From positions 596 to 64,595 of the forward strand of contig DATKGN010000013.1 of NCBI GenBank assembly GCA_035510735.1: a stretch of 64,000 nucleotides of DNA, written 5' to 3'. The translations under genes were made by a program, and so were the position numbers. This document shows positions 1-64,000 of the stretch, one piece after another. Source of the stretch: Patescibacteria group bacterium. GTDB lineage: Bacteria > Patescibacteriota > Microgenomatia > UBA10105 > UBA927. Below the pieces are notes generated by a model. That model saw nothing but the letters and a program-made list of their open reading frames with translations. It made no database searches and was not told where the DNA came from. How positions within the stretch are numbered: the stretch's first letter is position 1; every line of letters starts with the position of its first letter.

Positions 1-10
1 TAGTCTCATT

Positions 11-382
11 GTGGCCTCAAATAATTTAGGTATTATTGCAAAGCCCAACCTGATGTCCAAAAAACTTGCTATGAGAAGAATTCACACATTTCTAGACCAG
101 GCTCTGGAAGCATTACACCCGGATGGACAAATTTTACTCGTTGCCATGAATACTGGATTACAATTAAGTCTAACAAAAAATTGGTTAACTGGAAAAATGA
201 ACTATACAATACCTACAAATGGATATGTTGAGACTAGATTCTATTTTTTATCAGGACTTGGAGTAATCAAAGAAGGTAAATCAAAAATTTGGAATCGATG
301 GATTAAAGCGCTTAGACAACGCCATGCAAAGATACCTCTCTATTTAAAGCCGGAAATAAAAGTATTCCCTGGAATAATTTAA
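11..382 (+). CDS. hypothetical protein, probably a C-terminal fragment of a gene that begins upstream of the window
   Basis: The reading frame is open back to position 2, and the track start at 11 is a GTG. No recognisable catalytic motif is present. The segment 'LHPDGQILLV' faintly resembles the post-motif region of class I methyltransferases but is not diagnostic. It is convergent with the downstream minus-strand genes. Confidence 0.3.
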   Translation: MASNNLGIIAKPNLMSKKLAMRRIHTFLDQALEALHPDGQILLVAMNTGLQLSLTKNWLTGKMNYTIPTNGYVETRFYFLSGLGVIKEGKSKIWNRWIKALRQRHAKIPLYLKPEIKVFPGII

Positions 383-430
383 TAAACGAATATCTCCACA
401 ATAGAATTTACGGTATAAATGGACCTAAAA

Positions 431-913
431 CTATAAATCGTAATCTTTGGAGAATTGACTCTTTTTACCAGCGGTATCGGTAAATTCCAAAACGACGGAA
501 ACTTTTGTAACTCCTAAATCGGGCGTACAGTCATTCCGGGAACACGTGCCCAAATATATCTCACGACTAAACGTATCTTTTCCCGTCGTATCAATCGGCG
601 TACTGCCTGAATTCACGCCTTTAATTAATCCCTGACTGTCATAGGAAAGTTCATAGCCGATACTTACAATCTTACCGGCCAATCCATCGGCGGTAATTGA
701 AACGGTATTTGCCTTCGTCGTACTTTTTACCAGATCAACCTTAATTGAAGAATCCACAGGCGGCAACGAGTCCTGAAGTGATGTCATATCGGCTGGGGTA
801 GAAGCGGTTGTTTTTGTAGCCGGTTTTGGTGACATGATTTTATAGACTACCACCCCCGTAATAATGAGAAGAACTGCCAATGTGCCGTAAATGACCATCA
901 TCTTATTTTTCAT
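431..913 (-). CDS. membrane-anchored (signal-anchor) surface protein with a Ser/Thr/Pro-rich linker and a small Cys-containing beta-rich domain; hypothetical
   Basis: The N-terminus has a hydrophobic segment MVIYGTLAVLLIITGVVVY. This is followed by a low-complexity linker PKPATKTTASTPADMTSL..PPVDSS. A roughly 100-aa domain follows with two Cys (GTCSRNDCTPD). Its start at 913 overlaps the glyQS stop at 910 in an ATGA-type overlap, so it is probably co-transcribed and translationally coupled. Confidence 0.5.
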   Translation of the reverse strand: MKNKMMVIYGTLAVLLIITGVVVYKIMSPKPATKTTASTPADMTSLQDSLPPVDSSIKVDLVKSTTKANTVSITADGLAGKIVSIGYELSYDSQGLIKGVNSGSTPIDTTGKDTFSREIYLGTCSRNDCTPDLGVTKVSVVLEFTDTAGKKSQFSKDYDL

Positions 914-2232
914 ATACCTCCTGTTTCAAGCTTATCGCTCACGTAATTAGCTAATTGGGCAATATTGACGCGATCCTGCTTGGTTGTATCGCGATCACGG
1001 ACCGTTACGGTATCGTCCTCAAGCGTCGTATAGTCTATTGTAACACACCAAGGCGTGCCTACCTCATCCTGAGCCAGGTACCGTTTTCCGATGTTTCCAC
1101 GGTCATCCCAGGCTGTCACAAAGCGCTTTTTGAGTAAAGTGAGCACGGTTCTTGCCTTTTGTACCAACTCCGGCTTGTTGGCCACGAGCGGAAACACAGC
1201 CGCTTTGACAGGAGATAGGCGCGGCGACAATCGTAAAAACACCCGATTATCTTCTTCCACATAGGCGTCCAGAAGTAATGCCAAAAAGAGACGCGACACA
1301 CCGACTGACGGTTCAATTACGTAGGGCATGAATTTTTCACCGGTCACTGGATCACGGTATGAGAGATCTTTCCCGCAGAACTTGCTGTGTGTTTTTAAAT
1401 CATAATCGGTACGGTTGGCAATTCCTTCTAGTTCCTTAAATCCCCACTCAGGATAGTCATATTCGATATCCCACGAATCAGCAGCATAATGCGCGCGTTC
1501 GGTGGGCTCATGCTGTCTGAACCGGAGGTGGCTTTTCCAGAGACCAAGGGAAAGGTGCCAATCAAATCTGATTTGTTTCCATGCGCTAAACGCACTCTCC
1601 GCTTCGCTCGGGTGAACAAAATACTCAAGTTCCATTTGTTCAAACTCACGGACTCGGAAAAGATATTTTCCAGGAGTAATTTCATTGCGGAATGCTTTTC
1701 CTATCTGCGCGATGCCGAAAGGGATTTTCACCCGTGAGGAGTCAACCACGTTCTGAAAATTCACATATATTCCCTGGCAGGTTTCACCACGGAGATATGC
1801 CAGGCTTGACGTATCCTCGACGGGCCCCACAAACGTCCGAAACAGGAGGTTAAATTGTTTTGGCTCCGTCCATTCAACTTTAATGAGTTTTCCGTGAACT
1901 CTATGATCTGCATTTTTTTCATGATCTGCGATTTCATCCGGCTGATCCGCACGAAACCGTGAGTGGCAAACCTTGCATTCGACAAGCGGATCGGTGAATG
2001 ATGCGACATGACCTGACGCTTCCCACACTTTTGGATTCATGATGATGCTTGCATCAAGCCCAACGATATTATCGCGGTCGTGGACCATGGCTTTCCACCA
2101 AGCTTCTTTAATATTCCTTGCGAGTTCTACGCCCATGGGGCCGTAATCCCAAAATCCACCTATTCCCCCATAAATTTCACTTGACGGATATACAAATCCG
2201 CGGCGTTTGGCAAGAGCAACAATTTTATCCAT
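910..2232 (-). CDS. glyQS: glycine--tRNA ligase, class II alpha2 (single-chain) type
   Basis: The 440-aa product has the characteristic GlyRS N-terminus MDKIVALAKRRGFVYPSSEIYGGIGGFWDYGPMGVELARNIKEAWW and class II motifs (FRNE, GIAQIGKAFRNEITP). A canonical T-box leader lies immediately upstream, and recO sits upstream of that, as in Firmicutes. Confidence 0.9.
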   Translation of the reverse strand: MDKIVALAKRRGFVYPSSEIYGGIGGFWDYGPMGVELARNIKEAWWKAMVHDRDNIVGLDASIIMNPKVWEASGHVASFTDPLVECKVCHSRFRADQPDEIADHEKNADHRVHGKLIKVEWTEPKQFNLLFRTFVGPVEDTSSLAYLRGETCQGIYVNFQNVVDSSRVKIPFGIAQIGKAFRNEITPGKYLFRVREFEQMELEYFVHPSEAESAFSAWKQIRFDWHLSLGLWKSHLRFRQHEPTERAHYAADSWDIEYDYPEWGFKELEGIANRTDYDLKTHSKFCGKDLSYRDPVTGEKFMPYVIEPSVGVSRLFLALLLDAYVEEDNRVFLRLSPRLSPVKAAVFPLVANKPELVQKARTVLTLLKKRFVTAWDDRGNIGKRYLAQDEVGTPWCVTIDYTTLEDDTVTVRDRDTTKQDRVNIAQLANYVSDKLETGGI

Positions 2233-2394
2233 ATATTCCTATAAAAAAACCCTAACACAACTACTTGCGTTAGGGGTCCTTCGACGAAAGCTCAGGACGG
2301 TTCCACCCTAGTTTTCTCCGTTACTTCCGGAGAACATCTCATTTGATTTCCTGCACTTCCCCGCTGCCAACGGGATCATCATGCACTCATTAGT
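2233..2394 (-). promoter_or_regulatory. T-box riboswitch leader (glycine-specific, minimal glyQS type) controlling glyQS
   Basis: On the minus strand the region reads ...GGAAGUGCAGGAAAUCAAAUGAGAUGUUCUCCGGAAGUAACGGAGAAAACUAGGGUGGAACCGUCCUGAGC... The segment AAACUAGGGUGGAACCGUCC matches the conserved T-box sequence AAnnAGGGUGGnACCGCG. The bulge reads UGGA, and its variable base A is complementary to the U73 discriminator of bacterial tRNA-Gly. A GGC glycine codon followed by a purine (uuGGCAgc) lies upstream and is a candidate specifier. The terminator/antiterminator arrangement is followed by the RBS aGGAAuauauggAUG. The length of about 160 nt is typical of stem-II-less glycine T-boxes. Confidence 0.7.
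2243..2275 (-). terminator. intrinsic terminator (expression platform of the T-box leader)
   Basis: The minus-strand RNA reads CCCUAACGCAA-GUAG-UUGUGUUAGGG. This gives an 11-bp stem including one G-U pair, with a 4-nt loop, on plus-strand coordinates 2250-2275. It is followed immediately by UUUUUUU (plus-strand A run 2243-2249) and lies about 15 nt upstream of the glyQS start codon. Confidence 0.7.
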
Positions 2395-2964
2395 TTACGC
2401 TTGCCTTCCCAACACTGTCAAGAGCGGCCACGTGCGGAATTTCCGCTCGGTAATATCTTCAATGTATGACTGAATCTCAGATTCACGTAAGGTATGCGTT
2501 GAGGATAAGAATCCGAGCGGCCGGAGAAGGTCATGAACGAAACGGGAAATAAGATGCTGCCATTCCGATTGATTATTTGATGATTCAAGCGACAAAAGAC
2601 CGTCGCGGAGAAGGAAAAATACGTCTTCATGTTCCTGTCGGTCGGGCAGAAGCTGATCGACAAGCTCACACATACAATAGGCATATCCTAACCGCCCGAC
2701 ATCGGATTCAAATACTGTTCCCCTCGATTTAGCCTGAGCTTCTGTCAGGATATCGAGTGATTTATGCGTGTGTATAGTAAGTACAACATGGCTGAATACT
2801 TCAACATGGCCGGATCGTCGACTTGTAATTCTTCTCACACCTTTTGCGATAATCCTGATCTTCCCGAATTGCCTGGTAAATACGGTAAGAATTCTGTCAG
2901 CCTCACCCACTGACTTCCGTTTGAGGACAATACCTTCCGCAGTATACACATGAAACGGTCTCAT
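2395..2964 (-). CDS. recO: DNA repair/recombination mediator protein RecO
   Basis: The N-terminal OB-fold signature reads HVYTAEGIVLKRKSVGEADRILTVFTRQFGKIRIIAKGVRR. The length of 189 aa is on the short side for RecO. The synteny recO then glyS is conserved in Gram-positive bacteria. Confidence 0.7.
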   Translation of the reverse strand: MRPFHVYTAEGIVLKRKSVGEADRILTVFTRQFGKIRIIAKGVRRITSRRSGHVEVFSHVVLTIHTHKSLDILTEAQAKSRGTVFESDVGRLGYAYCMCELVDQLLPDRQEHEDVFFLLRDGLLSLESSNNQSEWQHLISRFVHDLLRPLGFLSSTHTLRESEIQSYIEDITERKFRTWPLLTVLGRQA

Positions 2965-2966
2965 GG

Positions 2967-5000
2967 TTACAAGGTGACTTCAGTATCTGTTTGAAGATTA
3001 AATTTCTGGCGGTCGCTGCCGTTGAGCCGAATAAGAACCTGTTGCATGTCGGTTCCCGGCTGTTTTTGGAAAAGCAGGTGATACTTGCCGTCCGTTGATT
3101 TCACCGGCGAATTGTAGGTAAGCTCCAAACGCGCACTTCCTAAGGGATTCACAACAAGAAATCCGTCAAATTCCGTTTTCCCTAAGCTTTCAGATGTCGT
3201 CATCGGGGAGGCTGAACTCGTTTGCGGTGACTGCGTTCCTTTGCTGTCGACAAGTTTACTCCCTTTCGGTACGTAGACCCGCACCCAATCGCGAAGCGGG
3301 GCGTTTAAGCACAATCCTCCGCTCTCAAGTCCGCAGTCACTGCCCGGATAAGGATTCGTATAATCCACAGTCAATTTTGTCGTAATAGTTCCGTCGCCAT
3401 TCACTGTCGTATCTTTGGTAATTTTTTCATTCACAAACATATTGGATTTCGCTCCCCCCATATTGGCATTGTTAACATGGAGATAATCCCAACCCTTACC
3501 TTCTTGATATTTAAGAATGGCAGCAGTATCACCGGTCTGCATAATTCTCCCGCCCATATTAAAACTCTCAACACCTTTTTGCGCCTGAGGGTCATGCAGA
3601 TACGCAAGCATATGTTTTTCATTAATCTCAGTCAGCAACATTTGAAACAGTCTGCTCCAGTATTTTGAGGGAGAAACACCAAGTGCTTCCTGAAGAACAA
3701 GATGCAGTAATTGACCGATTTCTCCTTTTCGGTTGTCACGGACATACCCCACAGGACGTGAAGAATAGTCTTCGAGATTATAAATCGCTTTTGCACAATT
3801 ACATCGTTTATCAATATCAGCGCTGTATTCCCGCCCATCAACAAAAATAGGACCTAAAATTTTGAGCGTATCGACAAGCACATGAGTGTCGACTGCAAAG
3901 ATACCGTCAATCGGTTGAGTCCCAGCGGCATTTGAGTACATATCCTCAAATTGTTTCATCGATACTTTAAAATCTGGTGAGAGATTGCTATCCCGAAGAT
4001 TAAACGTATACACGCCTTTCAGGTATGCAAGAATTTCCGGAGGAACAGGATATTTTTTCTTAAGACCGCCGTCGAGTGCATATATATCATCCGATTTTTC
4101 CAATATCGCCTTACCTCTCACAAACCGAAATTGAGCATACGCCGTCATAAATCCACCGGTCGGCCGGAGTTCTTTATCATTTTGAAATATCACAAGATAC
4201 CGCTTATCCGTGGGCTCTCCGAGCATACTCGGTAAACTCATGAGAAGGGGCTGCGCGTTTACAAATAAGCTCGCAGCGTTATCGATCGTTTCTTTCAGTG
4301 AAATTAATTGCGGCCGAATTGAAGTACTACCGATATGATCGGGATAACGATCGGGGTTAATCATGTCGAGTTCAGTTTGCAGTTTTTCAATACTGCCGGC
4401 CATCTGGTTCACTTTAGGAGTGAGCGCGCTCATCGTTTTCACCGCAGTTTGAATACGGTCATCGGCGGTCCCTGCGACAAAAGTACTTTTCCCTTTAAGT
4501 CCCAACAGATCTGCATTCGGTTCTAGCGCTTCAACTGCGCGGTCTCCGGCATCCAATCCGTCAAACGCAGCATTTATAGCATGCTGGCCGTCAGTTACGT
4601 AGGCCCCTAACAACGGAACGAATGAGAGCGGCGCGAGCTTTTTATAATCGGTCTCAAATACGGTAAGCGCCTGTCTCGTGTCTGCAAGCCCGACTTTCGT
4701 TTTTTCAATATTTTCTGTTTTAACCGCACTTCCCGTTTCTCTCGCTTTAGCCATTACCACTTTTCCTTGTGCAATCACCCCACCGAGAGGTAGCAACATA
4801 ACGCCGATAATGAGAAGAAAAACCACGATAACGGCAACCGGAATTACAACATATTGCCATGGAAGTGGCTTTGATTTTTTGGGCATAGTTGCCTGCGTCT
4901 GCGTCTCAAGTTCTATACGTTTGAGTTCTTCTCCCATATACGTATTGTTCACGGAAATACCGTTTTTGTCAACAGGAATGTCAGATATATCACACTGCAC
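2967..5000 (-). CDS. DUF4012-family membrane-anchored extracytoplasmic protein
   Basis: There is a single N-terminal TM (WQYVVIPVAVIVVFLLIIGVMLL) and then a large soluble region. It contains the DUF4012-type core YLVIFQNDKELRPTGGFMTAYAQF. Members of this family typically sit beside polysaccharide loci. The track start at 5000 is a GTG, and ATG starts at 4937 or 4886 are alternatives. Confidence 0.65.
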   Translation of the reverse strand: MQCDISDIPVDKNGISVNNTYMGEELKRIELETQTQATMPKKSKPLPWQYVVIPVAVIVVFLLIIGVMLLPLGGVIAQGKVVMAKARETGSAVKTENIEKTKVGLADTRQALTVFETDYKKLAPLSFVPLLGAYVTDGQHAINAAFDGLDAGDRAVEALEPNADLLGLKGKSTFVAGTADDRIQTAVKTMSALTPKVNQMAGSIEKLQTELDMINPDRYPDHIGSTSIRPQLISLKETIDNAASLFVNAQPLLMSLPSMLGEPTDKRYLVIFQNDKELRPTGGFMTAYAQFRFVRGKAILEKSDDIYALDGGLKKKYPVPPEILAYLKGVYTFNLRDSNLSPDFKVSMKQFEDMYSNAAGTQPIDGIFAVDTHVLVDTLKILGPIFVDGREYSADIDKRCNCAKAIYNLEDYSSRPVGYVRDNRKGEIGQLLHLVLQEALGVSPSKYWSRLFQMLLTEINEKHMLAYLHDPQAQKGVESFNMGGRIMQTGDTAAILKYQEGKGWDYLHVNNANMGGAKSNMFVNEKITKDTTVNGDGTITTKLTVDYTNPYPGSDCGLESGGLCLNAPLRDWVRVYVPKGSKLVDSKGTQSPQTSSASPMTTSESLGKTEFDGFLVVNPLGSARLELTYNSPVKSTDGKYHLLFQKQPGTDMQQVLIRLNGSDRQKFNLQTDTEVTL

Positions 5001-5628
5001 CTTTACCCGATATCATCGCCCAGGGGCTCCTCAATAATATGACAATATCAAGCCACAAGGAGCTCTTTTTGACGTAATCAGCATCCATTTTAATTCTTTT
5101 GTCAAAATTGACTTCACTTCGCCCTGATACCTGCCATTGCCCGGTGATTCCCGGTTTCGCTGAAAGCACGACCTTCACGAGATCCCGCGTGTGCGGATAC
5201 TTCCGCTGCTGCTCGACAAGCTCATCGGGATAATACGGCCGCGGCCCTACAAGACTCATCTCCCCAATAAGAACGTTGAGAAGCTGAGGAATTTCATCAA
5301 TCGAATGTTTCCGTATAAATCGCCCGACATTTGTAACGCGTGGATCTTCGCGGAGTTTATAACTATTCCGCTTATATTCACCGTATAATTTTGCGAGCCG
5401 TGGATCTCTTCTCAATTTTTCATGGGCGTTTATCACCATCGACCGAAACTTAAAAAGTTTAAAAGGCTTGCCGTCTTTGCCTACACGTTGCGGCGTATCA
5501 GCAAAAATCGGTCCCAAACTGTCCCATTTGATGGCAATAGCGGTGATAATACAAAAAGGCATAAAAATAAGAGCCAGAATGAAACTGCCAAGGATATCAA
5601 TACAACGCTTCGTAAATGAATACATCAT
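4990..5628 (-). CDS. polyprenyl-phosphate phosphoglycosyltransferase (bacterial sugar transferase family, small WbaP/PglC-like initiating enzyme)
   Basis: A single re-entrant N-terminal helix is followed by the conserved sugar-transferase core KPFKLFKFRSM...DEIPQLLNVLIGEMSLVGPRP...PGITGQWQVSGR. Confidence 0.9.
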   Translation of the reverse strand: MMYSFTKRCIDILGSFILALIFMPFCIITAIAIKWDSLGPIFADTPQRVGKDGKPFKLFKFRSMVINAHEKLRRDPRLAKLYGEYKRNSYKLREDPRVTNVGRFIRKHSIDEIPQLLNVLIGEMSLVGPRPYYPDELVEQQRKYPHTRDLVKVVLSAKPGITGQWQVSGRSEVNFDKRIKMDADYVKKSSLWLDIVILLRSPWAMISGKGAV

Positions 5629-5642
5629 GGGCTTATTAGTAT

Positions 5643-6725
5643 TTAGGTAAGGTGATCGTTTTCAGTACCGGTCAGGCTTTCCACGAGAGATTTAATTTTT
5701 GATACTGAACTCTTTTTACATACCATAACGACATCATTGGTATTTACCACCAGCATATCGTCAAGATCAATGGTCACTACCAATTGGTCTGTATAATTAT
5801 ATACAAGGGAATCGCTTGTATTGTTAAGCATGACTTTGCCCTGGGTCACATTTTTATCAGCAGTCTCCTGGAGAGCCTCTTTCAGTGCTTCCCAGGCGCC
5901 GATATCGCTCCATTTCATATCCTCTGAAACAACGAGCGCATCTCCCGGATCTAGTTTTTCAAGGATTGCGTTATCGAAATGAATTTTTTCGAGTGTCGGA
6001 TATACTGAATCGAGCGTTTCATAAAATCTGGCCGTGTGAAGTTCTTCAACAATCCGTGATAACCCTTTATATAAATTCGGAGCAAACCTCTTATATCGTT
6101 CCCACAAAAAAGTCGGGGTGGTGACGAAATATCCGACATTCCATGCATGGTGACCGCTTTCAAAATAACGTTTTGCCGTGTGTTTATCTGGTTTATATTG
6201 AAAATCAATAAATGCATGGAAGGAAATACCGTTCATCGAAGCTACCTCTTTCCCGTATTCAATCCAACCTAAGTTATCACTGGCAAACCGGGGTTTTTGC
6301 GATACGAAAATAATTTTATTCGGATTTTTCTCAATAAGTGATCCCGCACTTTTCAAAATTTTCCGGAATAATACCTCTTCTTTGACCAGATGATCGCTCC
6401 AGAGAATTACCATGGGCTCCGTAGGCGATACTTTCGTCAAAATCCCTGCCATCAGCCCCACGGCAGGACCAACGTCACGCATCTCAGGCTCACCAATAAC
6501 ATGGTCAGGCGGCAATTTTGCAAGTTGCGACTGAACCATCGGCACATGCATTTTACCGGTTGCCACATAGATATCGGACCACGAAAAATCAGGCTGAATT
6601 CGGCCGGCAGCAAGCTGTAGAGTAGACTTGTCACCGATAATTTTTTCAAATTGTTTTGGCGACTTTTTACGGGAGAGAGGCCATAAACGGGTTCCCACGC
6701 CTCCGGCAAAAATAACTGCTTTCAT
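5643..6725 (-). CDS. manC: mannose-1-phosphate guanylyltransferase (GDP-mannose pyrophosphorylase, nucleotidyltransferase domain only)
   Basis: The N-terminus MKAVIFAGGVGTRLWPLSRKKSPKQF is the hallmark of ManC/CpsB-type NDP-sugar pyrophosphorylases. At 360 aa there is no C-terminal PMI cupin domain. Confidence 0.8.
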   Translation of the reverse strand: MKAVIFAGGVGTRLWPLSRKKSPKQFEKIIGDKSTLQLAAGRIQPDFSWSDIYVATGKMHVPMVQSQLAKLPPDHVIGEPEMRDVGPAVGLMAGILTKVSPTEPMVILWSDHLVKEEVLFRKILKSAGSLIEKNPNKIIFVSQKPRFASDNLGWIEYGKEVASMNGISFHAFIDFQYKPDKHTAKRYFESGHHAWNVGYFVTTPTFLWERYKRFAPNLYKGLSRIVEELHTARFYETLDSVYPTLEKIHFDNAILEKLDPGDALVVSEDMKWSDIGAWEALKEALQETADKNVTQGKVMLNNTSDSLVYNYTDQLVVTIDLDDMLVVNTNDVVMVCKKSSVSKIKSLVESLTGTENDHLT

Positions 6726-7849
6726 ATATATCTATTATATAACTCCTCAACGGTTTGTTTCATCTCACGATTAAAGCGCTCCTGACCGAATCGTTTCGCA
6801 TTCTCGCGGCAGAGGTTGTCATCATACCACTCATGATCAAATTGTTTCAAGGCGCGGGTAAGCCCATCTACCGATTGAGAGTCAAATAATAATCCTGTTT
6901 TCCCGTCTACAACAATCTCAGCCATGCCGCTTTTTTTATATGTGATAACCGGTTTTCCCATCGCCTGTGCTTCAACTGCAGCAATTCCGAAGTCTTCAAC
7001 GCCTGCAAAGACAAATGCTCGACAGTCGCGAAAATAATTAATTAACTCCCGATCCGTTACCGTTCCCACTAACTGAATTGTCGGTCCAGCTAATCTTTGA
7101 AGATGTATTTTTTCCACTCCTTCACCCACAATGACCAGCGGTAATTTCAGCTTATTACATGCTTCAACAACTAAATCAATCCGTTTATACGGAACCAACC
7201 GGGAAACAAGAAGAAAAAAACTGTGTGCCGCAGAAGAGACAGTTTTTTTCCCTTCTTGAAACATTGTAAGATCAACGGGAGGATAAATTACGCGATCAAC
7301 CGATTGATGATAATACGTTTGAATACGTTCTTTTACTATATCGGATATTGCGATATACCTGTCCGGACGGCTGCTGCCAATAATATCCCATTTGCGCAGC
7401 AATGGAGTCAACGTATTTAATGTTCGCCCGGTGACTACCCGAGGCAGACCTATATTGGGATTCTTCTCATACTCTTCTTTACCGCTCCATAGATACCGCG
7501 TCGGGGTAAGGCAATAACAAATATGGAGAGTCTGGGGCTTCGTAATAATATATTTTGCCTCAGCTGATGTAATTGAAATTACCACGTCGTATGTATCAAA
7601 TGAAAATGATTCAAATGCCATTGGCGTAAGCCACGCATAAAGCTCATGATGCCGTTTCGCAAACGGAAATCGCTGTAAAAATGAGGGCTTAACGTGAAAT
7701 ACCGATGCCCAACGGGCATGCTGTTTATCATACACAGCGGTGAATAACGGCGCATCGGGCCAGATTGCATGCATTGCCAACAGAACCCGTTCCGCCCCCC
7801 CAATTTTATTGATTCGGTCATATACAAATGCAATTTTTTTCGGTTTCAT
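6722..7849 (-). CDS. glycosyltransferase, GT-B fold (GT4 family)
   Basis: The C-terminal domain motif is EDFGIAAVEAQAMGKPVI (the E-x7-E region). The N-domain MKPKKIAFVYDRINKIGGAERV is GT4-typical. Confidence 0.8.
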   Translation of the reverse strand: MKPKKIAFVYDRINKIGGAERVLLAMHAIWPDAPLFTAVYDKQHARWASVFHVKPSFLQRFPFAKRHHELYAWLTPMAFESFSFDTYDVVISITSAEAKYIITKPQTLHICYCLTPTRYLWSGKEEYEKNPNIGLPRVVTGRTLNTLTPLLRKWDIIGSSRPDRYIAISDIVKERIQTYYHQSVDRVIYPPVDLTMFQEGKKTVSSAAHSFFLLVSRLVPYKRIDLVVEACNKLKLPLVIVGEGVEKIHLQRLAGPTIQLVGTVTDRELINYFRDCRAFVFAGVEDFGIAAVEAQAMGKPVITYKKSGMAEIVVDGKTGLLFDSQSVDGLTRALKQFDHEWYDDNLCRENAKRFGQERFNREMKQTVEELYNRYI

Positions 7850-8964
7850 AAAGTGGTTCCGACCCGCAAGTAGATATCGTATGTTTTGACAGCCAAATCA
7901 TGCCAGTTGTAACGAAGAAGAAATGGTTTAATCTTATTACTCATCTCACGACGCGTTGAATGTTCCGAAATCCGAACGAGGGCATCTTTCAATAATCCTG
8001 GCTTCCTGGTATCAACGAATGTTGCAAAATCTTCTAATATTTCCCGAAAAATTGGAATATCCGATACGATAACAGGGCAACCCGCTGCGAGCGCTTCAAG
8101 TGCCGGTAAACCGAATCCTTCCATCCGTGACGGGAACAGTAGTGCAATCGCATTGGCGTATAATGCATGAAGCTCTACGTCTCCGATATCATGTAAAAAC
8201 AGGACATGATCTTGAATTTCCGTCGCATACACAACTCCCGCAAGCCTCCGATAAAAATAATCATCAGGACCGACAAAGACAAGAAGTGCAGATTTTTTTA
8301 CCGCTTTCTGGTACTCCCGATACGCTTCGAGCATTAATTCAATATTTTTATGCGGATAGACATTACCGACATACAGAAAATAGTCCCCCGATATTGATGA
8401 TTTTGCTGTTGGAATATTTATTTTTTTCAAAAAATTCGGGTCAATGCCTTCATACGTTACAATAATTTTATCCTGATTAATTCCGAAATGTTTTATAATA
8501 TCGTCTTTCACAGTTTTTGAAACGGTAATGATTTTCCGCGCATTCATTATTCCCAGTCCAAGAACTATCCGGTATCCAAAACGACGGATTTTATAAAAAA
8601 AATACGGCAGCGTTGTTGCTTTACCTGTATCAGTCTGAAGAATGGTGAGGTCGTGAATTGTAATAATATACTTTCCGAAATATAAGATGGGCGCATTAAA
8701 ATATGGTATATGCACCAAATCAAGATGCTCTTTTGTAAACAACCACGGCATTACTATTTGCTCACGTACACTATGCCACGAAACATCGGCTAACCTTTTT
8801 GTCCACCGATCATTTGGAGGCGAAAACGTATGGTAATCCCTTTTTCGGAAAAAAAGGATGTACTGATTAACGGAATCAATATCGCCAAGCTCCCGTATAA
8901 GATTACGGATATACCGCCCGACACCCGTTTCGCCGATAAGACGCGCATCAATACCGATTTTCAT
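7846..8964 (-). CDS. glycosyltransferase, GT-B fold (GT4 family)
   Basis: The N-terminus is MKIGIDARLIGETGVGRYIRNL and the C-terminal motif is MEGFGLPALEALAAGCPVIVSD. Confidence 0.8.
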   Translation of the reverse strand: MKIGIDARLIGETGVGRYIRNLIRELGDIDSVNQYILFFRKRDYHTFSPPNDRWTKRLADVSWHSVREQIVMPWLFTKEHLDLVHIPYFNAPILYFGKYIITIHDLTILQTDTGKATTLPYFFYKIRRFGYRIVLGLGIMNARKIITVSKTVKDDIIKHFGINQDKIIVTYEGIDPNFLKKINIPTAKSSISGDYFLYVGNVYPHKNIELMLEAYREYQKAVKKSALLVFVGPDDYFYRRLAGVVYATEIQDHVLFLHDIGDVELHALYANAIALLFPSRMEGFGLPALEALAAGCPVIVSDIPIFREILEDFATFVDTRKPGLLKDALVRISEHSTRREMSNKIKPFLLRYNWHDLAVKTYDIYLRVGTTL

Positions 8965-8965
8965 A

Positions 8966-9844
8966 TTAGAGAGACCACTGTTTCAATAAAAACAGGCGGA
9001 ATACGTAAAAACTATTGACCAAAAAGCTTATAATCGGCCCATACTCTCGGGCATAATGTTTTTTGAAAAACAGCCAGTTATATTCGTGAAAATATATTTC
9101 CGTTGCCACACGGCGCTGCCGCAGAATATTGGCTCTTCCACTCTGTTTCTTTTTATGAAGAATGGAAACCAGAGGATAATACCAAATCTGCCATCCCGCC
9201 TGTTTTATCCTATATGCCCAATCTATATCCTCCGCATACATAAAATAATCTTCATCAAGTACGCCGACAGCGGCAACAACCTCGCGGCGCACCATAAAAA
9301 ATGCCCCGGAAATACAATCAACTTCGTGAGGTATGCGTAGATCTTTATATCCCTGGTGATATTCTCCAAACCACTGTGTCCTCGGAAACAATTTTTCGAG
9401 CTTTGCGATGTAGGAGAATGCGACCCATGGCGTCGGAAACCCGCGGTGACACGCCGGATCCATTGACCCGTCCGGAAGGACTAACTTACATGTAGCGGCT
9501 CCGGCCTTTGGATGCCCATCCATGAATGTGATCATTGATGTGAATGTGTTGACTGCAACTTCGGTATCCGAGTTAAGAAGAAGAATATATCGCCCTTTAG
9601 ACCCTTTTATCCCGGGATTATTTCCTGCCGCAAAGCCGATATTTTTCCCGTTTTCAATGAATGTCACCTCCGGAAATTCTTTTTTCACCATGGTCTGCGA
9701 TCCGTCAGACGAGGCATTATCACAGACAATAACCTCAATCGTGTATCCGCCAAGTTTTGTATTCCGAATGCTTGAGAGACATGCCCGAGTTACATCAACA
9801 GTATTAAAATTAAGAATAATAATGGAAAGATCAACGCGTTTCAT
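8966..9844 (-). CDS. glycosyltransferase family 2 (GT-A fold)
   Basis: Motifs include LSIIILNFNTVDVTRACLSSI...VIVCDNASSDGS and a DxD-like YAEDIDW. The start was moved to the internal ATG at 9844 (MKRVDLS), which reduces the overlap with the downstream GT4 to 14 nt. The track ORF extends to 9922. Confidence 0.75.
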   Translation of the reverse strand: MKRVDLSIIILNFNTVDVTRACLSSIRNTKLGGYTIEVIVCDNASSDGSQTMVKKEFPEVTFIENGKNIGFAAGNNPGIKGSKGRYILLLNSDTEVAVNTFTSMITFMDGHPKAGAATCKLVLPDGSMDPACHRGFPTPWVAFSYIAKLEKLFPRTQWFGEYHQGYKDLRIPHEVDCISGAFFMVRREVVAAVGVLDEDYFMYAEDIDWAYRIKQAGWQIWYYPLVSILHKKKQSGRANILRQRRVATEIYFHEYNWLFFKKHYAREYGPIISFLVNSFYVFRLFLLKQWSL

Positions 9845-11015
9845 ATGATTGTTTCCACACGGTATCAAGCACCTTGGCAATTTGTTCCCAACTGTACTTT
9901 TTTTCCACCAACGCTCGTGCATTCATCGTCATTCTAACCGTTTCTTTAGGATACATAAAAATATACTCAACCGCCTTCGTAAACTCCTCTTTCGTCTCGA
10001 CCTGACAATAATGCGTCCCGGAGAGCACATCAAGTCCCGTACTCCCGGCTTTCGTTGTCACAACGGCCGTTCCGCTTGCCATCGCCTCAAGAATCTTAAA
10101 CTTGCTCCCGCCTGCTATACCCATAGGCGCCACAAGAACGTCAGACTCCCGATAAATCCTTCGGATATCATCGATATCCTCACGGATATGCATATGATCT
10201 CCGGTAAACTGGCGAAGTGAACTCGGAAAACCTTTTCCGATGATTGTCAGAGTTACACTGGGCATTCGCGCACGAATGCCGGGCCAAATATCTCTCACCA
10301 GCGTTCGAACAGCTTCAACGTTCGGCGCCCACGCAAAATTACCAACGAATACTAATTTCGCGTTCTGTTTATCCCATGTATGCTTGTGATAAGAAAATGA
10401 ATGTATATCCACCCCGTTTGCAACAACAGCCGTTTTTTTCTTCGTTATGTTTGAAATAATTGCGGCATCGTTATCCGATACTGCAATAACGGATGACGCT
10501 TTCTTCCACACCTTCTCTTCCCAACGGCGGATTTTCCCGGCATCGGAAGAAAGGATTGGGCGTGCAAAAAAGAACGGATATGATTTGGCAAATTCACTAT
10601 ACACAGCATATTCAATATTATGTTCTGAAACGACCATGGGTATTGACCCTCTCTCAGGCACTGACGGATATACATAAAATGGCTCAAGATGGATGAGGTC
10701 ATATTTCTTCTTCGACAATTCATTCTGTATACACTCCTTCATGAGCGCATTGTCATACGTGGTTAAAAGTAACGGGTATGACCCGAACATTTTCGCGAGA
10801 TACGAGGCCTGCATAGCCCTACCGCGATAGATCATGTGCACGTCTGACAAAAACCCTAACGTATTTATGTAAGCGCGCTCCTTTTCATCTCGGATAAAAG
10901 AACAAAGGGTGATATCGTGATTCTTTGCGAGAATCTTGAGAAGATTATACATTCGCACCTGGCCCCCAGAATAGAGCGGGTACGGAAGTACAGCGCTAAT
11001 AAATAATATGTTCAT
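9831..11015 (-). CDS. glycosyltransferase, GT-B fold (GT4 family)
   Basis: The N-terminus MNILFISAVLPYPLYSGGQVRMYNLLK and the C-domain ...GIAGGSKFKILEAMASGTAVV are GT4-typical. Confidence 0.8.
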   Translation of the reverse strand: MNILFISAVLPYPLYSGGQVRMYNLLKILAKNHDITLCSFIRDEKERAYINTLGFLSDVHMIYRGRAMQASYLAKMFGSYPLLLTTYDNALMKECIQNELSKKKYDLIHLEPFYVYPSVPERGSIPMVVSEHNIEYAVYSEFAKSYPFFFARPILSSDAGKIRRWEEKVWKKASSVIAVSDNDAAIISNITKKKTAVVANGVDIHSFSYHKHTWDKQNAKLVFVGNFAWAPNVEAVRTLVRDIWPGIRARMPSVTLTIIGKGFPSSLRQFTGDHMHIREDIDDIRRIYRESDVLVAPMGIAGGSKFKILEAMASGTAVVTTKAGSTGLDVLSGTHYCQVETKEEFTKAVEYIFMYPKETVRMTMNARALVEKKYSWEQIAKVLDTVWKQSYETR

Positions 11016-12448
11016 TTCTTTCTCGTGAGATCAATAATTGCATATTTATCGTTCCTGACGAGCACGGTGTACATGTTTGCAAGATCACGCGTCTCCAAAT
11101 CATTATTCGTCGGCGAAACCGTTACATAATATCCCGCCCCCATTGCAATTTTCTTTGCAATATCAAATCCTTCGGGCCATCCCTGCCTATTGATCTGATA
11201 AAGAAATGTCGTATCACCGTTATACGGTGCAATCACTTTGGCATTTTTGGGAATAAGAGCATCGGCAGCTTTTCCCGCTTCAACAATCTCCGGTCTGTTG
11301 ATCCAAAAATAGGTTCTTATCGTATACCATGAAAAGGCCCAAAGGAACAAAAAACAAACAATCGCGAGTGCGTATGAGCCGAATTTATTAAACCCCTCAA
11401 CTCCCCTCATAAATGTGTAAAATCCCTTTGCTGTAAACCAAACGATAACCGGAATAATAAGCGCCTGATAATAATCATGCTGAACGTTTCCCCCGGCAAA
11501 AATAATCAGATATGCTAATGCACCCGCGAGCCACAACAGAGAAAACCACGCTTCTCCTTTTTTCATTTTGGTGACGAGTCCTATGCCAAAGGGTATAAGA
11601 CCCCAATACCCTAAAATAAGATCGGCAAGCCGCTGGGAAAACAACCAGTAGAACCAGGCGCCCTTAAAGCGCACCCCATTATTATTGTATAGCCAGTCTG
11701 ACACCGGAATCCCTTCCGGGAACTGCAATATCCAATGCCGCCACCAAAGAAGCGGAACGGCGATGATAACGCAGTATATAAGACCATATGCAACGCCCTT
11801 AAGAAACGTCGTATTGCGGAATACGAGATAAGCCGCCGGAAATAAAATGAAAATCTCCATGGGCCGCACGAGAAGGGATATGGCCCCGAAAATACCGGCA
11901 ACGATAACCCAGGCCCATGACCAGTTTGAGTTTCCCCTTTTCCAAAGCACCGTCAGACTCACAAGTGCGCAAAATGTCGCAAGAGGGTCAGGTAAAATCG
12001 CGCGACCATAATAGATGCTAAAGGGCAGCACCGCGTAAATGAACGCGCCCAAGATACCCGCAAACGGATTTACGATTTCACTCAGGAGAAATCCGAAAAG
12101 CAACACACTAGCGCCCGTTGCAACAATGCTGAGCCCCCGAAGGACCTCCTCGATGGTCACGTGCGGAATTAATTTAAACGACTCAACGCCGATAAGTTGA
12201 TAGAGAGGAAATTCCACCATCCTCCACCCCATCGGATTATCCTTACCGGACTGAATGTTAGAAAGATCGTCGTATCGCGGATGAAGCGGATCTATACCGA
12301 ATTTAAGAAAATTTCTTGCAACCGCTGCAGTATCGGATTGCCGCCAACTGTGCCAGTCGGCGATTGGCCAGTTAATATGGTAAAAACGTACACCAATACT
12401 GAGTAAACTTATAATAACAAGACCGACGATAAATAATTTTCTCTTCAT
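11012..12448 (-). CDS. GT-C fold membrane glycosyltransferase, ArnT/PMT-like (GT39/GT83-like)
   Basis: The protein is 478 aa with about 11 predicted TM helices. The first loop contains PIADWHSWRQSDTAAVARNF, which is the position of the acidic motif in polyprenyl-phosphate-sugar dependent GT-C enzymes. Confidence 0.6.
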   Translation of the reverse strand: MKRKLFIVGLVIISLLSIGVRFYHINWPIADWHSWRQSDTAAVARNFLKFGIDPLHPRYDDLSNIQSGKDNPMGWRMVEFPLYQLIGVESFKLIPHVTIEEVLRGLSIVATGASVLLFGFLLSEIVNPFAGILGAFIYAVLPFSIYYGRAILPDPLATFCALVSLTVLWKRGNSNWSWAWVIVAGIFGAISLLVRPMEIFILFPAAYLVFRNTTFLKGVAYGLIYCVIIAVPLLWWRHWILQFPEGIPVSDWLYNNNGVRFKGAWFYWLFSQRLADLILGYWGLIPFGIGLVTKMKKGEAWFSLLWLAGALAYLIIFAGGNVQHDYYQALIIPVIVWFTAKGFYTFMRGVEGFNKFGSYALAIVCFLFLWAFSWYTIRTYFWINRPEIVEAGKAADALIPKNAKVIAPYNGDTTFLYQINRQGWPEGFDIAKKIAMGAGYYVTVSPTNNDLETRDLANMYTVLVRNDKYAIIDLTRKK

Positions 12449-15400
12449 TTCTTTTTCGTTGTATCCGTAGGGATAACCACCTCAGCACGAATTCCTCTTT
12501 TTAGCTGGTAATTTTCAAAGATAAACACCTCCCGGTCCCCCTTGTGGATGGGATACTCAAAAGCTTCTTCCAGGGTCCGCGCCGGAATTATCCGATATGG
12601 ACTTTCTCTGTACATATGCCAGATCGCATCATTAAGCCCCGTCGGAAATATCCAGGCGCTCCCATAGCGGATGGGCGTATTGATGAAGAAAAATGTTTTG
12701 TAATCTTTGGGTGGAAACGTTTCTTCTTTGATAACCGCAAGCGCCTGCTGGGCTGTGTTACTTGCTTTTATCCAATCATCACCCACCCTGAGCACTTCAC
12801 GCACATTCCAAGAAGTAAGGAGTACAAACAACAGAAGAAGAATGACGGACACCCATAAGCGTTTTGTGTTGTGAAGTATTTGAGAGCACGCAAGAACAAC
12901 AGCAATAATCAAAAATATTGATGGAATATACGTGTACCGATCCGCCATGCCCCCGAGTGGCGCATACGCCGCGAGCGATATAAAAAATGCGGCAATCCAA
13001 ACCAGCGACCCCCGAAACATGCGTAACTTTTCCCGTAATGTAACGACAAAGAATACTACGATGGCTCCGATAACAGCAACGGCAACTGATATTTCTTTAA
13101 CGTATTGACGAAGCATTGATCGCACCGTCATCCAGTAGTCAACTACTTTCGGTCCGCCGAATGATGCGATTGCGTACCCGACCGAATTAACAACAGAATT
13201 AATAAACACCGTGCTCGTTTTGTAGCCGTAGTCCCCCTGTGGCGCAAGCGCCCCAGCCGAGTGACGCATAAATAGATACAATGGGATGAGGAGCAGGCCT
13301 CCCCATAACCATTTATTTTTTTGCTCACGGGATAGTCCAATTATAAGAACTATAACGGGAGCGACAACTAATCCGTCATATGAGAGCATAGCAAAAAATG
13401 TCGTGATCACCATTACGGCTCCGATAATAAATTTTGGCACACGATGGAAATAACCGAATGACTCTTCAAAAAAATAGACGGCCATTGTCAAAAACATTGC
13501 AGACAGCATGCTACTTTGTCCTGATATCCAATAGACGTTTTCGTGATGACTGGCAAGCACAGCGAACAGAAGTGCACCGCACCACGCGACAAATCCGTGA
13601 ACTTTCCTAAGAAGCAAAATCCGATACACAAAAAATGTTGTACAGAGAAGAAGAAAAATTGACATCAAATGATATGCAAATGGTTCAAGCCAAAAAATAG
13701 AAAATACTGAAAAATACCAAAGTTTCGGAATCGGGCGGTAGAAAAATCCCTGAGACTGGGTAAAGTATGTCATGATAGATTTGACATTGCTCTGTGCTGC
13801 CCACCGAAGCCAGGTAAAATCATCGCCCAGAAAATACAACCCAAACGTCTTGTGCCAAACGAAGACGACAGCAAGGAAGAGATAAAAAACGTAGGCTGCG
13901 GGGTGGGTAAAAATACGTTTTAAAAGCCCTATATAGTCGAGCGTAATGGTAGTCCCCCGAGCAAGGAGCGCTATTGCTATTCCTAAAAGCAACCACAAAA
14001 TATATGCAACCTTTGACGCTTCAAAAACGTCAATAAGTACAGCATTGAGAATCAGACCAGCGATTCCGGCAAATAACCCGATTACCAATGAACGTTCAAC
14101 AGGTGATAAGGTATTTTTATACTTAAAAAACAAATAAAATGCTGCCGCAAATATACCTAAAAATGAGATTGCACCAAGGAGACCAGTCTCCCCGAGCATT
14201 CTATGGTAATCGCCGTCAGCGGCTACAGAAAGTGTCGAATACCCACTTCCGAGTAGAATATTCCGCTTAAACGCCTCAATTGCTAATGGCCATTCCCCCT
14301 GAATACGCGTCGTTATTGAAATATCATACACAAGTGCCTTCTGGATAAGAAAACTTCCGGAGATCGTTGCGACGCTGCCGGGAGCTCCTTTCACGTCAAC
14401 GCTTTTATAATACGCAACGGTTTTCACTGCGCTGTTGTTTTGTTGTTGCGATGGAAGGTTTATAAACTCACTCCCCCGAGGGAGTGTGTTCGTCGACGGT
14501 GATTCGATCGGCTGTAATGTAGCTTCCTGACCCTGTAACTTATCAAGTGTTCCGATAGGTTTACCTGTCGACAGATCAACGACAACATTACTAACACTGA
14601 ACGTTTTATAAAACCGCTCCGAAGCACCGCTCGTAAAATTAAGTGTCAGAATGCTCAGAACGATCATTGGGATGATATAAATAGGCTTTTTTTGCCAAAT
14701 AAGCATAATGCTCATCACAATGAGATACACGCCGAACGAAACACGCGAAGCCGTAAAGAGAAGCATGATTAACCCTAAAAATGTGAGAATGAAAAAAAAT
14801 ATTTTTTGCCACCACCGCGTAAACGCGAATATCAAACTTGCCATGATGGGGATGGTCAGCACCATGTACGCGGCAAGGTCATAATGTCCTGCGAATGTTG
14901 ATGGAAACCGCGCATTTGAAGGAAGCCGCAATGGTAGCCCTTTCGCGAATTGCTCGTTCATCGTCATAAACGCGGGAAATCCCAAAAATTTCTGTCCAAA
15001 CCCATACAAAACGACCGCCAAATACGTTCCTCCCAAAACATAAAGAACTGGGAGCACAGACTGCTTTTTCCGAAATGCCTCAAACGCAAGGAAGAAAACC
15101 ACCATATACTCTATACGCCGTACGTAATGAAGCACAGCAAGGTGAGGGAAAAATATACCCGCAAAATGCGGAAAAATAAAAACGAGTGCATTGACAAGAG
15201 ATATAAACCCTATGCCCCAGTACGCAAAAATAGGCGTCTGTAAAGGCGAACTGCTTAATCGTTTCTGACGCCAAAATTCTATTGCGAGTACAATTGCGGA
15301 TGCAAGGATGACAAAATCATCAAACCGGATATACACCCATGTCTGCGTCACATCAATAAGCGGCAATTTTGGGTACAGCGGAATAAACGCCAGTAAAAAT

Positions 15401-15453
15401 AGCGTCAGAGTTGCAAGAAAATTATCTTTACACCATCCGAATAGCTTCTGCAT
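12445..15453 (-). CDS. large polytopic membrane protein: N-terminal O-antigen ligase/polymerase-like (Wzy_C/WaaL) domain fused to a C-terminal GT-C-like membrane domain
   Basis: The 1002-aa product has more than 20 TM segments. The Wzy_C/WaaL-type motif H-x-x-L-x-E-x-G-x-x-G is present as DYHRMLGETGLLGAISFLG in the middle. The C-terminal half restarts with new TM helices and an LGDDFTW acidic loop motif. Confidence 0.55.
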   Translation of the reverse strand: MQKLFGWCKDNFLATLTLFLLAFIPLYPKLPLIDVTQTWVYIRFDDFVILASAIVLAIEFWRQKRLSSSPLQTPIFAYWGIGFISLVNALVFIFPHFAGIFFPHLAVLHYVRRIEYMVVFFLAFEAFRKKQSVLPVLYVLGGTYLAVVLYGFGQKFLGFPAFMTMNEQFAKGLPLRLPSNARFPSTFAGHYDLAAYMVLTIPIMASLIFAFTRWWQKIFFFILTFLGLIMLLFTASRVSFGVYLIVMSIMLIWQKKPIYIIPMIVLSILTLNFTSGASERFYKTFSVSNVVVDLSTGKPIGTLDKLQGQEATLQPIESPSTNTLPRGSEFINLPSQQQNNSAVKTVAYYKSVDVKGAPGSVATISGSFLIQKALVYDISITTRIQGEWPLAIEAFKRNILLGSGYSTLSVAADGDYHRMLGETGLLGAISFLGIFAAAFYLFFKYKNTLSPVERSLVIGLFAGIAGLILNAVLIDVFEASKVAYILWLLLGIAIALLARGTTITLDYIGLLKRIFTHPAAYVFYLFLAVVFVWHKTFGLYFLGDDFTWLRWAAQSNVKSIMTYFTQSQGFFYRPIPKLWYFSVFSIFWLEPFAYHLMSIFLLLCTTFFVYRILLLRKVHGFVAWCGALLFAVLASHHENVYWISGQSSMLSAMFLTMAVYFFEESFGYFHRVPKFIIGAVMVITTFFAMLSYDGLVVAPVIVLIIGLSREQKNKWLWGGLLLIPLYLFMRHSAGALAPQGDYGYKTSTVFINSVVNSVGYAIASFGGPKVVDYWMTVRSMLRQYVKEISVAVAVIGAIVVFFVVTLREKLRMFRGSLVWIAAFFISLAAYAPLGGMADRYTYIPSIFLIIAVVLACSQILHNTKRLWVSVILLLLFVLLTSWNVREVLRVGDDWIKASNTAQQALAVIKEETFPPKDYKTFFFINTPIRYGSAWIFPTGLNDAIWHMYRESPYRIIPARTLEEAFEYPIHKGDREVFIFENYQLKRGIRAEVVIPTDTTKKK

Positions 15454-16294
15454 ATGTTGTTTTTAAATAATCACTCCCGATAACATATCCTATTGCTATC
15501 GAAATGAGCGCCTTTAACCGCAGCAATAAGCGTAACACGTCAAGCGCCGCTCGAGAATAGTGTTTTTTATACAAATAAAGAAATCCCCGGTAAATATTAA
15601 GAACCGGTCCGGTCCGTTTATTCGTTGAGCTTGCAGCACCTAAATGAATAATTTTGGATACTGGATAAAAATATGTTGTATATCCGTGGCGTCTGGCTCT
15701 CATCAATAGATCAATCTCCTCCATATACATAAATATTCCTTCATCGAATAAGAGATCGTCGAAAAACGACGTTTTTGCCGCCACGATGCAGGCTCCTGAT
15801 ATCCAATCAACCTGCCGGGTTTCATCAGGCGACCAGCGCGTCAGGCCGTTTCTATCGCCTCTCATAAAAAGTGCAGCAAAAACAACGGGCAGTGAAAAAA
15901 ACGGGCCGCATGATGTCTGTGGGGTACGGTCGGGGTTCAATAATTTAGGACCGACGAATGATTTCGGATGGGTGAGAGCAAAAGAATATATATTGTCAAT
16001 AGCATCTGGCAGTACAACCGTGTCCGAATTAAGAAGCATAATATACGTACCTTTAGCCCGTTTCATCCCCTGATTATTTGCGCGTCCGAATCCGACGTTC
16101 TCGGCGTTAAAAATCGTAACAACATGCGGATATTTCTTTACCAGCATCTCCCGTGTGCCGTCTGTGGATATGTTATCCACAACAATAATTTCCATCTTTA
16201 ACCGGCTTGTATACATTGTCCGATAAATAGATGAAAGGCAGTCATCGACTAATTGCTTTGTATTAAAACTAACGATAATGATAGAGAGATCCAT
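15428..16294 (-). CDS. glycosyltransferase family 2 (GT-A fold)
   Basis: Motifs include MDLSIIIVSFNTKQLVDDCLSSI, VVDNISTDGT, a DxD-like MEEIDLL and YIMLLNSDT. Confidence 0.8.
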   Translation of the reverse strand: MDLSIIIVSFNTKQLVDDCLSSIYRTMYTSRLKMEIIVVDNISTDGTREMLVKKYPHVVTIFNAENVGFGRANNQGMKRAKGTYIMLLNSDTVVLPDAIDNIYSFALTHPKSFVGPKLLNPDRTPQTSCGPFFSLPVVFAALFMRGDRNGLTRWSPDETRQVDWISGACIVAAKTSFFDDLLFDEGIFMYMEEIDLLMRARRHGYTTYFYPVSKIIHLGAASSTNKRTGPVLNIYRGFLYLYKKHYSRAALDVLRLLLRLKALISIAIGYVIGSDYLKTTYAEAIRMV

Positions 16295-16303
16295 AATGAT
16301 GAA

Positions 16304-16903
16304 TTATTGAAACAAGCGGGAGAACTTAAGCGTATACCGAAGATCTTTTGATCGGTCTTTTATAAATTTTGCCGGAACTCCCCCGACAACTGTAAAAGGC
16401 GCAACATCATGGGTGACAACGGCTCCTGATGCGACAACCGCGCCGCGGCCAATAGTGACACCGGGTAAAATAGTCACACGGGTTCCGATAACCACGTAAT
16501 CTTCTATAACAACCGGTCCTGCGATTTCGGAAAAATTGGAATCATCGACATCATGTTCCATAGTAAAAATTCTTACTTCACCGGCAATCGAAACATTATT
16601 GCCGATTTTGAGTGGCCGATTTTTTGGGTTAACAAAGTCCTTTATATAAGACGCAAATTTATACTCATGGTCCCGCCATATGCGCTTGAACCGACCGTCC
16701 AGAAATGCATCATTTCCGATTATCGTGTTATGACCGATCTCAATGCCCGAAGGCAGATTAAATCTGGCACGCCAATGGACCGATGAATCTTTTCCGATTT
16801 TTACACGGAAAAGGTGTCGGTATAAAAATAGCCTCACGGTATGGCTGGGAATATACCCAGTCAATGTTGCCAAATAAACCCAAAAATCAATCATCCATCT
16901 CAT
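16304..16903 (-). CDS. sugar O-acetyltransferase, left-handed beta-helix (hexapeptide-repeat) family
   Basis: The C-terminal hexapeptide repeats read IGNNVSIAGEVRI...VVIEDYVVIGTRVTILPGVTIGRGAVVASGAVVTHDVAPFTVVGGVPAKFI. The start was set to the internal ATG at 16903 (MRWMIDFW), which forms an ATGA overlap with the upstream GT4 stop. The track ORF extends to 16963. Confidence 0.7.
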   Translation of the reverse strand: MRWMIDFWVYLATLTGYIPSHTVRLFLYRHLFRVKIGKDSSVHWRARFNLPSGIEIGHNTIIGNDAFLDGRFKRIWRDHEYKFASYIKDFVNPKNRPLKIGNNVSIAGEVRIFTMEHDVDDSNFSEIAGPVVIEDYVVIGTRVTILPGVTIGRGAVVASGAVVTHDVAPFTVVGGVPAKFIKDRSKDLRYTLKFSRLFQ

Positions 16904-18054
16904 ATATCCTTCGCGCCGGCTTTGGTTAATATATCGAGTGTTTGCTTCGCCGCTTTCTCCCATGTAAACTGTTTAACACGTACTAGACCGCGTTGAATTC
17001 GAGTCTTCCCTTGTATCAAATTTCGCTGACGAACAGCTGAAAGAAGGCCGTTTGCGATGCTGTCAACATCGGTAGGCACAACGTAAATACCAGCAGAATC
17101 TGCGATCTCAGGCAGGCTTGAAACGTTACTGATCACGACGGGACATTTATACGCCATAGCCTCAAGAACCGGCAACCCGAATCCCTCATAAAGACTTGGC
17201 AGTGCAAAACAGAGAGCCTGACGATAAAATGAAGGCAAATCGCTATCCGGCACGAAATCCAAAAATTTCACCTTATCTACCACTCCGAACTTCGAAGGCG
17301 CGCTCAATATTTGCTCATACAGCCACCCTTTTTTACCGATTATCACCAACTGTACTTCTCCGAATTTCTGTTTATTTTTTTGGAGAAATTTTGAAAAAGC
17401 CTCAATGAGGCGCACATAATTCTTCCGGGGTTGAAGCGTTCCGACGGATAATATGAAGTGCTTTGCAATCTTATACTGCTCAAGGCTGTTTTCCTGCTTT
17501 ATCGGAGTGCCTGTTGTGGTCTTTTGCATAGAAAATCCTGGGAACGTAACAAATACCTTTTCTTTGCCAATACCGTAACGTTTTATTATATCATTTTTAC
17601 TGAATTGGCTTATGGTACAGACGGCACTGGCATGCGCCAACCCATATTTGGTCCAATTTGTTAATTGATAGAGGTCCCGTTTCCGGAAAAGTTCAGGAAA
17701 ATACAGATAGGAAAGATCCATAACCGCCATCACCCTCGGTATTCTGGTGAATCTGGGGATATAGTGAGTAGGTGAAAAAACCACTTGAGCCTCCGGCTTA
17801 TCTTTTTTTAATGCGAGAGGAAGCCCCACGAACGTCCACAATTTTTGGGGTCCGCGGACGTAATAATGCCACCAGGTAGTCTCCTTCGGCATATCCGTCC
17901 TCGGTCTTGTTGGTACATAGACACGGACTTCTACACGGTGCGCATTATCGTGTGATAAAAGAACGTATAAACTCACGAGTATTTCATATGCATACCGGCC
18001 TATTCCAACGCGTGAGCCGACGTTTGCCTCATACCCGTCGATAGCGATAATCAT
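16900..18054 (-). CDS. glycosyltransferase, GT-B fold (GT4 family)
   Basis: The N-terminus is MIIAIDGYEANVGSRVGIGRYAYEIL and the C-terminal motif is EGFGLPVLEAMAYKCPVVISNV. Confidence 0.8.
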   Translation of the reverse strand: MIIAIDGYEANVGSRVGIGRYAYEILVSLYVLLSHDNAHRVEVRVYVPTRPRTDMPKETTWWHYYVRGPQKLWTFVGLPLALKKDKPEAQVVFSPTHYIPRFTRIPRVMAVMDLSYLYFPELFRKRDLYQLTNWTKYGLAHASAVCTISQFSKNDIIKRYGIGKEKVFVTFPGFSMQKTTTGTPIKQENSLEQYKIAKHFILSVGTLQPRKNYVRLIEAFSKFLQKNKQKFGEVQLVIIGKKGWLYEQILSAPSKFGVVDKVKFLDFVPDSDLPSFYRQALCFALPSLYEGFGLPVLEAMAYKCPVVISNVSSLPEIADSAGIYVVPTDVDSIANGLLSAVRQRNLIQGKTRIQRGLVRVKQFTWEKAAKQTLDILTKAGAKDI

Positions 18055-18647
18055 AATAAATTCCCGCTAAATCCGGGATAGACGACATGTAAACGGTCTT
18101 TTGCTATACCGAGAAGCCCCATTACATCTTTTTTCGTCGATTCACTGTCACAAAATATCGTCTGACACTCTTTTTTAACCCATGCGAGTCTTCTTTTCTG
18201 TGTCGCGACAATATTTGGGGAAATCAATAATCGCTTCGTGGTAAATTCTGTCTGCTCATGTGTTTCAATAGGATACTTAAAAGCGATAAGATCGTGAATC
18301 GTCGTAATCCCCCGTGCGCCAGCAAGAGGCGGCTGAGTCCAGTCGCTGCTCCAGAAAATATCGACAGGTCCTATAAATGATTCAATCGGGATAATATGCA
18401 GCCTATTCCATAAGAGATCAAGAAACGTCGGCGGCATGAAAAAAAGTTTTAACGTCACACGACGCGGATCCGCGTGGAGAGACTGATGATATGAACGAAG
18501 TACACGACGCCTACGCAGCGACGAGCCAAAAAGAACGTATTCGTTTTCTGTATCCTTCGAAATAATCTCCCGGACAATCGATCGGACGTATGTCGCGACC
18601 CCCGTTCCTTCATACACAATTTGGCTTATATCTATGCCGATACGCAT
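18051..18647 (-). CDS. GT4-type N-terminal (acceptor-binding) domain only; stand-alone half glycosyltransferase or truncated remnant
   Basis: The 198-aa product begins MRIGIDISQIVYEGTGVATYVRSIVREI, a GT4 N-domain. It ends at ...RLHVVYPGFSGNLL, where the C-terminal catalytic domain would normally begin. No E-x7-E domain is present. It overlaps the next full-length GT4 by 4 nt. Confidence 0.45.
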   Translation of the reverse strand: MRIGIDISQIVYEGTGVATYVRSIVREIISKDTENEYVLFGSSLRRRRVLRSYHQSLHADPRRVTLKLFFMPPTFLDLLWNRLHIIPIESFIGPVDIFWSSDWTQPPLAGARGITTIHDLIAFKYPIETHEQTEFTTKRLLISPNIVATQKRRLAWVKKECQTIFCDSESTKKDVMGLLGIAKDRLHVVYPGFSGNLL

Positions 18648-18685
18648 ACCTGTAGTATAGCGTATTTGGAGGCTCGGAAGAAATA

Positions 18686-19666
18686 TTATGCATATCCGTT
18701 GGGGTGCATTTTATACCACGCCCATGCGGATTCAATGATCGATTCAAGCGACGCATGTGACGGCTTCCAGCCAAGAAGTTTTCCCGCTTTTCGGTTATCT
18801 GCAAATATAGCATCCGGATCTCCCCAACGGCGCTCTTTGTAGTGGATATCCATCTTTTTACCCGTCACCTTCTCTATTGTGTGCAATATCTCAAGATTCG
18901 AATATCCTTTTCCGACACCCAAATTAACCGTCAATGATACATTATTTTTAATAATAAATTGTGCTGCCTTCAGATGCGCGTCCGCTAAATCCAATACATG
19001 AATATAATCCCGCACACACGTTCCGTCCGGAGTTTTATAATCCTCCCCAAATACGAAAAATGGTTTCCCCGATGCCGCAGATGCGAGTGCAACCGGAATA
19101 ATGTGCGTCTCAACGGGATGAGCTTCTCCTAATGTACCATCAGAGAGAGCTCCGCATGCATTAAAATACCGTAGGTTTGCATGGTGGATACCGTAGATTT
19201 TTTCGTACCAATCGAGAATCTGTTCAAAATTCCGCTTAGAAGCACCATATACGGACGCAGGCGCTATCGGCGACTCTTCGGTAACCGGCAGACTCTCCGG
19301 AAATCCATATACCGCACAGGTTGAAGAAAAAATAATCGTTTTACACCCGTTGCGCCGCATCGCATCAAGGAGATTTAATCCACCGTCAATATTGTTGTGA
19401 AAATACTTAAATGGCTTCTGCATCGACTCCCCCGCCAGAGCAAGCGCCGCAAAATGAATTACCGCGTCAAAGTGATCATTTTCTAACACACGATCAATGG
19501 CATCTTTCGACGTGAGATCTCCGATGACTAATTTTGCGTCACCCACCGCTTCTTTATGGCCTGTACTCATATTGTCAAATATTTGAGTCTCGTGAGACTT
19601 TGACCTCAATAACCAATTAGTAATGGATCCGATGTACCCGGCGCCGCCGGTGATTAAAAACTTCAT
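18686..19666 (-). CDS. galE: UDP-glucose 4-epimerase
   Basis: Motifs include MKFLITGGAGYIGS, the catalytic YGASK (YxxxK) and the overall SDR-extended layout. The 326-aa length fits GalE. Confidence 0.85.
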   Translation of the reverse strand: MKFLITGGAGYIGSITNWLLRSKSHETQIFDNMSTGHKEAVGDAKLVIGDLTSKDAIDRVLENDHFDAVIHFAALALAGESMQKPFKYFHNNIDGGLNLLDAMRRNGCKTIIFSSTCAVYGFPESLPVTEESPIAPASVYGASKRNFEQILDWYEKIYGIHHANLRYFNACGALSDGTLGEAHPVETHIIPVALASAASGKPFFVFGEDYKTPDGTCVRDYIHVLDLADAHLKAAQFIIKNNVSLTVNLGVGKGYSNLEILHTIEKVTGKKMDIHYKERRWGDPDAIFADNRKAGKLLGWKPSHASLESIIESAWAWYKMHPNGYA

Positions 19667-19884
19667 GAGATATTCCTTTGCGTAAATCGTTCACGTAATA
19701 TGTAGGTCAATAAAAATCCTCCGGCATACAAAACCAGTCGCTCACCGGTGAAAAAAACCCACTTCGCATAAAGTGGAATCGCCACAAGAAGACACAGGAG
19801 TCCGGCATAAACGAACCACTTCGGTTTCCTTGCGCTAAATAATATGATGAAGATAACAAAAAATCCCAAATCCTGTATTTTCAT
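19663..19884 (-). CDS. small hydrophobic protein (2-3 TM), hypothetical
   Basis: The 73-aa product is almost entirely hydrophobic helices. It has an ATGA-type overlap with galE. It could be a genuine small membrane subunit or an overprediction. Confidence 0.3.
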   Translation of the reverse strand: MKIQDLGFFVIFIILFSARKPKWFVYAGLLCLLVAIPLYAKWVFFTGERLVLYAGGFLLTYILRERFTQRNIS

Positions 19885-19907
19885 ATTCGCGGCTGCATGT
19901 TTTTACG

Positions 19908-20852
19908 CTATTTTCGTAGCGAGTAATAAGCAATTGTTTTTTGCAACCCCACGTCAATCGCAACCTTCGGACGCCACCCGACAAGATCAGTGACTTTGGA
20001 GATATCGGGCTTTCTCTTCACAGGATCATCTTCAGGCAAATTAGTGTGAATAATCTTCGAAGTCGTTTTGGTCATTTCCTGAATTTTCTTCGCTAAATCG
20101 AAAACAGTACATTCCTCGGGGTTTCCGAGATTAATAATCTCACCGTTTGTACGTTCTGAGAACATAATGGCCATAAGCCCGATAACTAAATCCGAAACAA
20201 AACAAAATGAACGTGTTTGTTTTCCGTCACCGTATATAGTCAACGGTTTTTTTTCAAGAGCTTGATTGATAAAATTAGAAATAACCCGACCGTCGTCTCT
20301 CCGCATATTCGGTCCGTACGTATTGAATATCCGGACAATCCGCCCGTCGACCCCTTTATCCCTGACATACAGTTTTGTCATCATTTCCCCGAATCGTTTG
20401 GACTCGTCATAACACGCCCGGATACCAACCGGGTTTACATTACCCCAATAACTTTCCTTCTGCGGATGCTCAAGGGGATTCCCATACACTTCGCTTGTTG
20501 AGCTGAATAAAAATTTAGCCTGATACCCCCGCGCAAACCGGAGAAGATTGCGGGTGCCCACAGAATTAACCAGAGCTGTTTCTTCGTGGTATTTTTGATA
20601 GTCAGGAACCGATGCAGGTGAAGCAAGATGAAATACATAATCAACCTTCGGCAAAATAGGCATTTCTTTTACGACATCCCAGCGGATAAAGGTAAAATTC
20701 GGATTTCTCTTCAATTGCTCAATATTTTTTTCGGACCCTGTGATGAGGTTGTCAACGCAAATTACTGTATAGTTTTTTTCGATAAGTAATTCACACAAAT
20801 GAGATCCGATAAACCCTGCCCCCCCGGTAACCAATGCTGTCTTATTTTCCAT
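19908..20852 (-). CDS. uxs: UDP-glucuronate decarboxylase (UDP-xylose synthase)
   Basis: It is near-colinear with eukaryotic and bacterial UXS. Motifs include LVTGGAGFIGSHL, VDNLITG, NPNFTFIRWDV, HLASPASVPDY, STSEVYGNP, YWGNVNPVGIRACYDESKR and RIFNTYGPNM. Confidence 0.85.
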   Translation of the reverse strand: MENKTALVTGGAGFIGSHLCELLIEKNYTVICVDNLITGSEKNIEQLKRNPNFTFIRWDVVKEMPILPKVDYVFHLASPASVPDYQKYHEETALVNSVGTRNLLRFARGYQAKFLFSSTSEVYGNPLEHPQKESYWGNVNPVGIRACYDESKRFGEMMTKLYVRDKGVDGRIVRIFNTYGPNMRRDDGRVISNFINQALEKKPLTIYGDGKQTRSFCFVSDLVIGLMAIMFSERTNGEIINLGNPEECTVFDLAKKIQEMTKTTSKIIHTNLPEDDPVKRKPDISKVTDLVGWRPKVAIDVGLQKTIAYYSLRK

Positions 20853-20909
20853 GATTCTATTCTATCAGATTACACCGCATACTGACATAATTTTTTGCGC
20901 GAATTACTA

Positions 20910-22778
20910 TTAAATAGAAAACACTATAACGTCACCGTTTTCAAAAACCTTCCGTAAATACTGTTGGAACAGTTGAACATTGATTGTATATCGAAAATCC
21001 GGGGAGGGTTTTTTTGGTACAACAATATAGCTGACATTGTATTGTTCCATTAATACCCCATCGTCTTTCGGCTGCTCAAACATCAATTTCACAACATGAG
21101 AACGGTCAGGAGTAAGTGTATTCTGAAAAAATCCGTAAAAATTCCTTCTTCCGGCAAGTACCACCGGATCAAAAATGTCGGGATTCTCGACAAATACAGC
21201 ACGCTGTGAAGTTGAATTACGTATCCACTCGATAAATGTATTCTGCGGCGCATCTGTGACAGGATACCCAAAATCATTTTTTATCACCATAAGGTCAATC
21301 ACGCCGGATATCGTTAAAAATAGGATAAATATAACAGCAAACCCACGTAGGACTGTATTTTTCTTTCGCCACATGTAATAAATTAAATATGATGAAATAA
21401 TATTGGCAAATATGACGGTGTAGTTTCCGAATTTTTGATCGATATCAAATACAAACAATACCTTCGCGAGAATCCCGACAATAAACATGACAAGACCCGT
21501 TGCGAAAAATATCCTATATTGCCGGGGCATCACAAACAATCCGATCGGAACACTGAAGAGCAATATACCGTAATTATAAATAATATAGAGCAAAATGGGC
21601 ACATGCGTCGTTGGCAGCGGTATACTACTGCGCACCGCTGGGGTTATATACACCATCGCAGCCCGTACCCACGTCATAAGCGTCGGCACAGAACATATCA
21701 AAGAAGCAATAATATAAACAACGAACTGACGATATTTTCTATTTATTAATAACAGAATTCCGACAGTTCCAAGCAGTATGCCAAACATCACAATATGCCA
21801 AAACGCCAATAGACCCGTAAGTATTCCGACAATCATTAAATCAATCATTGACCATGTCTTCTTTTTGCACTCCTGAAATACAACCAAACCGACGAGGAGG
21901 GCAATCGCAATTCCCAGCGCAAGATGACGTTGATTAACAAAGACATTGAGCGTCCAATAAATAGAAATAGGCGATCCGTCAAACGGCCCCGCAAAAAAAT
22001 ATTTCGGAAGCCGCCAGAGTATTTTTAGCGCATGTATTGAAACTCCGTATTTTTCAAAGAAAAAAATAAATGTCAGCGTGCTGTGTAAGATCGTAAAGAG
22101 AACCGCGAAAAGTCCGACAATTTTAGGCGCTTTCGTTAGCACGCGCGGAATAAAATAGATAACCACAAGAAGGCATGCGTATGTTAAGGCGCTTGGTATA
22201 TTCACGGCCCACACGATCGGTACCCCAAGATGTTCGTACATACCGACCCAAAAATAGAACATAAAATGATACACGTGAACGGCATTTGCTACAAACGGAG
22301 AGAGAAACGGAAGATTATTCCCCCATGAAAAGGATCTGACGATCGAAAGCGCGTGACCGAAATCAAATACTTCATTGCTACCGATTAATAAAACCGACCC
22401 GGTCCCCATTCGAAAAGATTTAAACATTAACCAAAATGAAAATATGAGGGAGAATAACAAAACCGTCATATCAAAACGCTCCTTCAATGCACTCCGTATT
22501 TCCTTTTTTATTCCGACTAAACACGATTTCCAGCGCAACAGAAAGTACAGAAATATCAAGAAGGAATAACTCAGGGACGCTACGAAAATCCGATCCAAAC
22601 TACGCGGCAGAAGACTTGCAAGCACATAAGCTAGTGATACTGAAACTACCGTTCCAATAAGAAAAGCCGCCACAAAACGAAATAGAGCAAACGGCAATGC
22701 TGATTTCCATCGGTTAACAAGAACATACCCGCTTACGATTGACGCAATAGAAAATAATAATAGAATCGCTTGATGCAT
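20910..22778 (-). CDS. polytopic membrane protein (at least 12 TM) with a C-terminal extracytoplasmic domain; candidate GT-C-like transferase, unclassified
   Basis: The product is 622 aa. A hydrophobic N-terminal two-thirds is followed by a roughly 150-aa soluble C-terminal region. No soluble-enzyme motifs are present. Confidence 0.5.
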   Translation of the reverse strand: MHQAILLLFSIASIVSGYVLVNRWKSALPFALFRFVAAFLIGTVVSVSLAYVLASLLPRSLDRIFVASLSYSFLIFLYFLLRWKSCLVGIKKEIRSALKERFDMTVLLFSLIFSFWLMFKSFRMGTGSVLLIGSNEVFDFGHALSIVRSFSWGNNLPFLSPFVANAVHVYHFMFYFWVGMYEHLGVPIVWAVNIPSALTYACLLVVIYFIPRVLTKAPKIVGLFAVLFTILHSTLTFIFFFEKYGVSIHALKILWRLPKYFFAGPFDGSPISIYWTLNVFVNQRHLALGIAIALLVGLVVFQECKKKTWSMIDLMIVGILTGLLAFWHIVMFGILLGTVGILLLINRKYRQFVVYIIASLICSVPTLMTWVRAAMVYITPAVRSSIPLPTTHVPILLYIIYNYGILLFSVPIGLFVMPRQYRIFFATGLVMFIVGILAKVLFVFDIDQKFGNYTVIFANIISSYLIYYMWRKKNTVLRGFAVIFILFLTISGVIDLMVIKNDFGYPVTDAPQNTFIEWIRNSTSQRAVFVENPDIFDPVVLAGRRNFYGFFQNTLTPDRSHVVKLMFEQPKDDGVLMEQYNVSYIVVPKKPSPDFRYTINVQLFQQYLRKVFENGDVIVFSI

Positions 22779-22780
22779 AG

Positions 22781-24721
22781 TTATAATTTTTTTCTCGTGA
22801 TGAAAATGAGTACGCTCACTAACACAATCGAAACGATACTAACAATGCTCAAAAAATTCACCGCGCGCGAAGGAGAATATTGGAGTATTAAATCATCTGA
22901 CACCACAGGAGATAACGAATAACGTATCATACCCAAAGTTGTTTTTTCTGGCTTAACTACCATCTTACCAACACGTAAGATCCATCCGGGGTCATATGCC
23001 ATTTGAAAATTAATCGTATTGATCACCGTTGTCGTTTTAGGTATTACGATCATCCCCTTAGGAGTAACGGAAAATATCACGGATTCGTTTTCCGGTCCGG
23101 CTGTTATCAGGGCGTCATACATTGTATTCTCATAAACAGATAACGACGTAAAACCTTTCAGTCGTCTGAGAGAACTTTTATCAATGGCAGTAATGAGTTC
23201 ATCCCGTAGGTGTTTATCAAAAACGTATTGCGTTTGGAAAATTCGTTTCTCGTAATCCGCAGGCACCACGATATACCGAATGGAGTAACTACCGAGTATT
23301 TGGGTAAAATCCGGCTTTCTGACCATCAATATAACAGCCGATAGTGAACTGTTGGGAAAAAGACTCGTGCCGTCAATCACAGGATGCATCATGTCTGCAT
23401 ACCCGAGCCGCTCCGGTTGCGGCAACCATAACGTGCGGGAAAATCTACTATCATGTTGAATTAGATTCATGAATTGTTGATAATCAGACGGAACCGGCTG
23501 GGGACGAAAATTCCCCGTCAACTGCCCCAAAAATAATTGACGGATAAGAATACCCCAGAACAACAGAAATAAAACAATCACAACATAGTTAAGATGAACT
23601 CGAACGGCCTCCTTTTTTGTTAATCGCGAAACGGTCTCACTAACGTTTGTTAACGTATAAGGAATGAGAATTGCATAAGACAGTGCGACGAATAAATAAA
23701 ATTTCGTCGGATCCCGGTATAAAACAAATCCGGGTATATGGAGAAAACTCCAGGCATAAATGCCACCCAAAGGACCATTTTCTCCCGACGAGAGAAATGC
23801 TCCAATAAGTCCAATAAGTGAAAAGAATAATATCCGCGTTCTATTCTTTATGGTTTGACGGTTTAAAAAAACGAGCGACGCAAAAGCGATAAATGGAAGA
23901 AACAAATACTCGGGTTGTAGAAAATATACTTTTCCAAAAATATTATCCGGCCAATTCGGATGAAGAAGCGATAAGGCATGACTAAAATCTGCGGAACTTA
24001 AAAACTTCACAATGCCGCCACCAGAATATTGGCCATTATCGGTGATGACGCTGCCCGGATACATAACCGATGGCACTATCCAAAAAGCATGAATAACCGC
24101 CGCAACGATTCCCGCAATTCCCAGACGGATATACGTTTCAAATGCTAGAAATAATGATGGTTTAGTAAAAAATGCATAAACAATGACAACTCCAACCGCC
24201 AAAATAGCCATTCGCAAATCGAAAGCCACAAGGAGCGTAATCCACAGCCCGTCTATAAGTGACTGCCGTATCCATTCGGATTTTAGTGGTTTATGATTCC
24301 CCCACCCATCAATCCATTCCATCGCCCGGTTCAAAAATAGCGGCACGGCGGCAAATCCCACTGACACGCCGAATTGCCCGCCTCCGAATAGCATCAAAAG
24401 GTAAGTATTGGATGCATAAATAATTGCGGATACCGCTATCAATAGTTTAGACTGAAAAAACCGACTAGCCAAAACTGAGGCGCAATAGACAGCTATAATG
24501 AAAACGGATATCCAAAGTATTTTGTCTATCGCGACCCATTCCAACCCCGCACTATGAAATAATTTAATGATGCTGGACACCCACGACTCATACCATAAAC
24601 GATTAATGTTACTCTCCCCTAAGTTCTTCGCCCAATTCCAGGCTTGTGGCAACCAAGAGAGTTGATTTAAATTGGAGGGATAATAGAACGGTCCGTCTCC
24701 AGATGCAAAAAAAACGTTCAT
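22781..24721 (-). CDS. polytopic membrane protein with extracytoplasmic loops/domain; candidate GT-C-like transferase, unclassified
   Basis: The product is 646 aa with many TM helices. A large region between TM clusters is followed by a C-terminal TM anchor (FLSIVSIVSIVLVSVLIFI). Confidence 0.5.
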   Translation of the reverse strand: MNVFFASGDGPFYYPSNLNQLSWLPQAWNWAKNLGESNINRLWYESWVSSIIKLFHSAGLEWVAIDKILWISVFIIAVYCASVLASRFFQSKLLIAVSAIIYASNTYLLMLFGGGQFGVSVGFAAVPLFLNRAMEWIDGWGNHKPLKSEWIRQSLIDGLWITLLVAFDLRMAILAVGVVIVYAFFTKPSLFLAFETYIRLGIAGIVAAVIHAFWIVPSVMYPGSVITDNGQYSGGGIVKFLSSADFSHALSLLHPNWPDNIFGKVYFLQPEYLFLPFIAFASLVFLNRQTIKNRTRILFFSLIGLIGAFLSSGENGPLGGIYAWSFLHIPGFVLYRDPTKFYLFVALSYAILIPYTLTNVSETVSRLTKKEAVRVHLNYVVIVLFLLFWGILIRQLFLGQLTGNFRPQPVPSDYQQFMNLIQHDSRFSRTLWLPQPERLGYADMMHPVIDGTSLFPNSSLSAVILMVRKPDFTQILGSYSIRYIVVPADYEKRIFQTQYVFDKHLRDELITAIDKSSLRRLKGFTSLSVYENTMYDALITAGPENESVIFSVTPKGMIVIPKTTTVINTINFQMAYDPGWILRVGKMVVKPEKTTLGMIRYSLSPVVSDDLILQYSPSRAVNFLSIVSIVSIVLVSVLIFITRKKL

Positions 24722-24761
24722 ATAGTTGTGCTATTTAGCATATTTTTCCAATCCTTTTCGT

Positions 24762-25739
24762 TCATGTTTTTTGACCGGCCCTAGATTCATTATAGAGCAA
24801 CAATAACCCAACGATTGTATAGAAAAATGTGATAATTGCGCTCCTACTTGCTACATCTTCCATATGGGTTAACAACCACAATGGGGACAAAAATAACAAT
24901 ACGAGCGCTATGCCAAAAATATGTGACGAAGAGATACGAAATCTTTGAGCAACTATATATGTCATAAGTGCCAAAAAGATAACAATGTCAGATTGCATAA
25001 GAACCGGTTGAATAACATAGACTACTACCATAGTTGCTATCATTATATGAGGAAGTATTGTTCGCATTAATACCATCCGCTCCATAGTATTCCGAAACAG
25101 TATTTCGACAAGATACAGTACGGCCGGGACCAAGAAAACCATGAGATAGGCGAGATAATTAATGTTGAGAAACAAATTTTCTGACTTTGTTAATGCAAAC
25201 TGAAGAATGCTCTTCTTTGATTGAATAACAGTATGCCTGTCAAACGTATACCGTGAGAAAAAATACTGTCTATTCTTAAGAAACCCTATGGCATTATTCG
25301 GTATCCCATTAACCGAATAAATCTCAAATTCATAGATTTTACCCTTGGAGTTTTTTATTACGGGAAATCCAAAAGGATACGGTTCGTTATCGGGGAATCT
25401 GTCTGTAAAATATTTATTAAAACAATACCAATCCTTCGAACCCTTTTCCTTAAGTTGAAAAACAATTATATCATTATTAATTCTGTTAAATGTCGTCACC
25501 GGTACTGCAATTGCGCCGAGGTTGTCCTCATGAGCAATAAATTCCCCATAGATCAGGTCACCTTTATATAGTTCCGGATGTGAAGAGAATTGCATTTGGG
25601 CTATCGTGTGATCATATTGAAGAGTCGTCACACTAACTTCCCGATAATAATATATCGACAAGCCGGTACCTATAAGAATCAATAGGAGAGGAATTACAAA
25701 TATCGTAAACAACTTAATGATAAAATTATTGTTTTTCAT
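24762..25739 (-). CDS. membrane protein: N-terminal TM, roughly 170-aa extracytoplasmic domain, then 4-5 C-terminal TM helices; hypothetical
   Basis: The topology is read from hydrophobicity. It has a 4-nt overlap with the upstream gene. Confidence 0.45.
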   Translation of the reverse strand: MKNNNFIIKLFTIFVIPLLLILIGTGLSIYYYREVSVTTLQYDHTIAQMQFSSHPELYKGDLIYGEFIAHEDNLGAIAVPVTTFNRINNDIIVFQLKEKGSKDWYCFNKYFTDRFPDNEPYPFGFPVIKNSKGKIYEFEIYSVNGIPNNAIGFLKNRQYFFSRYTFDRHTVIQSKKSILQFALTKSENLFLNINYLAYLMVFLVPAVLYLVEILFRNTMERMVLMRTILPHIMIATMVVVYVIQPVLMQSDIVIFLALMTYIVAQRFRISSSHIFGIALVLLFLSPLWLLTHMEDVASRSAIITFFYTIVGLLLLYNESRAGQKT

Positions 25740-28006
25740 ATGGCATTACGTCGGAATATGACAAATCTTACTATTCCCATAATCACCAAATATCCTGCAA
25801 TACCTATCCAAAATACAACACTCACTTCGTTAATAAATTGGACGTATTTTTGAACATGAAAGTAAATACGCAGATGAATTTGTTTTTGACCGTTAACCGT
25901 CTCTAAGGTCTTAGGATAAGCCTGCACAATCTTTGGAAGTTCAAACGACCACCCGTTCCCAAAACGGTAAATCATAAAGTGAGTCGCGTTATTAACTGTG
26001 TATTCATGGCCTTGAGAATCAACGGCAAATAGATCCCATGAACCGTCAAACGGCTCTAAGAAAGCCAAATTTGTTCTACCCTCTTTAAAGTGAATGGTAA
26101 TGTCGTATTGGTAGGGATAAGATTTTTGAATTGCTGGAACTGCGATGTCAGCGGGGATTGATTGTGTATTGTTGGTCAAAAATATTTTATCGGTCGTGAA
26201 TCGTTTATTTATCGAATACAGCGAATATCGGGTACCGAAATCCTTAATTTTATCTCCGAGAATTAATTTATTATACGCTGGTTTTTGGGCATCGATCGTG
26301 CCTTCAAAGTTAAGGTGATCATACGCCGCTTTCGGTAATGAATATCGTGAAACGATTATATATTTTACGCTCATGCGTTGTAATATCTCTCCGATTTTTT
26401 CGTATTGGCCGTTATGAAGATATCCGAGCATCTGAAAATTTAAGTCCGGATCAGCTGTTGTCGCGAAACTCTGGAATCCTGCGAAATCTGAAATACCAGC
26501 CAAAAATTGCATCGGTGAGGCGCCGTAATAATAATGTCCCGGATTCTCTTTATCCTCGATAACCACATAACTGGCAAAATTGAGAGGAAGCCAGGCAAAC
26601 CGTGACGGTTCATGCATCGAACGGACATACGATATGAGGTTCATAAAATCTGGGTTGAAATTGCCGGAAATATTTTGATACGTGTCATCTGTGAGTGTCG
26701 GCGGAAAAAAATAATTCCTCGCAGACCAAATTGTTGTAAAAAATAATAATACTATTAACAAGTTCATGATGTGTTTCTTTTTAATCGTTTTGACAAGGAC
26801 AACGAGTGACATACAGAGCGCAAATGCGAATTGAAAGCTTACGGCTATGCCGAATTTGTCATACATATTTCGGAACATTGCAAACAACGGAATATGGTTG
26901 TTGAAAAAAGTAAATATCGCAACGTTCCAATCTCCGAAGTTGGGTGTGACGAGAGCGAAACTGAACAATAATCCGGCGACAGACAGGACATACGAAGGGA
27001 TGTATTTCCTAATTTTTCGTATACGAATGCCCGCAAGTAGAATTACGGCAAAATAGAGAACTCCGTACGACTGGGCAAAATCCATATTGTTTCGCTCATC
27101 CCACGAGGAGCGTATATAGGCTGATAGTTGGTTAATGGGGTCATTGAGATGCGACAATGATTGAATAAGATCAACGTTATTCGCTTTGATGACGGAAGAA
27201 GATACCGACGCGATCACGGAAGAACCTCCGGTATGGGCGACAAGCGGGTAAACTTGATGAAATAGCCAATAAAAATTTAACCCGGCTACCAAAACGAAAA
27301 AGATCAACGTCATTTTAACGAAAGAGGAGAAGTAGTTCTTAATGAGTATGATGAAAATTGGTATAGAGGCAAACGCCATGGCGCCAAACCAGGGCAACGT
27401 CAAAAAAGTGGAACTAAATGCCGAATAAACTACTGCCGAAAGAACGACATGATAGACTTTATTCTCCTTGACTGCCCTGATAAATAAATAAAAGACAGCG
27501 GGAAAAATAGAAATCATATAGATTGCTAACAGTTGCGCGGAAAAAACCGTTTTTATGACAAACAAAGAGAGAATGTAAAATAATGAAGAAACAAACCGTG
27601 CGGAAAATACACCTGCGCCCTTCTCATTTTCCTGTGTCCACAACCCGGTAAAAAGATAAAAGAACAAAAACCCGCCCGCGAGGTTTGCTCCGTACATGAG
27701 AAGCTGCGTATTAATATAGGGAGCCACATGTTTTAATCCCGAAATAATCAACAGTACCGGGATAAAGAAGCTCACTGATTCATAACCACCGTTAGTCCCT
27801 AATGTATTATTCGATACGATGTTACCGACAAAATTCCGCAGCATTTCTCCTGGGAAAATATAGTAGAGGCGTGTATCATCTCCACCGACATCATAAAATC
27901 CATGTAATCTAATAAAAGGGACAAAGACTAAACAAATTGAAGTTATAATGACGAGTTTATTTCTGTTAAGGAAATGAATCAGAGTAGTAATAAAATTTTT
28001 TGGCAT
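25736..28006 (-). CDS. large polytopic membrane protein (N-terminal half about 12 TM, C-terminal roughly 350-aa extracytoplasmic domain, terminal TM anchor); candidate GT-C-like transferase
   Basis: The product is 756 aa. An early loop has HGFYDVGGDDTRLYY (an acidic motif). A C-terminal anchor VSVVFWIGIAGYLVIMGIVRFVIF is present. Confidence 0.5.
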   Translation of the reverse strand: MPKNFITTLIHFLNRNKLVIITSICLVFVPFIRLHGFYDVGGDDTRLYYIFPGEMLRNFVGNIVSNNTLGTNGGYESVSFFIPVLLIISGLKHVAPYINTQLLMYGANLAGGFLFFYLFTGLWTQENEKGAGVFSARFVSSLFYILSLFVIKTVFSAQLLAIYMISIFPAVFYLFIRAVKENKVYHVVLSAVVYSAFSSTFLTLPWFGAMAFASIPIFIILIKNYFSSFVKMTLIFFVLVAGLNFYWLFHQVYPLVAHTGGSSVIASVSSSVIKANNVDLIQSLSHLNDPINQLSAYIRSSWDERNNMDFAQSYGVLYFAVILLAGIRIRKIRKYIPSYVLSVAGLLFSFALVTPNFGDWNVAIFTFFNNHIPLFAMFRNMYDKFGIAVSFQFAFALCMSLVVLVKTIKKKHIMNLLIVLLFFTTIWSARNYFFPPTLTDDTYQNISGNFNPDFMNLISYVRSMHEPSRFAWLPLNFASYVVIEDKENPGHYYYGASPMQFLAGISDFAGFQSFATTADPDLNFQMLGYLHNGQYEKIGEILQRMSVKYIIVSRYSLPKAAYDHLNFEGTIDAQKPAYNKLILGDKIKDFGTRYSLYSINKRFTTDKIFLTNNTQSIPADIAVPAIQKSYPYQYDITIHFKEGRTNLAFLEPFDGSWDLFAVDSQGHEYTVNNATHFMIYRFGNGWSFELPKIVQAYPKTLETVNGQKQIHLRIYFHVQKYVQFINEVSVVFWIGIAGYLVIMGIVRFVIFRRNAI

Positions 28007-28051
28007 AAATCACAGTTATGTTTTTGTAGCTGATTATAATAAATACAACAT

Positions 28052-28723
28052 TTATTTATATCCAACGCACATAAGATTTACAGACACTGAGGGAAGCATA
28101 ACGCCTAATATCCGACTTCTTATAAGTCCAATATTAAATTTGTCACCGATAGTGTGAATTGATAAAAATTTATTGACTTTTAGCTGACTCTCAAGAGTGG
28201 ATTGTGTGTAATACCGTATATGTCCAACGGATGGCAACCCGTTTGTAGTTAGATGGGGAGAATACTCTAAATATGGTGATACACCAAAAAGAAGCATCAA
28301 TCGCCGACCTATAGAAGCGACATTTGGAGTTGTTACTATCAATTTCCCTCTCTTTTTTAATAATCGATAACTTTCTTTTAATAACGCATCTGTGTCAAAT
28401 ACGTGTTCAATAATATCACCTAAGATTACGACATCGAACATGTTTTCTTTAAACGGCATCCTGCCAGATTCAATATCATGGTAATATGCCTTAATCCCGG
28501 CCTCTTTCGCCTTCAATAAATTATTTTTGACTATATCAACTCCGTATACAATATTAGAATTCGCCAGCAGCTTTTTGCTTATAAACCCATCATTACACCC
28601 CACGTCCAACACTGTCTTATGCTCTCCTGTTTCCTTAATTAAAAACTCAATTTTTTCATTATAATATCCACCAGTTTCTCTTTTATCCTCTACTACAGAA
28701 TCATAAAATAGGTCGTTTTTCAT
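28052..28723 (-). CDS. class I SAM-dependent methyltransferase
   Basis: Motif I is VLDVGCNDGFIS. The post-I acidic residue is in VYGVDI. Motif II/III is VVILGDIIEHV...LKKRGKLIVTTPN. Confidence 0.75.
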   Translation of the reverse strand: MKNDLFYDSVVEDKRETGGYYNEKIEFLIKETGEHKTVLDVGCNDGFISKKLLANSNIVYGVDIVKNNLLKAKEAGIKAYYHDIESGRMPFKENMFDVVILGDIIEHVFDTDALLKESYRLLKKRGKLIVTTPNVASIGRRLMLLFGVSPYLEYSPHLTTNGLPSVGHIRYYTQSTLESQLKVNKFLSIHTIGDKFNIGLIRSRILGVMLPSVSVNLMCVGYK

Positions 28724-28781
28724 AATAATCTGCTAAATTGCTGGATACAATACCGAATATACCAGAGATTATAACTTATTT

Positions 28782-29789
28782 CTAAAGACAATAGTTTCGT
28801 ATTTCTGAATACCCATAGGCAATCAAGCCTAAAAAACATATAATTGGATGCAGAAACCATGCCGGATCTTGAACAGTTAAATATCCTTTTACACTTAAAT
28901 ACAGCGGCTGAATAAACGTTAATGAATAGATAACATAAAGGACTAAGTTCTTCTTATCTTCGCCCGAACGTGAATCATAGACAAGATATGCGCGTTTATG
29001 TTGGGCGCCGTCAAAATCCCGTTTTTTATATTCAATACGCCGCAAAAAAAATGAAAGGATGTTAGATCCGGTATAGTGAATGATTGAATTATGAACAACG
29101 CCATACGTATTGTGCCCCAACTCTAATAATTTCATAAAAGCGTCTGTATGAAGAAAATTGGGTGATTTTCCGATAACCTTATTCAATATCTTCCTTCTTA
29201 CCATATGACCGTTGTCACCAAGGGTGGGAAGACTGCGTTTATCAAAGGACACCGTCGTATATTCTTTATTTCGATTTATCAGAATACCCTTCTTATATGT
29301 TGTTTCAAAAAGAGGCAATTTTTCCGACTTATTTAGATAGTAGACAACTGGATCATTTATCCCGAATAAAGAGCAGTACTTCGTAAAAGCGGGCATTGAA
29401 GGATCATATGCATTATGCATACTAAATGTACCTACAACCTTCTTGTTATTGAGAAAGGGTAAAACCATCTGACGCAACCAGTGTTTACCTATCATGATAT
29501 TATCGGGTTCTAAAAATAGTATTATTTCATTTTTTGCTTTTGACAGTGCCATTTTCATCCGTTTAAGGGGGTTATCTAATAGTGTTTTTTCGACGAATAC
29601 TTTAGCATTTTGTCTTCGTAGTAATTCAAGCGAACCGTTCGTAGACCCAGCATCCATTATAATATGTTCAATTTTTGAAGTGGGATAGTCCTGATCATGA
29701 AGGGCTTGCAGTGTCCTTCGCCAAATGCTTAAAGACGTATTGTAGGAAACAGTAACAATGGAAATAGAAGGATATCGCATTTGCTTCAA
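28782..29789 (-). CDS. glycosyltransferase family 2 (GT-A fold)
   Basis: Motifs include ISIVTVSYNTSLSIWRRTLQALHDQDYP and IIMDAGSTNGS. Confidence 0.7.
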   Translation of the reverse strand: MKQMRYPSISIVTVSYNTSLSIWRRTLQALHDQDYPTSKIEHIIMDAGSTNGSLELLRRQNAKVFVEKTLLDNPLKRMKMALSKAKNEIILFLEPDNIMIGKHWLRQMVLPFLNNKKVVGTFSMHNAYDPSMPAFTKYCSLFGINDPVVYYLNKSEKLPLFETTYKKGILINRNKEYTTVSFDKRSLPTLGDNGHMVRRKILNKVIGKSPNFLHTDAFMKLLELGHNTYGVVHNSIIHYTGSNILSFFLRRIEYKKRDFDGAQHKRAYLVYDSRSGEDKKNLVLYVIYSLTFIQPLYLSVKGYLTVQDPAWFLHPIICFLGLIAYGYSEIRNYCL

Positions 29790-30409
29790 ATAGTATTCAC
29801 CTTCTTCGCCAACAAAAACATGCCGTTGTTAACTGGGTAAAACCGACCATATCTGCCGAAAATTTTTGGCTCAAAGCCGAAACGCTTAACAATTGAGGTT
29901 AGCGTATTTCTAGTATAGAAGCGAATGTGCGCAGTCGTCGGGGTAAAAACCGTCTCGAAACCAATGAGTGCAATTATTAAATTTTTAATCAATCCATGAT
30001 ATGGAGTTGAGAGGAGAAGAGTTCCGTCTTTCGTGAGTAGCCGGTTAAATTCCTCAAACATTCTTTCCGTATCATAAACATGCTCAATAACATCCAGGGA
30101 TACTATGAAATCACAGCTATGAGCCGGCAGGGAAACATGCTGTTCATCATCTATCACTAATATCTTTGCCTTTGGAACGGTCTTCCCCGCAACTCTTATT
30201 GCCTCCTCTGAAATATCAGCACCATACAGGACAGCTGACGGGTTCATTTTTGAAATTAATGAAAGAATTTTGCCCTTACCACAGCCATAATCCAATATTG
30301 TCAATTTTGATTTTCGCGGAATTAAAGATATCAGGCTGGACCACTTATATGTAAAATCTTCTAACTCTGCTGGCTTTCTACGCCAATACCGTTCGTAATA
30401 TTTTTGCAT
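29786..30409 (-). CDS. class I SAM-dependent methyltransferase
   Basis: Motifs include ILDYGCGKGKILSL, LYGADISEEAI and FIVSLDVIEHVYD...LTKDGTLLLSTP. Confidence 0.75.
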   Translation of the reverse strand: MQKYYERYWRRKPAELEDFTYKWSSLISLIPRKSKLTILDYGCGKGKILSLISKMNPSAVLYGADISEEAIRVAGKTVPKAKILVIDDEQHVSLPAHSCDFIVSLDVIEHVYDTERMFEEFNRLLTKDGTLLLSTPYHGLIKNLIIALIGFETVFTPTTAHIRFYTRNTLTSIVKRFGFEPKIFGRYGRFYPVNNGMFLLAKKVNTI

Positions 30410-30508
30410 AATTCTCTACGCCTACAAAATACGATTTAATATCAAGCGTAATTATATATGAGGCCACTATGATAAGATATGTAGCATTATACAAATACGG
30501 AAGGAACA
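30410..30508. promoter_or_regulatory. divergent intergenic region (99 nt) presumed to carry promoters for the minus-strand methyltransferase/GT2 genes and the lone plus-strand GT gene
   Basis: It is the only sizeable divergent gap in the cluster. It is AT-rich, with TATA-like hexamers (gtaattatatat, cattatac) and a GGAAGG Shine-Dalgarno 7 nt before the ATG at 30509. Confidence 0.3.
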
Positions 30509-31657
30509 ATGAAACTCCCTAAAAGTATTCTCTATATTAATTTTGCCCCATATGACAACGCCGGCATGATACGCGATTATCTTATTGATCGATATTATTA
30601 CGTCTTTCACTTTTCTTTTAACTTCCACTACTTACAAGGATCCGAAAACAGCAGCTCACTTACTGTCTATAAAAAAGGCAAAAAAACTTCTAAATCATTA
30701 ATATTCCAAATATTGCCCCATCCAAAACTCACTTTCGTAATGCTACCGATACGATCCGTCGTATTTCTCATTGAAATTATTATTTATACGTATGTACTTA
30801 AAAAAAAATATGGAGAAGTTGATGATTACTTTACAGTAAATGCGTTTACGGCCTGGTGTGGATTAATTCTTAAAAAACTGAGACTCGTAAAAAGAACTAT
30901 TTTTTGGGTTTGGGACTATTACCCCCCTAAGCACAAAAGCCGAACGATCACCCTGATGCGCTGGGCATATTGGCAATTTGACAAACTTGCAACGCACTCG
31001 GATAAACTCATCTTCCTAAATCATAAACTTGAGGATTTGCGCAAAAAGATAAGGATAATTCCGTTTGGTCGTAATTATCCAATTATAGGGATTGGCACAA
31101 ACGTTTTAAAATGTAGACATCAACATAAAAATGTCTCCCTACTGTTTATTGGCGTGTTAAAACGAAGCCAAGGACTTGATTTGCTCATCGATAATTCCCA
31201 CGTCATAAAAAAACATTTTCGTGATATTGAAGTTCATATTGTAGGTAGTGGACCGGATGAAAATTACTATAAAACAAAGGCATTAGGAGCTGCGATCCCA
31301 TTTATATTTCATGGTCTTATGGACCTGTATTCCAAAAAGGCTATGGAAATTATCAAAAACACAAACATCGGTATCGCCCCTTATAAACCTGAACCTGGAA
31401 ACGTTTCTTACTATGGAGATCCGTCAAAAATTAAAAATTACCTAAGCTTTGGATTGCCCGTTATTACAACCAATGTGTTTGAATTTTCTGAAATAATCCG
31501 GACAAGCGGAGCCGGAGAAATTATTCCGTACAAATTAGAACCTTTTCTTAATAGTATTCAAAAAATTATATCAAATTATGGACAATATTCTGTTCTCGCG
31601 AGGAGTCTGGCTCAAAAATACTATTATGCTAAATACTATGACAAAATGTTTGCTTAA
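30509..31657 (+). CDS. glycosyltransferase, GT-B fold (divergent GT4-like), paralog of the 40659..41774 product
   Basis: The C-terminal segment IGIAPYKPEPGNVSYYGDPSKIKNYLSFGLPVITTNVFEFSEIIRTSGAGEII aligns by eye with VGLSIYKGASPWTWWGDSMKTREYLACGIPVIMTNACSTADDIRQKNVGFIV of the 40659..41774 protein. The N-terminal half is Rossmann-like. Confidence 0.55.
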   Translation: MKLPKSILYINFAPYDNAGMIRDYLIDRYYYVFHFSFNFHYLQGSENSSSLTVYKKGKKTSKSLIFQILPHPKLTFVMLPIRSVVFLIEIIIYTYVLKKKYGEVDDYFTVNAFTAWCGLILKKLRLVKRTIFWVWDYYPPKHKSRTITLMRWAYWQFDKLATHSDKLIFLNHKLEDLRKKIRIIPFGRNYPIIGIGTNVLKCRHQHKNVSLLFIGVLKRSQGLDLLIDNSHVIKKHFRDIEVHIVGSGPDENYYKTKALGAAIPFIFHGLMDLYSKKAMEIIKNTNIGIAPYKPEPGNVSYYGDPSKIKNYLSFGLPVITTNVFEFSEIIRTSGAGEIIPYKLEPFLNSIQKIISNYGQYSVLARSLAQKYYYAKYYDKMFA

Positions 31658-31686
31658 GACAACACACAAGCGGCAAGTGTTCAGTA

Positions 31687-32736
31687 TTACTTCGGCGGAT
31701 GAGTGATATCCTCAATAATTCGGTCTATCGAATACTCAAAATCCCATCGGGGATAATCCCTTTTAAATTTTGATACGTCTGATATATACCAGATATGATC
31801 TCCTTTACGCGGTAGACTCGCGTATTTCAATTTGGCTTTTTTACCCAGAATTACCTCAATTTTTGCTACGGCTTCCTTTATAGAAATATTTGAAAACCGA
31901 GAGCCTCCGATGTTGTACACTTCACCTTTTTTGGGTTTCTTATACACTTCAAAAAAAGCCCTGATTAAATCGTGTGAATGAATGTTATCCCTGACTTGTT
32001 TGCCCTTATACCCGATGACTGTATATGGGATCCCTTCACGGATACATTTAATCAGATATGCCAAAAAACCATGCAGCTTTGCTGCAGAGTGGTTTGGACC
32101 GGTAAGACAGCCTCCTCGAAATACAACGGTATTCATACCGAAATATTTACCGTATTCCTGAACCATCAGGTCCGCTGAACATTTGGATACGCCAAAAATA
32201 CTGTGTGTTGTCTGATCTAGACTCATCGTTTCATCAATGCCATTGTAGTACTTGTGGTTTTTTGGTAATTCAAAACGTTTTTCGAGCTCGACTAAAGGCA
32301 ATTTGTTGGGATTGTCGCCATATACCTTATTTGTCGAGGTAAAAATAAATACTGCATCTTTTGCATATTTTCTTGTCGATTCAAGAAGTAAAAGTGTTGC
32401 AACGGCATTGATGGAAAAATCCGTCAACGGCTCTCTTGCTGCCCAATCATGAGAAGGTTGGGCAGCGGCATGGATAATCATGTCAAAATGTACGGATTTG
32501 AAAAGGTCGGTAGTTTTACGCTCGTCACGAACATCAAAATTATGGTGATGATATAAAGAAAACGATTTCTCAAGCCTCTTTCGGTTCCATGTCGTATCAC
32601 CGTCAACCCCAAAAAAATATGAACGCAAGTTATTATCAATACCGTGTACCTCAAATCCCTTATCAACAAAATAGCTGACTGCTTCTGATCCAATTAAGCC
32701 GGCAGAGCCCGTAATTAATATTTTCTTATGTTTCAT
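31687..32736 (-). CDS. NAD-dependent epimerase/dehydratase (extended SDR), CDP-paratose 2-epimerase-like
   Basis: Motifs include [17 protein letters not shown] and the YxxxK in VSKCSADLM. The N-terminal architecture ...[12 protein letters not shown]...TWN resembles the tyvelose/paratose epimerase subgroup. Confidence 0.65.
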
Positions 32737-32756
32737 GCAACTATTTATGATAATAG

Positions 32757-34493
32757 CTATTGGCTAAATTGTTTTAGAGCGTCTTCTTTAAAGGATTTTG
32801 TTATATTCGTAAAAGTACTATCCCGGGTACTATAGTTCAAAGCAACAACCTGATCTATTGATATAGTGTTATTTTTAATAAGTTCTAACAACTGATTTTT
32901 GTCCCAAAAATATCCAAATCCTTTTCCCTCACTTTCCTTATAGCCCTGACTTGCCATTGTTTCTAAAAATACTTGATTAATCAAACTTTTAGGAATTTTT
33001 CCCTGATCGTAATAAAGGGTCATAATGACGTAGCCGGGGCCCAATTCTAACGGAACTTTTTGATTAAAATGCCCATAATTTCCTTCACCCCCAATATATA
33101 TAACTGGCTTATCCGGTAACGTTGGCACCATGCGAGTAAGTTGTGAAACCACATTTTTTGTATTATTCCCACGTATAACGTTCGCATAAACTTCCCGCCG
33201 GATTATAGAAATTTGTTTCACAAAAAATAGACATAGAAATAATACTGCACATATTATAAGGATCACTTTCTCGATTTTACGTTTCGTAAAGACTTGAATG
33301 AATTGAAAAAGCGAATAAAAAATGGAGCCGAAGATAATTGAGGCGGGAACCGCGATAGCGTACAGATATCTTGACTCCATATATGACGCATTCTTCCATG
33401 GAAGAAATGCAGCAATCGGCATAAAATTCAAAATATATAAGACACCGAGCACAAGAGCGGTTTTACGCTTTATAACCCCTCTGAAAAGAGAATAGGCAAA
33501 TAGAAATATCAAAACGAACGATAAAATAACAGCGATAAAATCCGATGCCATTAAGTCATACACTACATTCGGATCAGTAACATACACCATCGTAACTGGA
33601 TAATTAATTCTTACAAACCACGGAACTATTTTATACATAAACCTGTAGGGTATAAGGAATTGAGACAAAGAGGCCAATGGATACATAATGATGTTATTGG
33701 AAAAATGCATCCAGAGGGGAATTTTTACGATTGCAACTGCATTAATACCCGGACTACCATAATAACCAATAACTCTACTAACCGCCGTCACAATCATGAT
33801 GATTGCCTGACATATATGGAGTTTTACAAAAGTGATCAGTTTCCGTTTTCCGGAATAGAATATGACAAATAAAATCGGCAGTAATATAAATGTATACATT
33901 GTCGAATCTTTGAATAGAAATGCAGTATAAGCGCACAACCAGGAGACAATAAATTGATAGCCTTTCTCAGTACGCATATATTCGATAAAAATATTTAGGG
34001 ACAATAAAACGAAAAATGTCGAAATCAGAACTTGCACAGGGTTGGTAAGTTCTGAAAGTGCTTGATGTGATACGCTGCATGTCAAAAAGAATCCCCACGA
34101 AATGAGAGATATCCAAGTATTGGAAGTTAATTTTTTCGATATTTTATATACTAATAAGGAATTTATCGGATGGAAAATGAATGCGATTATGGCAAAAGGC
34201 CATGGGTTTAAGGGAAAATAACGGAAGAATATATTGTTTATAACAGTTCCAAACACCCTCCCGTTCCCCATGAGTATATCCAAAAGGCTAAACGATTGGA
34301 GTGATGCATATAATCCGTTAACCTTAACTATCCCGAGTTGCGCCCATTCGTCATTTAAATAATACAGCTTCGAAATATTCCAATAGGAAAATAATGTGAC
34401 AAATAATGACACTGTCGTAATAATGATATCCTGTGGAATCCTTGCAAGAAAAGAAAATAATTTTCTAAATTGTTTTTGTTTCATAATAGACAA
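32757..34493 (-). CDS. GT-C-like polytopic membrane protein, family A (paralog 1 of 3), with a C-terminal extracytoplasmic domain
   Basis: The product is 578 aa. The first loop has an acidic motif YYLNDEW. There are about 11-13 TM helices. The C-terminal soluble domain carries the family signature [43 protein letters not shown]. Confidence 0.6.
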
Positions 34494-34498
34494 AGTCT

Positions 34499-36238
34499 TC
34501 AGTATTCACGTAATGAATCTTTTAGAAACAATTGAACCTCTTGAGTGTCATCTTTAAGTGTTCCGGTTGCGCCATCATAATAAAATCCGACGACCTGATT
34601 TATCGAAAGTTTTGGATTACTTTTCAATAACTCTATCAAATGTGATTCTTGCGTATAAAATCCATAGGCTTTATTACCTACTAGCCGATATCCCTCTCCA
34701 TGATCAAAATGATACGGTTCTAAAATGAGCTCTCCCGGTATTTTACCTGTTTTATAGTAGCGAACCATAAGTGCATATCCGGGATTAAGTAATACAGGAA
34801 TAAATTGATCAACTTCCCCAAAATATGTATTATTACCCGTTAATAAAATAATGGGCTTGTCCGGCAAGTTCGGCCTTATTGCAATAAATTGGTCCATGGC
34901 GGTTTTCATCGGCTGATTATACTCAACTCCTGCTATAACATCACGCTTCATCACAACGGCCTGTTTATATATATACCCGCATCCGACAAAACAAATAATT
35001 AAAAATGCTATAAATTCAAATCGAACAATGCTTTTCATGAGATTCTTTATACCGATGAGTAATAATGAGAAAAAGATAGCTCCGCTGGGCAACAATACAT
35101 AATAATATCGGGATTCAAAATACGCTTTACCTTTCGGCGCGTCATAAAGGGCCAAAGGTACATGCTGTAAAAAATAGTACAAAACAGCGAAGAATAAGAG
35201 TGTACGGTATTTTTTTATAGGAAGCACAAGAAAATATATAGCTACAATAAGCACGACGGTTATCATAAATGATAAATAGTCGGCGATGATGTAGTAATTC
35301 AGGACGGTTTCCCCGACATCCGAAAATACTTTCGGTATAAATTGATACTGGAAATGGTAAAAAAATATCGACAGTTTAATCATGTAATCATACGGTATAT
35401 AAAAATGGGCAAGACTTGTCAGTGGGTAGTAAATCAAATGAAATGCGATTCTTGCTATAGATGGATGGGTTTGCTGTGCAAATGTCGGATGTCCGTGAAT
35501 CACATAAAACGTTAATATCCGTAAAAATCCGATACCACAAAATAACAAAATAGGGATCAAATTATTTTTTACCGTTAGCAATAATTTATCCGATCGTTTT
35601 TTCCCATACATCCAATCGAACCAAAAAAACAACACAAGCACTACAATTGAAGTTTCCTTGAAATAGTATGCAAGTAATAAACAAATCCAACTCGACACTT
35701 TCAAACTAGTATTAACCGGACGCTTATAGTCAAAACGGATAAGATAAAGCCATATCGCAAGCAAAGAAAAAAATAACGCAAATAAACTCTCGTATGTTGC
35801 TCCAATCCACGTAAATACCTGGGAATCCACACTGCAGGTAATAAAAAATAGGCCACTGAAAAATGCCAAAAATTTTGATTTCGAAATTTTCTTCACAATG
35901 AGGTAAAGCAATATTGCATTAAGAAGATGAACAACATCAGATGCGATTGCAAACGGTAAAGCACTGAAAGGCGCTACATACAATGATATATTCGTCAGAA
36001 GCAGCGCTAAAAAACGGGCTTTCCCCGAAATTATTTCCATCGGAGTTAACAGTTTCAATTCACCTAACGGACCATAAATATAAACAGCACCAAGCAATTT
36101 CCATTCGTCAAAAACATAATAGAGATTCGGCAACAGTCTGAACATGAAGCGGATAAGAAGGAGCGCAGCCGAAATAAAAATAAGTCCGTATTTGTGTGAC
36201 CAGCAAAACGCACGAATGCGCCTGATAATTTTATTCAT
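34499..36238 (-). CDS. GT-C-like polytopic membrane protein, family A (paralog 2 of 3)
   Basis: The product is 579 aa. It has the first-loop motif YYVFDEW and the C-terminal signature LPDKPIILLTGNNTYFGEVDQFIPVLLNPGYALMVRYYKTGKIP. Confidence 0.6.
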   Translation of the reverse strand: MNKIIRRIRAFCWSHKYGLIFISAALLLIRFMFRLLPNLYYVFDEWKLLGAVYIYGPLGELKLLTPMEIISGKARFLALLLTNISLYVAPFSALPFAIASDVVHLLNAILLYLIVKKISKSKFLAFFSGLFFITCSVDSQVFTWIGATYESLFALFFSLLAIWLYLIRFDYKRPVNTSLKVSSWICLLLAYYFKETSIVVLVLFFWFDWMYGKKRSDKLLLTVKNNLIPILLFCGIGFLRILTFYVIHGHPTFAQQTHPSIARIAFHLIYYPLTSLAHFYIPYDYMIKLSIFFYHFQYQFIPKVFSDVGETVLNYYIIADYLSFMITVVLIVAIYFLVLPIKKYRTLLFFAVLYYFLQHVPLALYDAPKGKAYFESRYYYVLLPSGAIFFSLLLIGIKNLMKSIVRFEFIAFLIICFVGCGYIYKQAVVMKRDVIAGVEYNQPMKTAMDQFIAIRPNLPDKPIILLTGNNTYFGEVDQFIPVLLNPGYALMVRYYKTGKIPGELILEPYHFDHGEGYRLVGNKAYGFYTQESHLIELLKSNPKLSINQVVGFYYDGATGTLKDDTQEVQLFLKDSLREY

Positions 36239-36247
36239 TCGTTTCCT

Positions 36248-36991
36248 CTACCGTTTTACGGCAATAATTCCAATATCTCTTGATAAAGACGTTTTGAGTG
36301 ATGCAAGACAGTCAATCGCATCATACATCGCTTTTAATACTTTTGGTAAATTCCAGGATAACGGCAATCCAAAGGACTCTTCAATCGTAAAACCGGACGC
36401 CTCGATCAAATCGGTAAGTGCAGGGAGATTAAAAACCCGTACATGACCCATCGCCTCCGGCTCACGCATAAGGTTTCGAAGAATTCTCGTACCGTACACT
36501 TTTGAAATATCGCTGACTTCCAAAAATAACGGATATTCCCCGAACAGAAAAAGGATCCGGTTAAACCAAAAGGATAAATTCGGCGTGATGATAACCATCC
36601 GGCCGCCCTTCTTTAATACCCGCTTTGATTCGCCAAGAAGAACATCTGTTTTTACAATATGTTCGATGAGCTGATCTGAAATCACCAGATCGAATGTGTT
36701 GTTTTCGAAAGGAACCGTTTTATTGAGATCAGCTTTCTTGACGATGATTCCGTGAGCACGGGCAGTTTTTATACCGCTGTCTGATACTTCAATGCCATAG
36801 ACCGTCGCTCCGCATAGTTTCGAAAGCTCATGGGAAAATCTTCCGTTGCCGCACCCCAATTCGAGGATTTTTTTCGGTTTCCATGCAAGAATATATCTCT
36901 TTAAAAAGGCGATACGCGCATCCACAAACTGCTTATTGAAATCAAAATCTTCTTCTTTATATGTATATGCTCTCCCTAATATTGTATCCAT
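36248..36991 (-). CDS. class I SAM-dependent methyltransferase
   Basis: Motifs include ILELGCGNGRFSHEL, VYGIEVSDSGI and LVISDQLIEHI...LKKGGRMVIITPN. Confidence 0.75.
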   Translation of the reverse strand: MDTILGRAYTYKEEDFDFNKQFVDARIAFLKRYILAWKPKKILELGCGNGRFSHELSKLCGATVYGIEVSDSGIKTARAHGIIVKKADLNKTVPFENNTFDLVISDQLIEHIVKTDVLLGESKRVLKKGGRMVIITPNLSFWFNRILFLFGEYPLFLEVSDISKVYGTRILRNLMREPEAMGHVRVFNLPALTDLIEASGFTIEESFGLPLSWNLPKVLKAMYDAIDCLASLKTSLSRDIGIIAVKR

Positions 36992-36996
36992 AAGCT

Positions 36997-37977
36997 CTAA
37001 ATAGTTTTTGACAATAACACCCTTCCCTCTTTGTTTGTGATAAATGATCCAATGATTACATTTGTCGTCATGATATTAAAGGGCAGCTCGTATAATCCAG
37101 CTGGATCACGGTAACGCAGTGACTTATAGAAACCGACTATGATTGACGGCATGATAGTATAACAATACATAAGCCAAAGGAATAGTTTAATAAACTCACT
37201 TCTTTTCGACCAATCTATCCACGTCCAATACCGTTTATTCGGTTGATTAAAATACATGGTTTCCAGATTTCTCTTCCTCTTACGAACAAGATTGGATAAC
37301 GTCGTTAAAAAAGGATGATGAATTCCGATATCGGGAACATATGCATATGAAGTCCTGCCGTTTTCCACCATAATGACCATCGTATCCAATTCCATATATT
37401 TTTTCATTTCGGCAACAGCCGTTGTTAGTAATTCTTTCCGTCTGTAAAGACAGAAACTCGCTGGCAGAATTTTCCCCTTCCGATATTCGGTTATCCAATA
37501 CTCTTTGTATTTTTTTGTAATACAGCTGGACGTCGAGGGCGTAAGAAAACAAAAAAGCGGATCGCGCTGGATGGGGTCAAACGTAATGTATCGGTTAAGC
37601 GGCGCATCGCCGGGCAAACTCACGAATCTGGTCCATGAACCGACGATTTCTGTATCTTTTTCAAGCGGACTAACCATTTTTTCAAACCAATGGTCACCCA
37701 CGAGACCCATATCACAGTCCAGGATCATAAAATATTTTCCCGTCGACTTCATAAGCGCTATCTTTTTCCCGTACTCTGCTTCTCTGAGTGGATTACGAAG
37801 AATAGTTACGGGGAAACGTTTCGCTATTTTGACCGTATCGTCCGTTGAACCGCCGTCAACGATAAACACTTCCAATTTTCCCTGGTATTTCTGATGAAAT
37901 ATGGAGTTCAAACAATGCTCAATATGGTCATGCTCATTGAGCGTAGGTATCGCTATGGATATTGAAGGAAACACCAT
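36997..37977 (-). CDS. glycosyltransferase family 2 (GT-A fold)
   Basis: Motifs include ISIAIPTLNEHDHIEHCLNSIFHQKY, VFIVDGGSTDDT and a DxD-like ILDCDM. Confidence 0.7.
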   Translation of the reverse strand: MVFPSISIAIPTLNEHDHIEHCLNSIFHQKYQGKLEVFIVDGGSTDDTVKIAKRFPVTILRNPLREAEYGKKIALMKSTGKYFMILDCDMGLVGDHWFEKMVSPLEKDTEIVGSWTRFVSLPGDAPLNRYITFDPIQRDPLFCFLTPSTSSCITKKYKEYWITEYRKGKILPASFCLYRRKELLTTAVAEMKKYMELDTMVIMVENGRTSYAYVPDIGIHHPFLTTLSNLVRKRKRNLETMYFNQPNKRYWTWIDWSKRSEFIKLFLWLMYCYTIMPSIIVGFYKSLRYRDPAGLYELPFNIMTTNVIIGSFITNKEGRVLLSKTI

Positions 37978-37981
37978 ATGT

Positions 37982-38974
37982 CTAGCGTACCATATGGTCC
38001 GTAAGGAGTCCGTTCAAAAAACCCCAACCGTATGCCATATGTGTCAATATGACGCCAAGAGAGGCAAGTAGCGATCCAAATACATTAGTTTTTCCCGAAA
38101 CGCTGCCGTACGCCATGGAATAAAAAATTAGGAATACTAGTCCAAAAATCAACCGGGCTGGCAGAGAGATGATGCTCATCATTACAAGTAGCCAGAACCC
38201 AATCGTCAATAACAAGGGTAAACAATAAAATAAACTTCGCGAAGTCTCCGGATATCGCTTAAAAAAATACCCACGGTGGACACCAACATTTGAAATTTGA
38301 CGGAGATATTGCGAGAATAACGGCCGGCGGTGATGATACACAACTACATCGGGATCGTAGAGCATTTTACCGTACTTCAGAAGTTTCAAACATACGAACG
38401 TGTCTTCTCCGCCATAAAACGTACTTTCCCATCCGCCGACACTTTTAAGGACATTTGTTTTAATAAATAAATTATATGCCGGCCAATCGGTCATATACTG
38501 ACGTTTTTGATGAGCATTTGTAAACCGGAATTTCAATTTTCCGCTTGTAAGGTCTGACTCATAAACAATTCCGCTTATTTGAGCCAAATATGGATCTTCA
38601 GGGGGAGTCACTCCGGGGCCACCCAGAGCAACGATAACGGGATATGTTCGAAAAAGTTCAATAGCCTGGGTTAGCCAAGTCGGATCTGGATACGCATCGT
38701 CATCTATATAGGCACATATCTCTCCCTTTGCATGGCGAAGAGCGATATCCCGTTTTTCTGCGGGACCGGTGGTATGACCTGCTTTCGTCACAATCAGCCG
38801 GATATTTTTGACTTTTGGTAACTGTATTTTTTTATCACAAATAACTAGTATTTCATAATTTGGATAGGTTAAAAGATCAAATTTCCTGAGATCCTCACTG
38901 AACCGTGCTGATACGATATACGCAGGGATGACAATGGAAACGAGCGGTTTTTTTGATAATTTCGGTATTTTCAT
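37982..38974 (-). CDS. glycosyltransferase family 2 with C-terminal TM helices
   Basis: Motifs include VSIVIPAYIVSARFSEDLRKFDLLTYPNYEILVICD and a DxD-like YIDDDAY. A hydrophobic C-terminal segment of about 80 aa with 2-3 TM follows. Confidence 0.7.
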   Translation of the reverse strand: MKIPKLSKKPLVSIVIPAYIVSARFSEDLRKFDLLTYPNYEILVICDKKIQLPKVKNIRLIVTKAGHTTGPAEKRDIALRHAKGEICAYIDDDAYPDPTWLTQAIELFRTYPVIVALGGPGVTPPEDPYLAQISGIVYESDLTSGKLKFRFTNAHQKRQYMTDWPAYNLFIKTNVLKSVGGWESTFYGGEDTFVCLKLLKYGKMLYDPDVVVYHHRRPLFSQYLRQISNVGVHRGYFFKRYPETSRSLFYCLPLLLTIGFWLLVMMSIISLPARLIFGLVFLIFYSMAYGSVSGKTNVFGSLLASLGVILTHMAYGWGFLNGLLTDHMVR

Positions 38975-40662
38975 AATGACTTCGTCCTGTTGTTGCGGAT
39001 ATACTCACGGATTTGGGGGCTTATGTCAAGAAGCAACCGGTCGTTGGATTTGTAATAGAACGCAACAATCTGATTTTCGGATAACTTAGGATTCTGTTTA
39101 AATAAATTCAAGAGATCATTTTTATCCCAGTAATACCCAAATCCTTTCCCTTTTACTTCACGATATCCCTGATCCCGTATTTCCCACAAAAAGTCGTTCT
39201 GAAAAAACTCTCTTGGAACAACCCCCGTCGGGTAATACCAGATCATCAACGTATACCCCGGTCCTTGTTCGAGAGGGACTTTCACATTCGTCAATCCGTA
39301 ATATCCATTGCTATCGCCTGTGATATACACGATCGGCTTATTGGGAAGCGTCGGATACAGGTAGGTAAATTGCTTAAGCAATTGTACTCTTTCCGCCGAA
39401 ACGCTCGCCAGTTGAGCAACGTTGCGCCGTATGAGACGAACGTTAACAAATATATAGAAACACAAAATAATTCCCATTGAAAAAAGAGCATATCGATAAA
39501 TCTTAGAATATTTCTTCAGCCTATCTGCAATGCCGGTAAGTACCGCGCTAAGCAACAATGCCCCTCCCGCGCTGCCAAGATAAAAATATCGAGAATCCAG
39601 ATACGCGCCACCTCTGCGAAGAATAATATAGGGTAAGAAACTAAGACCAATGAATATCAATGCGTACAAAATAATTTTACCAACCCTCTTAACCATGTAC
39701 GCAACGACCACAGACACAACTATAACGATAAGAGAAAAATACAAGGAAAGTACATCAGCGGTCATATTATCCCTGATCGATGAAGCCATAAAATTCCCAT
39801 TAATAAATGGATACATCGCTGACTGGAACAATGTTGCAAATTTGTAGAGGTAGACATCCGGAATGAATATTTGGGAAATTGATACAACAGGATAAAATAA
39901 CGCGTTGAACAGTATCTTTTCCTTCATGAACGGAGTATTTGCCTCGAAAGCTGCAGAGTTGGCCGGTATCCGTAGATAGTTAACTAGAACCACAGATAAA
40001 CAGAACACTAAATAGACCCCAATGGGCCAAAATATTTTAAAGATTTTCATGATGGTCACCTTATTTTTAGATAAATTAATAAAGAGTAAGGGAAGTATGA
40101 CAAACACAATCACTCCACTCTCTTTAAATAGGTAGGCTACAACCGCAGAAACCTGGGACAGAATTAAATAATGCCGCTTATTCGATTCCATAAACTGCAG
40201 CAGAAGAAGAATCGATACGAAAACAAACGTTGCCGAGGGCAGCGTCGTAGTATTGGCAGCAAACCACGTGACTGCCTGAATCGGTGTATACAGGCATATA
40301 AATATAATTGATGCGAGATATGACAACATAGTATTTTTACTTAGTTTTTGGACTACGAAATAGAGCAACAACGCATTGAAAAAATTAACAACGATGGAAA
40401 ATAAGGCGAAAGGAAAACCCTGATACGTAAAATACCGATAAAATATGAAATTAAAGATCGATCCGAGTATCCTCCCAGATCCGGCTAGAATACTTATGAT
40501 AGAAAACTTGCCGAGAAACCTTGTGCTTCCGTATGCAATAACATCTCCAACCCCAACCCATTCGTCCTGTTGATAAAATAAATGGAAAAGCCTGCTATAA
40601 ATAAACCCAGAAAGAAATATCAAAAGTAGTATTATAATTATCCACTTAAATGATTTCATCAT
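38971..40662 (-). CDS. GT-C-like polytopic membrane protein, family A (paralog 3 of 3)
   Basis: The product is 563 aa. It has the first-loop motif FYQQDEW and the C-terminal signature LPNKPIVYITGDSNGYYGLTNVKVPLEQGPGYTLMIWYYPTGVVP. Confidence 0.6.
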   Translation of the reverse strand: MMKSFKWIIIILLLIFLSGFIYSRLFHLFYQQDEWVGVGDVIAYGSTRFLGKFSIISILAGSGRILGSIFNFIFYRYFTYQGFPFALFSIVVNFFNALLLYFVVQKLSKNTMLSYLASIIFICLYTPIQAVTWFAANTTTLPSATFVFVSILLLLQFMESNKRHYLILSQVSAVVAYLFKESGVIVFVILPLLFINLSKNKVTIMKIFKIFWPIGVYLVFCLSVVLVNYLRIPANSAAFEANTPFMKEKILFNALFYPVVSISQIFIPDVYLYKFATLFQSAMYPFINGNFMASSIRDNMTADVLSLYFSLIVIVVSVVVAYMVKRVGKIILYALIFIGLSFLPYIILRRGGAYLDSRYFYLGSAGGALLLSAVLTGIADRLKKYSKIYRYALFSMGIILCFYIFVNVRLIRRNVAQLASVSAERVQLLKQFTYLYPTLPNKPIVYITGDSNGYYGLTNVKVPLEQGPGYTLMIWYYPTGVVPREFFQNDFLWEIRDQGYREVKGKGFGYYWDKNDLLNLFKQNPKLSENQIVAFYYKSNDRLLLDISPQIREYIRNNRTKSL

Positions 40663-41774
40663 AAAAATTTCGACTCTAACATTCTATAAATGTATGAATA
40701 ATCGGAAAATGTTTTCGCGTTCTTTCGCATTACCTTCAAAACTTTCATATTTTTATTCAATAGTAATATCTTCTTCGCAATGTCATTAGGATCCGGTTTA
40801 ACGATAAACCCGACATTTTTTTGACGAATATCGTCTGCAGTCGAACACGCATTCGTCATAATAACAGGTATTCCGCAGGCAAGATACTCCCTTGTTTTCA
40901 TTGAATCACCCCACCATGTCCATGGCGATGCGCCTTTATAAATCGACAGTCCGACAAGGCTTCTGGATATCACCTTCATGACGTCCTTATGGAGCATCGC
41001 ACCAGCAAAGTGGACGTACTTATCCAACCCCAATGCTTTAACATCAGCGCGTAATTCATTTTCGTCCTTTCCGGATCCGATGATCGCCAGATTCATTTTA
41101 CTATTCTTCTTAGTTACAAATGACATCGCCCGGATTGTTGCGTCAAAATCAATATTTTCCTTCGATAAAGTAGAAACCAATATAACAGAATTATTATCCT
41201 TTCGTGTATTGAGATTGTGTAGTCTCATGAGAGGTATATTGGGAACAAAATAATTTCGGTTCTCACTTACTCCCTGACTTTTTCTTAGTTTCACCATACG
41301 AGAGGACACATTCCATACCTCATCGCAATATCGAAGGCAGGTTCGATCGATTGCATGATAAATGGAATTTGTTATAGGATTCTGAAATCTCTGCAGGGCG
41401 TAGTCAGCAGTATAAAAAATAACTATTTTCGTTAACCCTAACCGTCGCAGCAGTATTCCGTATAATGCGTTAAGCGGATCGACTCCAATAAAATAGTCCG
41501 GTATAGTTCGTGTATTTCTTAGAGAACGATAGGTAATAATAAAGTCCTGAAATACCCGAATTACTAATGGCAATCTGCTAAATCCGAGGATTTTTACATG
41601 TTGTGATTTGCCGTCAAAATATTCAATTCTTGAACGGGATCCGAAATAGAGCGGATGTTTTATAAACATAAACAGCCGCTTATGCTGTTCCATAAACGAA
41701 GCCAGAATCTCTCCCGTACCGTGACCGGGCTTACCATCGGAAGAATATTGGATATGGCTTGCAATGACTAACAT
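40659..41774 (-). CDS. glycosyltransferase, GT-B fold (divergent GT4-like), paralog of the plus-strand 30509..31657 product
   Basis: The C-terminal domain reads LAIIGSGKDENELRADVKALGLDKYVHFAGAM...ACGIPVIMTNACSTADDIRQKNVGFIV. Confidence 0.55.
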   Translation of the reverse strand: MLVIASHIQYSSDGKPGHGTGEILASFMEQHKRLFMFIKHPLYFGSRSRIEYFDGKSQHVKILGFSRLPLVIRVFQDFIITYRSLRNTRTIPDYFIGVDPLNALYGILLRRLGLTKIVIFYTADYALQRFQNPITNSIYHAIDRTCLRYCDEVWNVSSRMVKLRKSQGVSENRNYFVPNIPLMRLHNLNTRKDNNSVILVSTLSKENIDFDATIRAMSFVTKKNSKMNLAIIGSGKDENELRADVKALGLDKYVHFAGAMLHKDVMKVISRSLVGLSIYKGASPWTWWGDSMKTREYLACGIPVIMTNACSTADDIRQKNVGFIVKPDPNDIAKKILLLNKNMKVLKVMRKNAKTFSDYSYIYRMLESKFL

Positions 41775-41775
41775 A

Positions 41776-42567
41776 TTATTTTGTCAGTGAGATATGAAAC
41801 CGAGTGGCGAAACGCTCATCTGGGTAAATATCGATAACGTAACCGATAAGATTCGTCACGGGAAAAATAATCAGTGAAGAAACTGTATAAAGGGGCTTTA
41901 CGACAATATTTGCTTCGACAATTCTACGGATGAGCCATTGATTAATGATCGAAGCAACGGTAGTCCCCCCGGTATTCACATATATGTCAATTTTATTAAA
42001 TCGCAGAGTCTTTTTTATATGATAAAAAAAACCAAAAGAATACCTAAAGTAATCCATTGTATGATCCGGTTCACCTCCGTGCATTCGATAAAGATAGGGT
42101 ACGGATATCACTGCTTTACCACCATTTTTTAAAACTCTCTTAGCTTCTGAAAAATATTGAACGGGGTCGGCTACATGTTCAAGCACCTCATAGCTTATAT
42201 GATAATCGAACGTGCTTGATTTAAACGGAAGCTGCAACGCGTCACATGTTTTATCCAAAGTAATTCTTTTTTGCCGGTCAATCAAGATTCCTAAGTAGGG
42301 AAAACGGGTCAGGAACGTATCCAGCTTACCAAATTCACCGTCCCACGTCGTGTGATCAGTGGCTATATATTTAACAATTTTCTTATATTTAGCGATCGCT
42401 TCAAGTTTTCGTTTCCCGTTTCCGGCGCCGACTTCAAGAACAACACCGTGTATTCCCTTCAATATATGATCGTTCGCTTGCCTCATTTTCAGGTCATGCA
42501 GCCAATGCGGATAAAACGGCGTCAGGAGTAGCGCGGAAAATATACTCATATTAGGTATAGAGCTCAT
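41776..42567 (-). CDS. class I SAM-dependent methyltransferase
   Basis: Motif I is VLEVGAGNGKRKLE and the downstream segment is YHISYEVLEHVADP...LKNGGKAVISVP. An alternative start 18 nt downstream (MSIFSALL) would remove the overlap with the upstream gene. Confidence 0.7.
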   Translation of the reverse strand: MSSIPNMSIFSALLLTPFYPHWLHDLKMRQANDHILKGIHGVVLEVGAGNGKRKLEAIAKYKKIVKYIATDHTTWDGEFGKLDTFLTRFPYLGILIDRQKRITLDKTCDALQLPFKSSTFDYHISYEVLEHVADPVQYFSEAKRVLKNGGKAVISVPYLYRMHGGEPDHTMDYFRYSFGFFYHIKKTLRFNKIDIYVNTGGTTVASIINQWLIRRIVEANIVVKPLYTVSSLIIFPVTNLIGYVIDIYPDERFATRFHISLTK

Positions 42568-43366
42568 CTAATACTTGAGGAATGCGGTCTTTGAAGGAAA
42601 TACCCAAATTCTTCCTCATCTCTGACGTATTAAGGAGCAAATTATCTTCTGAACCTATAGCCGTATTGAATACGAGGGATGAGGTTCGATGTGATTTAAA
42701 AGCTTTTGCTAATTCGAGAATCGAATACGATTTCGCGGAAGCGATATTAAAAATGTTGCTTTTATCATATGTAATACACCGGATTATCGCTTCACATGCA
42801 TCATGTACTTCCAAAAAATCTCTTTTTTGTTTACCCGAGCCGTTAACCGTAATGGTTCCGGATTCCGTTTGCTGTTTAAACTCATAAAAAACTCCCTTAT
42901 TTGAGTCTTTCCCGTATATGTTTGGAAAACGTAAGATGATCGACTGAATATTACATGTGCCTCGGTAATACTCCACGACCGATTCTGCAATTTTCTTAGA
43001 CAATCCGTACGCGCTTATTGGCCGTAATACATCATCTTCTTTAGACAATCTGTTTGTACGGTTACCATAAACTGCACCTGATGATGAAAAGATAACTTTG
43101 TTTAACGAATATTGCGTGCCTATTGCAAGCATTGTCTGAAGGGTTTGTACATTAACGGAAAAAGCTTCTTTTCTATCATTCGTAAATTTGCCGATAAGGA
43201 AGATTAATACACTGGGCTTTTGTACTTTAAAGAATGATGTTACGTCTTTTTCACGTAACGCATTCCCGGTAAACGAAACGTAGGCGATATTCCGATCGTC
43301 AAGCAAACGACAAAGATGAGAACCTATAAATCCTTTCGACCCAGCCACTCCAACTATTGCATTCAT
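42551..43366 (-). CDS. NAD(P)-dependent sugar epimerase/reductase (short SDR; dTDP-4-dehydrorhamnose reductase-like size)
   Basis: Motifs include VGVAGSKGFIGSHL (GxxGxxG) and YGLSKKIAE (YxxxK). At 271 aa it is too short for a 4,6-dehydratase. Its position just downstream of a PseB/CapD-like dehydratase suggests a 4-keto reductase or epimerase partner. Confidence 0.6.
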   Translation of the reverse strand: MNAIVGVAGSKGFIGSHLCRLLDDRNIAYVSFTGNALREKDVTSFFKVQKPSVLIFLIGKFTNDRKEAFSVNVQTLQTMLAIGTQYSLNKVIFSSSGAVYGNRTNRLSKEDDVLRPISAYGLSKKIAESVVEYYRGTCNIQSIILRFPNIYGKDSNKGVFYEFKQQTESGTITVNGSGKQKRDFLEVHDACEAIIRCITYDKSNIFNIASAKSYSILELAKAFKSHRTSSLVFNTAIGSEDNLLLNTSEMRKNLGISFKDRIPQVLDELYT

Positions 43367-43372
43367 AGATGA

Positions 43373-44404
43373 TCACTGAAAAAGCCATGATTCTTTTTTC
43401 AATAACTTTTCAAAGTCGTAATTATTAAGTCGTGTCGTGGTTTTTGATGAAAATTCATCTCCAACAAATTTTTTGTTTTTCCCATAAAAACGCAACAATT
43501 CTTTTTTGTTTAATTGCGGAAGAAGAACATAACATTTTTCTGAAAAAACGTAGGCACTATCCGACTCATTTTTGGAAATTAAAACTTCGTGTTTCTTTTC
43601 TCCCGGACGACCGCCAATAACTTTTATCCGGCTGCCTTTATTGCCGAACAGTTTGATCATCACGGAAGCGATCGTCTCTATGGTTGCCGCCGGCATGTTC
43701 ATAACAAACGTTTCTCCGCCGACTGATTGCTCTATCGAAGTAAAAATCAATCCTATCGCTTCTTTCGTATTCATAAGAAATCTGGTCATCGTTGGATCCG
43801 TAATAGTGATTTCATTGTGCAGTTGAAGTTGTTTTTTAAATAGCGGAATAACACTTCCGTTTGTCCCCAAAACATTACCACCCCGTATACAAATAAATTT
43901 TGTTTTATGACTATTTATATGTGAATAATTAACGTTTGCATTAATCATGAGTTTTTCACCACACGCTTTCGTTATCCCGTAAATATTGAGAGGTTCGACG
44001 GCTTTATCCGTAGATACGTCAATCACTTTTTCAATTTTATTCTCTATTGCAGTTTCAATGACGTTTTGCGCACCATAGATATTGGTTAAAACGGCTTCCC
44101 ATGGGTTGTTTTCACATACCGGGACATGTTTGAGAGCAGCAAGGTGAAAGAGCACGTGAGACCCTAACATAGATAACCGGAGGATATTTTTATCGCGGAC
44201 ATCACCGATGATAAATTTGATTTTTGGACTATTTTGAAACTCTTCCTTCATCTCCACCTGTTTATGTTCCCCTCTTGAGTATATCCGTACCTCTTTCACT
44301 TTTGGGTAACGGTCAATGATTTGCCTGACAAGTTCATGACCCCAGGATCCGGTTCCACCGGTAACAAATACCACTTTTCCATCGAGCGAATATGTTTGTT
44401 TCAT
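43373..44404 (-). CDS. UDP-N-acetylglucosamine 4,6-dehydratase family (PseB/FlaA1/CapD-like polysaccharide biosynthesis protein)
   Basis: The N-terminus GKVVFVTGGTGSWGHELVRQII matches the PseB/CapD KxxxTGGTGSFG signature. The overall length of 343 aa also fits. Confidence 0.75.
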   Translation of the reverse strand: MKQTYSLDGKVVFVTGGTGSWGHELVRQIIDRYPKVKEVRIYSRGEHKQVEMKEEFQNSPKIKFIIGDVRDKNILRLSMLGSHVLFHLAALKHVPVCENNPWEAVLTNIYGAQNVIETAIENKIEKVIDVSTDKAVEPLNIYGITKACGEKLMINANVNYSHINSHKTKFICIRGGNVLGTNGSVIPLFKKQLQLHNEITITDPTMTRFLMNTKEAIGLIFTSIEQSVGGETFVMNMPAATIETIASVMIKLFGNKGSRIKVIGGRPGEKKHEVLISKNESDSAYVFSEKCYVLLPQLNKKELLRFYGKNKKFVGDEFSSKTTTRLNNYDFEKLLKKESWLFQ

Positions 44405-44405
44405 G

Positions 44406-45425
44406 TTAAATATATGTAATAAATTCCCTCAAAAATATCGCTAAGCCGATATTACGCCATATTATATGCCAAAACACGCGATCATTCACACTGCGAATTG
44501 TCGTCTGTATATATTTTCTTTTCCGTAACGTACTGCTCATATTCCTGATATTCCATAAAATAGCTTTCACTATACTCCATGATGTTTTATATCGGCTGGT
44601 CACTAACAATGCAAAAGTCACACCTACACAAAAAAATAAATGCACCGGTAATATGAGCATCAAATGATATAAACCGACATTTTTGCAATATGAATTAATT
44701 CTGTTTTTAAATGAATGATACTGAACAAAAGCATTGTTCATGCCGCTACTCGTTGCCCCCATTTTATGATAGACAACCGATTTATATGCATAGACAATTC
44801 GGTGCCCAGAGAGCCAAACGCGGTGGCACATATCGGTTTCTTCAAAATAAGCAAAATAATCGGGATCAAGAATCCACCCGTCAACTTCAATCTTCTGTAA
44901 CACGTCCTTCTTAAATATCATACAGGCGCCCTTGGCGGTATACAGATCTATTTGTTTATTGTATTTCGGACTATCTTTTTGACGGAATCCGTAGTGATAG
45001 AGAAAACCGGTCGGTGTTAAGAATGCCCCCACCGAATCAAGACGTGTGTGGTCATCCATAAGGAGCAGCTTGCCCTGAGCGCCGCCAATCGAAGGATCGC
45101 TTTCAAGTACGTTGACGAACTCCTCAAGAAATGTCGGGGTTGTTTCCGTATCGTTATTAAGAAACAAAATATAGTCACCCTTTGCTTGTTTATATCCGAT
45201 GTTATTTGCATGGGAAAACCCGAGGTTCTTTTCATTAACGATGATTTTTGTTTTCGGGTAATGCGCTTTGGTCCACGCAACGGACCTGTCAGTCGACGCA
45301 TTGTCAACGAGAATCCATTGTGTGTTTTTATATGTCTGCCTGGCAAGCGTCGGGAAACAACCTTTGAGCCAATTAAGACCGTTCCAATTGACGATAATGA
45401 TAGAAATGAGCTTCTGTTTCCTCAT
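44406..45425 (-). CDS. glycosyltransferase family 2 with a C-terminal membrane segment
   Basis: Motifs include ISIIIVNWNGLNWLKGCFPTLARQTY, ILVDNASTDRS, YILFLNNDT and a DxD-like FEETDMCHR. A C-terminal hydrophobic region follows. Confidence 0.8.
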   Translation of the reverse strand: MRKQKLISIIIVNWNGLNWLKGCFPTLARQTYKNTQWILVDNASTDRSVAWTKAHYPKTKIIVNEKNLGFSHANNIGYKQAKGDYILFLNNDTETTPTFLEEFVNVLESDPSIGGAQGKLLLMDDHTRLDSVGAFLTPTGFLYHYGFRQKDSPKYNKQIDLYTAKGACMIFKKDVLQKIEVDGWILDPDYFAYFEETDMCHRVWLSGHRIVYAYKSVVYHKMGATSSGMNNAFVQYHSFKNRINSYCKNVGLYHLMLILPVHLFFCVGVTFALLVTSRYKTSWSIVKAILWNIRNMSSTLRKRKYIQTTIRSVNDRVFWHIIWRNIGLAIFLREFITYI

Positions 45426-45439
45426 ACCGGTATTTTATG

Positions 45440-46264
45440 TTATACGAGTATAGCAGACACATAGCCACACGCTATGGCGACCATCTCTGACGTCTTCATG
45501 AAGAGCATGCCGAGCCCCACCACGGGGTCTCGGAATAATTTTAATGGATTAGAAAAAAATATGATGTAACGATTGAGTATACTGGCCTGTTTGATAAGAT
45601 ATTGCGAATTTTCTTTTTTGGCTTTATAACGATCCATCTTCTTACCATAATAATATTTTTTCCGCATGGTGCCAATGAGTGATAGCTTGCCTTCATTATG
45701 ACGGATATGTGCGGATACTCTTCCTATTGATTGATCTCCATGCAGCTCTTTAACTCGCTGCGGGAGATCATAATCTTCAGGACCCGTGATTGACTCATCA
45801 TAGCCTTCCAACGCCTCAAATATATCTTTACGGAAAAAACGGGCAGCCTCAATATAATCGACCTTCAGATAGAAACTACGCTCCAGAGCCTTACACGTAG
45901 CCCAGAACCCGACTCCGAATGATTCTTCTGGTATCACCACAGCGAGTTTCCTTTTTTCCTCAGAAATCATAACGCATTCTTTAATAACCCGGGGAGTTAA
46001 TTCCATGTCAGCATCAAGAAACAGAAGATATGTACCCGTTGCTTTACCGGCTCCGAAATTGCGCTGCGCTGACCGCTCGGGCCCTTTATCGAAGAACTTA
46101 GCAGTATACCGTTTCGCTATACTCTTCGTTGCATCGGTCGAATTATTGTCAATGACAATTATTTCGATATCATTATAAGATTGCCGCTTAATACTATTGA
46201 GACATGCTTCAATATTTTTTTCCTCATTCCGGGTCGTAATAATAACCGATACTGCCGTATTCAT
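45440..46264 (-). CDS. glycosyltransferase family 2
   Basis: Motifs include VSVIITTRNEEKNIEACLNSIKRQSY, IIVIDNNSTDAT and LLFLDADME (DxD). The start was set to the internal ATG at 46264 (MNTAVSV), leaving a 4-nt gap to the upstream gene. The track ORF extends to 46330. Confidence 0.8.
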   Translation of the reverse strand: MNTAVSVIITTRNEEKNIEACLNSIKRQSYNDIEIIVIDNNSTDATKSIAKRYTAKFFDKGPERSAQRNFGAGKATGTYLLFLDADMELTPRVIKECVMISEEKRKLAVVIPEESFGVGFWATCKALERSFYLKVDYIEAARFFRKDIFEALEGYDESITGPEDYDLPQRVKELHGDQSIGRVSAHIRHNEGKLSLIGTMRKKYYYGKKMDRYKAKKENSQYLIKQASILNRYIIFFSNPLKLFRDPVVGLGMLFMKTSEMVAIACGYVSAILV

Positions 46265-46268
46265 AATA

Positions 46269-47600
46269 TTATTGCTCTGTATATACAATAATCGTCCAAA
46301 CAGAAAGTAATAGTATAACAAACAATACAAGGATATTAAGGAGCTTCAATATTCGGCTATATTTTATCGACGGGAACACCCCAGATAATGCCCCCAAACC
46401 AACGGTGACAAGATAGGTTCTAAATACCGGATACGAAAAACCCAAGACTCTCCCCCAACTTTCCGCAAACATTGAAAGCCCGGTCACAAGATAAAATAAT
46501 GCTGATACAAAATAATCTTTGTTGAAATAATCAACTAAAAATACCGCTGTCGCAATAATGAGGAATGGATAGAACGGATACCGATACCATCCGTGAAGCG
46601 GCTCGCTTGGAATGGCAAAAATATACAGTGCGCCATATGCCAAAAATCCCATAACTACGGCGACATTCTTCTTTATGTCTTTTATCATCAGAAGTGTAAT
46701 TGCTACCCAACCGAAATATATCCATCCGTCGACCAGTGCGCGATCAACGACAATCGGGTCGCGAAACATAATAAACAAACTGTCAAAGGTTAAATCATAG
46801 CGTGCTAGCTGCAATTTCCAAAGATTCAGAAATAGCGTCTTATCCAATACTAAGCCATAGATAATAAATGATGAGAAACACAACACGGTAACAACGCCGA
46901 CAGTAATCGCTTCTTTCCACTTTTTAGAAAATAGAAATATTCCGATAACAGCAAGGGGAGCCGCCATCCAGGGGACTTTAGCCAAGGGCAGCAAACCGCA
47001 AATGAGAGAAATTGCTGTTAATAGCGTACCTGTGGGACGCTTAAGGTATCGGTCGGTAAAATACAGAGCTAACAGAAAAAACGGGATGAAAAAATTTTCG
47101 TTCTGCACGATCCGCGAACCGATAACAACCGTGGGCACTATAGCATAAAGGAAGCTTGCTAATAATCCAATCGGATTGCCGTACATCGATGATGTAAGAA
47201 GATAGACCCCCAGAATGGCTAACACTCCCAAAACCAGTGCAAGAGGCCTCATCTTGGCAATCGTCACGTCATTAAACGACCGCACCCCATTAAGCATGGC
47301 AAATCCACCAGCCACAAGCCCAAAAAGCGGAGGATGCTCTAAATACGGTGTCACTAACGTAAAATGGGCTCCTTGCGGATTGTAGTACTGGACTTTATGC
47401 GTGTATTCATCGTGCGGTGACCAGGAAGTCGGAATACCCTTCTCCCAAAGACTGACTCCCAGAAACGTCCATGCATACTCATCAAATGTCGCGCCATCCC
47501 GCGGCCATACGGTATAGTTATACGACCGCAGCATAAATCCTAAAAGGATAATACAGATAAGAATAATCTTACTATGTTTCTCAATCAGTTTTCGAATCAT
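46269..47600 (-). CDS. GT-C fold membrane glycosyltransferase, ArnT/PMT-like
   Basis: The product is 443 aa with about 11 TM. The first-loop acidic motif is RDGATFDEYAWTFLG (DE motif). Confidence 0.6.
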   Translation of the reverse strand: MIRKLIEKHSKIILICIILLGFMLRSYNYTVWPRDGATFDEYAWTFLGVSLWEKGIPTSWSPHDEYTHKVQYYNPQGAHFTLVTPYLEHPPLFGLVAGGFAMLNGVRSFNDVTIAKMRPLALVLGVLAILGVYLLTSSMYGNPIGLLASFLYAIVPTVVIGSRIVQNENFFIPFFLLALYFTDRYLKRPTGTLLTAISLICGLLPLAKVPWMAAPLAVIGIFLFSKKWKEAITVGVVTVLCFSSFIIYGLVLDKTLFLNLWKLQLARYDLTFDSLFIMFRDPIVVDRALVDGWIYFGWVAITLLMIKDIKKNVAVVMGFLAYGALYIFAIPSEPLHGWYRYPFYPFLIIATAVFLVDYFNKDYFVSALFYLVTGLSMFAESWGRVLGFSYPVFRTYLVTVGLGALSGVFPSIKYSRILKLLNILVLFVILLLSVWTIIVYTEQ

Positions 47601-48693
47601 AAGTAGTTTTTAATAATCGCAAACTCTCCCCTATTGCCGATTGCCACGTCAGACTTCTCACCCATGAGACACATTCTTTTTGCATGCGTTCATATCTCTT
47701 TGAATCTTTTTCCAATACCAAGGCTTCACGTGCCATCTCGAGAGGGGAATTGTATGACAATACAATGCCGGTTTTGCCGTTTTTAACAACGTCCACTAAC
47801 CCTGAGATATTATAGACAATCGACGGAGTCCATTGGCTGGCCGCCTCAAGCACAACCAATCCCCACCCCTCTTTGACGGAACCATGAAGTAAAAGATGCG
47901 CACGTCCCATGAAGTCAAGTTTTTCTTTCTCCGAAACCTTACCTATGAACTTTACCCGCGAATCTATATGGTATTCAGTAAGCATATCCTTGAGTTTTGT
48001 CAGATATTCTTCATCTCCGCCGCCTACAATCCAAAGCTGTGCACCCTCGTTCTCTTTTGCAATGAAAGAAAATGCTTTAATAACCTCCTCTATCCCCTTC
48101 ATCTTGACAACACGGCTCACGAATATGCAGGTAAACCGCTTATCTTTCTTTGGCATTGTTGCGGCAATACTGTTTGTTATCGGACAGGGTATGGCCGTAC
48201 AATGGCTCCTTGGAATACCAAATGATACCAGATCATCAACGGATGATGGTGCATCGGTCCAAAACGGAACCCGCCGGTATATATATAAATATGCCCGCTC
48301 CAAAAGTTTTCCAATCATATTAAATGGAAAACCCACCATGTAATCCCAAATTTCATCGGCTACTTCATGAATAAACGTAACAATCGGTTTTCTGACATAT
48401 AAAGGGGTAAAAAAAGGGATGCCGTGAATCTCATCAACGATAATATCGAATTCATCTTTGTGTGCCAGATAATAAAACGGCGCAGCCAAATATACGCGCA
48501 GAGACCCGGCAGCCCGAACAATCTTTACACCATCAATAATCTCCTCAGAGCGGGCCCCAGCATAGCTTGCCGTAAACCAGGTGACGCTGTGTCCCGCATG
48601 CACCCAACCCTTGGCATGTTCAAGCGTCACTATCTCAGCGCCGCCAGCTTTGGGATGTTTTGTGTCACGCCAATTAAAAAGTAAAATTCTCAT
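47581..48693 (-). CDS. glycosyltransferase, GT-B fold (GT4 family)
   Basis: The N-terminus is MRILLFNWRDTKHPKAGGAEIVTLEHAKGW. The C-domain reads KFIGKVSEKEKLDFMGRAHLLLHGSVKEGWGLVVLEAAS. Confidence 0.75.
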   Translation of the reverse strand: MRILLFNWRDTKHPKAGGAEIVTLEHAKGWVHAGHSVTWFTASYAGARSEEIIDGVKIVRAAGSLRVYLAAPFYYLAHKDEFDIIVDEIHGIPFFTPLYVRKPIVTFIHEVADEIWDYMVGFPFNMIGKLLERAYLYIYRRVPFWTDAPSSVDDLVSFGIPRSHCTAIPCPITNSIAATMPKKDKRFTCIFVSRVVKMKGIEEVIKAFSFIAKENEGAQLWIVGGGDEEYLTKLKDMLTEYHIDSRVKFIGKVSEKEKLDFMGRAHLLLHGSVKEGWGLVVLEAASQWTPSIVYNISGLVDVVKNGKTGIVLSYNSPLEMAREALVLEKDSKRYERMQKECVSWVRSLTWQSAIGESLRLLKTTYDSKTD

Positions 48694-48699
48694 CTTACA

Positions 48700-49506
48700 T
48701 TACCCAATATTAATTCTGAAGTTTAAATCGGGATCAAAACGCCATTTTCGCTTGCTCGCGTCATCATAATAATGAAGTATGTGTAACCGGTAAAAAACTG
48801 CGAGTGTATCTTTAATCATATTAAAAATAACGCGCCAAAAATTTCCTGATTTTATGCTACTTTTAACTCCTTCGAAATCAAGCTCAATAGGTGCTTCAAG
48901 AATCTTTGTATACCCAAGCCTATGGGCGACAGCCAATATTTCTATATCAAAGGCAAACTGTTTCACTAATAACCGAGGCAGCACATCGGACAGCACTCGA
49001 CGCCGATATAATTTCATTCCAACCTGCGTATCCCGGACGTTTACATTGAATAGTATACGAATAAGCATTTGATACCCCCAGGAAAAAATACGTCGTGCAA
49101 TCGGGTATGAAGTTTTCGATAACGGGTGACGCTTACTTCCAATCACGATGTCTGCATTATTCCAGACAAGCGTATCCAGCATAAGTGGCAACGATTCGGG
49201 CTTCAAATCACCCCCCGCATCAATAAATCCCACGACATCACCGCTTGACTGGGCCATACCATATCGAACCGCGTATCCCTTACCCTTATTAACAGCGTAA
49301 CCAACTACGATTATGCCTTTCTTTTTTACGGATTGGGCAGCCTTCAGACTTCCGTCAACCTCACCATCAATAACAATAATAAGTTCAAATGGGACATTCA
49401 TTGTTTCAAGTACCTCATAGATCGACCGGATATCACGGGCGACAGTATGCTCCTGACGGTACGCGGGCATGATGACGGAAAATAACTTAACTTTTTCGTC
49501 TGACAT
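48700..49506 (-). CDS. GT2 polyprenyl-phosphate sugar synthase-like (Dpm1/GtrB-like)
   Basis: The product is a short 268-aa soluble GT2. Motifs include FSVIMPAYRQEHTV...ELIIVIDGEVDGS and a DxD-like GFIDAGGD. It is adjacent to a flippase. Confidence 0.7.
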   Translation of the reverse strand: MSDEKVKLFSVIMPAYRQEHTVARDIRSIYEVLETMNVPFELIIVIDGEVDGSLKAAQSVKKKGIIVVGYAVNKGKGYAVRYGMAQSSGDVVGFIDAGGDLKPESLPLMLDTLVWNNADIVIGSKRHPLSKTSYPIARRIFSWGYQMLIRILFNVNVRDTQVGMKLYRRRVLSDVLPRLLVKQFAFDIEILAVAHRLGYTKILEAPIELDFEGVKSSIKSGNFWRVIFNMIKDTLAVFYRLHILHYYDDASKRKWRFDPDLNFRINIG

Positions 49507-50746
49507 AGGGGTAGTATATCAAAAGTACTAAAAATAGAATCCCGACAATGAGCGTATTATTCCAGATAATCGTATGAAGACTAGAGTGAAAAATATTCAT
49601 CGTGAGAGTTTGAGCTGCCGCTGCCAATACTGCAAATATCCATACCAGTGTTTCCCCTAGCGCGAGATACATTGTCACAAAGAGATTTGCAAGTGTGTAA
49701 AACGATATAAATAATCCGAACGATCCTAAATAGACGCTCGCCGATAAAAACGCCTTACCAAATAGCAAATTAACGACCAACGAAGGGAAAAGATAATAAC
49801 CGAGCGTTAAACCGAATGACATGATTCCAACGCCGACCAGAGACAAAAAAACGATACTCGTAAATTCTTTACCAAGTTCTTTGCGTTCCGCCAATAAGGG
49901 GAATGATACGAGACCAACCGAAGAAGAAGCAAAAAAAATAATTTTTCCTAAGACAGACAGGGATGAATATATTCCTGCTAACTCCGGAGGGAAAAAATGC
50001 TTGACCAGCACGACATCCTGACTATAAAGCGCAGTCATGCAGAATATTGCAATAAATGTCGGTACGCTATACACAATTGCCGATTTCGCGGACATACTGA
50101 TCTTTTTCGGTTTATTCGATAATATTGACCGAAGCGGGATGAGGGTTAATAGGTATCCGAATACATTGGCGATAATTCCTAAAAATAACGTCCATCCGAC
50201 GCTGATTGTGGCGCCAATAACCCCAACGATCAAGCGTAAAGCTCCTCCGATGTTCTGAAGGGCGGCAATGGCAATAAATTTCTGAAATCCCTGCAGCATG
50301 CTTATTGCAATGATCGAAAAAAGATAGGTCGCAAACATGAGATACAACCATATAAGGTAGACTGGTTGCCTGATATTAAGATACGAAGCAAAAAATTTTG
50401 TAAACGGCACCAATAGGATAAAAGCGATAATGCCGAATACCACAATACCTTTGGAGATCGATATAAATAACTGCTTTGCTTCACCTAACTCGTTCTTTGC
50501 CTTTAATTGAGAGAAAAACTTTACCATAATGTTCTGCAAAATCGTCGAAGGCGCGTTCAAAATGTAATAGATGGAAATGAGTGCCGCGAGCTCGCCGTAT
50601 CTTGCAGGCCCAAGCATCCTGCCGACGATGAGATGGTAAAGATACGCTAGGAAATTTGCGAACATCGTGCCGCCAAAAACGATAGCACTGTTTTTGACCA
50701 TAGGATGTGAAGCATATCGCGAGACGCGTGTAACAATTCGTTTCAT
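49487..50746 (-). CDS. wzx: Wzx-type oligosaccharide flippase (MOP/PST superfamily polysaccharide biosynthesis protein)
   Basis: The product is 419 aa with about 12 TM. The N-terminus reads VKNSAIVFGGTMFANFLAYLYHLIVGRMLGPARYGELAALISI, typical of PST-family flippases. Confidence 0.7.
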   Translation of the reverse strand: MKRIVTRVSRYASHPMVKNSAIVFGGTMFANFLAYLYHLIVGRMLGPARYGELAALISIYYILNAPSTILQNIMVKFFSQLKAKNELGEAKQLFISISKGIVVFGIIAFILLVPFTKFFASYLNIRQPVYLIWLYLMFATYLFSIIAISMLQGFQKFIAIAALQNIGGALRLIVGVIGATISVGWTLFLGIIANVFGYLLTLIPLRSILSNKPKKISMSAKSAIVYSVPTFIAIFCMTALYSQDVVLVKHFFPPELAGIYSSLSVLGKIIFFASSSVGLVSFPLLAERKELGKEFTSIVFLSLVGVGIMSFGLTLGYYLFPSLVVNLLFGKAFLSASVYLGSFGLFISFYTLANLFVTMYLALGETLVWIFAVLAAAAQTLTMNIFHSSLHTIIWNNTLIVGILFLVLLIYYPYVRRKS

Positions 50747-50747
50747 A

Positions 50748-51446
50748 TTACTGGAAAAAGCGATACCGCAATAACGTTATAACTGCCATAATACCATCTC
50801 TCCACGTAAGCTTTTTCCCCTCGGAGAACATGCGACCGTAATAAGATATCGGAACCTCGTAAATCTGGCACCCTGCTTTGAGCGCTTTTGCCGTAAACTC
50901 GGGTTCAAAATCAAAACGATGCGCAGTGATAACGATTCGATTAAGAACATTACGCCTGAAAACCTTATAGCCCGTCTCCATATCCGTAATATTGGTATTA
51001 TAAAGAATATTCGTTATGAACGTGACGAATTTATTACCTAACTCATACACAAACATTGTCGATAAATGCGCTCCGAGGAAGCGGGAGCCGTATACCACTT
51101 CAACCCGATCATTTTCAAACGGAGTTAAAAGTGCCTGATAATCCGCAGGGCTGTACTCCAAATCTGAGTCCTGTATAAGAATAATATCTCCCGTAGCCCG
51201 TTTAAATCCGGCCGTGAGCGCCGTCCCTTTCCCGCCGTTTTTAGGCTTATATAATACGATAACGCGACGTTCCCAGGCTTTAAGCCTCTCGCTTGTTCCA
51301 TCAACCGAGCCGTCATCTACAATGATGACCTCTTTTTTCCAACCTGGAAGCTTTTGATCATACACGCTAGTGAGAAGTGTATCGACAAATGAAACTTCAT
51401 TATAAACCGGAATAATAATGGATAATTTCTTCATGCGACGAACCAT
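50748..51446 (-). CDS. GT2 polyprenyl-phosphate sugar synthase (Dpm1/GtrB-like)
   Basis: Motifs include LSIIIPVYNEVSFVDTLL, VIIVDDGSVDGT, GKGTALTAGFKRATGDIILIQDSDLEY (DxD) and YKVFRRNVLN. The 232-aa length is classic for Dpm1-type enzymes. Confidence 0.8.
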   Translation of the reverse strand: MVRRMKKLSIIIPVYNEVSFVDTLLTSVYDQKLPGWKKEVIIVDDGSVDGTSERLKAWERRVIVLYKPKNGGKGTALTAGFKRATGDIILIQDSDLEYSPADYQALLTPFENDRVEVVYGSRFLGAHLSTMFVYELGNKFVTFITNILYNTNITDMETGYKVFRRNVLNRIVITAHRFDFEPEFTAKALKAGCQIYEVPISYYGRMFSEGKKLTWRDGIMAVITLLRYRFFQ

Positions 51447-52549
51447 CCCCGCAAGTATAGCATCGTTCCTGCAATTTGGAGAAGTGAAAAAATGATGATA
51501 AGCGTAATTTTAATTGATTTGTGAGGGATTTTGCCTAAAATAATAAAAAGCGGAAATATCACGAGAATATAACGTGGTATGGAGGAAAATGTCCCAGTTA
51601 ATGTCGGAAGCGTAAGCACAACAAAAGCGTAAACAATATATGATAGCTCTTCGCGAATACGCCATCCATAATAAAGAAGAATATAAGCCGTCATTGTAAA
51701 GACGAATTCTGCGATAGAAATACTATACGATTCTAATGTCGGTTGCCCTACGGCACTGAATATAATCTTAAAGTAGCGCCAGATTACCTGCGGCAACAGA
51801 ATGATTTCATTGCCGCTTCTATTGGCACCGAATTCGGATTGAACATGAAAAAACCGCAGAGGATCACCGGTTGTATGATATAAATAGGCCATATATAAGA
51901 CAAGACCGAGCGGGACACATAAAAATCCCACGATATCGGAAACTTTGATCTTTCTTTGCTTCATCTGAATATACTCCCATAGGACCGGGATAAGAAGAAA
52001 CACCCCGACAAGTCGGGCTGCACCGGCAAGTCCCCCGAAGAAACCGGCAAGTAAAAAATTCTTCTTTTTTGCTAATACCACGGTCGAGATAGCAAGAAGG
52101 AAAAAAAGGCCCTCTGTATAAACGGAGGTAAAAAAGAATGCTGTCGGAAAAGTGAATAAGAAAAGAATAGCCCATTTCGCAATATTCTCTGACTGCTCCT
52201 TTAGCAAATCGTATAATAAAGCCGCTCCGACGAAAAAACTGATTATTGAAATCGCTATTCCGGCATTTTCATAAGAAAGACGAACAAAATTGTGAAGATA
52301 TCGGATAGCAAACGGATAGAGTGGGAAAAATGCTTCACTATACAAAAAATGCTCTCCTTGAGCTATCTGAATATAGTGGATGCCGTCCATATTTGACCAG
52401 GGGGTTAAGCCCAAATAACCAATCCTAATTGGTACGATAAAGGAAGCCCCTAATGAAACTACAAAAAGAACGAGGCGCCAAACTAAAAACGTGATAAGAA
52501 CAAATTTATGATCCAGTAACCACTTTTTCATACGCTGCAACGGTCTCAT
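51431..52549 (-). CDS. GT-C fold membrane glycosyltransferase, tentatively PIG-V/GT76-like mannosyltransferase
   Basis: The product is about 370 aa with about 9 TM. The first loop has TPWSNMDGIHYIQIAQ (a WxxDGxHY-like motif). The start was set to the internal ATG at 52549 to avoid a 150-nt overlap with the upstream GT4. The track ORF extends to 52657. It lies directly downstream of a Dpm1-like synthase. Confidence 0.45.
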   Translation of the reverse strand: MRPLQRMKKWLLDHKFVLITFLVWRLVLFVVSLGASFIVPIRIGYLGLTPWSNMDGIHYIQIAQGEHFLYSEAFFPLYPFAIRYLHNFVRLSYENAGIAISIISFFVGAALLYDLLKEQSENIAKWAILFLFTFPTAFFFTSVYTEGLFFLLAISTVVLAKKKNFLLAGFFGGLAGAARLVGVFLLIPVLWEYIQMKQRKIKVSDIVGFLCVPLGLVLYMAYLYHTTGDPLRFFHVQSEFGANRSGNEIILLPQVIWRYFKIIFSAVGQPTLESYSISIAEFVFTMTAYILLYYGWRIREELSYIVYAFVVLTLPTLTGTFSSIPRYILVIFPLFIILGKIPHKSIKITLIIIFSLLQIAGTMLYLRGWFVA

Positions 52550-53567
52550 GAACTGTTTTTTTCCATGAGAATGACTTCGCCCATTCCAACCCGTCCAGGA
52601 TAGTCCGTTTCCGCTTGTTTTCAGGCAATGAGAGCGCAAAACCGATGCCGCGCGCAATATCTTCCGTATTCATATCGTCAACAGCTATCGACGGACCCGC
52701 TATTTCGCGTAAACTTGAGTTTGAGGCCGCGACAACAGGACATGAACACATCATCGCCTCAAGAATCGGCAACCCGAACCCTTCATAATGGGACGGTTGA
52801 ATCAAGCAACGCGCTAAACTGTATATCACGGTCAGATCTTCATCGGGTACATAGCCGGGTCTTATCAGAGAATCCCTAAAATGCAATTGTTCAATAACTG
52901 AATTTATTTCACGAGTCTCTCGTAACGATTCGTTAAGAAACGATTTTCCGATAAGAACAAGCGGTACGGAATGAAACTCAGGAGTTTCATGTATCCGGGA
53001 AAATGCTTCCAATAATCCTATGATATTCTTATTCCAATTAACATCCCCTACGTAGACGATAAATTGTTTGGGTAGGTGGTATTTTTGCTGTACGAATCTA
53101 AATAGCTGAACATCGGTAGTCGTATGAAATGACGGTGAAGGTGCCAGATAAACTGCATCAACATCTTTCGGATTTAAGCCTACAATTCGGCAAATATCTC
53201 GTTTTGACGTCTTTGAATCCGTAATAACACGATTCGTGTTTTTCAGGGCCTGCTTTTGAATAGACCATTTAATATTTCCCCTTATTCCGGACGGAAACTT
53301 ATCCGGAAAAACAAGCGGAATAACATCGTGTACTGTCACAACTGTCGGTTTGGAATGTATGAGAGGTAACGTTAAAAAAAATGGATCAAAATAAGGATAG
53401 TGGACTATATCCGCATTTTCGGATACTTTTTGTCCTCGAGTAAAAAAACTATACGAATTATTCCTTTCATACTTCTGCAACGCCTCAATGAGCAATTTAG
53501 TGTATACGCCAACTCCTCTTCCCCCGTGTCCAGATTCGAGACTAGTGATATTTATCGCAATATTCAT
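52506..53567 (-). CDS. glycosyltransferase, GT-B fold (GT4 family)
   Basis: The start was set to the internal ATG at 53567 (MNIAINITSLESGHGGRGVGVYTKLL), giving an ATGA overlap with the upstream gene. The C-terminal motif is YEGFGLPILEAMMCSCPVVAASNSS. Confidence 0.8.
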   Translation of the reverse strand: MNIAINITSLESGHGGRGVGVYTKLLIEALQKYERNNSYSFFTRGQKVSENADIVHYPYFDPFFLTLPLIHSKPTVVTVHDVIPLVFPDKFPSGIRGNIKWSIQKQALKNTNRVITDSKTSKRDICRIVGLNPKDVDAVYLAPSPSFHTTTDVQLFRFVQQKYHLPKQFIVYVGDVNWNKNIIGLLEAFSRIHETPEFHSVPLVLIGKSFLNESLRETREINSVIEQLHFRDSLIRPGYVPDEDLTVIYSLARCLIQPSHYEGFGLPILEAMMCSCPVVAASNSSLREIAGPSIAVDDMNTEDIARGIGFALSLPENKRKRTILDGLEWAKSFSWKKTVHETVAAYEKVVTGS

Positions 53568-55192
53568 AGTGTTCTCTTTCTTATATATTGAAGTATACCC
53601 CATCCTACTATGCTTACCAATGAAATAACTGAAATTCCGTCCGCGAATTTTCTCATGGGTGTTTCAGTCATATCCGCCTGAATACTGTGGACTCCCGCAT
53701 CAACATAGAAATCTAATGTACCCGCCGAGATATAATGAATAGGAACTGATTTTCCATCGACTTTAACTTCCCAGCCGGGAAAATACAAGAGGTTAATCCG
53801 TAATGATTCCGGAAAAGAAGTTGTAACGTTATAGAGTTTGTTAAGATATTTATCGTTTACCGTTTCGTAGGGCACCGAACGGCCATCCGTATCCGTAAGC
53901 ATTGAACTCGGTCGTATCTGCTTCCAGGATGTCCAAATAGTAGACAGACTATTTCCCATTGACGACGTTCCGTTTGTGAAGTTTTGGCGGGATAAATAAT
54001 ATTGATCATTGCGCGGTGCATATATTGCCCCCCGTGTATACGAAAACGAGCTGACAATGGATAAGACGACAAAAATTACGGTAATCCAGCGCTGTTTTAT
54101 AACCGAACTGACACAGGCAATAACAAAGGCGCTCATCGGTATGAGATACGCTAAGAATCTCCATGGATATTGGGTATATTGGAGAATCGGTAAAGCGTTC
54201 CAGACCGGTGTAGAGACTGGGAGCGTCATACCGATGGCCAACGCCATAACTGCCAGAATCCCAAACAATTCGAGTTTTAACTTTTTTTTGATTGAAATGA
54301 ATATTGCAGTGATGAACGCTATTACTATCCAAAACATTGGACCAATGCCTATCTGGAGGGACATAGCGTTAGCGGATACGCCAGTTCCGGAGAAGTCGGT
54401 GCCCCACGAAGGAATGAGGAGTTGTACTACACTTGCAAAATGATCACGGAAATTAACAGTGTTTAATCCAACCATATATTTCGATTCCGCGAGCGCCGGC
54501 AGCCAAAACCAACCCGCAAGCCCCATACCGCCGATGAAAGCAATCAGCCACTTCCAATTCCGTCGCCATAATACGTACACGATAAGAAATGGAAAAAATA
54601 GCATTGCTAATATATTGTGGCTTAAAATAAGAAGACTAATGGTTATAGTAAATGGTAGGGGCCAATCTTCCTCTATCACGAAAAGTGAAGCAAATACCCA
54701 GGCAATTGCCCATACTTCTCCGATTTCGCCGCGGACATACAACTCAACAAACCAATATGGCACGAATGAAGACGCTATCGTGCCAACAACGGCGGGATAT
54801 AATCCAAAGCGCTTACGAAGCCACAAAAAACAAAATAATCCGGCGGCAAGATAGCCTAATGCGGATCCGATTTTAAACGCATCGACAAATCCGATGGCAA
54901 ACAGGTGCAAAAATGCTGCCAGATAATTTGCAAATGGATACAAAAACTCAAAAACCGGTATCCCGTATCCGCTGTTTAACGTCGGAGCCCACCTTGGAAA
55001 TAAATATCCTTCCCGAAGCATTCGGTTAAACTCTACAAAACGGATAAAATGGAACTCACCATCATGTGTCGGGATAAAACTTCGACCGAAAAACGGCACT
55101 ACCGCAGAAAGTACGACTAGGAATGTCACGAGAACACCAATTACGTTTTTTTTCCGTTCCATAGTGAATTTCTTTTCATTCTCAAGGACCAC
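53564..55192 (-). CDS. polytopic membrane protein, family B (paralog 1 of 2); candidate GT-C-like transferase
   Basis: The product is 542 aa. The conserved N-terminal loop motif is PTHDGEFHFIRFVEFNRMLREGYLFPRWAPTLNSGYGIPVFEFLYP. There are about 12 TM plus a C-terminal extracytoplasmic domain and a terminal anchor. Confidence 0.5.
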   Translation of the reverse strand: MVLENEKKFTMERKKNVIGVLVTFLVVLSAVVPFFGRSFIPTHDGEFHFIRFVEFNRMLREGYLFPRWAPTLNSGYGIPVFEFLYPFANYLAAFLHLFAIGFVDAFKIGSALGYLAAGLFCFLWLRKRFGLYPAVVGTIASSFVPYWFVELYVRGEIGEVWAIAWVFASLFVIEEDWPLPFTITISLLILSHNILAMLFFPFLIVYVLWRRNWKWLIAFIGGMGLAGWFWLPALAESKYMVGLNTVNFRDHFASVVQLLIPSWGTDFSGTGVSANAMSLQIGIGPMFWIVIAFITAIFISIKKKLKLELFGILAVMALAIGMTLPVSTPVWNALPILQYTQYPWRFLAYLIPMSAFVIACVSSVIKQRWITVIFVVLSIVSSFSYTRGAIYAPRNDQYYLSRQNFTNGTSSMGNSLSTIWTSWKQIRPSSMLTDTDGRSVPYETVNDKYLNKLYNVTTSFPESLRINLLYFPGWEVKVDGKSVPIHYISAGTLDFYVDAGVHSIQADMTETPMRKFADGISVISLVSIVGWGILQYIRKRTL

Positions 55193-56295
55193 ACAACATA
55201 TAAACCTACGGGCACAACCGTTAATAAGGTTCTAAGCGTCGGTCCTGGACCCGCATAATACCCCATAAACATGTATGGAAGATTTCTAAGCTCTAATCCA
55301 ATCGAAAACGCAATAGTTAACCCCTGCTCAAACCATGCGATGTCACTAGGCATAACAACTGCAAAAAGGAAGAACCATACGGCGTACCATGGATAAAGCT
55401 CCTCCCGTAGGGGTGTAAATATAATAAAAACTGCAAATAACAGCCAAAATGACATTCTGTACAATTTATTACCTTTCAATTTGAGTAAAAGAGGCACGAT
55501 GAGGACAGCGGTCGCCCCTTTTACCAATATGGAAAGAGCCAATGCTTTCCAACCTATTAACTTATCTACAACCGACGATTTTTGAAGCAAATGAAGACCT
55601 AGGAGCGCAAGAACCATCATGACGATATCATTGTGACCGGATACAACAATTTCAATAAGAATTAAGGGGTTTAGACCGAAAAGAATGACTGCCTGCCACT
55701 GATGCGTCACTTTATAGATAAGATATAATCCTCCGATCAGCCATAGCGTTACAAATAGTTTAAAAGATATCATCGTAAGCCACACATTTCCGAATCCTAA
55801 TACATGCGGAATACCCGACAGAAGAAGCCATGTAGGACCGTAGAGCGCTACTTTGTTTGCCGCCCTTGTAAATGCCAGACTTGCTTCATTTGGGATTTCA
55901 ATAGGCATGACGATGTACGGATTTTCATGATGAGTAAAAAGCATTTTCGCCGTCGTCATGTAGTTGAATATGTCATAAGAAACCAACGAATAGGCAAAAA
56001 CTAGAATACCGTATGTCACTGCGACAGTAAGGATAATATCCCTCCCTCGGAGCTCACGACGCTTCGTCATGCGGTATGCCCACGCATACAGCACGAAAAA
56101 GATAACAAGGAATACTAAATAAATTCCGGTTACAAGCGGTCGCTCATTAAAAGCAAGCGCTGACAACCAACCGTGCAGACCGAGATAGAGAGGATTGTTT
56201 GACAATACAAGATTCTTATCAACGAAACCATAGGAAAAAATAACAAATAAAACAGTACTCACAACATAGCTCGCAAGAAGTAATAGTTTTTTCAT
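55141..56295 (-). CDS. polytopic membrane protein (about 10 TM), hypothetical
   Basis: The 384-aa product is uniformly hydrophobic with no soluble domain. It sits among GT-C candidates. Confidence 0.45.
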   Translation of the reverse strand: MKKLLLLASYVVSTVLFVIFSYGFVDKNLVLSNNPLYLGLHGWLSALAFNERPLVTGIYLVFLVIFFVLYAWAYRMTKRRELRGRDIILTVAVTYGILVFAYSLVSYDIFNYMTTAKMLFTHHENPYIVMPIEIPNEASLAFTRAANKVALYGPTWLLLSGIPHVLGFGNVWLTMISFKLFVTLWLIGGLYLIYKVTHQWQAVILFGLNPLILIEIVVSGHNDIVMMVLALLGLHLLQKSSVVDKLIGWKALALSILVKGATAVLIVPLLLKLKGNKLYRMSFWLLFAVFIIFTPLREELYPWYAVWFFLFAVVMPSDIAWFEQGLTIAFSIGLELRNLPYMFMGYYAGPGPTLRTLLTVVPVGLYVVWSLRMKRNSLWNGKKT

Positions 56296-56822
56296 TGGAT
56301 TGATAAAGCCGTTGATAGTTCGTTATGAATATATAATCGCGTCGCACTCGCACGCTCCGGCTGCCATAGAAATTCATTGGGTGTCGTTTGAAGAAGTGTT
56401 GTTATTACAGTTTTATGTGCGATTGACGCTTCCTGTATTTCACTTCGAAACTGTGTCATATCATCCCCGCTTTGTTCAGCCGTAAGAACATTCGGCATGA
56501 TCGCGGCAAACTGGTCACTTGATCTATGAAGCGCATCGATTGCAAGAAGATACTGATTATAGTCAAAGAGTGTTTTAGCCTCGACAAGATATTTATCAGA
56601 TAGTCCGAGATGGTATTTTACCTGTGCAATATTACCGAAGTACCAATACTTATTGAATGTATCTATAAGTCTTGAGAGACGGTATAATTTGTTCCCTGGC
56701 ATATAGGAGGGGTATGGCAACACATATGAAGCAAACACATTATTATGCAAAAAAAATGTTCCAAGAAACAACAATATAACTGCGGAAACCATTCGTACAC
56801 CTTTATTTCTTCGATTTTCCAT
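56292..56822 (-). CDS. N-terminally anchored/secreted soluble protein, hypothetical
   Basis: An N-terminal hydrophobic segment VSAVILLFLGTFFL is followed by a roughly 140-aa hydrophilic domain. It has an ATGA-type overlap with the downstream membrane protein. Confidence 0.4.
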   Translation of the reverse strand: MENRRNKGVRMVSAVILLFLGTFFLHNNVFASYVLPYPSYMPGNKLYRLSRLIDTFNKYWYFGNIAQVKYHLGLSDKYLVEAKTLFDYNQYLLAIDALHRSSDQFAAIMPNVLTAEQSGDDMTQFRSEIQEASIAHKTVITTLLQTTPNEFLWQPERASATRLYIHNELSTALSIQ

Positions 56823-56827
56823 AAAGT

Positions 56828-57967
56828 TTAAAAAAACTTTTTACACGAAGAGCAAAAAAGAAACACTCCGTATGTACTAATTATATATGCAATCGGCATG
56901 AAGAGTATCAAATACCGTGACGTCGTCTGGCCTGTAGATAAAAACGCTAAATATACCAATGCCCAAAGAATATACGGAATAATTATATCCGGTAACCGAA
57001 TTTTCCGGATGATCCACCCAATCCCCGTAATAACAACTACTGTAGTCGCAATCGGCCAAAGGATATTCCACTGCGGGTCGGAAATAATCGGTGAATTACC
57101 ATACCAAACATACCAACGATTGAGATAAATAAGCGGCCAAACAGTCAATGGTAATATTAACTGGCTTTGATGATACGCGAACACCCATTTTTGGATACCG
57201 AGGAATTCCCTGATCGAATATCCAAGGATAAACACCCTGATATAGCTCATAAGGAGTATGGCAATAGAAATCGGCAATGTGGCACATAACCAAACAAGAC
57301 GGCGGTATTTTGATGTGATAATCAGCGATATTCCCCATGCTGCTACGATGGTCATACCGGAGATAAAAAACTTTGTTGATATAAACAATCCTAAAAATAC
57401 GCTCGCACCGGCAAAAAACAATATATATCTTCGTTTTTTCATATAGCCGATACTGAATATATACAATGCCGCCAACAAAAATACGAGCTGTATGATATCA
57501 AGAAGCGGCGTATAAACAAGCTGGTTGGTGATGAGAGGATCAAATGTAACAATGACAACCGGCACAAGAGACCACGGAATTGATTTCGTCATCATGTAGG
57601 CCGACAGATAGACAAGAGACAATGACGCGATGAAAAACAACAAATTCATCGTATTTTCATTGTGGAAAATCAACGCGGATAGTCCGATGCTGTATCTGCC
57701 AAGCGGCGGTGTGTCGGGAGCGATAAGAATGGGCGGAACACCCCGCGCGTACGCTCCTCCCGCATATGCATTCACCGTTTCGTCTGGAATCCAACCTTTT
57801 GGATGTTTATTCGCGTATTGAGAATCGTTATACACACGAAGTAATCCAGGATAACGCTGCCAATAACTTGTATTTATGTATTCTGAGGCGTGTGCCGTCA
57901 ATACTTTACCAATATTCCAAACAATAACGAACACGCAGAAACAAATGAACAATTTTCGTAGGATCAT
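56828..57967 (-). CDS. polytopic membrane protein (about 9-10 TM) with an N-terminal extracytoplasmic segment, hypothetical
   Basis: The product is 379 aa. A signal/anchor is followed by a roughly 90-aa hydrophilic stretch (YINTSYWQRYPGLLRVYNDSQYANKHPKGWIPDE) and then TM helices. Confidence 0.45.
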   Translation of the reverse strand: MILRKLFICFCVFVIVWNIGKVLTAHASEYINTSYWQRYPGLLRVYNDSQYANKHPKGWIPDETVNAYAGGAYARGVPPILIAPDTPPLGRYSIGLSALIFHNENTMNLLFFIASLSLVYLSAYMMTKSIPWSLVPVVIVTFDPLITNQLVYTPLLDIIQLVFLLAALYIFSIGYMKKRRYILFFAGASVFLGLFISTKFFISGMTIVAAWGISLIITSKYRRLVWLCATLPISIAILLMSYIRVFILGYSIREFLGIQKWVFAYHQSQLILPLTVWPLIYLNRWYVWYGNSPIISDPQWNILWPIATTVVVITGIGWIIRKIRLPDIIIPYILWALVYLAFLSTGQTTSRYLILFMPIAYIISTYGVFLFCSSCKKFF

Positions 57968-58749
57968 GTCGTATTTCGTAAGGATAACCCTTTTATGTAG
58001 GCAAGCGGAAAGTGGAAAGCGGAATATAGAGAAAATTCAAAACCTGTTAAACCATCAATAAACCCTTTATGCCGGAGAAATATTGAAAAAAAAGTTGAAA
58101 TAGGCTTTATAAAAAAATATGTAACGACCTGCATCGGGTGTGAATATGTGTGATTTTTTACCAATTCCTGTGCAGTCAGTTTGATGTACGTATCGGCTTT
58201 TTTCCAATAGTCAGCCCGCGTCATGTAAGAATAATGAAGCATTGGGTGAATAATGTAGCCGACTTTCCCGTCAACAGCTATTTGCTCGTGGACGCTTTTA
58301 CATGGAAATGAAGCTTTCCCCCGCCGTACGAGACGCATAACATAATCTGGATATTGACCGCCTTTCTTCATTACATGACCCCAAAAATAATTCTTCCTCG
58401 GTATGAAATATCCGTTCGTACCTCCATTTTCTTTCTTATTCGTTATGGAAAGAATTTCCTCTCGAAGATTATCCGGGATCACTTCATCCGCATCTAATTG
58501 CAAGATCCATTCACCTTTGCAGGCCACAAGCGCCTTCTGTTTATTGATATGAAATATAGACGGATTATTTGTCTCAATGATATGGGCTCCGAACGTCTTA
58601 GCAATTGAGACCGTTTTATCTGTCGACCTCCCGTCAACCAACATGACTTCATCGGTAAATGATGCGACTGATTGTAAACACCGTGCAATATTTTTCTCTT
58701 CGTTATATGTCGCAATCGCAATGGAAAGAGTTATATTTTTTTCCGCCAT
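57964..58749 (-). CDS. glycosyltransferase family 2 (LPS-core-type small GT2)
   Basis: Motifs include LSIAIATYNEEKNIARCLQSV, VMLVDGRSTDKT and WILQLDADEVI (DxD). Confidence 0.75.
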   Translation of the reverse strand: MAEKNITLSIAIATYNEEKNIARCLQSVASFTDEVMLVDGRSTDKTVSIAKTFGAHIIETNNPSIFHINKQKALVACKGEWILQLDADEVIPDNLREEILSITNKKENGGTNGYFIPRKNYFWGHVMKKGGQYPDYVMRLVRRGKASFPCKSVHEQIAVDGKVGYIIHPMLHYSYMTRADYWKKADTYIKLTAQELVKNHTYSHPMQVVTYFFIKPISTFFSIFLRHKGFIDGLTGFEFSLYSAFHFPLAYIKGLSLRNTT

Positions 58750-60377
58750 ATTGTTTCGCCCAGTCCGGCAATAACGGTTAAACTCAACAGTACGCTAATA
58801 CTCATGTAATTCGCTATTTTTCGCAATTTCGTATCGGTAAAAATAATACTCACGGTGTGGTCGCCGCTTGCAATATGAAACGTTATAAGTCCGCGATACT
58901 CCGGATCCTGGAATTGCATATCTGTTTTCACCCCATCAACATAAACATTCCATCCCGGAAAATAGAGTGTATTTTCAACAAGGCGGGCGGATGTTGGTAC
59001 CGAAACCTGATAAATGTGCTTCGTGGTCGTCCGTGAAATGGGTTTAATGGTGGCTACTCCCGAGATGACCCCGATCGGATCGTTCGGCCGATGCTCCATA
59101 AACCGAACGGACCATATGGGGCTGCTCTCACCGGTATCGGTGGTCGAATTATAAATACCGGAATAATATGATTCCGGTTTTACCGAGTAGGCTTTCGGTT
59201 TCCACATCGTATAGCTTAAAACTACCGTAAGAATACAAAACCCCGCGATCACATACATCTCGTATCGCTTAAGGTGATTACAGAACGCATCGATCCCTAT
59301 GCCACCGAGTATCGAAACGGAAAACACGGAAACAGACAAGAAGCGCCACGGGAACTGAAATTTTTGAAGTAGTGTGATCTGATCCCAAATGAATGCTGAC
59401 TGGGCGGTCATGATAAACAGAGAAATGACAAAGACGGCAACCGCAGCTGAAACAAACCAAACGAATGCCTTTGTTTGCTTTCTTGTCACTGCCCATATGG
59501 CCGCCAGTACGCCAATCCACCCGGTAAATCCTATCGATTTGGACAATTCATCGCTGGTTCCGTAACTCCAACCTGAAAAAATAAATTTTATCCACGGCAC
59601 AAAGCGGTCAGAAACCCCACCGGCAGTCACGATATCACGGAGTGTATATTTCCCCTCAAATTCCGCCGGAATCCAGAAAAATGCCGATAATCCAAATCCG
59701 CAAAAAAACGCTACAAGACTAGAAAAAAGAAAAACGTTGTCCTTCTTTGTGACGAAAAAATAAAGATAGATAATATACAAAAGAATGATCGGCATAAACA
59801 TGATGGATATTGCGTTATGTGAAAGAATAAGCGCAGCGACTGTGAGAGAAACCCCGATCGCATACCATACCTTTTTATTCAGAGCAGCTCTGTTATGGGC
59901 AAGGCAAAATAATAAATAGAGAACGAGAGGCGGAAAAACGAATGCAATGTGTTCACCGATTGCTCCGCGGACTGCCATATCAACGAATCGATACGGTGCA
60001 AACGCATATAAAACCGCAGCTATTACCCCGACCCTCTTATTGAAAGCAGCCGCAGCCCAAAGATACATCATAAGTGCACTTGCGATATACGCCACGACGA
60101 ATACCAATTTCGTCGCATCAACAAAAGAAAATCCAAAGGCATGAAAGAGCGATGCAACATATGACGGCAACGGATACAAAAACATGAGAATCGGATGACC
60201 GTAGCCCCAATTGAGATTCGCCGCCCAGCGAGGTACGAGGTTCCCTTCAGACAGAGACTGGTAAAAATTTGCGATCCGAGCCACATGATCCGGCCCGTCA
60301 TGGGTCACCGGAAGACCGGGAACTAAAAAATACAGGAGAGGCAATATGCAAAGACTTACAATAATTATCCAATTCAT
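58731..60377 (-). CDS. polytopic membrane protein, family B (paralog 2 of 2); candidate GT-C-like transferase
   Basis: The product is 548 aa. The N-terminal loop motif PVTHDGPDHVARIANFYQSLSEGNLVPRWAANLNWGYGHPILMFLYP matches the 53564..55192 product. Confidence 0.5.
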   Translation of the reverse strand: MNWIIIVSLCILPLLYFLVPGLPVTHDGPDHVARIANFYQSLSEGNLVPRWAANLNWGYGHPILMFLYPLPSYVASLFHAFGFSFVDATKLVFVVAYIASALMMYLWAAAAFNKRVGVIAAVLYAFAPYRFVDMAVRGAIGEHIAFVFPPLVLYLLFCLAHNRAALNKKVWYAIGVSLTVAALILSHNAISIMFMPIILLYIIYLYFFVTKKDNVFLFSSLVAFFCGFGLSAFFWIPAEFEGKYTLRDIVTAGGVSDRFVPWIKFIFSGWSYGTSDELSKSIGFTGWIGVLAAIWAVTRKQTKAFVWFVSAAVAVFVISLFIMTAQSAFIWDQITLLQKFQFPWRFLSVSVFSVSILGGIGIDAFCNHLKRYEMYVIAGFCILTVVLSYTMWKPKAYSVKPESYYSGIYNSTTDTGESSPIWSVRFMEHRPNDPIGVISGVATIKPISRTTTKHIYQVSVPTSARLVENTLYFPGWNVYVDGVKTDMQFQDPEYRGLITFHIASGDHTVSIIFTDTKLRKIANYMSISVLLSLTVIAGLGETIWRKKI

Positions 60378-60383
60378 ACGTAA

Positions 60384-62030
60384 TTAATGATCTGTAATGT
60401 GAATGGCATCCGTTCCGTCAAGATATTTGATTGTATCAAGCGTGCCCGCTGGAATTTCTTTCGGCGTGCCGATATACAAGGTTTTTCCGTCTTTCACTTC
60501 ACGGCCCCAGTCAATAGGTCGAAAATCGTAAATATCGAAATGATTTTTCACTTCAGCGAAACCACCCGAAGCGGTCCCACCACCCTTTAAGTAGGCAACC
60601 GGATCATATTTCGTATAAAAAAGGAAAAACATGTGCGGCTGTTCAAGCTTTGTAGAAACAACAATTTTTGTATATTGATTTCTATGCACCCGTGCGTACT
60701 CAACCGCCTGTTTATATCCGTACTGCCAGTACTCCGAAAACTCATGATCCATATGGACGTAATACATATCAAGATAATAGGCGAGATTAAATATCGCTAC
60801 TCCAACCAGCACGATAATCCAAATACGGCGAAAACGAGATCCACTCTTAACCCACAACAGAAAAGAAATCAAACCGAATGCGGTGAACAGTTGAAAAACG
60901 GGAAGAAAAACTAACGTCCGTATGGCGTGGGGCAGCTCGGTTGTCACTGATGCTGCAACCGGTGCGATAAGAAACCAAGAGAAGAGAAGGATACTCAGTT
61001 TTCCCCCGCGCTTCCACACTGCCACCATGCCCCACAAAAGAAACGGCAGCTCCCAGAGGTACAATAATCCCATATCTGGCGCATGATGCCGCGGATTATC
61101 ACCGTTTAAGAAAAGCCATTGAAAAGAATAGTGAGATATGTACCCATCAAATATGGTCTTCGCCCAAACAAGCCGCCGGTTGTCAAATAGGACTCCCAAT
61201 TTATTACCCGCTTCAAGATCATCTTCCAGAAGCTGAGTACTCCGTGCGAGTAAACCTGTCTGATCGGATAAAGAACTGGTGCCTTTGAGGCGCATAAGCG
61301 CCGTGGGATTTAACGATACGATAATGAGAGGCAGTACGGTCAATAAACCGATCACAAAAGCCACAATAACGCTACGCGAACGGCTGATAAACTCCTTCCA
61401 CGTTAATGCAACGATGATGAGAAATATGAGCGGCGCAAAAACCCGTTCACTATGATATGCATAAAGAGACAATCCGAACAAAAATGCGCTCAAAGCCAAC
61501 CACCACGCTGATTTTCGCCCCCGGAATAGTGCATAGGCGCCCCAAATATTTAAAGTGACGCCGGTATTCGCTTCAAAGGCTATCCGGGAGAACTGGATGT
61601 GCCACGGCGATATTGCAAGTAAAAATGCAGCAAAAAGTGGTATGAACGATTCCCTGTGATCACTTTTTTCGCGCCGATCAAGCAAAATGAGTTCCTGCGT
61701 GAGGAAATACACGCCTAAAACAGCAAACAACCCCATAATCGCCGACGGGAGCCGAACGGCCCACACAGTAAGCCCGAAAACAGCAACAGACGGGATTGTC
61801 AGATAGACGTAAAGCGGTGGCTTATAATCATCATAGGATCGAAGCGATAAGGGCAGCTTCGTTCCGTACTCATCCCTGCCGGTTTTCAGAATTGAATACG
61901 CATTGTACCCAAGGGCAACTTCGTCCCAATCAGGGCTTACCGGAACCTTCCCGAGCTGCCAAAACCGCAGAACCCCTGCGATGAGCATTATAAAGATAAG
62001 TAACAATACTTTTTTGGAAAGTATATTCAT
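60384..62030 (-). CDS. GT-C fold membrane glycosyltransferase, ArnT/PMT-like (tandem copy 1)
   Basis: The product is 548 aa. Motifs include VSPDWDEVALGYNAYSILKTGRDEYGTKLPL, YDDYKPPLYVY and RLPSAIMG. Confidence 0.65.
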   Translation of the reverse strand: MNILSKKVLLLIFIMLIAGVLRFWQLGKVPVSPDWDEVALGYNAYSILKTGRDEYGTKLPLSLRSYDDYKPPLYVYLTIPSVAVFGLTVWAVRLPSAIMGLFAVLGVYFLTQELILLDRREKSDHRESFIPLFAAFLLAISPWHIQFSRIAFEANTGVTLNIWGAYALFRGRKSAWWLALSAFLFGLSLYAYHSERVFAPLIFLIIVALTWKEFISRSRSVIVAFVIGLLTVLPLIIVSLNPTALMRLKGTSSLSDQTGLLARSTQLLEDDLEAGNKLGVLFDNRRLVWAKTIFDGYISHYSFQWLFLNGDNPRHHAPDMGLLYLWELPFLLWGMVAVWKRGGKLSILLFSWFLIAPVAASVTTELPHAIRTLVFLPVFQLFTAFGLISFLLWVKSGSRFRRIWIIVLVGVAIFNLAYYLDMYYVHMDHEFSEYWQYGYKQAVEYARVHRNQYTKIVVSTKLEQPHMFFLFYTKYDPVAYLKGGGTASGGFAEVKNHFDIYDFRPIDWGREVKDGKTLYIGTPKEIPAGTLDTIKYLDGTDAIHITDH

Positions 62031-63727
62031 ATATCAAAAATTACTAACTGGTGATACCCGTCAAGAGCATTAACCGTTTTAAGGATATGCGCACCCTTGG
62101 GTACCCAACCGGGATCGGCAATATATAACGCTTTCGGATTTAATGCTCCCGGCGGCATCGCAGTAATAAATCGGTATGTATCAAAACCGTACACGTGGTA
62201 AAACCCGGCGGCATCAAACGAGGATTTTTTAATTGTTAAAAAAGTATTCGGATCATACGTTGTATAAAATAATGTGTACATATACGCCCGGCCGATGGTT
62301 TCAGATATATAAATCGTGTCGTATTTATTCTTCACGGACTGAGCATACCGAATTGCCTCACGATACCCATACTGCCATTCACCCGAATACAGTTTCGCGT
62401 AATGCGCATAATAATAAAAAAGGTAATACGATATGCTAAACACATAAAATAGTATAAGAACACAATATATACCTTTCTGAATAACCCGTGTAGATAATTT
62501 TCCTTTCCCCAGTTTCTGAGCCCAAGAACATATGGTGTATATGCCAAATGCGATAAAAATCTGCCACGTGGGCAAGGTATCAAGTATCCGTAGTGCATGA
62601 GGAGTTTCACGTGCGGTTGCTGCAGGAACAATTGCAAGGGTAAGCCATAGGATCAAAAACCAACCAATCTGAGGATACGTTGCAAACAGCGACACAAAAC
62701 CGACAAGAAGAAGCGGTGCATCTATCGCGTATAATTGTCCCACATCCTGAATCGAAAACTTCGGATTTCCGTCCCCCCTGATAAAGAGGAACCAGGGCTG
62801 CAGATTGTCCGTATAATGCCGGAGAAAATCCAATGCGTATCCCATCCGGCGGTTGTGAAGAATTTTTGCAAGTAGTGAATTATGCTCGTATGTGATCCGT
62901 GTATTTGCGGTTTCCACTACCGATAAGTCAGTAAATATATTTACCTCGTTAAACCGAATTCTTGATTCCTTTGATAAAAGATGCGGTACGATGGGCGCCA
63001 TGAGAAGAAGTGCCAATATAGCCCCGATAATAAATTCTTTTTTGTGCTTCCATATGTTTTTCCAAAAAAACAGAACAAGAACTATGCCGAACATCGGTGC
63101 AAAATATCGTGAGCTGTTAAACGTATAAACAGCACCTATGAAAGGAACCCAGGCAATGTACCAATACCGCGGGGTGGTAATAGATTTAAAAACCAAATAG
63201 ATACCCAATACCACAAGTAACAGTGCAATATTTGCTTCAAATCCCGCCCGGGATAAATTAATATGCCACGGAGAAAATGCCAATAGTGCGGTTGAAAGTA
63301 TGGGCAGCCAGTTAAGAAGATGAGACAATTCCGTCTTCTGATTCTTGGCCGTAAGCAGGGAAAACAATTCAATAACCAAGTAATACGTTAATAACACGGT
63401 AAGTGTCCCTGACAGGGCCGACGGAAGCCGGACCGCTAGCTCACTTAGACCGAATACCGCCACAAATGGGACAGTCGCATATATCGCGAGGGGCGGTTTG
63501 TAATCACCGTAGGAAATGAATGTATCAAGCGGTAAAAACCGTCCGTGTTCATCTTTTCCGGTTTTAAGAATTGAATACGCATTATATCCGATTGACACTT
63601 CATCCCACGAAAGTGACGGCGGTATCGAAGTTATTTTATACGTCCGCAAAAAGAAAGCGATAACGACGATTATAAGTAACAAAACTGTTTGGATTGTCCT
63701 TTTCATATAACTAGATAAGCGCCTCAT
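62027..63727 (-). CDS. GT-C fold membrane glycosyltransferase, ArnT/PMT-like (tandem copy 2)
   Basis: The product is 566 aa. The segment PPSLSWDEVSIGYNAYSILKTGKDEHGRFLPL...YGDYKPPLAIY...RLPSALSG is clearly paralogous to 60384..62030. It has an ATGA-type overlap with that gene. Confidence 0.65.
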   Translation of the reverse strand: MRRLSSYMKRTIQTVLLLIIVVIAFFLRTYKITSIPPSLSWDEVSIGYNAYSILKTGKDEHGRFLPLDTFISYGDYKPPLAIYATVPFVAVFGLSELAVRLPSALSGTLTVLLTYYLVIELFSLLTAKNQKTELSHLLNWLPILSTALLAFSPWHINLSRAGFEANIALLLVVLGIYLVFKSITTPRYWYIAWVPFIGAVYTFNSSRYFAPMFGIVLVLFFWKNIWKHKKEFIIGAILALLLMAPIVPHLLSKESRIRFNEVNIFTDLSVVETANTRITYEHNSLLAKILHNRRMGYALDFLRHYTDNLQPWFLFIRGDGNPKFSIQDVGQLYAIDAPLLLVGFVSLFATYPQIGWFLILWLTLAIVPAATARETPHALRILDTLPTWQIFIAFGIYTICSWAQKLGKGKLSTRVIQKGIYCVLILFYVFSISYYLFYYYAHYAKLYSGEWQYGYREAIRYAQSVKNKYDTIYISETIGRAYMYTLFYTTYDPNTFLTIKKSSFDAAGFYHVYGFDTYRFITAMPPGALNPKALYIADPGWVPKGAHILKTVNALDGYHQLVIFDI

Positions 63728-64000
63728 CCCAATACTTCAGTGCGCCAAGCACAAATACCATTGAAATAAATGCAACATGGCTGTTATTAAAATAACGGCT
63801 CACATACCACACGACAAAAAGTGTCGCCGCATGGACGATAATGAGCGATGACACTGTTTTTGTTTTTCCGATATACCAAATACCTGCACCGAGAGCCGGA
63901 ATGCCCAACAGAACCTGCCAGATTACAAATGGATAATTATCATGAATCGTCCTAATCACACCGCCGCCAACTAATAACATGCCTAAACCGTATCCAGATA
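63711..64000 (-). CDS. small hydrophobic membrane protein, partial (frame open to window end); possibly a GtrA/DUF2304-like partner of the GT-C genes
   Basis: The visible product has 3 predicted TM. The reading frame continues without a stop beyond position 64000, so the true N-terminus is not in the window. Confidence 0.3.
   Translation of the reverse strand, partial: SGYGLGMLLVGGGVIRTIHDNYPFVIWQVLLGIPALGAGIWYIGKTKTVSSLIIVHAATLFVVWYVSRYFNNSHVAFISMVFVLGALKYWDEALI

Follow-up and report, generated by a model that had tools for sequence, protein, structure and literature searches.

A putative multi-component transmembrane glycosylation module in a cell-surface glycan island of a Gottesmanbacteria-like CPR bacterium

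The window, by which we mean the whole 64-kb stretch of DNA that was analyzed, contains four consecutive open reading frames (ORFs) on the minus strand, encoding a family 2 glycosyltransferase (GT2-A; 48700-49506, 268 aa), a MOP/PST (Wzx-type) flippase (MOP; 49487-50746, 419 aa), a further family 2 enzyme (GT2-B; 50748-51446, 232 aa), and a PIG-V/Gpi18-like GT-C (51431-52549, 372 aa). All four were confirmed at the coordinates of the first-pass annotation, but its placement of the GT-C as the last, downstream gene was wrong: with all four genes read from the minus strand, transcription reaches the GT-C before the MOP/GT2 triad, so that it lies upstream. The ORF of the GT-C stays open as far as a TTG at 52657; gene callers elsewhere set its start 6 codons into the 372-aa frame, giving 366 aa from the Met at 52531. 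The junctions within the module comprise a 16-nt overlap, a 1-nt gap, and a 20-nt overlap; the remainder of the 64-kb island is packed as closely, so that overlapping genes by themselves say little about coupling. The window contains no GtrA-sized gene or gap, and a search here for a small membrane partner of the GacJ/DPM3 type found none.

Both GT2s match PF00535 in profile searches (77 bits for GT2-A, 121 bits for GT2-B), and neither has a hydrophobic segment. The motifs that had been ascribed to both, VIIVDDGSVDGT and a DxD (DSD), are present in GT2-B and missing from GT2-A, which carries VIDGEVDGS and, in place of DxD, an invariant DAGGD. The proposed kinship with lipid-phosphate sugar synthases was nevertheless upheld, since profile, PDB, and E. 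coli-reference comparisons, joined for GT2-A by a Foldseek comparison, group the two enzymes with DPMS, ArnC, and GtrB, and not with processive or conventional GT2s. Specifically, the best PDB sequence match of GT2-A is Pyrococcus furiosus DPMS (5mlz; E 4e-12, residues 9-213), followed by ArnC and GtrB, while GT2-B matches DPMS (E 9e-17 over 6-211) and ArnC (E 2.5e-13 over 3-212); these alignments include the acceptor half of the domain and end near residue 211. The best NCBIfam matches of the pair are PpgS, ArnC, and AglJ, with all equivalog scores far under their cut-offs (AglJ, the best match of GT2-B, reaches 106 bits against a cut-off of 325). Among the 10 GT2s in the window, these are the only two whose best E. 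coli reference is ArnC/GtrB (ArnC in the case of GT2-B), and both match E. coli YfdH (GtrB); for the remaining eight, the best reference is PgaC, WcaA, or WcaE. In a Foldseek search with an AF2 model of GT2-A (pLDDT 79), the first 16 matches were all ArnC, DPMS, or GtrB (TMq 0.61-0.71); the next neighbors were GpgS and MpgS (E ~1e-11), whose phosphorylated acceptors are soluble. GT2-A further has a C-terminal amphipathic helix (223-241, muH 0.62), which is conserved together with a basic tail. Most likely, then, GT2-A and GT2-B charge a lipid carrier in the membrane with sugars. The two share 27% identity, and the presence of two synthases may imply two donors.

The protein encoded between them has 12 hydrophobic segments and scores 27.8 bits against PF01943, for which the cut-off is 28.2; its homologues (n=228) mostly carry PF01943 or PF13440 and are named 'oligosaccharide flippase family'. 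Score, homologues, and segment count together bear out its earlier description as a 12-segment MOP/PST (Wzx-type) flippase. The source annotations name the family 'O-antigen/teichoic acid export'.

The 372-aa protein reaches no Pfam threshold in a profile search. Its AF2 model (pLDDT 93.5) found a GT-C in every one of its top 38 Foldseek PDB matches, with PimE and GPI-MT-I among the fold matches, and 14 of 40 aligned homologues match PF04188 (PIG-V/Gpi18); one Daviesbacteria protein recorded with this family is 35% identical (E 2e-60). Fold and homologues thus agree with the proposed GT-C of a PIG-V/Gpi18-like family. The WSNMDGIHY loop pointed out previously is also real, with D55, G56, and Y59 invariant in 39 homologues and D55 located in the first external loop.

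The expectation of many further GT-C candidates was borne out as well, with at least eight GT-C-family genes in the window. On the minus strand, these include a 443-aa PMT_2-family protein (46269..47600; PF13231, 49 bits) and three consecutive PMT_2/PTPS_related genes (58731..63727; 548, 548, and 566 aa). An MptA/MptB-family candidate of 384 aa (55141..56295, minus strand) has no Pfam match of its own and is 48% identical to an orthologue (L004) recorded with PF26314 (MptA_B_family); it is a likely consumer of lipid-P-sugar. Next to it on the same strand, a 542-aa polytopic membrane protein (53564..55192) with 11 hydrophobic segments is a GT-C candidate by a YfhO-like match (PF09586, E 0.0016, under the cut-off). 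GT-Cs of the PIG-V, PMT, and MptA/B types use monosaccharide donors.

For a view of conservation, we compared 84 related Microgenomates loci. An orthologue of GT2-A directly follows MOP in about 72 of the 84, and the gene preceding MOP encodes a PIG-V-like GT-C in 37 loci and GT2-B in 28. The widely conserved triad is therefore PIG-V-like GT-C, MOP, and GT2-A, in this order, with GT2-B as an addition essentially limited to Gottesmanbacteria-like loci, most of which have GT2-B and MOP without a nearby PIG-V-like gene. Across Microgenomates, gene order ties together the GT-C, the flippase, and GT2-A. The loci with a MOP of at least 39% identity to the one in the window (n=22) all have an orthologue of GT2-B (61-71% identity). 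By median identity, GT2-A (57%) and GT2-B (66%) are the most conserved members of the module, with MOP and the GT-C both at 35%, which fits housekeeping donor synthases serving many GT-Cs. What the analysis shows directly is the families and folds of the parts and the conservation of their linkage.

The wider conserved module includes three further glycosyltransferase genes on the minus strand. A GT4 gene upstream of the module (52506..53603; PF00534/PF13692) has orthologues in 71 of the 84 loci, mostly directly upstream of the GT-C or GT2-B, and one downstream of GT2-A (47581..48693; PF00534, 114 bits) has orthologues in 61; the likeness of both to MshA, BshA, and GlgA is generic only. The third encodes a conventional 261-aa GT2 (57964..58749; PF00535), conserved in 65 of the 84 loci, whose best E. 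coli reference is PgaC, not ArnC/GtrB, and whose best PDB match is GmaR.

We see an even chance that the genes form a multi-component transmembrane glycosylation module within a 60-kb island for cell-surface glycans in an uncultured, Gottesmanbacteria-like member of the CPR, and a division of labor among synthase, flippase, and GT-C is the best-supported reading. For this scheme we infer the lipid acceptor, the flippase cargo, the sugars, and the final acceptor. GT2-A would charge polyprenyl phosphate with a single sugar taken from a nucleotide sugar, and GT2-B would perform the same reaction with a second donor in Gottesmanbacteria-like lineages. The MOP/Wzx-type protein would then bring the polyprenyl-P-sugar to the outer leaflet, where the PIG-V-like GT-C and the many other GT-Cs of the island could pass the flipped sugar to a surface glycan, glycolipid, or protein. 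Points against this reading are the missing DxD of GT2-A, the lack of transmembrane (TM) helices in the GT2s, the negative search for a GacJ/DPM3-type partner, the sub-cut-off NCBIfam scores, the GpgS/MpgS neighbors, the co-conserved GT4s and GT2, an initiating transferase gene in the island, and the Gottesmanbacteria-like loci without PIG-V.

The cargo of the flippase could possibly be a lipid-linked oligosaccharide, given that the two GT4s and the 261-aa GT2 are co-conserved with it and that the same co-directional island carries, at its far end and 45 kb from the flippase, a Bac_transf initiating phosphoglycosyl transferase (PGT; 4990-5628, minus strand; PF02397, 202 bits). In an AglJ-style pathway, which we consider somewhat unlikely, GT2-A would add the first hexose to polyprenyl phosphate, the GT4s and the 261-aa GT2 would extend it in the cytoplasm, MOP would flip the polyprenyl-P-oligosaccharide (as proposed for Agl15), and a GT-C would transfer or extend it outside. 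Co-conservation of these three genes around MOP and GT2-A (61-71 of the 84 loci) speaks for such a route, as does AglJ being the best family match of GT2-B; moreover, the 10 kb around MOP are free of PGT homologues in each of the 84 loci, which would call for a Dpm1-like initiator, and oligosaccharides are the usual cargo of Wzx-type proteins. However, the many GT-Cs of the island would still need lipid-P-monosaccharide donors and a means of flipping them, and the GT4s offer just their generic resemblances.

It is quite unlikely that MOP plays a conventional Wzx role, flipping undecaprenyl-PP-linked repeat units that the Bac_transf enzyme would initiate and the GT4 and GT2 enzymes would build, with the Dpm1-like GT2s supplying only side-chain donors flipped by another protein. 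In favor of such a role, the PGT gene shares its island with a ManC-like nucleotidyltransferase gene (within 4990..6725, minus strand; PF00483 and PF22640), the 64-kb window holds no second member of the MOP family, and the family carries the export annotation given above. Yet the PGT is distant, and the absence of a nearby PGT in all 84 loci contrasts with the adjacency of GT2-A in about 72. Pfam searches of the window matched neither a Wzy nor an O-antigen ligase, which is not conclusive because seven polytopic proteins there have no family. Finally, we regard it as highly improbable that GT2-A acts on a soluble phosphorylated acceptor, like GpgS or MpgS, and adjoins the flippase incidentally. 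Although these enzymes stand directly behind ArnC, DPMS, and GtrB in the fold search, also appear among the sequence-search matches, and would suit a protein without TM helices, the lipid-directed enzymes have E-values 4-5 orders of magnitude better, and both the gene order with flippase and GT-C (about 72 loci) and the conserved C-terminal helix and tail argue against it.

The three-component reading has several parallels. In eukaryotes, DPM1, and in mycobacteria, Ppm1, make the mannose-P-lipid used by GT-Cs such as PIG-V (GPI-MT-II), PimE, and MptA/B, and the Dpm1-type catalytic subunit of such pathways lacks TM helices. The present locus similarly combines a PIG-V-like family, an MptA_B-family orthologue, and a ManC-like gene, although its GT-C stays under every Pfam threshold. 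To our knowledge, no flippase has been identified for these pathways, whereas here a candidate flippase gene lies between synthase genes.

The logic of GT2 synthase, flippase, and then GT-C (PMC8035078) is shared with GtrA/GtrB/GtrV of phages and enterobacteria and with CsbB/GtcA/YfhO of Firmicutes. Unlike these systems, which have a small GtrA-type protein of 3-4 TM helices, the module has a 12-segment MOP protein, and GT2-A and GT2-B lack the two C-terminal TM helices of GtrB-type synthases and, more generally, the TM helices of GtrB, ArnC, and PfDPMS.

By description rather than by sequence, the module resembles the GacI/J/K/L genes, which are likewise clustered and whose products are proposed to act jointly. 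There, GacI is a cytoplasmic, TM-less GT-A that makes a polyprenyl-P-sugar, the Wzx-family GacK is the proposed flippase, and the GT-C GacL performs the transfer outside (10.1101/180810; PMC8035078, Fig. 2b). In contrast, the present module has no detected GacJ-like partner, two synthases flanking the flippase, a GT-C of the PIG-V/Gpi18-like type, at least eight other GT-C genes around it, and a CPR bacterium as host.

In Haloferax volcanii, a Dpm1-like GT2 charges dolichol phosphate and AglS transfers mannose outside, with AglR as the Wzx-type flippase of the proposed AglD/AglR/AglS system, while AglJ starts a Dol-P-linked oligosaccharide by attaching its first sugar (PMC3871713). Agl15, a paralogue, is a proposed oligosaccharide flippase, which limits what homology can say about the cargo of MOP. 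The module shares the Dpm1-like GT2 and the GT-C with this system, and AglJ is the family nearest to GT2-B, albeit far under the equivalog cut-off and in a bacterial host; aglD lies outside the main agl cluster (PMC3871713), whereas synthase and flippase genes are adjacent here. The suggestion that a Wzx-type flippase takes the place of GtrA is not new: such a replacement has already been proposed in streptococci (GacK in GacI/J/K/L) and in haloarchaea (AglR in AglD/R/S).

Four adjoining minus-strand genes at 48700-52549 had been read in the first-pass annotation as a three-component glycosylation system, in which a lipid-P-sugar is made, flipped and then used by a GT-C enzyme. All four ORFs were found where they had been placed: the two short GT2 glycosyltransferases, here GT2-A (48700-49506, 268 aa) and GT2-B (50748-51446, 232 aa), the MOP-type protein between them (49487-50746, 419 aa), and a polytopic membrane protein, the GT-C candidate (51431-52549, 372 aa). 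The ORF of the latter reaches a TTG at 52657, and the identical protein has been called as 366 aa on other contigs. Because all four genes lie on the minus strand, the GT-C gene is located upstream of GT2-B, MOP and GT2-A, and not downstream as had been stated; the full order of transcription is a GT4 gene (GT4u, 52506-53603), GT-C, GT2-B, MOP, GT2-A, a further GT4 gene (GT4d, 47581-48693), and a PMT_2 GT-C gene (46269-47600). Along the module, the first two genes overlap by 16 nt, the next two are 1 nt apart and the last two overlap by 20 nt; taken alone, such overlaps say little, since the whole surrounding island is equally tightly packed. Among named organisms, the nearest relatives are Candidatus Gottesmanbacteria.

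Both short GT2s match PF00535, the GT2 domain of GT-A fold (77 bits for GT2-A, 121 bits for GT2-B). Their best solved relative is the dolichyl-phosphate mannose synthase (DPMS) of Pyrococcus furiosus (5mlz; E 9e-17 for GT2-B and 4e-12 for GT2-A), followed in both cases by ArnC, with GtrB also among the PDB sequence matches. Alignments with DPMS, ArnC and GtrB take in the acceptor half of the domain, as far as residue 211 or so, while matches to conventional GT2s mostly end at about 100 to 150. The best NCBIfam matches were AglJ for GT2-B and PpgS, ArnC and AglJ for GT2-A, all far below the curated equivalog level of AglJ, PpgS, ArnC and the DolP-hexose transferase (the best, AglJ, at 106 bits versus a cut-off of 325, the rest lower). 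As an internal control, all ten GT2s of the window were compared with E. coli ArnC, YfdH (GtrB), WcaA, WcaE and PgaC; ArnC or GtrB came out as the best reference only for GT2-A and GT2-B, the other eight preferring PgaC, WcaA or WcaE. Similarly, the 16 best PDB fold matches of the GT2-A AlphaFold model (pLDDT 79) are ArnC, DPMS and GtrB structures (E 2e-16 to 2e-12, TMq 0.61-0.71), and GpgS and MpgS come only after these. With DPMS, ArnC and GtrB closest to both proteins by sequence and to GT2-A by fold, and with the E. coli control in agreement, the GT2s group with Dpm1-like synthases, as had been proposed, rather than with processive or conventional GT2s. GT2-A and GT2-B share just 27% identity.

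Both proteins also depart from this class. Neither contains any hydrophobic segment, and both thus lack the C-terminal TM helices that anchor other members in the membrane (two in GtrB and ArnC, four in the P. furiosus DPMS), in which they resemble the TM-less subtype exemplified by GacI (PMC8035078). GT2-A instead ends in a strongly amphipathic helix (residues 223-241, muH 0.62) and a basic, invariant tail, KRKWRFDP(E/D)LNFR. The motifs previously ascribed to both GT2s are present in GT2-B, which has VIIVDDGSVDGT and, as metal-binding DxD, a DSD that aligns with the DAD of DPMS, and missing from GT2-A, which carries "VIDGEVDGS" and, at the place of the DPMS DAD, an invariant D96-A-G-G-D100. 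Throughout the GT2-A family DAGGD stands where Dpm1, GtrB and ArnC have DxD, and VIDG replaces DDGS. Despite these substitutions, GT2-A is the most conserved module protein across the wider Microgenomates loci.

The MOP protein, sole member of its family in the 64 kb, scored 27.8 bits against PF01943, just under the cut-off of 28.2. PF01943 and/or PF13440 occur in most of the 120 listed among its 228 homologues, for which the sources give the names "oligosaccharide flippase family" or "O-antigen/teichoic acid export". Together with 12 predicted hydrophobic segments, this bears out the earlier description of a 12-TM PST/Wzx-type flippase. We considered MurJ as an identity and ruled it out by family (PF01943/PF13440, not MurJ) and by size (12 segments, 419 aa). 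A profile search of the PDB by sequence returned no solved relative, and similarity of the profile to E. coli RfbX and WzxC was not significant, so the cargo cannot be inferred from homology.

No Pfam family matched the GT-C protein, even at E≤1, and a search of the PDB with its alignment profile gave no solved relative by sequence. The evidence from its relatives and from structure is strong. Its full length is 35% identical (E 2e-60) to a protein encoded next to the same flippase in Daviesbacteria, for which a match to PF04188 (PIG-V mannosyltransferases, GT76) is recorded. PF04188 is found in 14 of the 40 aligned homologues, GT87 in seven and PMT_2 in four, and several bear the name "Gpi18-like mannosyltransferase". 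All 38 best PDB fold matches of the confident AlphaFold model (pLDDT 93.5) are GT-C enzymes or GT-C-like subunits, including AglB/STT3/PglB, PIGU, Emb, ALG3/9/12, GPI-MT-I, PimE, ArnT and ALG6. The WxxDGxHY-like loop noted earlier is present as WSNMDGIHY, with D55, G56 and Y59 invariant; by analogy with other GT-Cs, the acidic D55 in this first extracytoplasmic loop would have a catalytic role.

We compared the window with 84 related loci, four of them contexts fetched by exact protein and 80 taken at one genome per species; note that the synteny counts are approximate, since ORFs came from our own longest-ORF calling and labels from the best BLASTP match to window proteins. GT2-A orthologues are present in 79 of the 84 loci and follow the flippase directly in about 72. 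The gene directly before the flippase is the PIG-V-like GT-C in 37 loci and GT2-B in 28. Co-conserved with them are GT4u (71/84), GT4d (61/84) and a conventional GT2 like that at 57964-58749 in the window (65/84). In Daviesbacteria, Woesebacteria, Shapirobacteria, Levybacteria and Roizmanbacteria, the order is this conventional GT2, GT4u, the PIG-V-like GT-C, MOP, GT2-A, sometimes an extra gene, and GT4d. GT2-B orthologues (61-71% identity) are essentially confined to Gottesmanbacteria-like loci. The majority of these loci have no PIG-V-like gene close by; in five, as in the window, there is one directly upstream of GT2-B. Conservation within the module is highest for the two synthase-like GT2s, with a median identity to the window proteins of 66% for GT2-B and 57% for GT2-A, compared to 41-42% for the GT4s, 36% for the GT-C and 35% for the flippase. 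PDB matches of the neighboring GT4s were generic (MshA, BshA, GlgA) and say nothing about acceptors.

Several relatives carry additional genes within the module. Insertions encoding 453 or 385 aa between module genes were considered as alternative GT-Cs and rejected, as they specify soluble P-loop ATPase-like proteins without a TM segment. Near-identical copies (L017:7957-9318, L019:7894-9255, L021:8830-9987, L016:1128-2285) are wedged between GT4u and GT2-B or between GT2-B and MOP, and have the appearance of selfish insertions interrupting the operon. ORFs of 120-155 aa beside GT2-A were likewise dismissed as GtrA/GacJ-like partners, most being soluble and helical and none conserved. Small soluble helical proteins of 120-141 aa with a common NI(V/T)EG motif recur in or beside the module in several genomes (L021:12135-12506, L032:12047-12424, L061:12044-12469, L063:13917-14291, L064:13855-14217), in three of five cases between GT2-A and GT4d; they may resemble the four-helix-bundle proteins of the rRNA intervening-sequence type. 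"Uncultured Gammaproteobacteria bacterium" is the title of many public MAG records with a Microgenomates-type module (L012, L013, L015-L017 and others), and a few are titled Woesearchaeota, Bathyarchaeia or Clostridia; their gene content suggests that they are mislabelled or misbinned. A genuine DPANN occurrence of a MOP and GT2-A-like pair is possible (L060, L089; 29-33% identity).

Throughout the window, genes follow one another on the minus strand almost without a break, the only plus-strand gene being at 30509-31657, and no tRNA genes or Rfam elements were detected in its 64 kb. Nearly all of it (2967-63727) is one co-directional, tightly packed glycan island with ten GT2s, about ten GT4s, methyltransferases and sugar-nucleotide enzymes. 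Many GT-C candidates had been claimed for this locus, and indeed evidence of a GT-C family was obtained for at least eight genes, namely the PMT_2/PMT genes at 11012, 38971, 46269, 58731, 60384 and 62027, an MptA_B-family orthologue at 55141, and the PIG-V-like gene of the module. Two more, at 53564 (YfhO) and 22781 (AftD), gave only faint GT-C-type Pfam signals. The island is unusually GT-C-rich for a small-genome CPR bacterium. Seven further polytopic proteins gave no usable Pfam match at E≤1. GT4s, GT2s, methyltransferases, epimerases/dehydratases and one hexapeptide transferase occupy its middle. At the promoter-distal end are a ManC-like nucleotidyltransferase gene, a Bac_transf phosphoglycosyl transferase (PGT) gene (4990-5628, 202 bits) and, overlapping the start of the latter, a gene for a DUF4012 protein (677 aa, one TM; the pair spans 2967-5628 on the minus strand), with RecO and a class II aminoacyl-tRNA synthetase directly beyond.

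Three other features of the island deserve mention. The gene at 12445-15453 (minus strand) encodes 1002 aa with about 19 hydrophobic segments, for which Pfam gave nothing at E≤1; its product might be a GT-C of giant or fused type, or a polymerase; related locus L004 has a 999-aa gene without Pfam match, cut by the locus end. Between 28000 and 36000, G+C falls from about 0.42-0.45 to 0.35-0.37, and this stretch, which holds the plus-strand GT4 gene and two polytopic proteins of 578 and 579 aa without family match, may represent a cassette within the island that varies or is exchanged horizontally. Amid the GT-C genes, a 176-aa single-TM DUF5667 protein (56292-56822, minus strand) has orthologues in the same position in related loci (L006 with a DUF5667 match, L004 as a 178-aa gene) and may serve the pathway as an acceptor or in an accessory role.

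What might the module do? The reading we regard as best supported, and to which we give an even chance, is a three-step route. On the inner side of the membrane, GT2-A would charge polyprenyl phosphate with a sugar taken from a nucleotide sugar, as would GT2-B in Gottesmanbacteria-like lineages; MOP would flip the lipid-linked product; and the PIG-V-like GT-C and other GT-Cs would use the flipped donor outside the membrane. Of this route, the analysis shows the protein families, the folds and the gene linkage; its lipid acceptor, cargo, sugars and final acceptor we infer. The main rival, which strikes us as rather unlikely, is a pathway in the style of AglJ: GT2-A would start an oligosaccharide on polyprenyl-P, which the GT4s and the GT2 conserved alongside would lengthen before MOP flips it. 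This accounts both for the co-conservation of these genes and for the absence of a nearby PGT. Both readings have GT2-A as a lipid-phosphate glycosyltransferase whose product, or a derivative of it, is moved by the flippase, and this shared core we consider quite probable.

In a conventional Wzx role, MOP would flip a unit started by the Bac_transf enzyme. The gene for such an enzyme is in the window, but 45 kb from the flippase, and none of the 84 loci has a Bac_transf homologue within 10 kb of it; no Wzy polymerase or O-antigen ligase Pfam match was obtained in the window, though the seven polytopic proteins that match no family might include one. We think this role improbable. Still less plausible, to a degree that makes it very improbable, is that GT2-A, whose closest relatives by sequence and fold are DPMS, ArnC and GtrB, acts on a soluble acceptor. 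Returning to the three-step route, its most novel form would make the MOP family a dedicated polyprenyl-P-monosaccharide flippase, forming one unit with a TM-less synthase, and this single pair the supplier of all Microgenomates GT-Cs. The invariant amphipathic helix and basic tail of GT2-A would then dock on the flippase, replacing an anchor of the GacJ/DPM3 type. We put this forward tentatively, as a possibility only.

To our knowledge, CPR bacteria are uncultured and their envelopes almost unknown, and we found no paper on GT-C glycosylation in them. The module is conserved in Gottesmanbacteria, Daviesbacteria, Woesebacteria and lineages close to them; the prediction that follows is that these organisms decorate their surface outside the membrane with lipid-phosphate sugar donors, and the module names their likely synthase and flippase. 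We also know of no protein identified as flipping mannose-P-lipid-type donors in eukaryotes or mycobacteria. With synthase and flippase so tightly paired in so many genomes, the module is a clean case in which to ask if lipid-P-monosaccharides can be carried by Wzx-type proteins; if the dedicated unit were real, it would also be a genetically defined model, conserved in many lineages, of how donors of this type are flipped. In practical terms, it provides annotation and a candidate set for heterologous assays.

One close precedent is the "type b" multi-component transmembrane glycosylation of Streptococcus pyogenes, which consists of the cytoplasmic GT-A enzyme GacI, the small membrane helper GacJ, the Wzx-type flippase GacK and the GT-C GacL (10.1101/180810; PMC8035078). 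As in the definition of that system (PMC8035078, Fig. 2b), the window module clusters a cytoplasmic GT-A, a Wzx-type flippase and a GT-C; unlike it, the module is without a GacJ-like partner, there being no gap or small ORF for one and the small ORFs of relatives being soluble and helical. The arrangement also matches the AglD/AglR/AglS steps of haloarchaea, where the AglR paralogue Agl15 is a proposed oligosaccharide flippase (PMC3871713). Transport of lipid-P-monosaccharides by Wzx-type GacK and AglR has been proposed and is treated as unconfirmed (10.1101/180810; PMC8035078; PMC3871713). A MOP flippase in place of the small GtrA-family flippase of Gtr-type three-component systems, as suggested in the first-pass annotation, agrees with the window, which has no gene of GtrA size and no gap big enough for one anywhere in the 64 kb; as a novelty, the substitution is preempted by GacK and AglR, unproven as these are. 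What sets the module apart from the Gac and Agl systems is its CPR host, the DAGGD variant of GT2-A, a PIG-V/Gpi18-like GT-C, the second synthase of Gottesmanbacteria-like lineages, and its place in a very GT-C-rich island. The last of these recalls mycobacterial Ppm1 with PimE, MptA and MptB.
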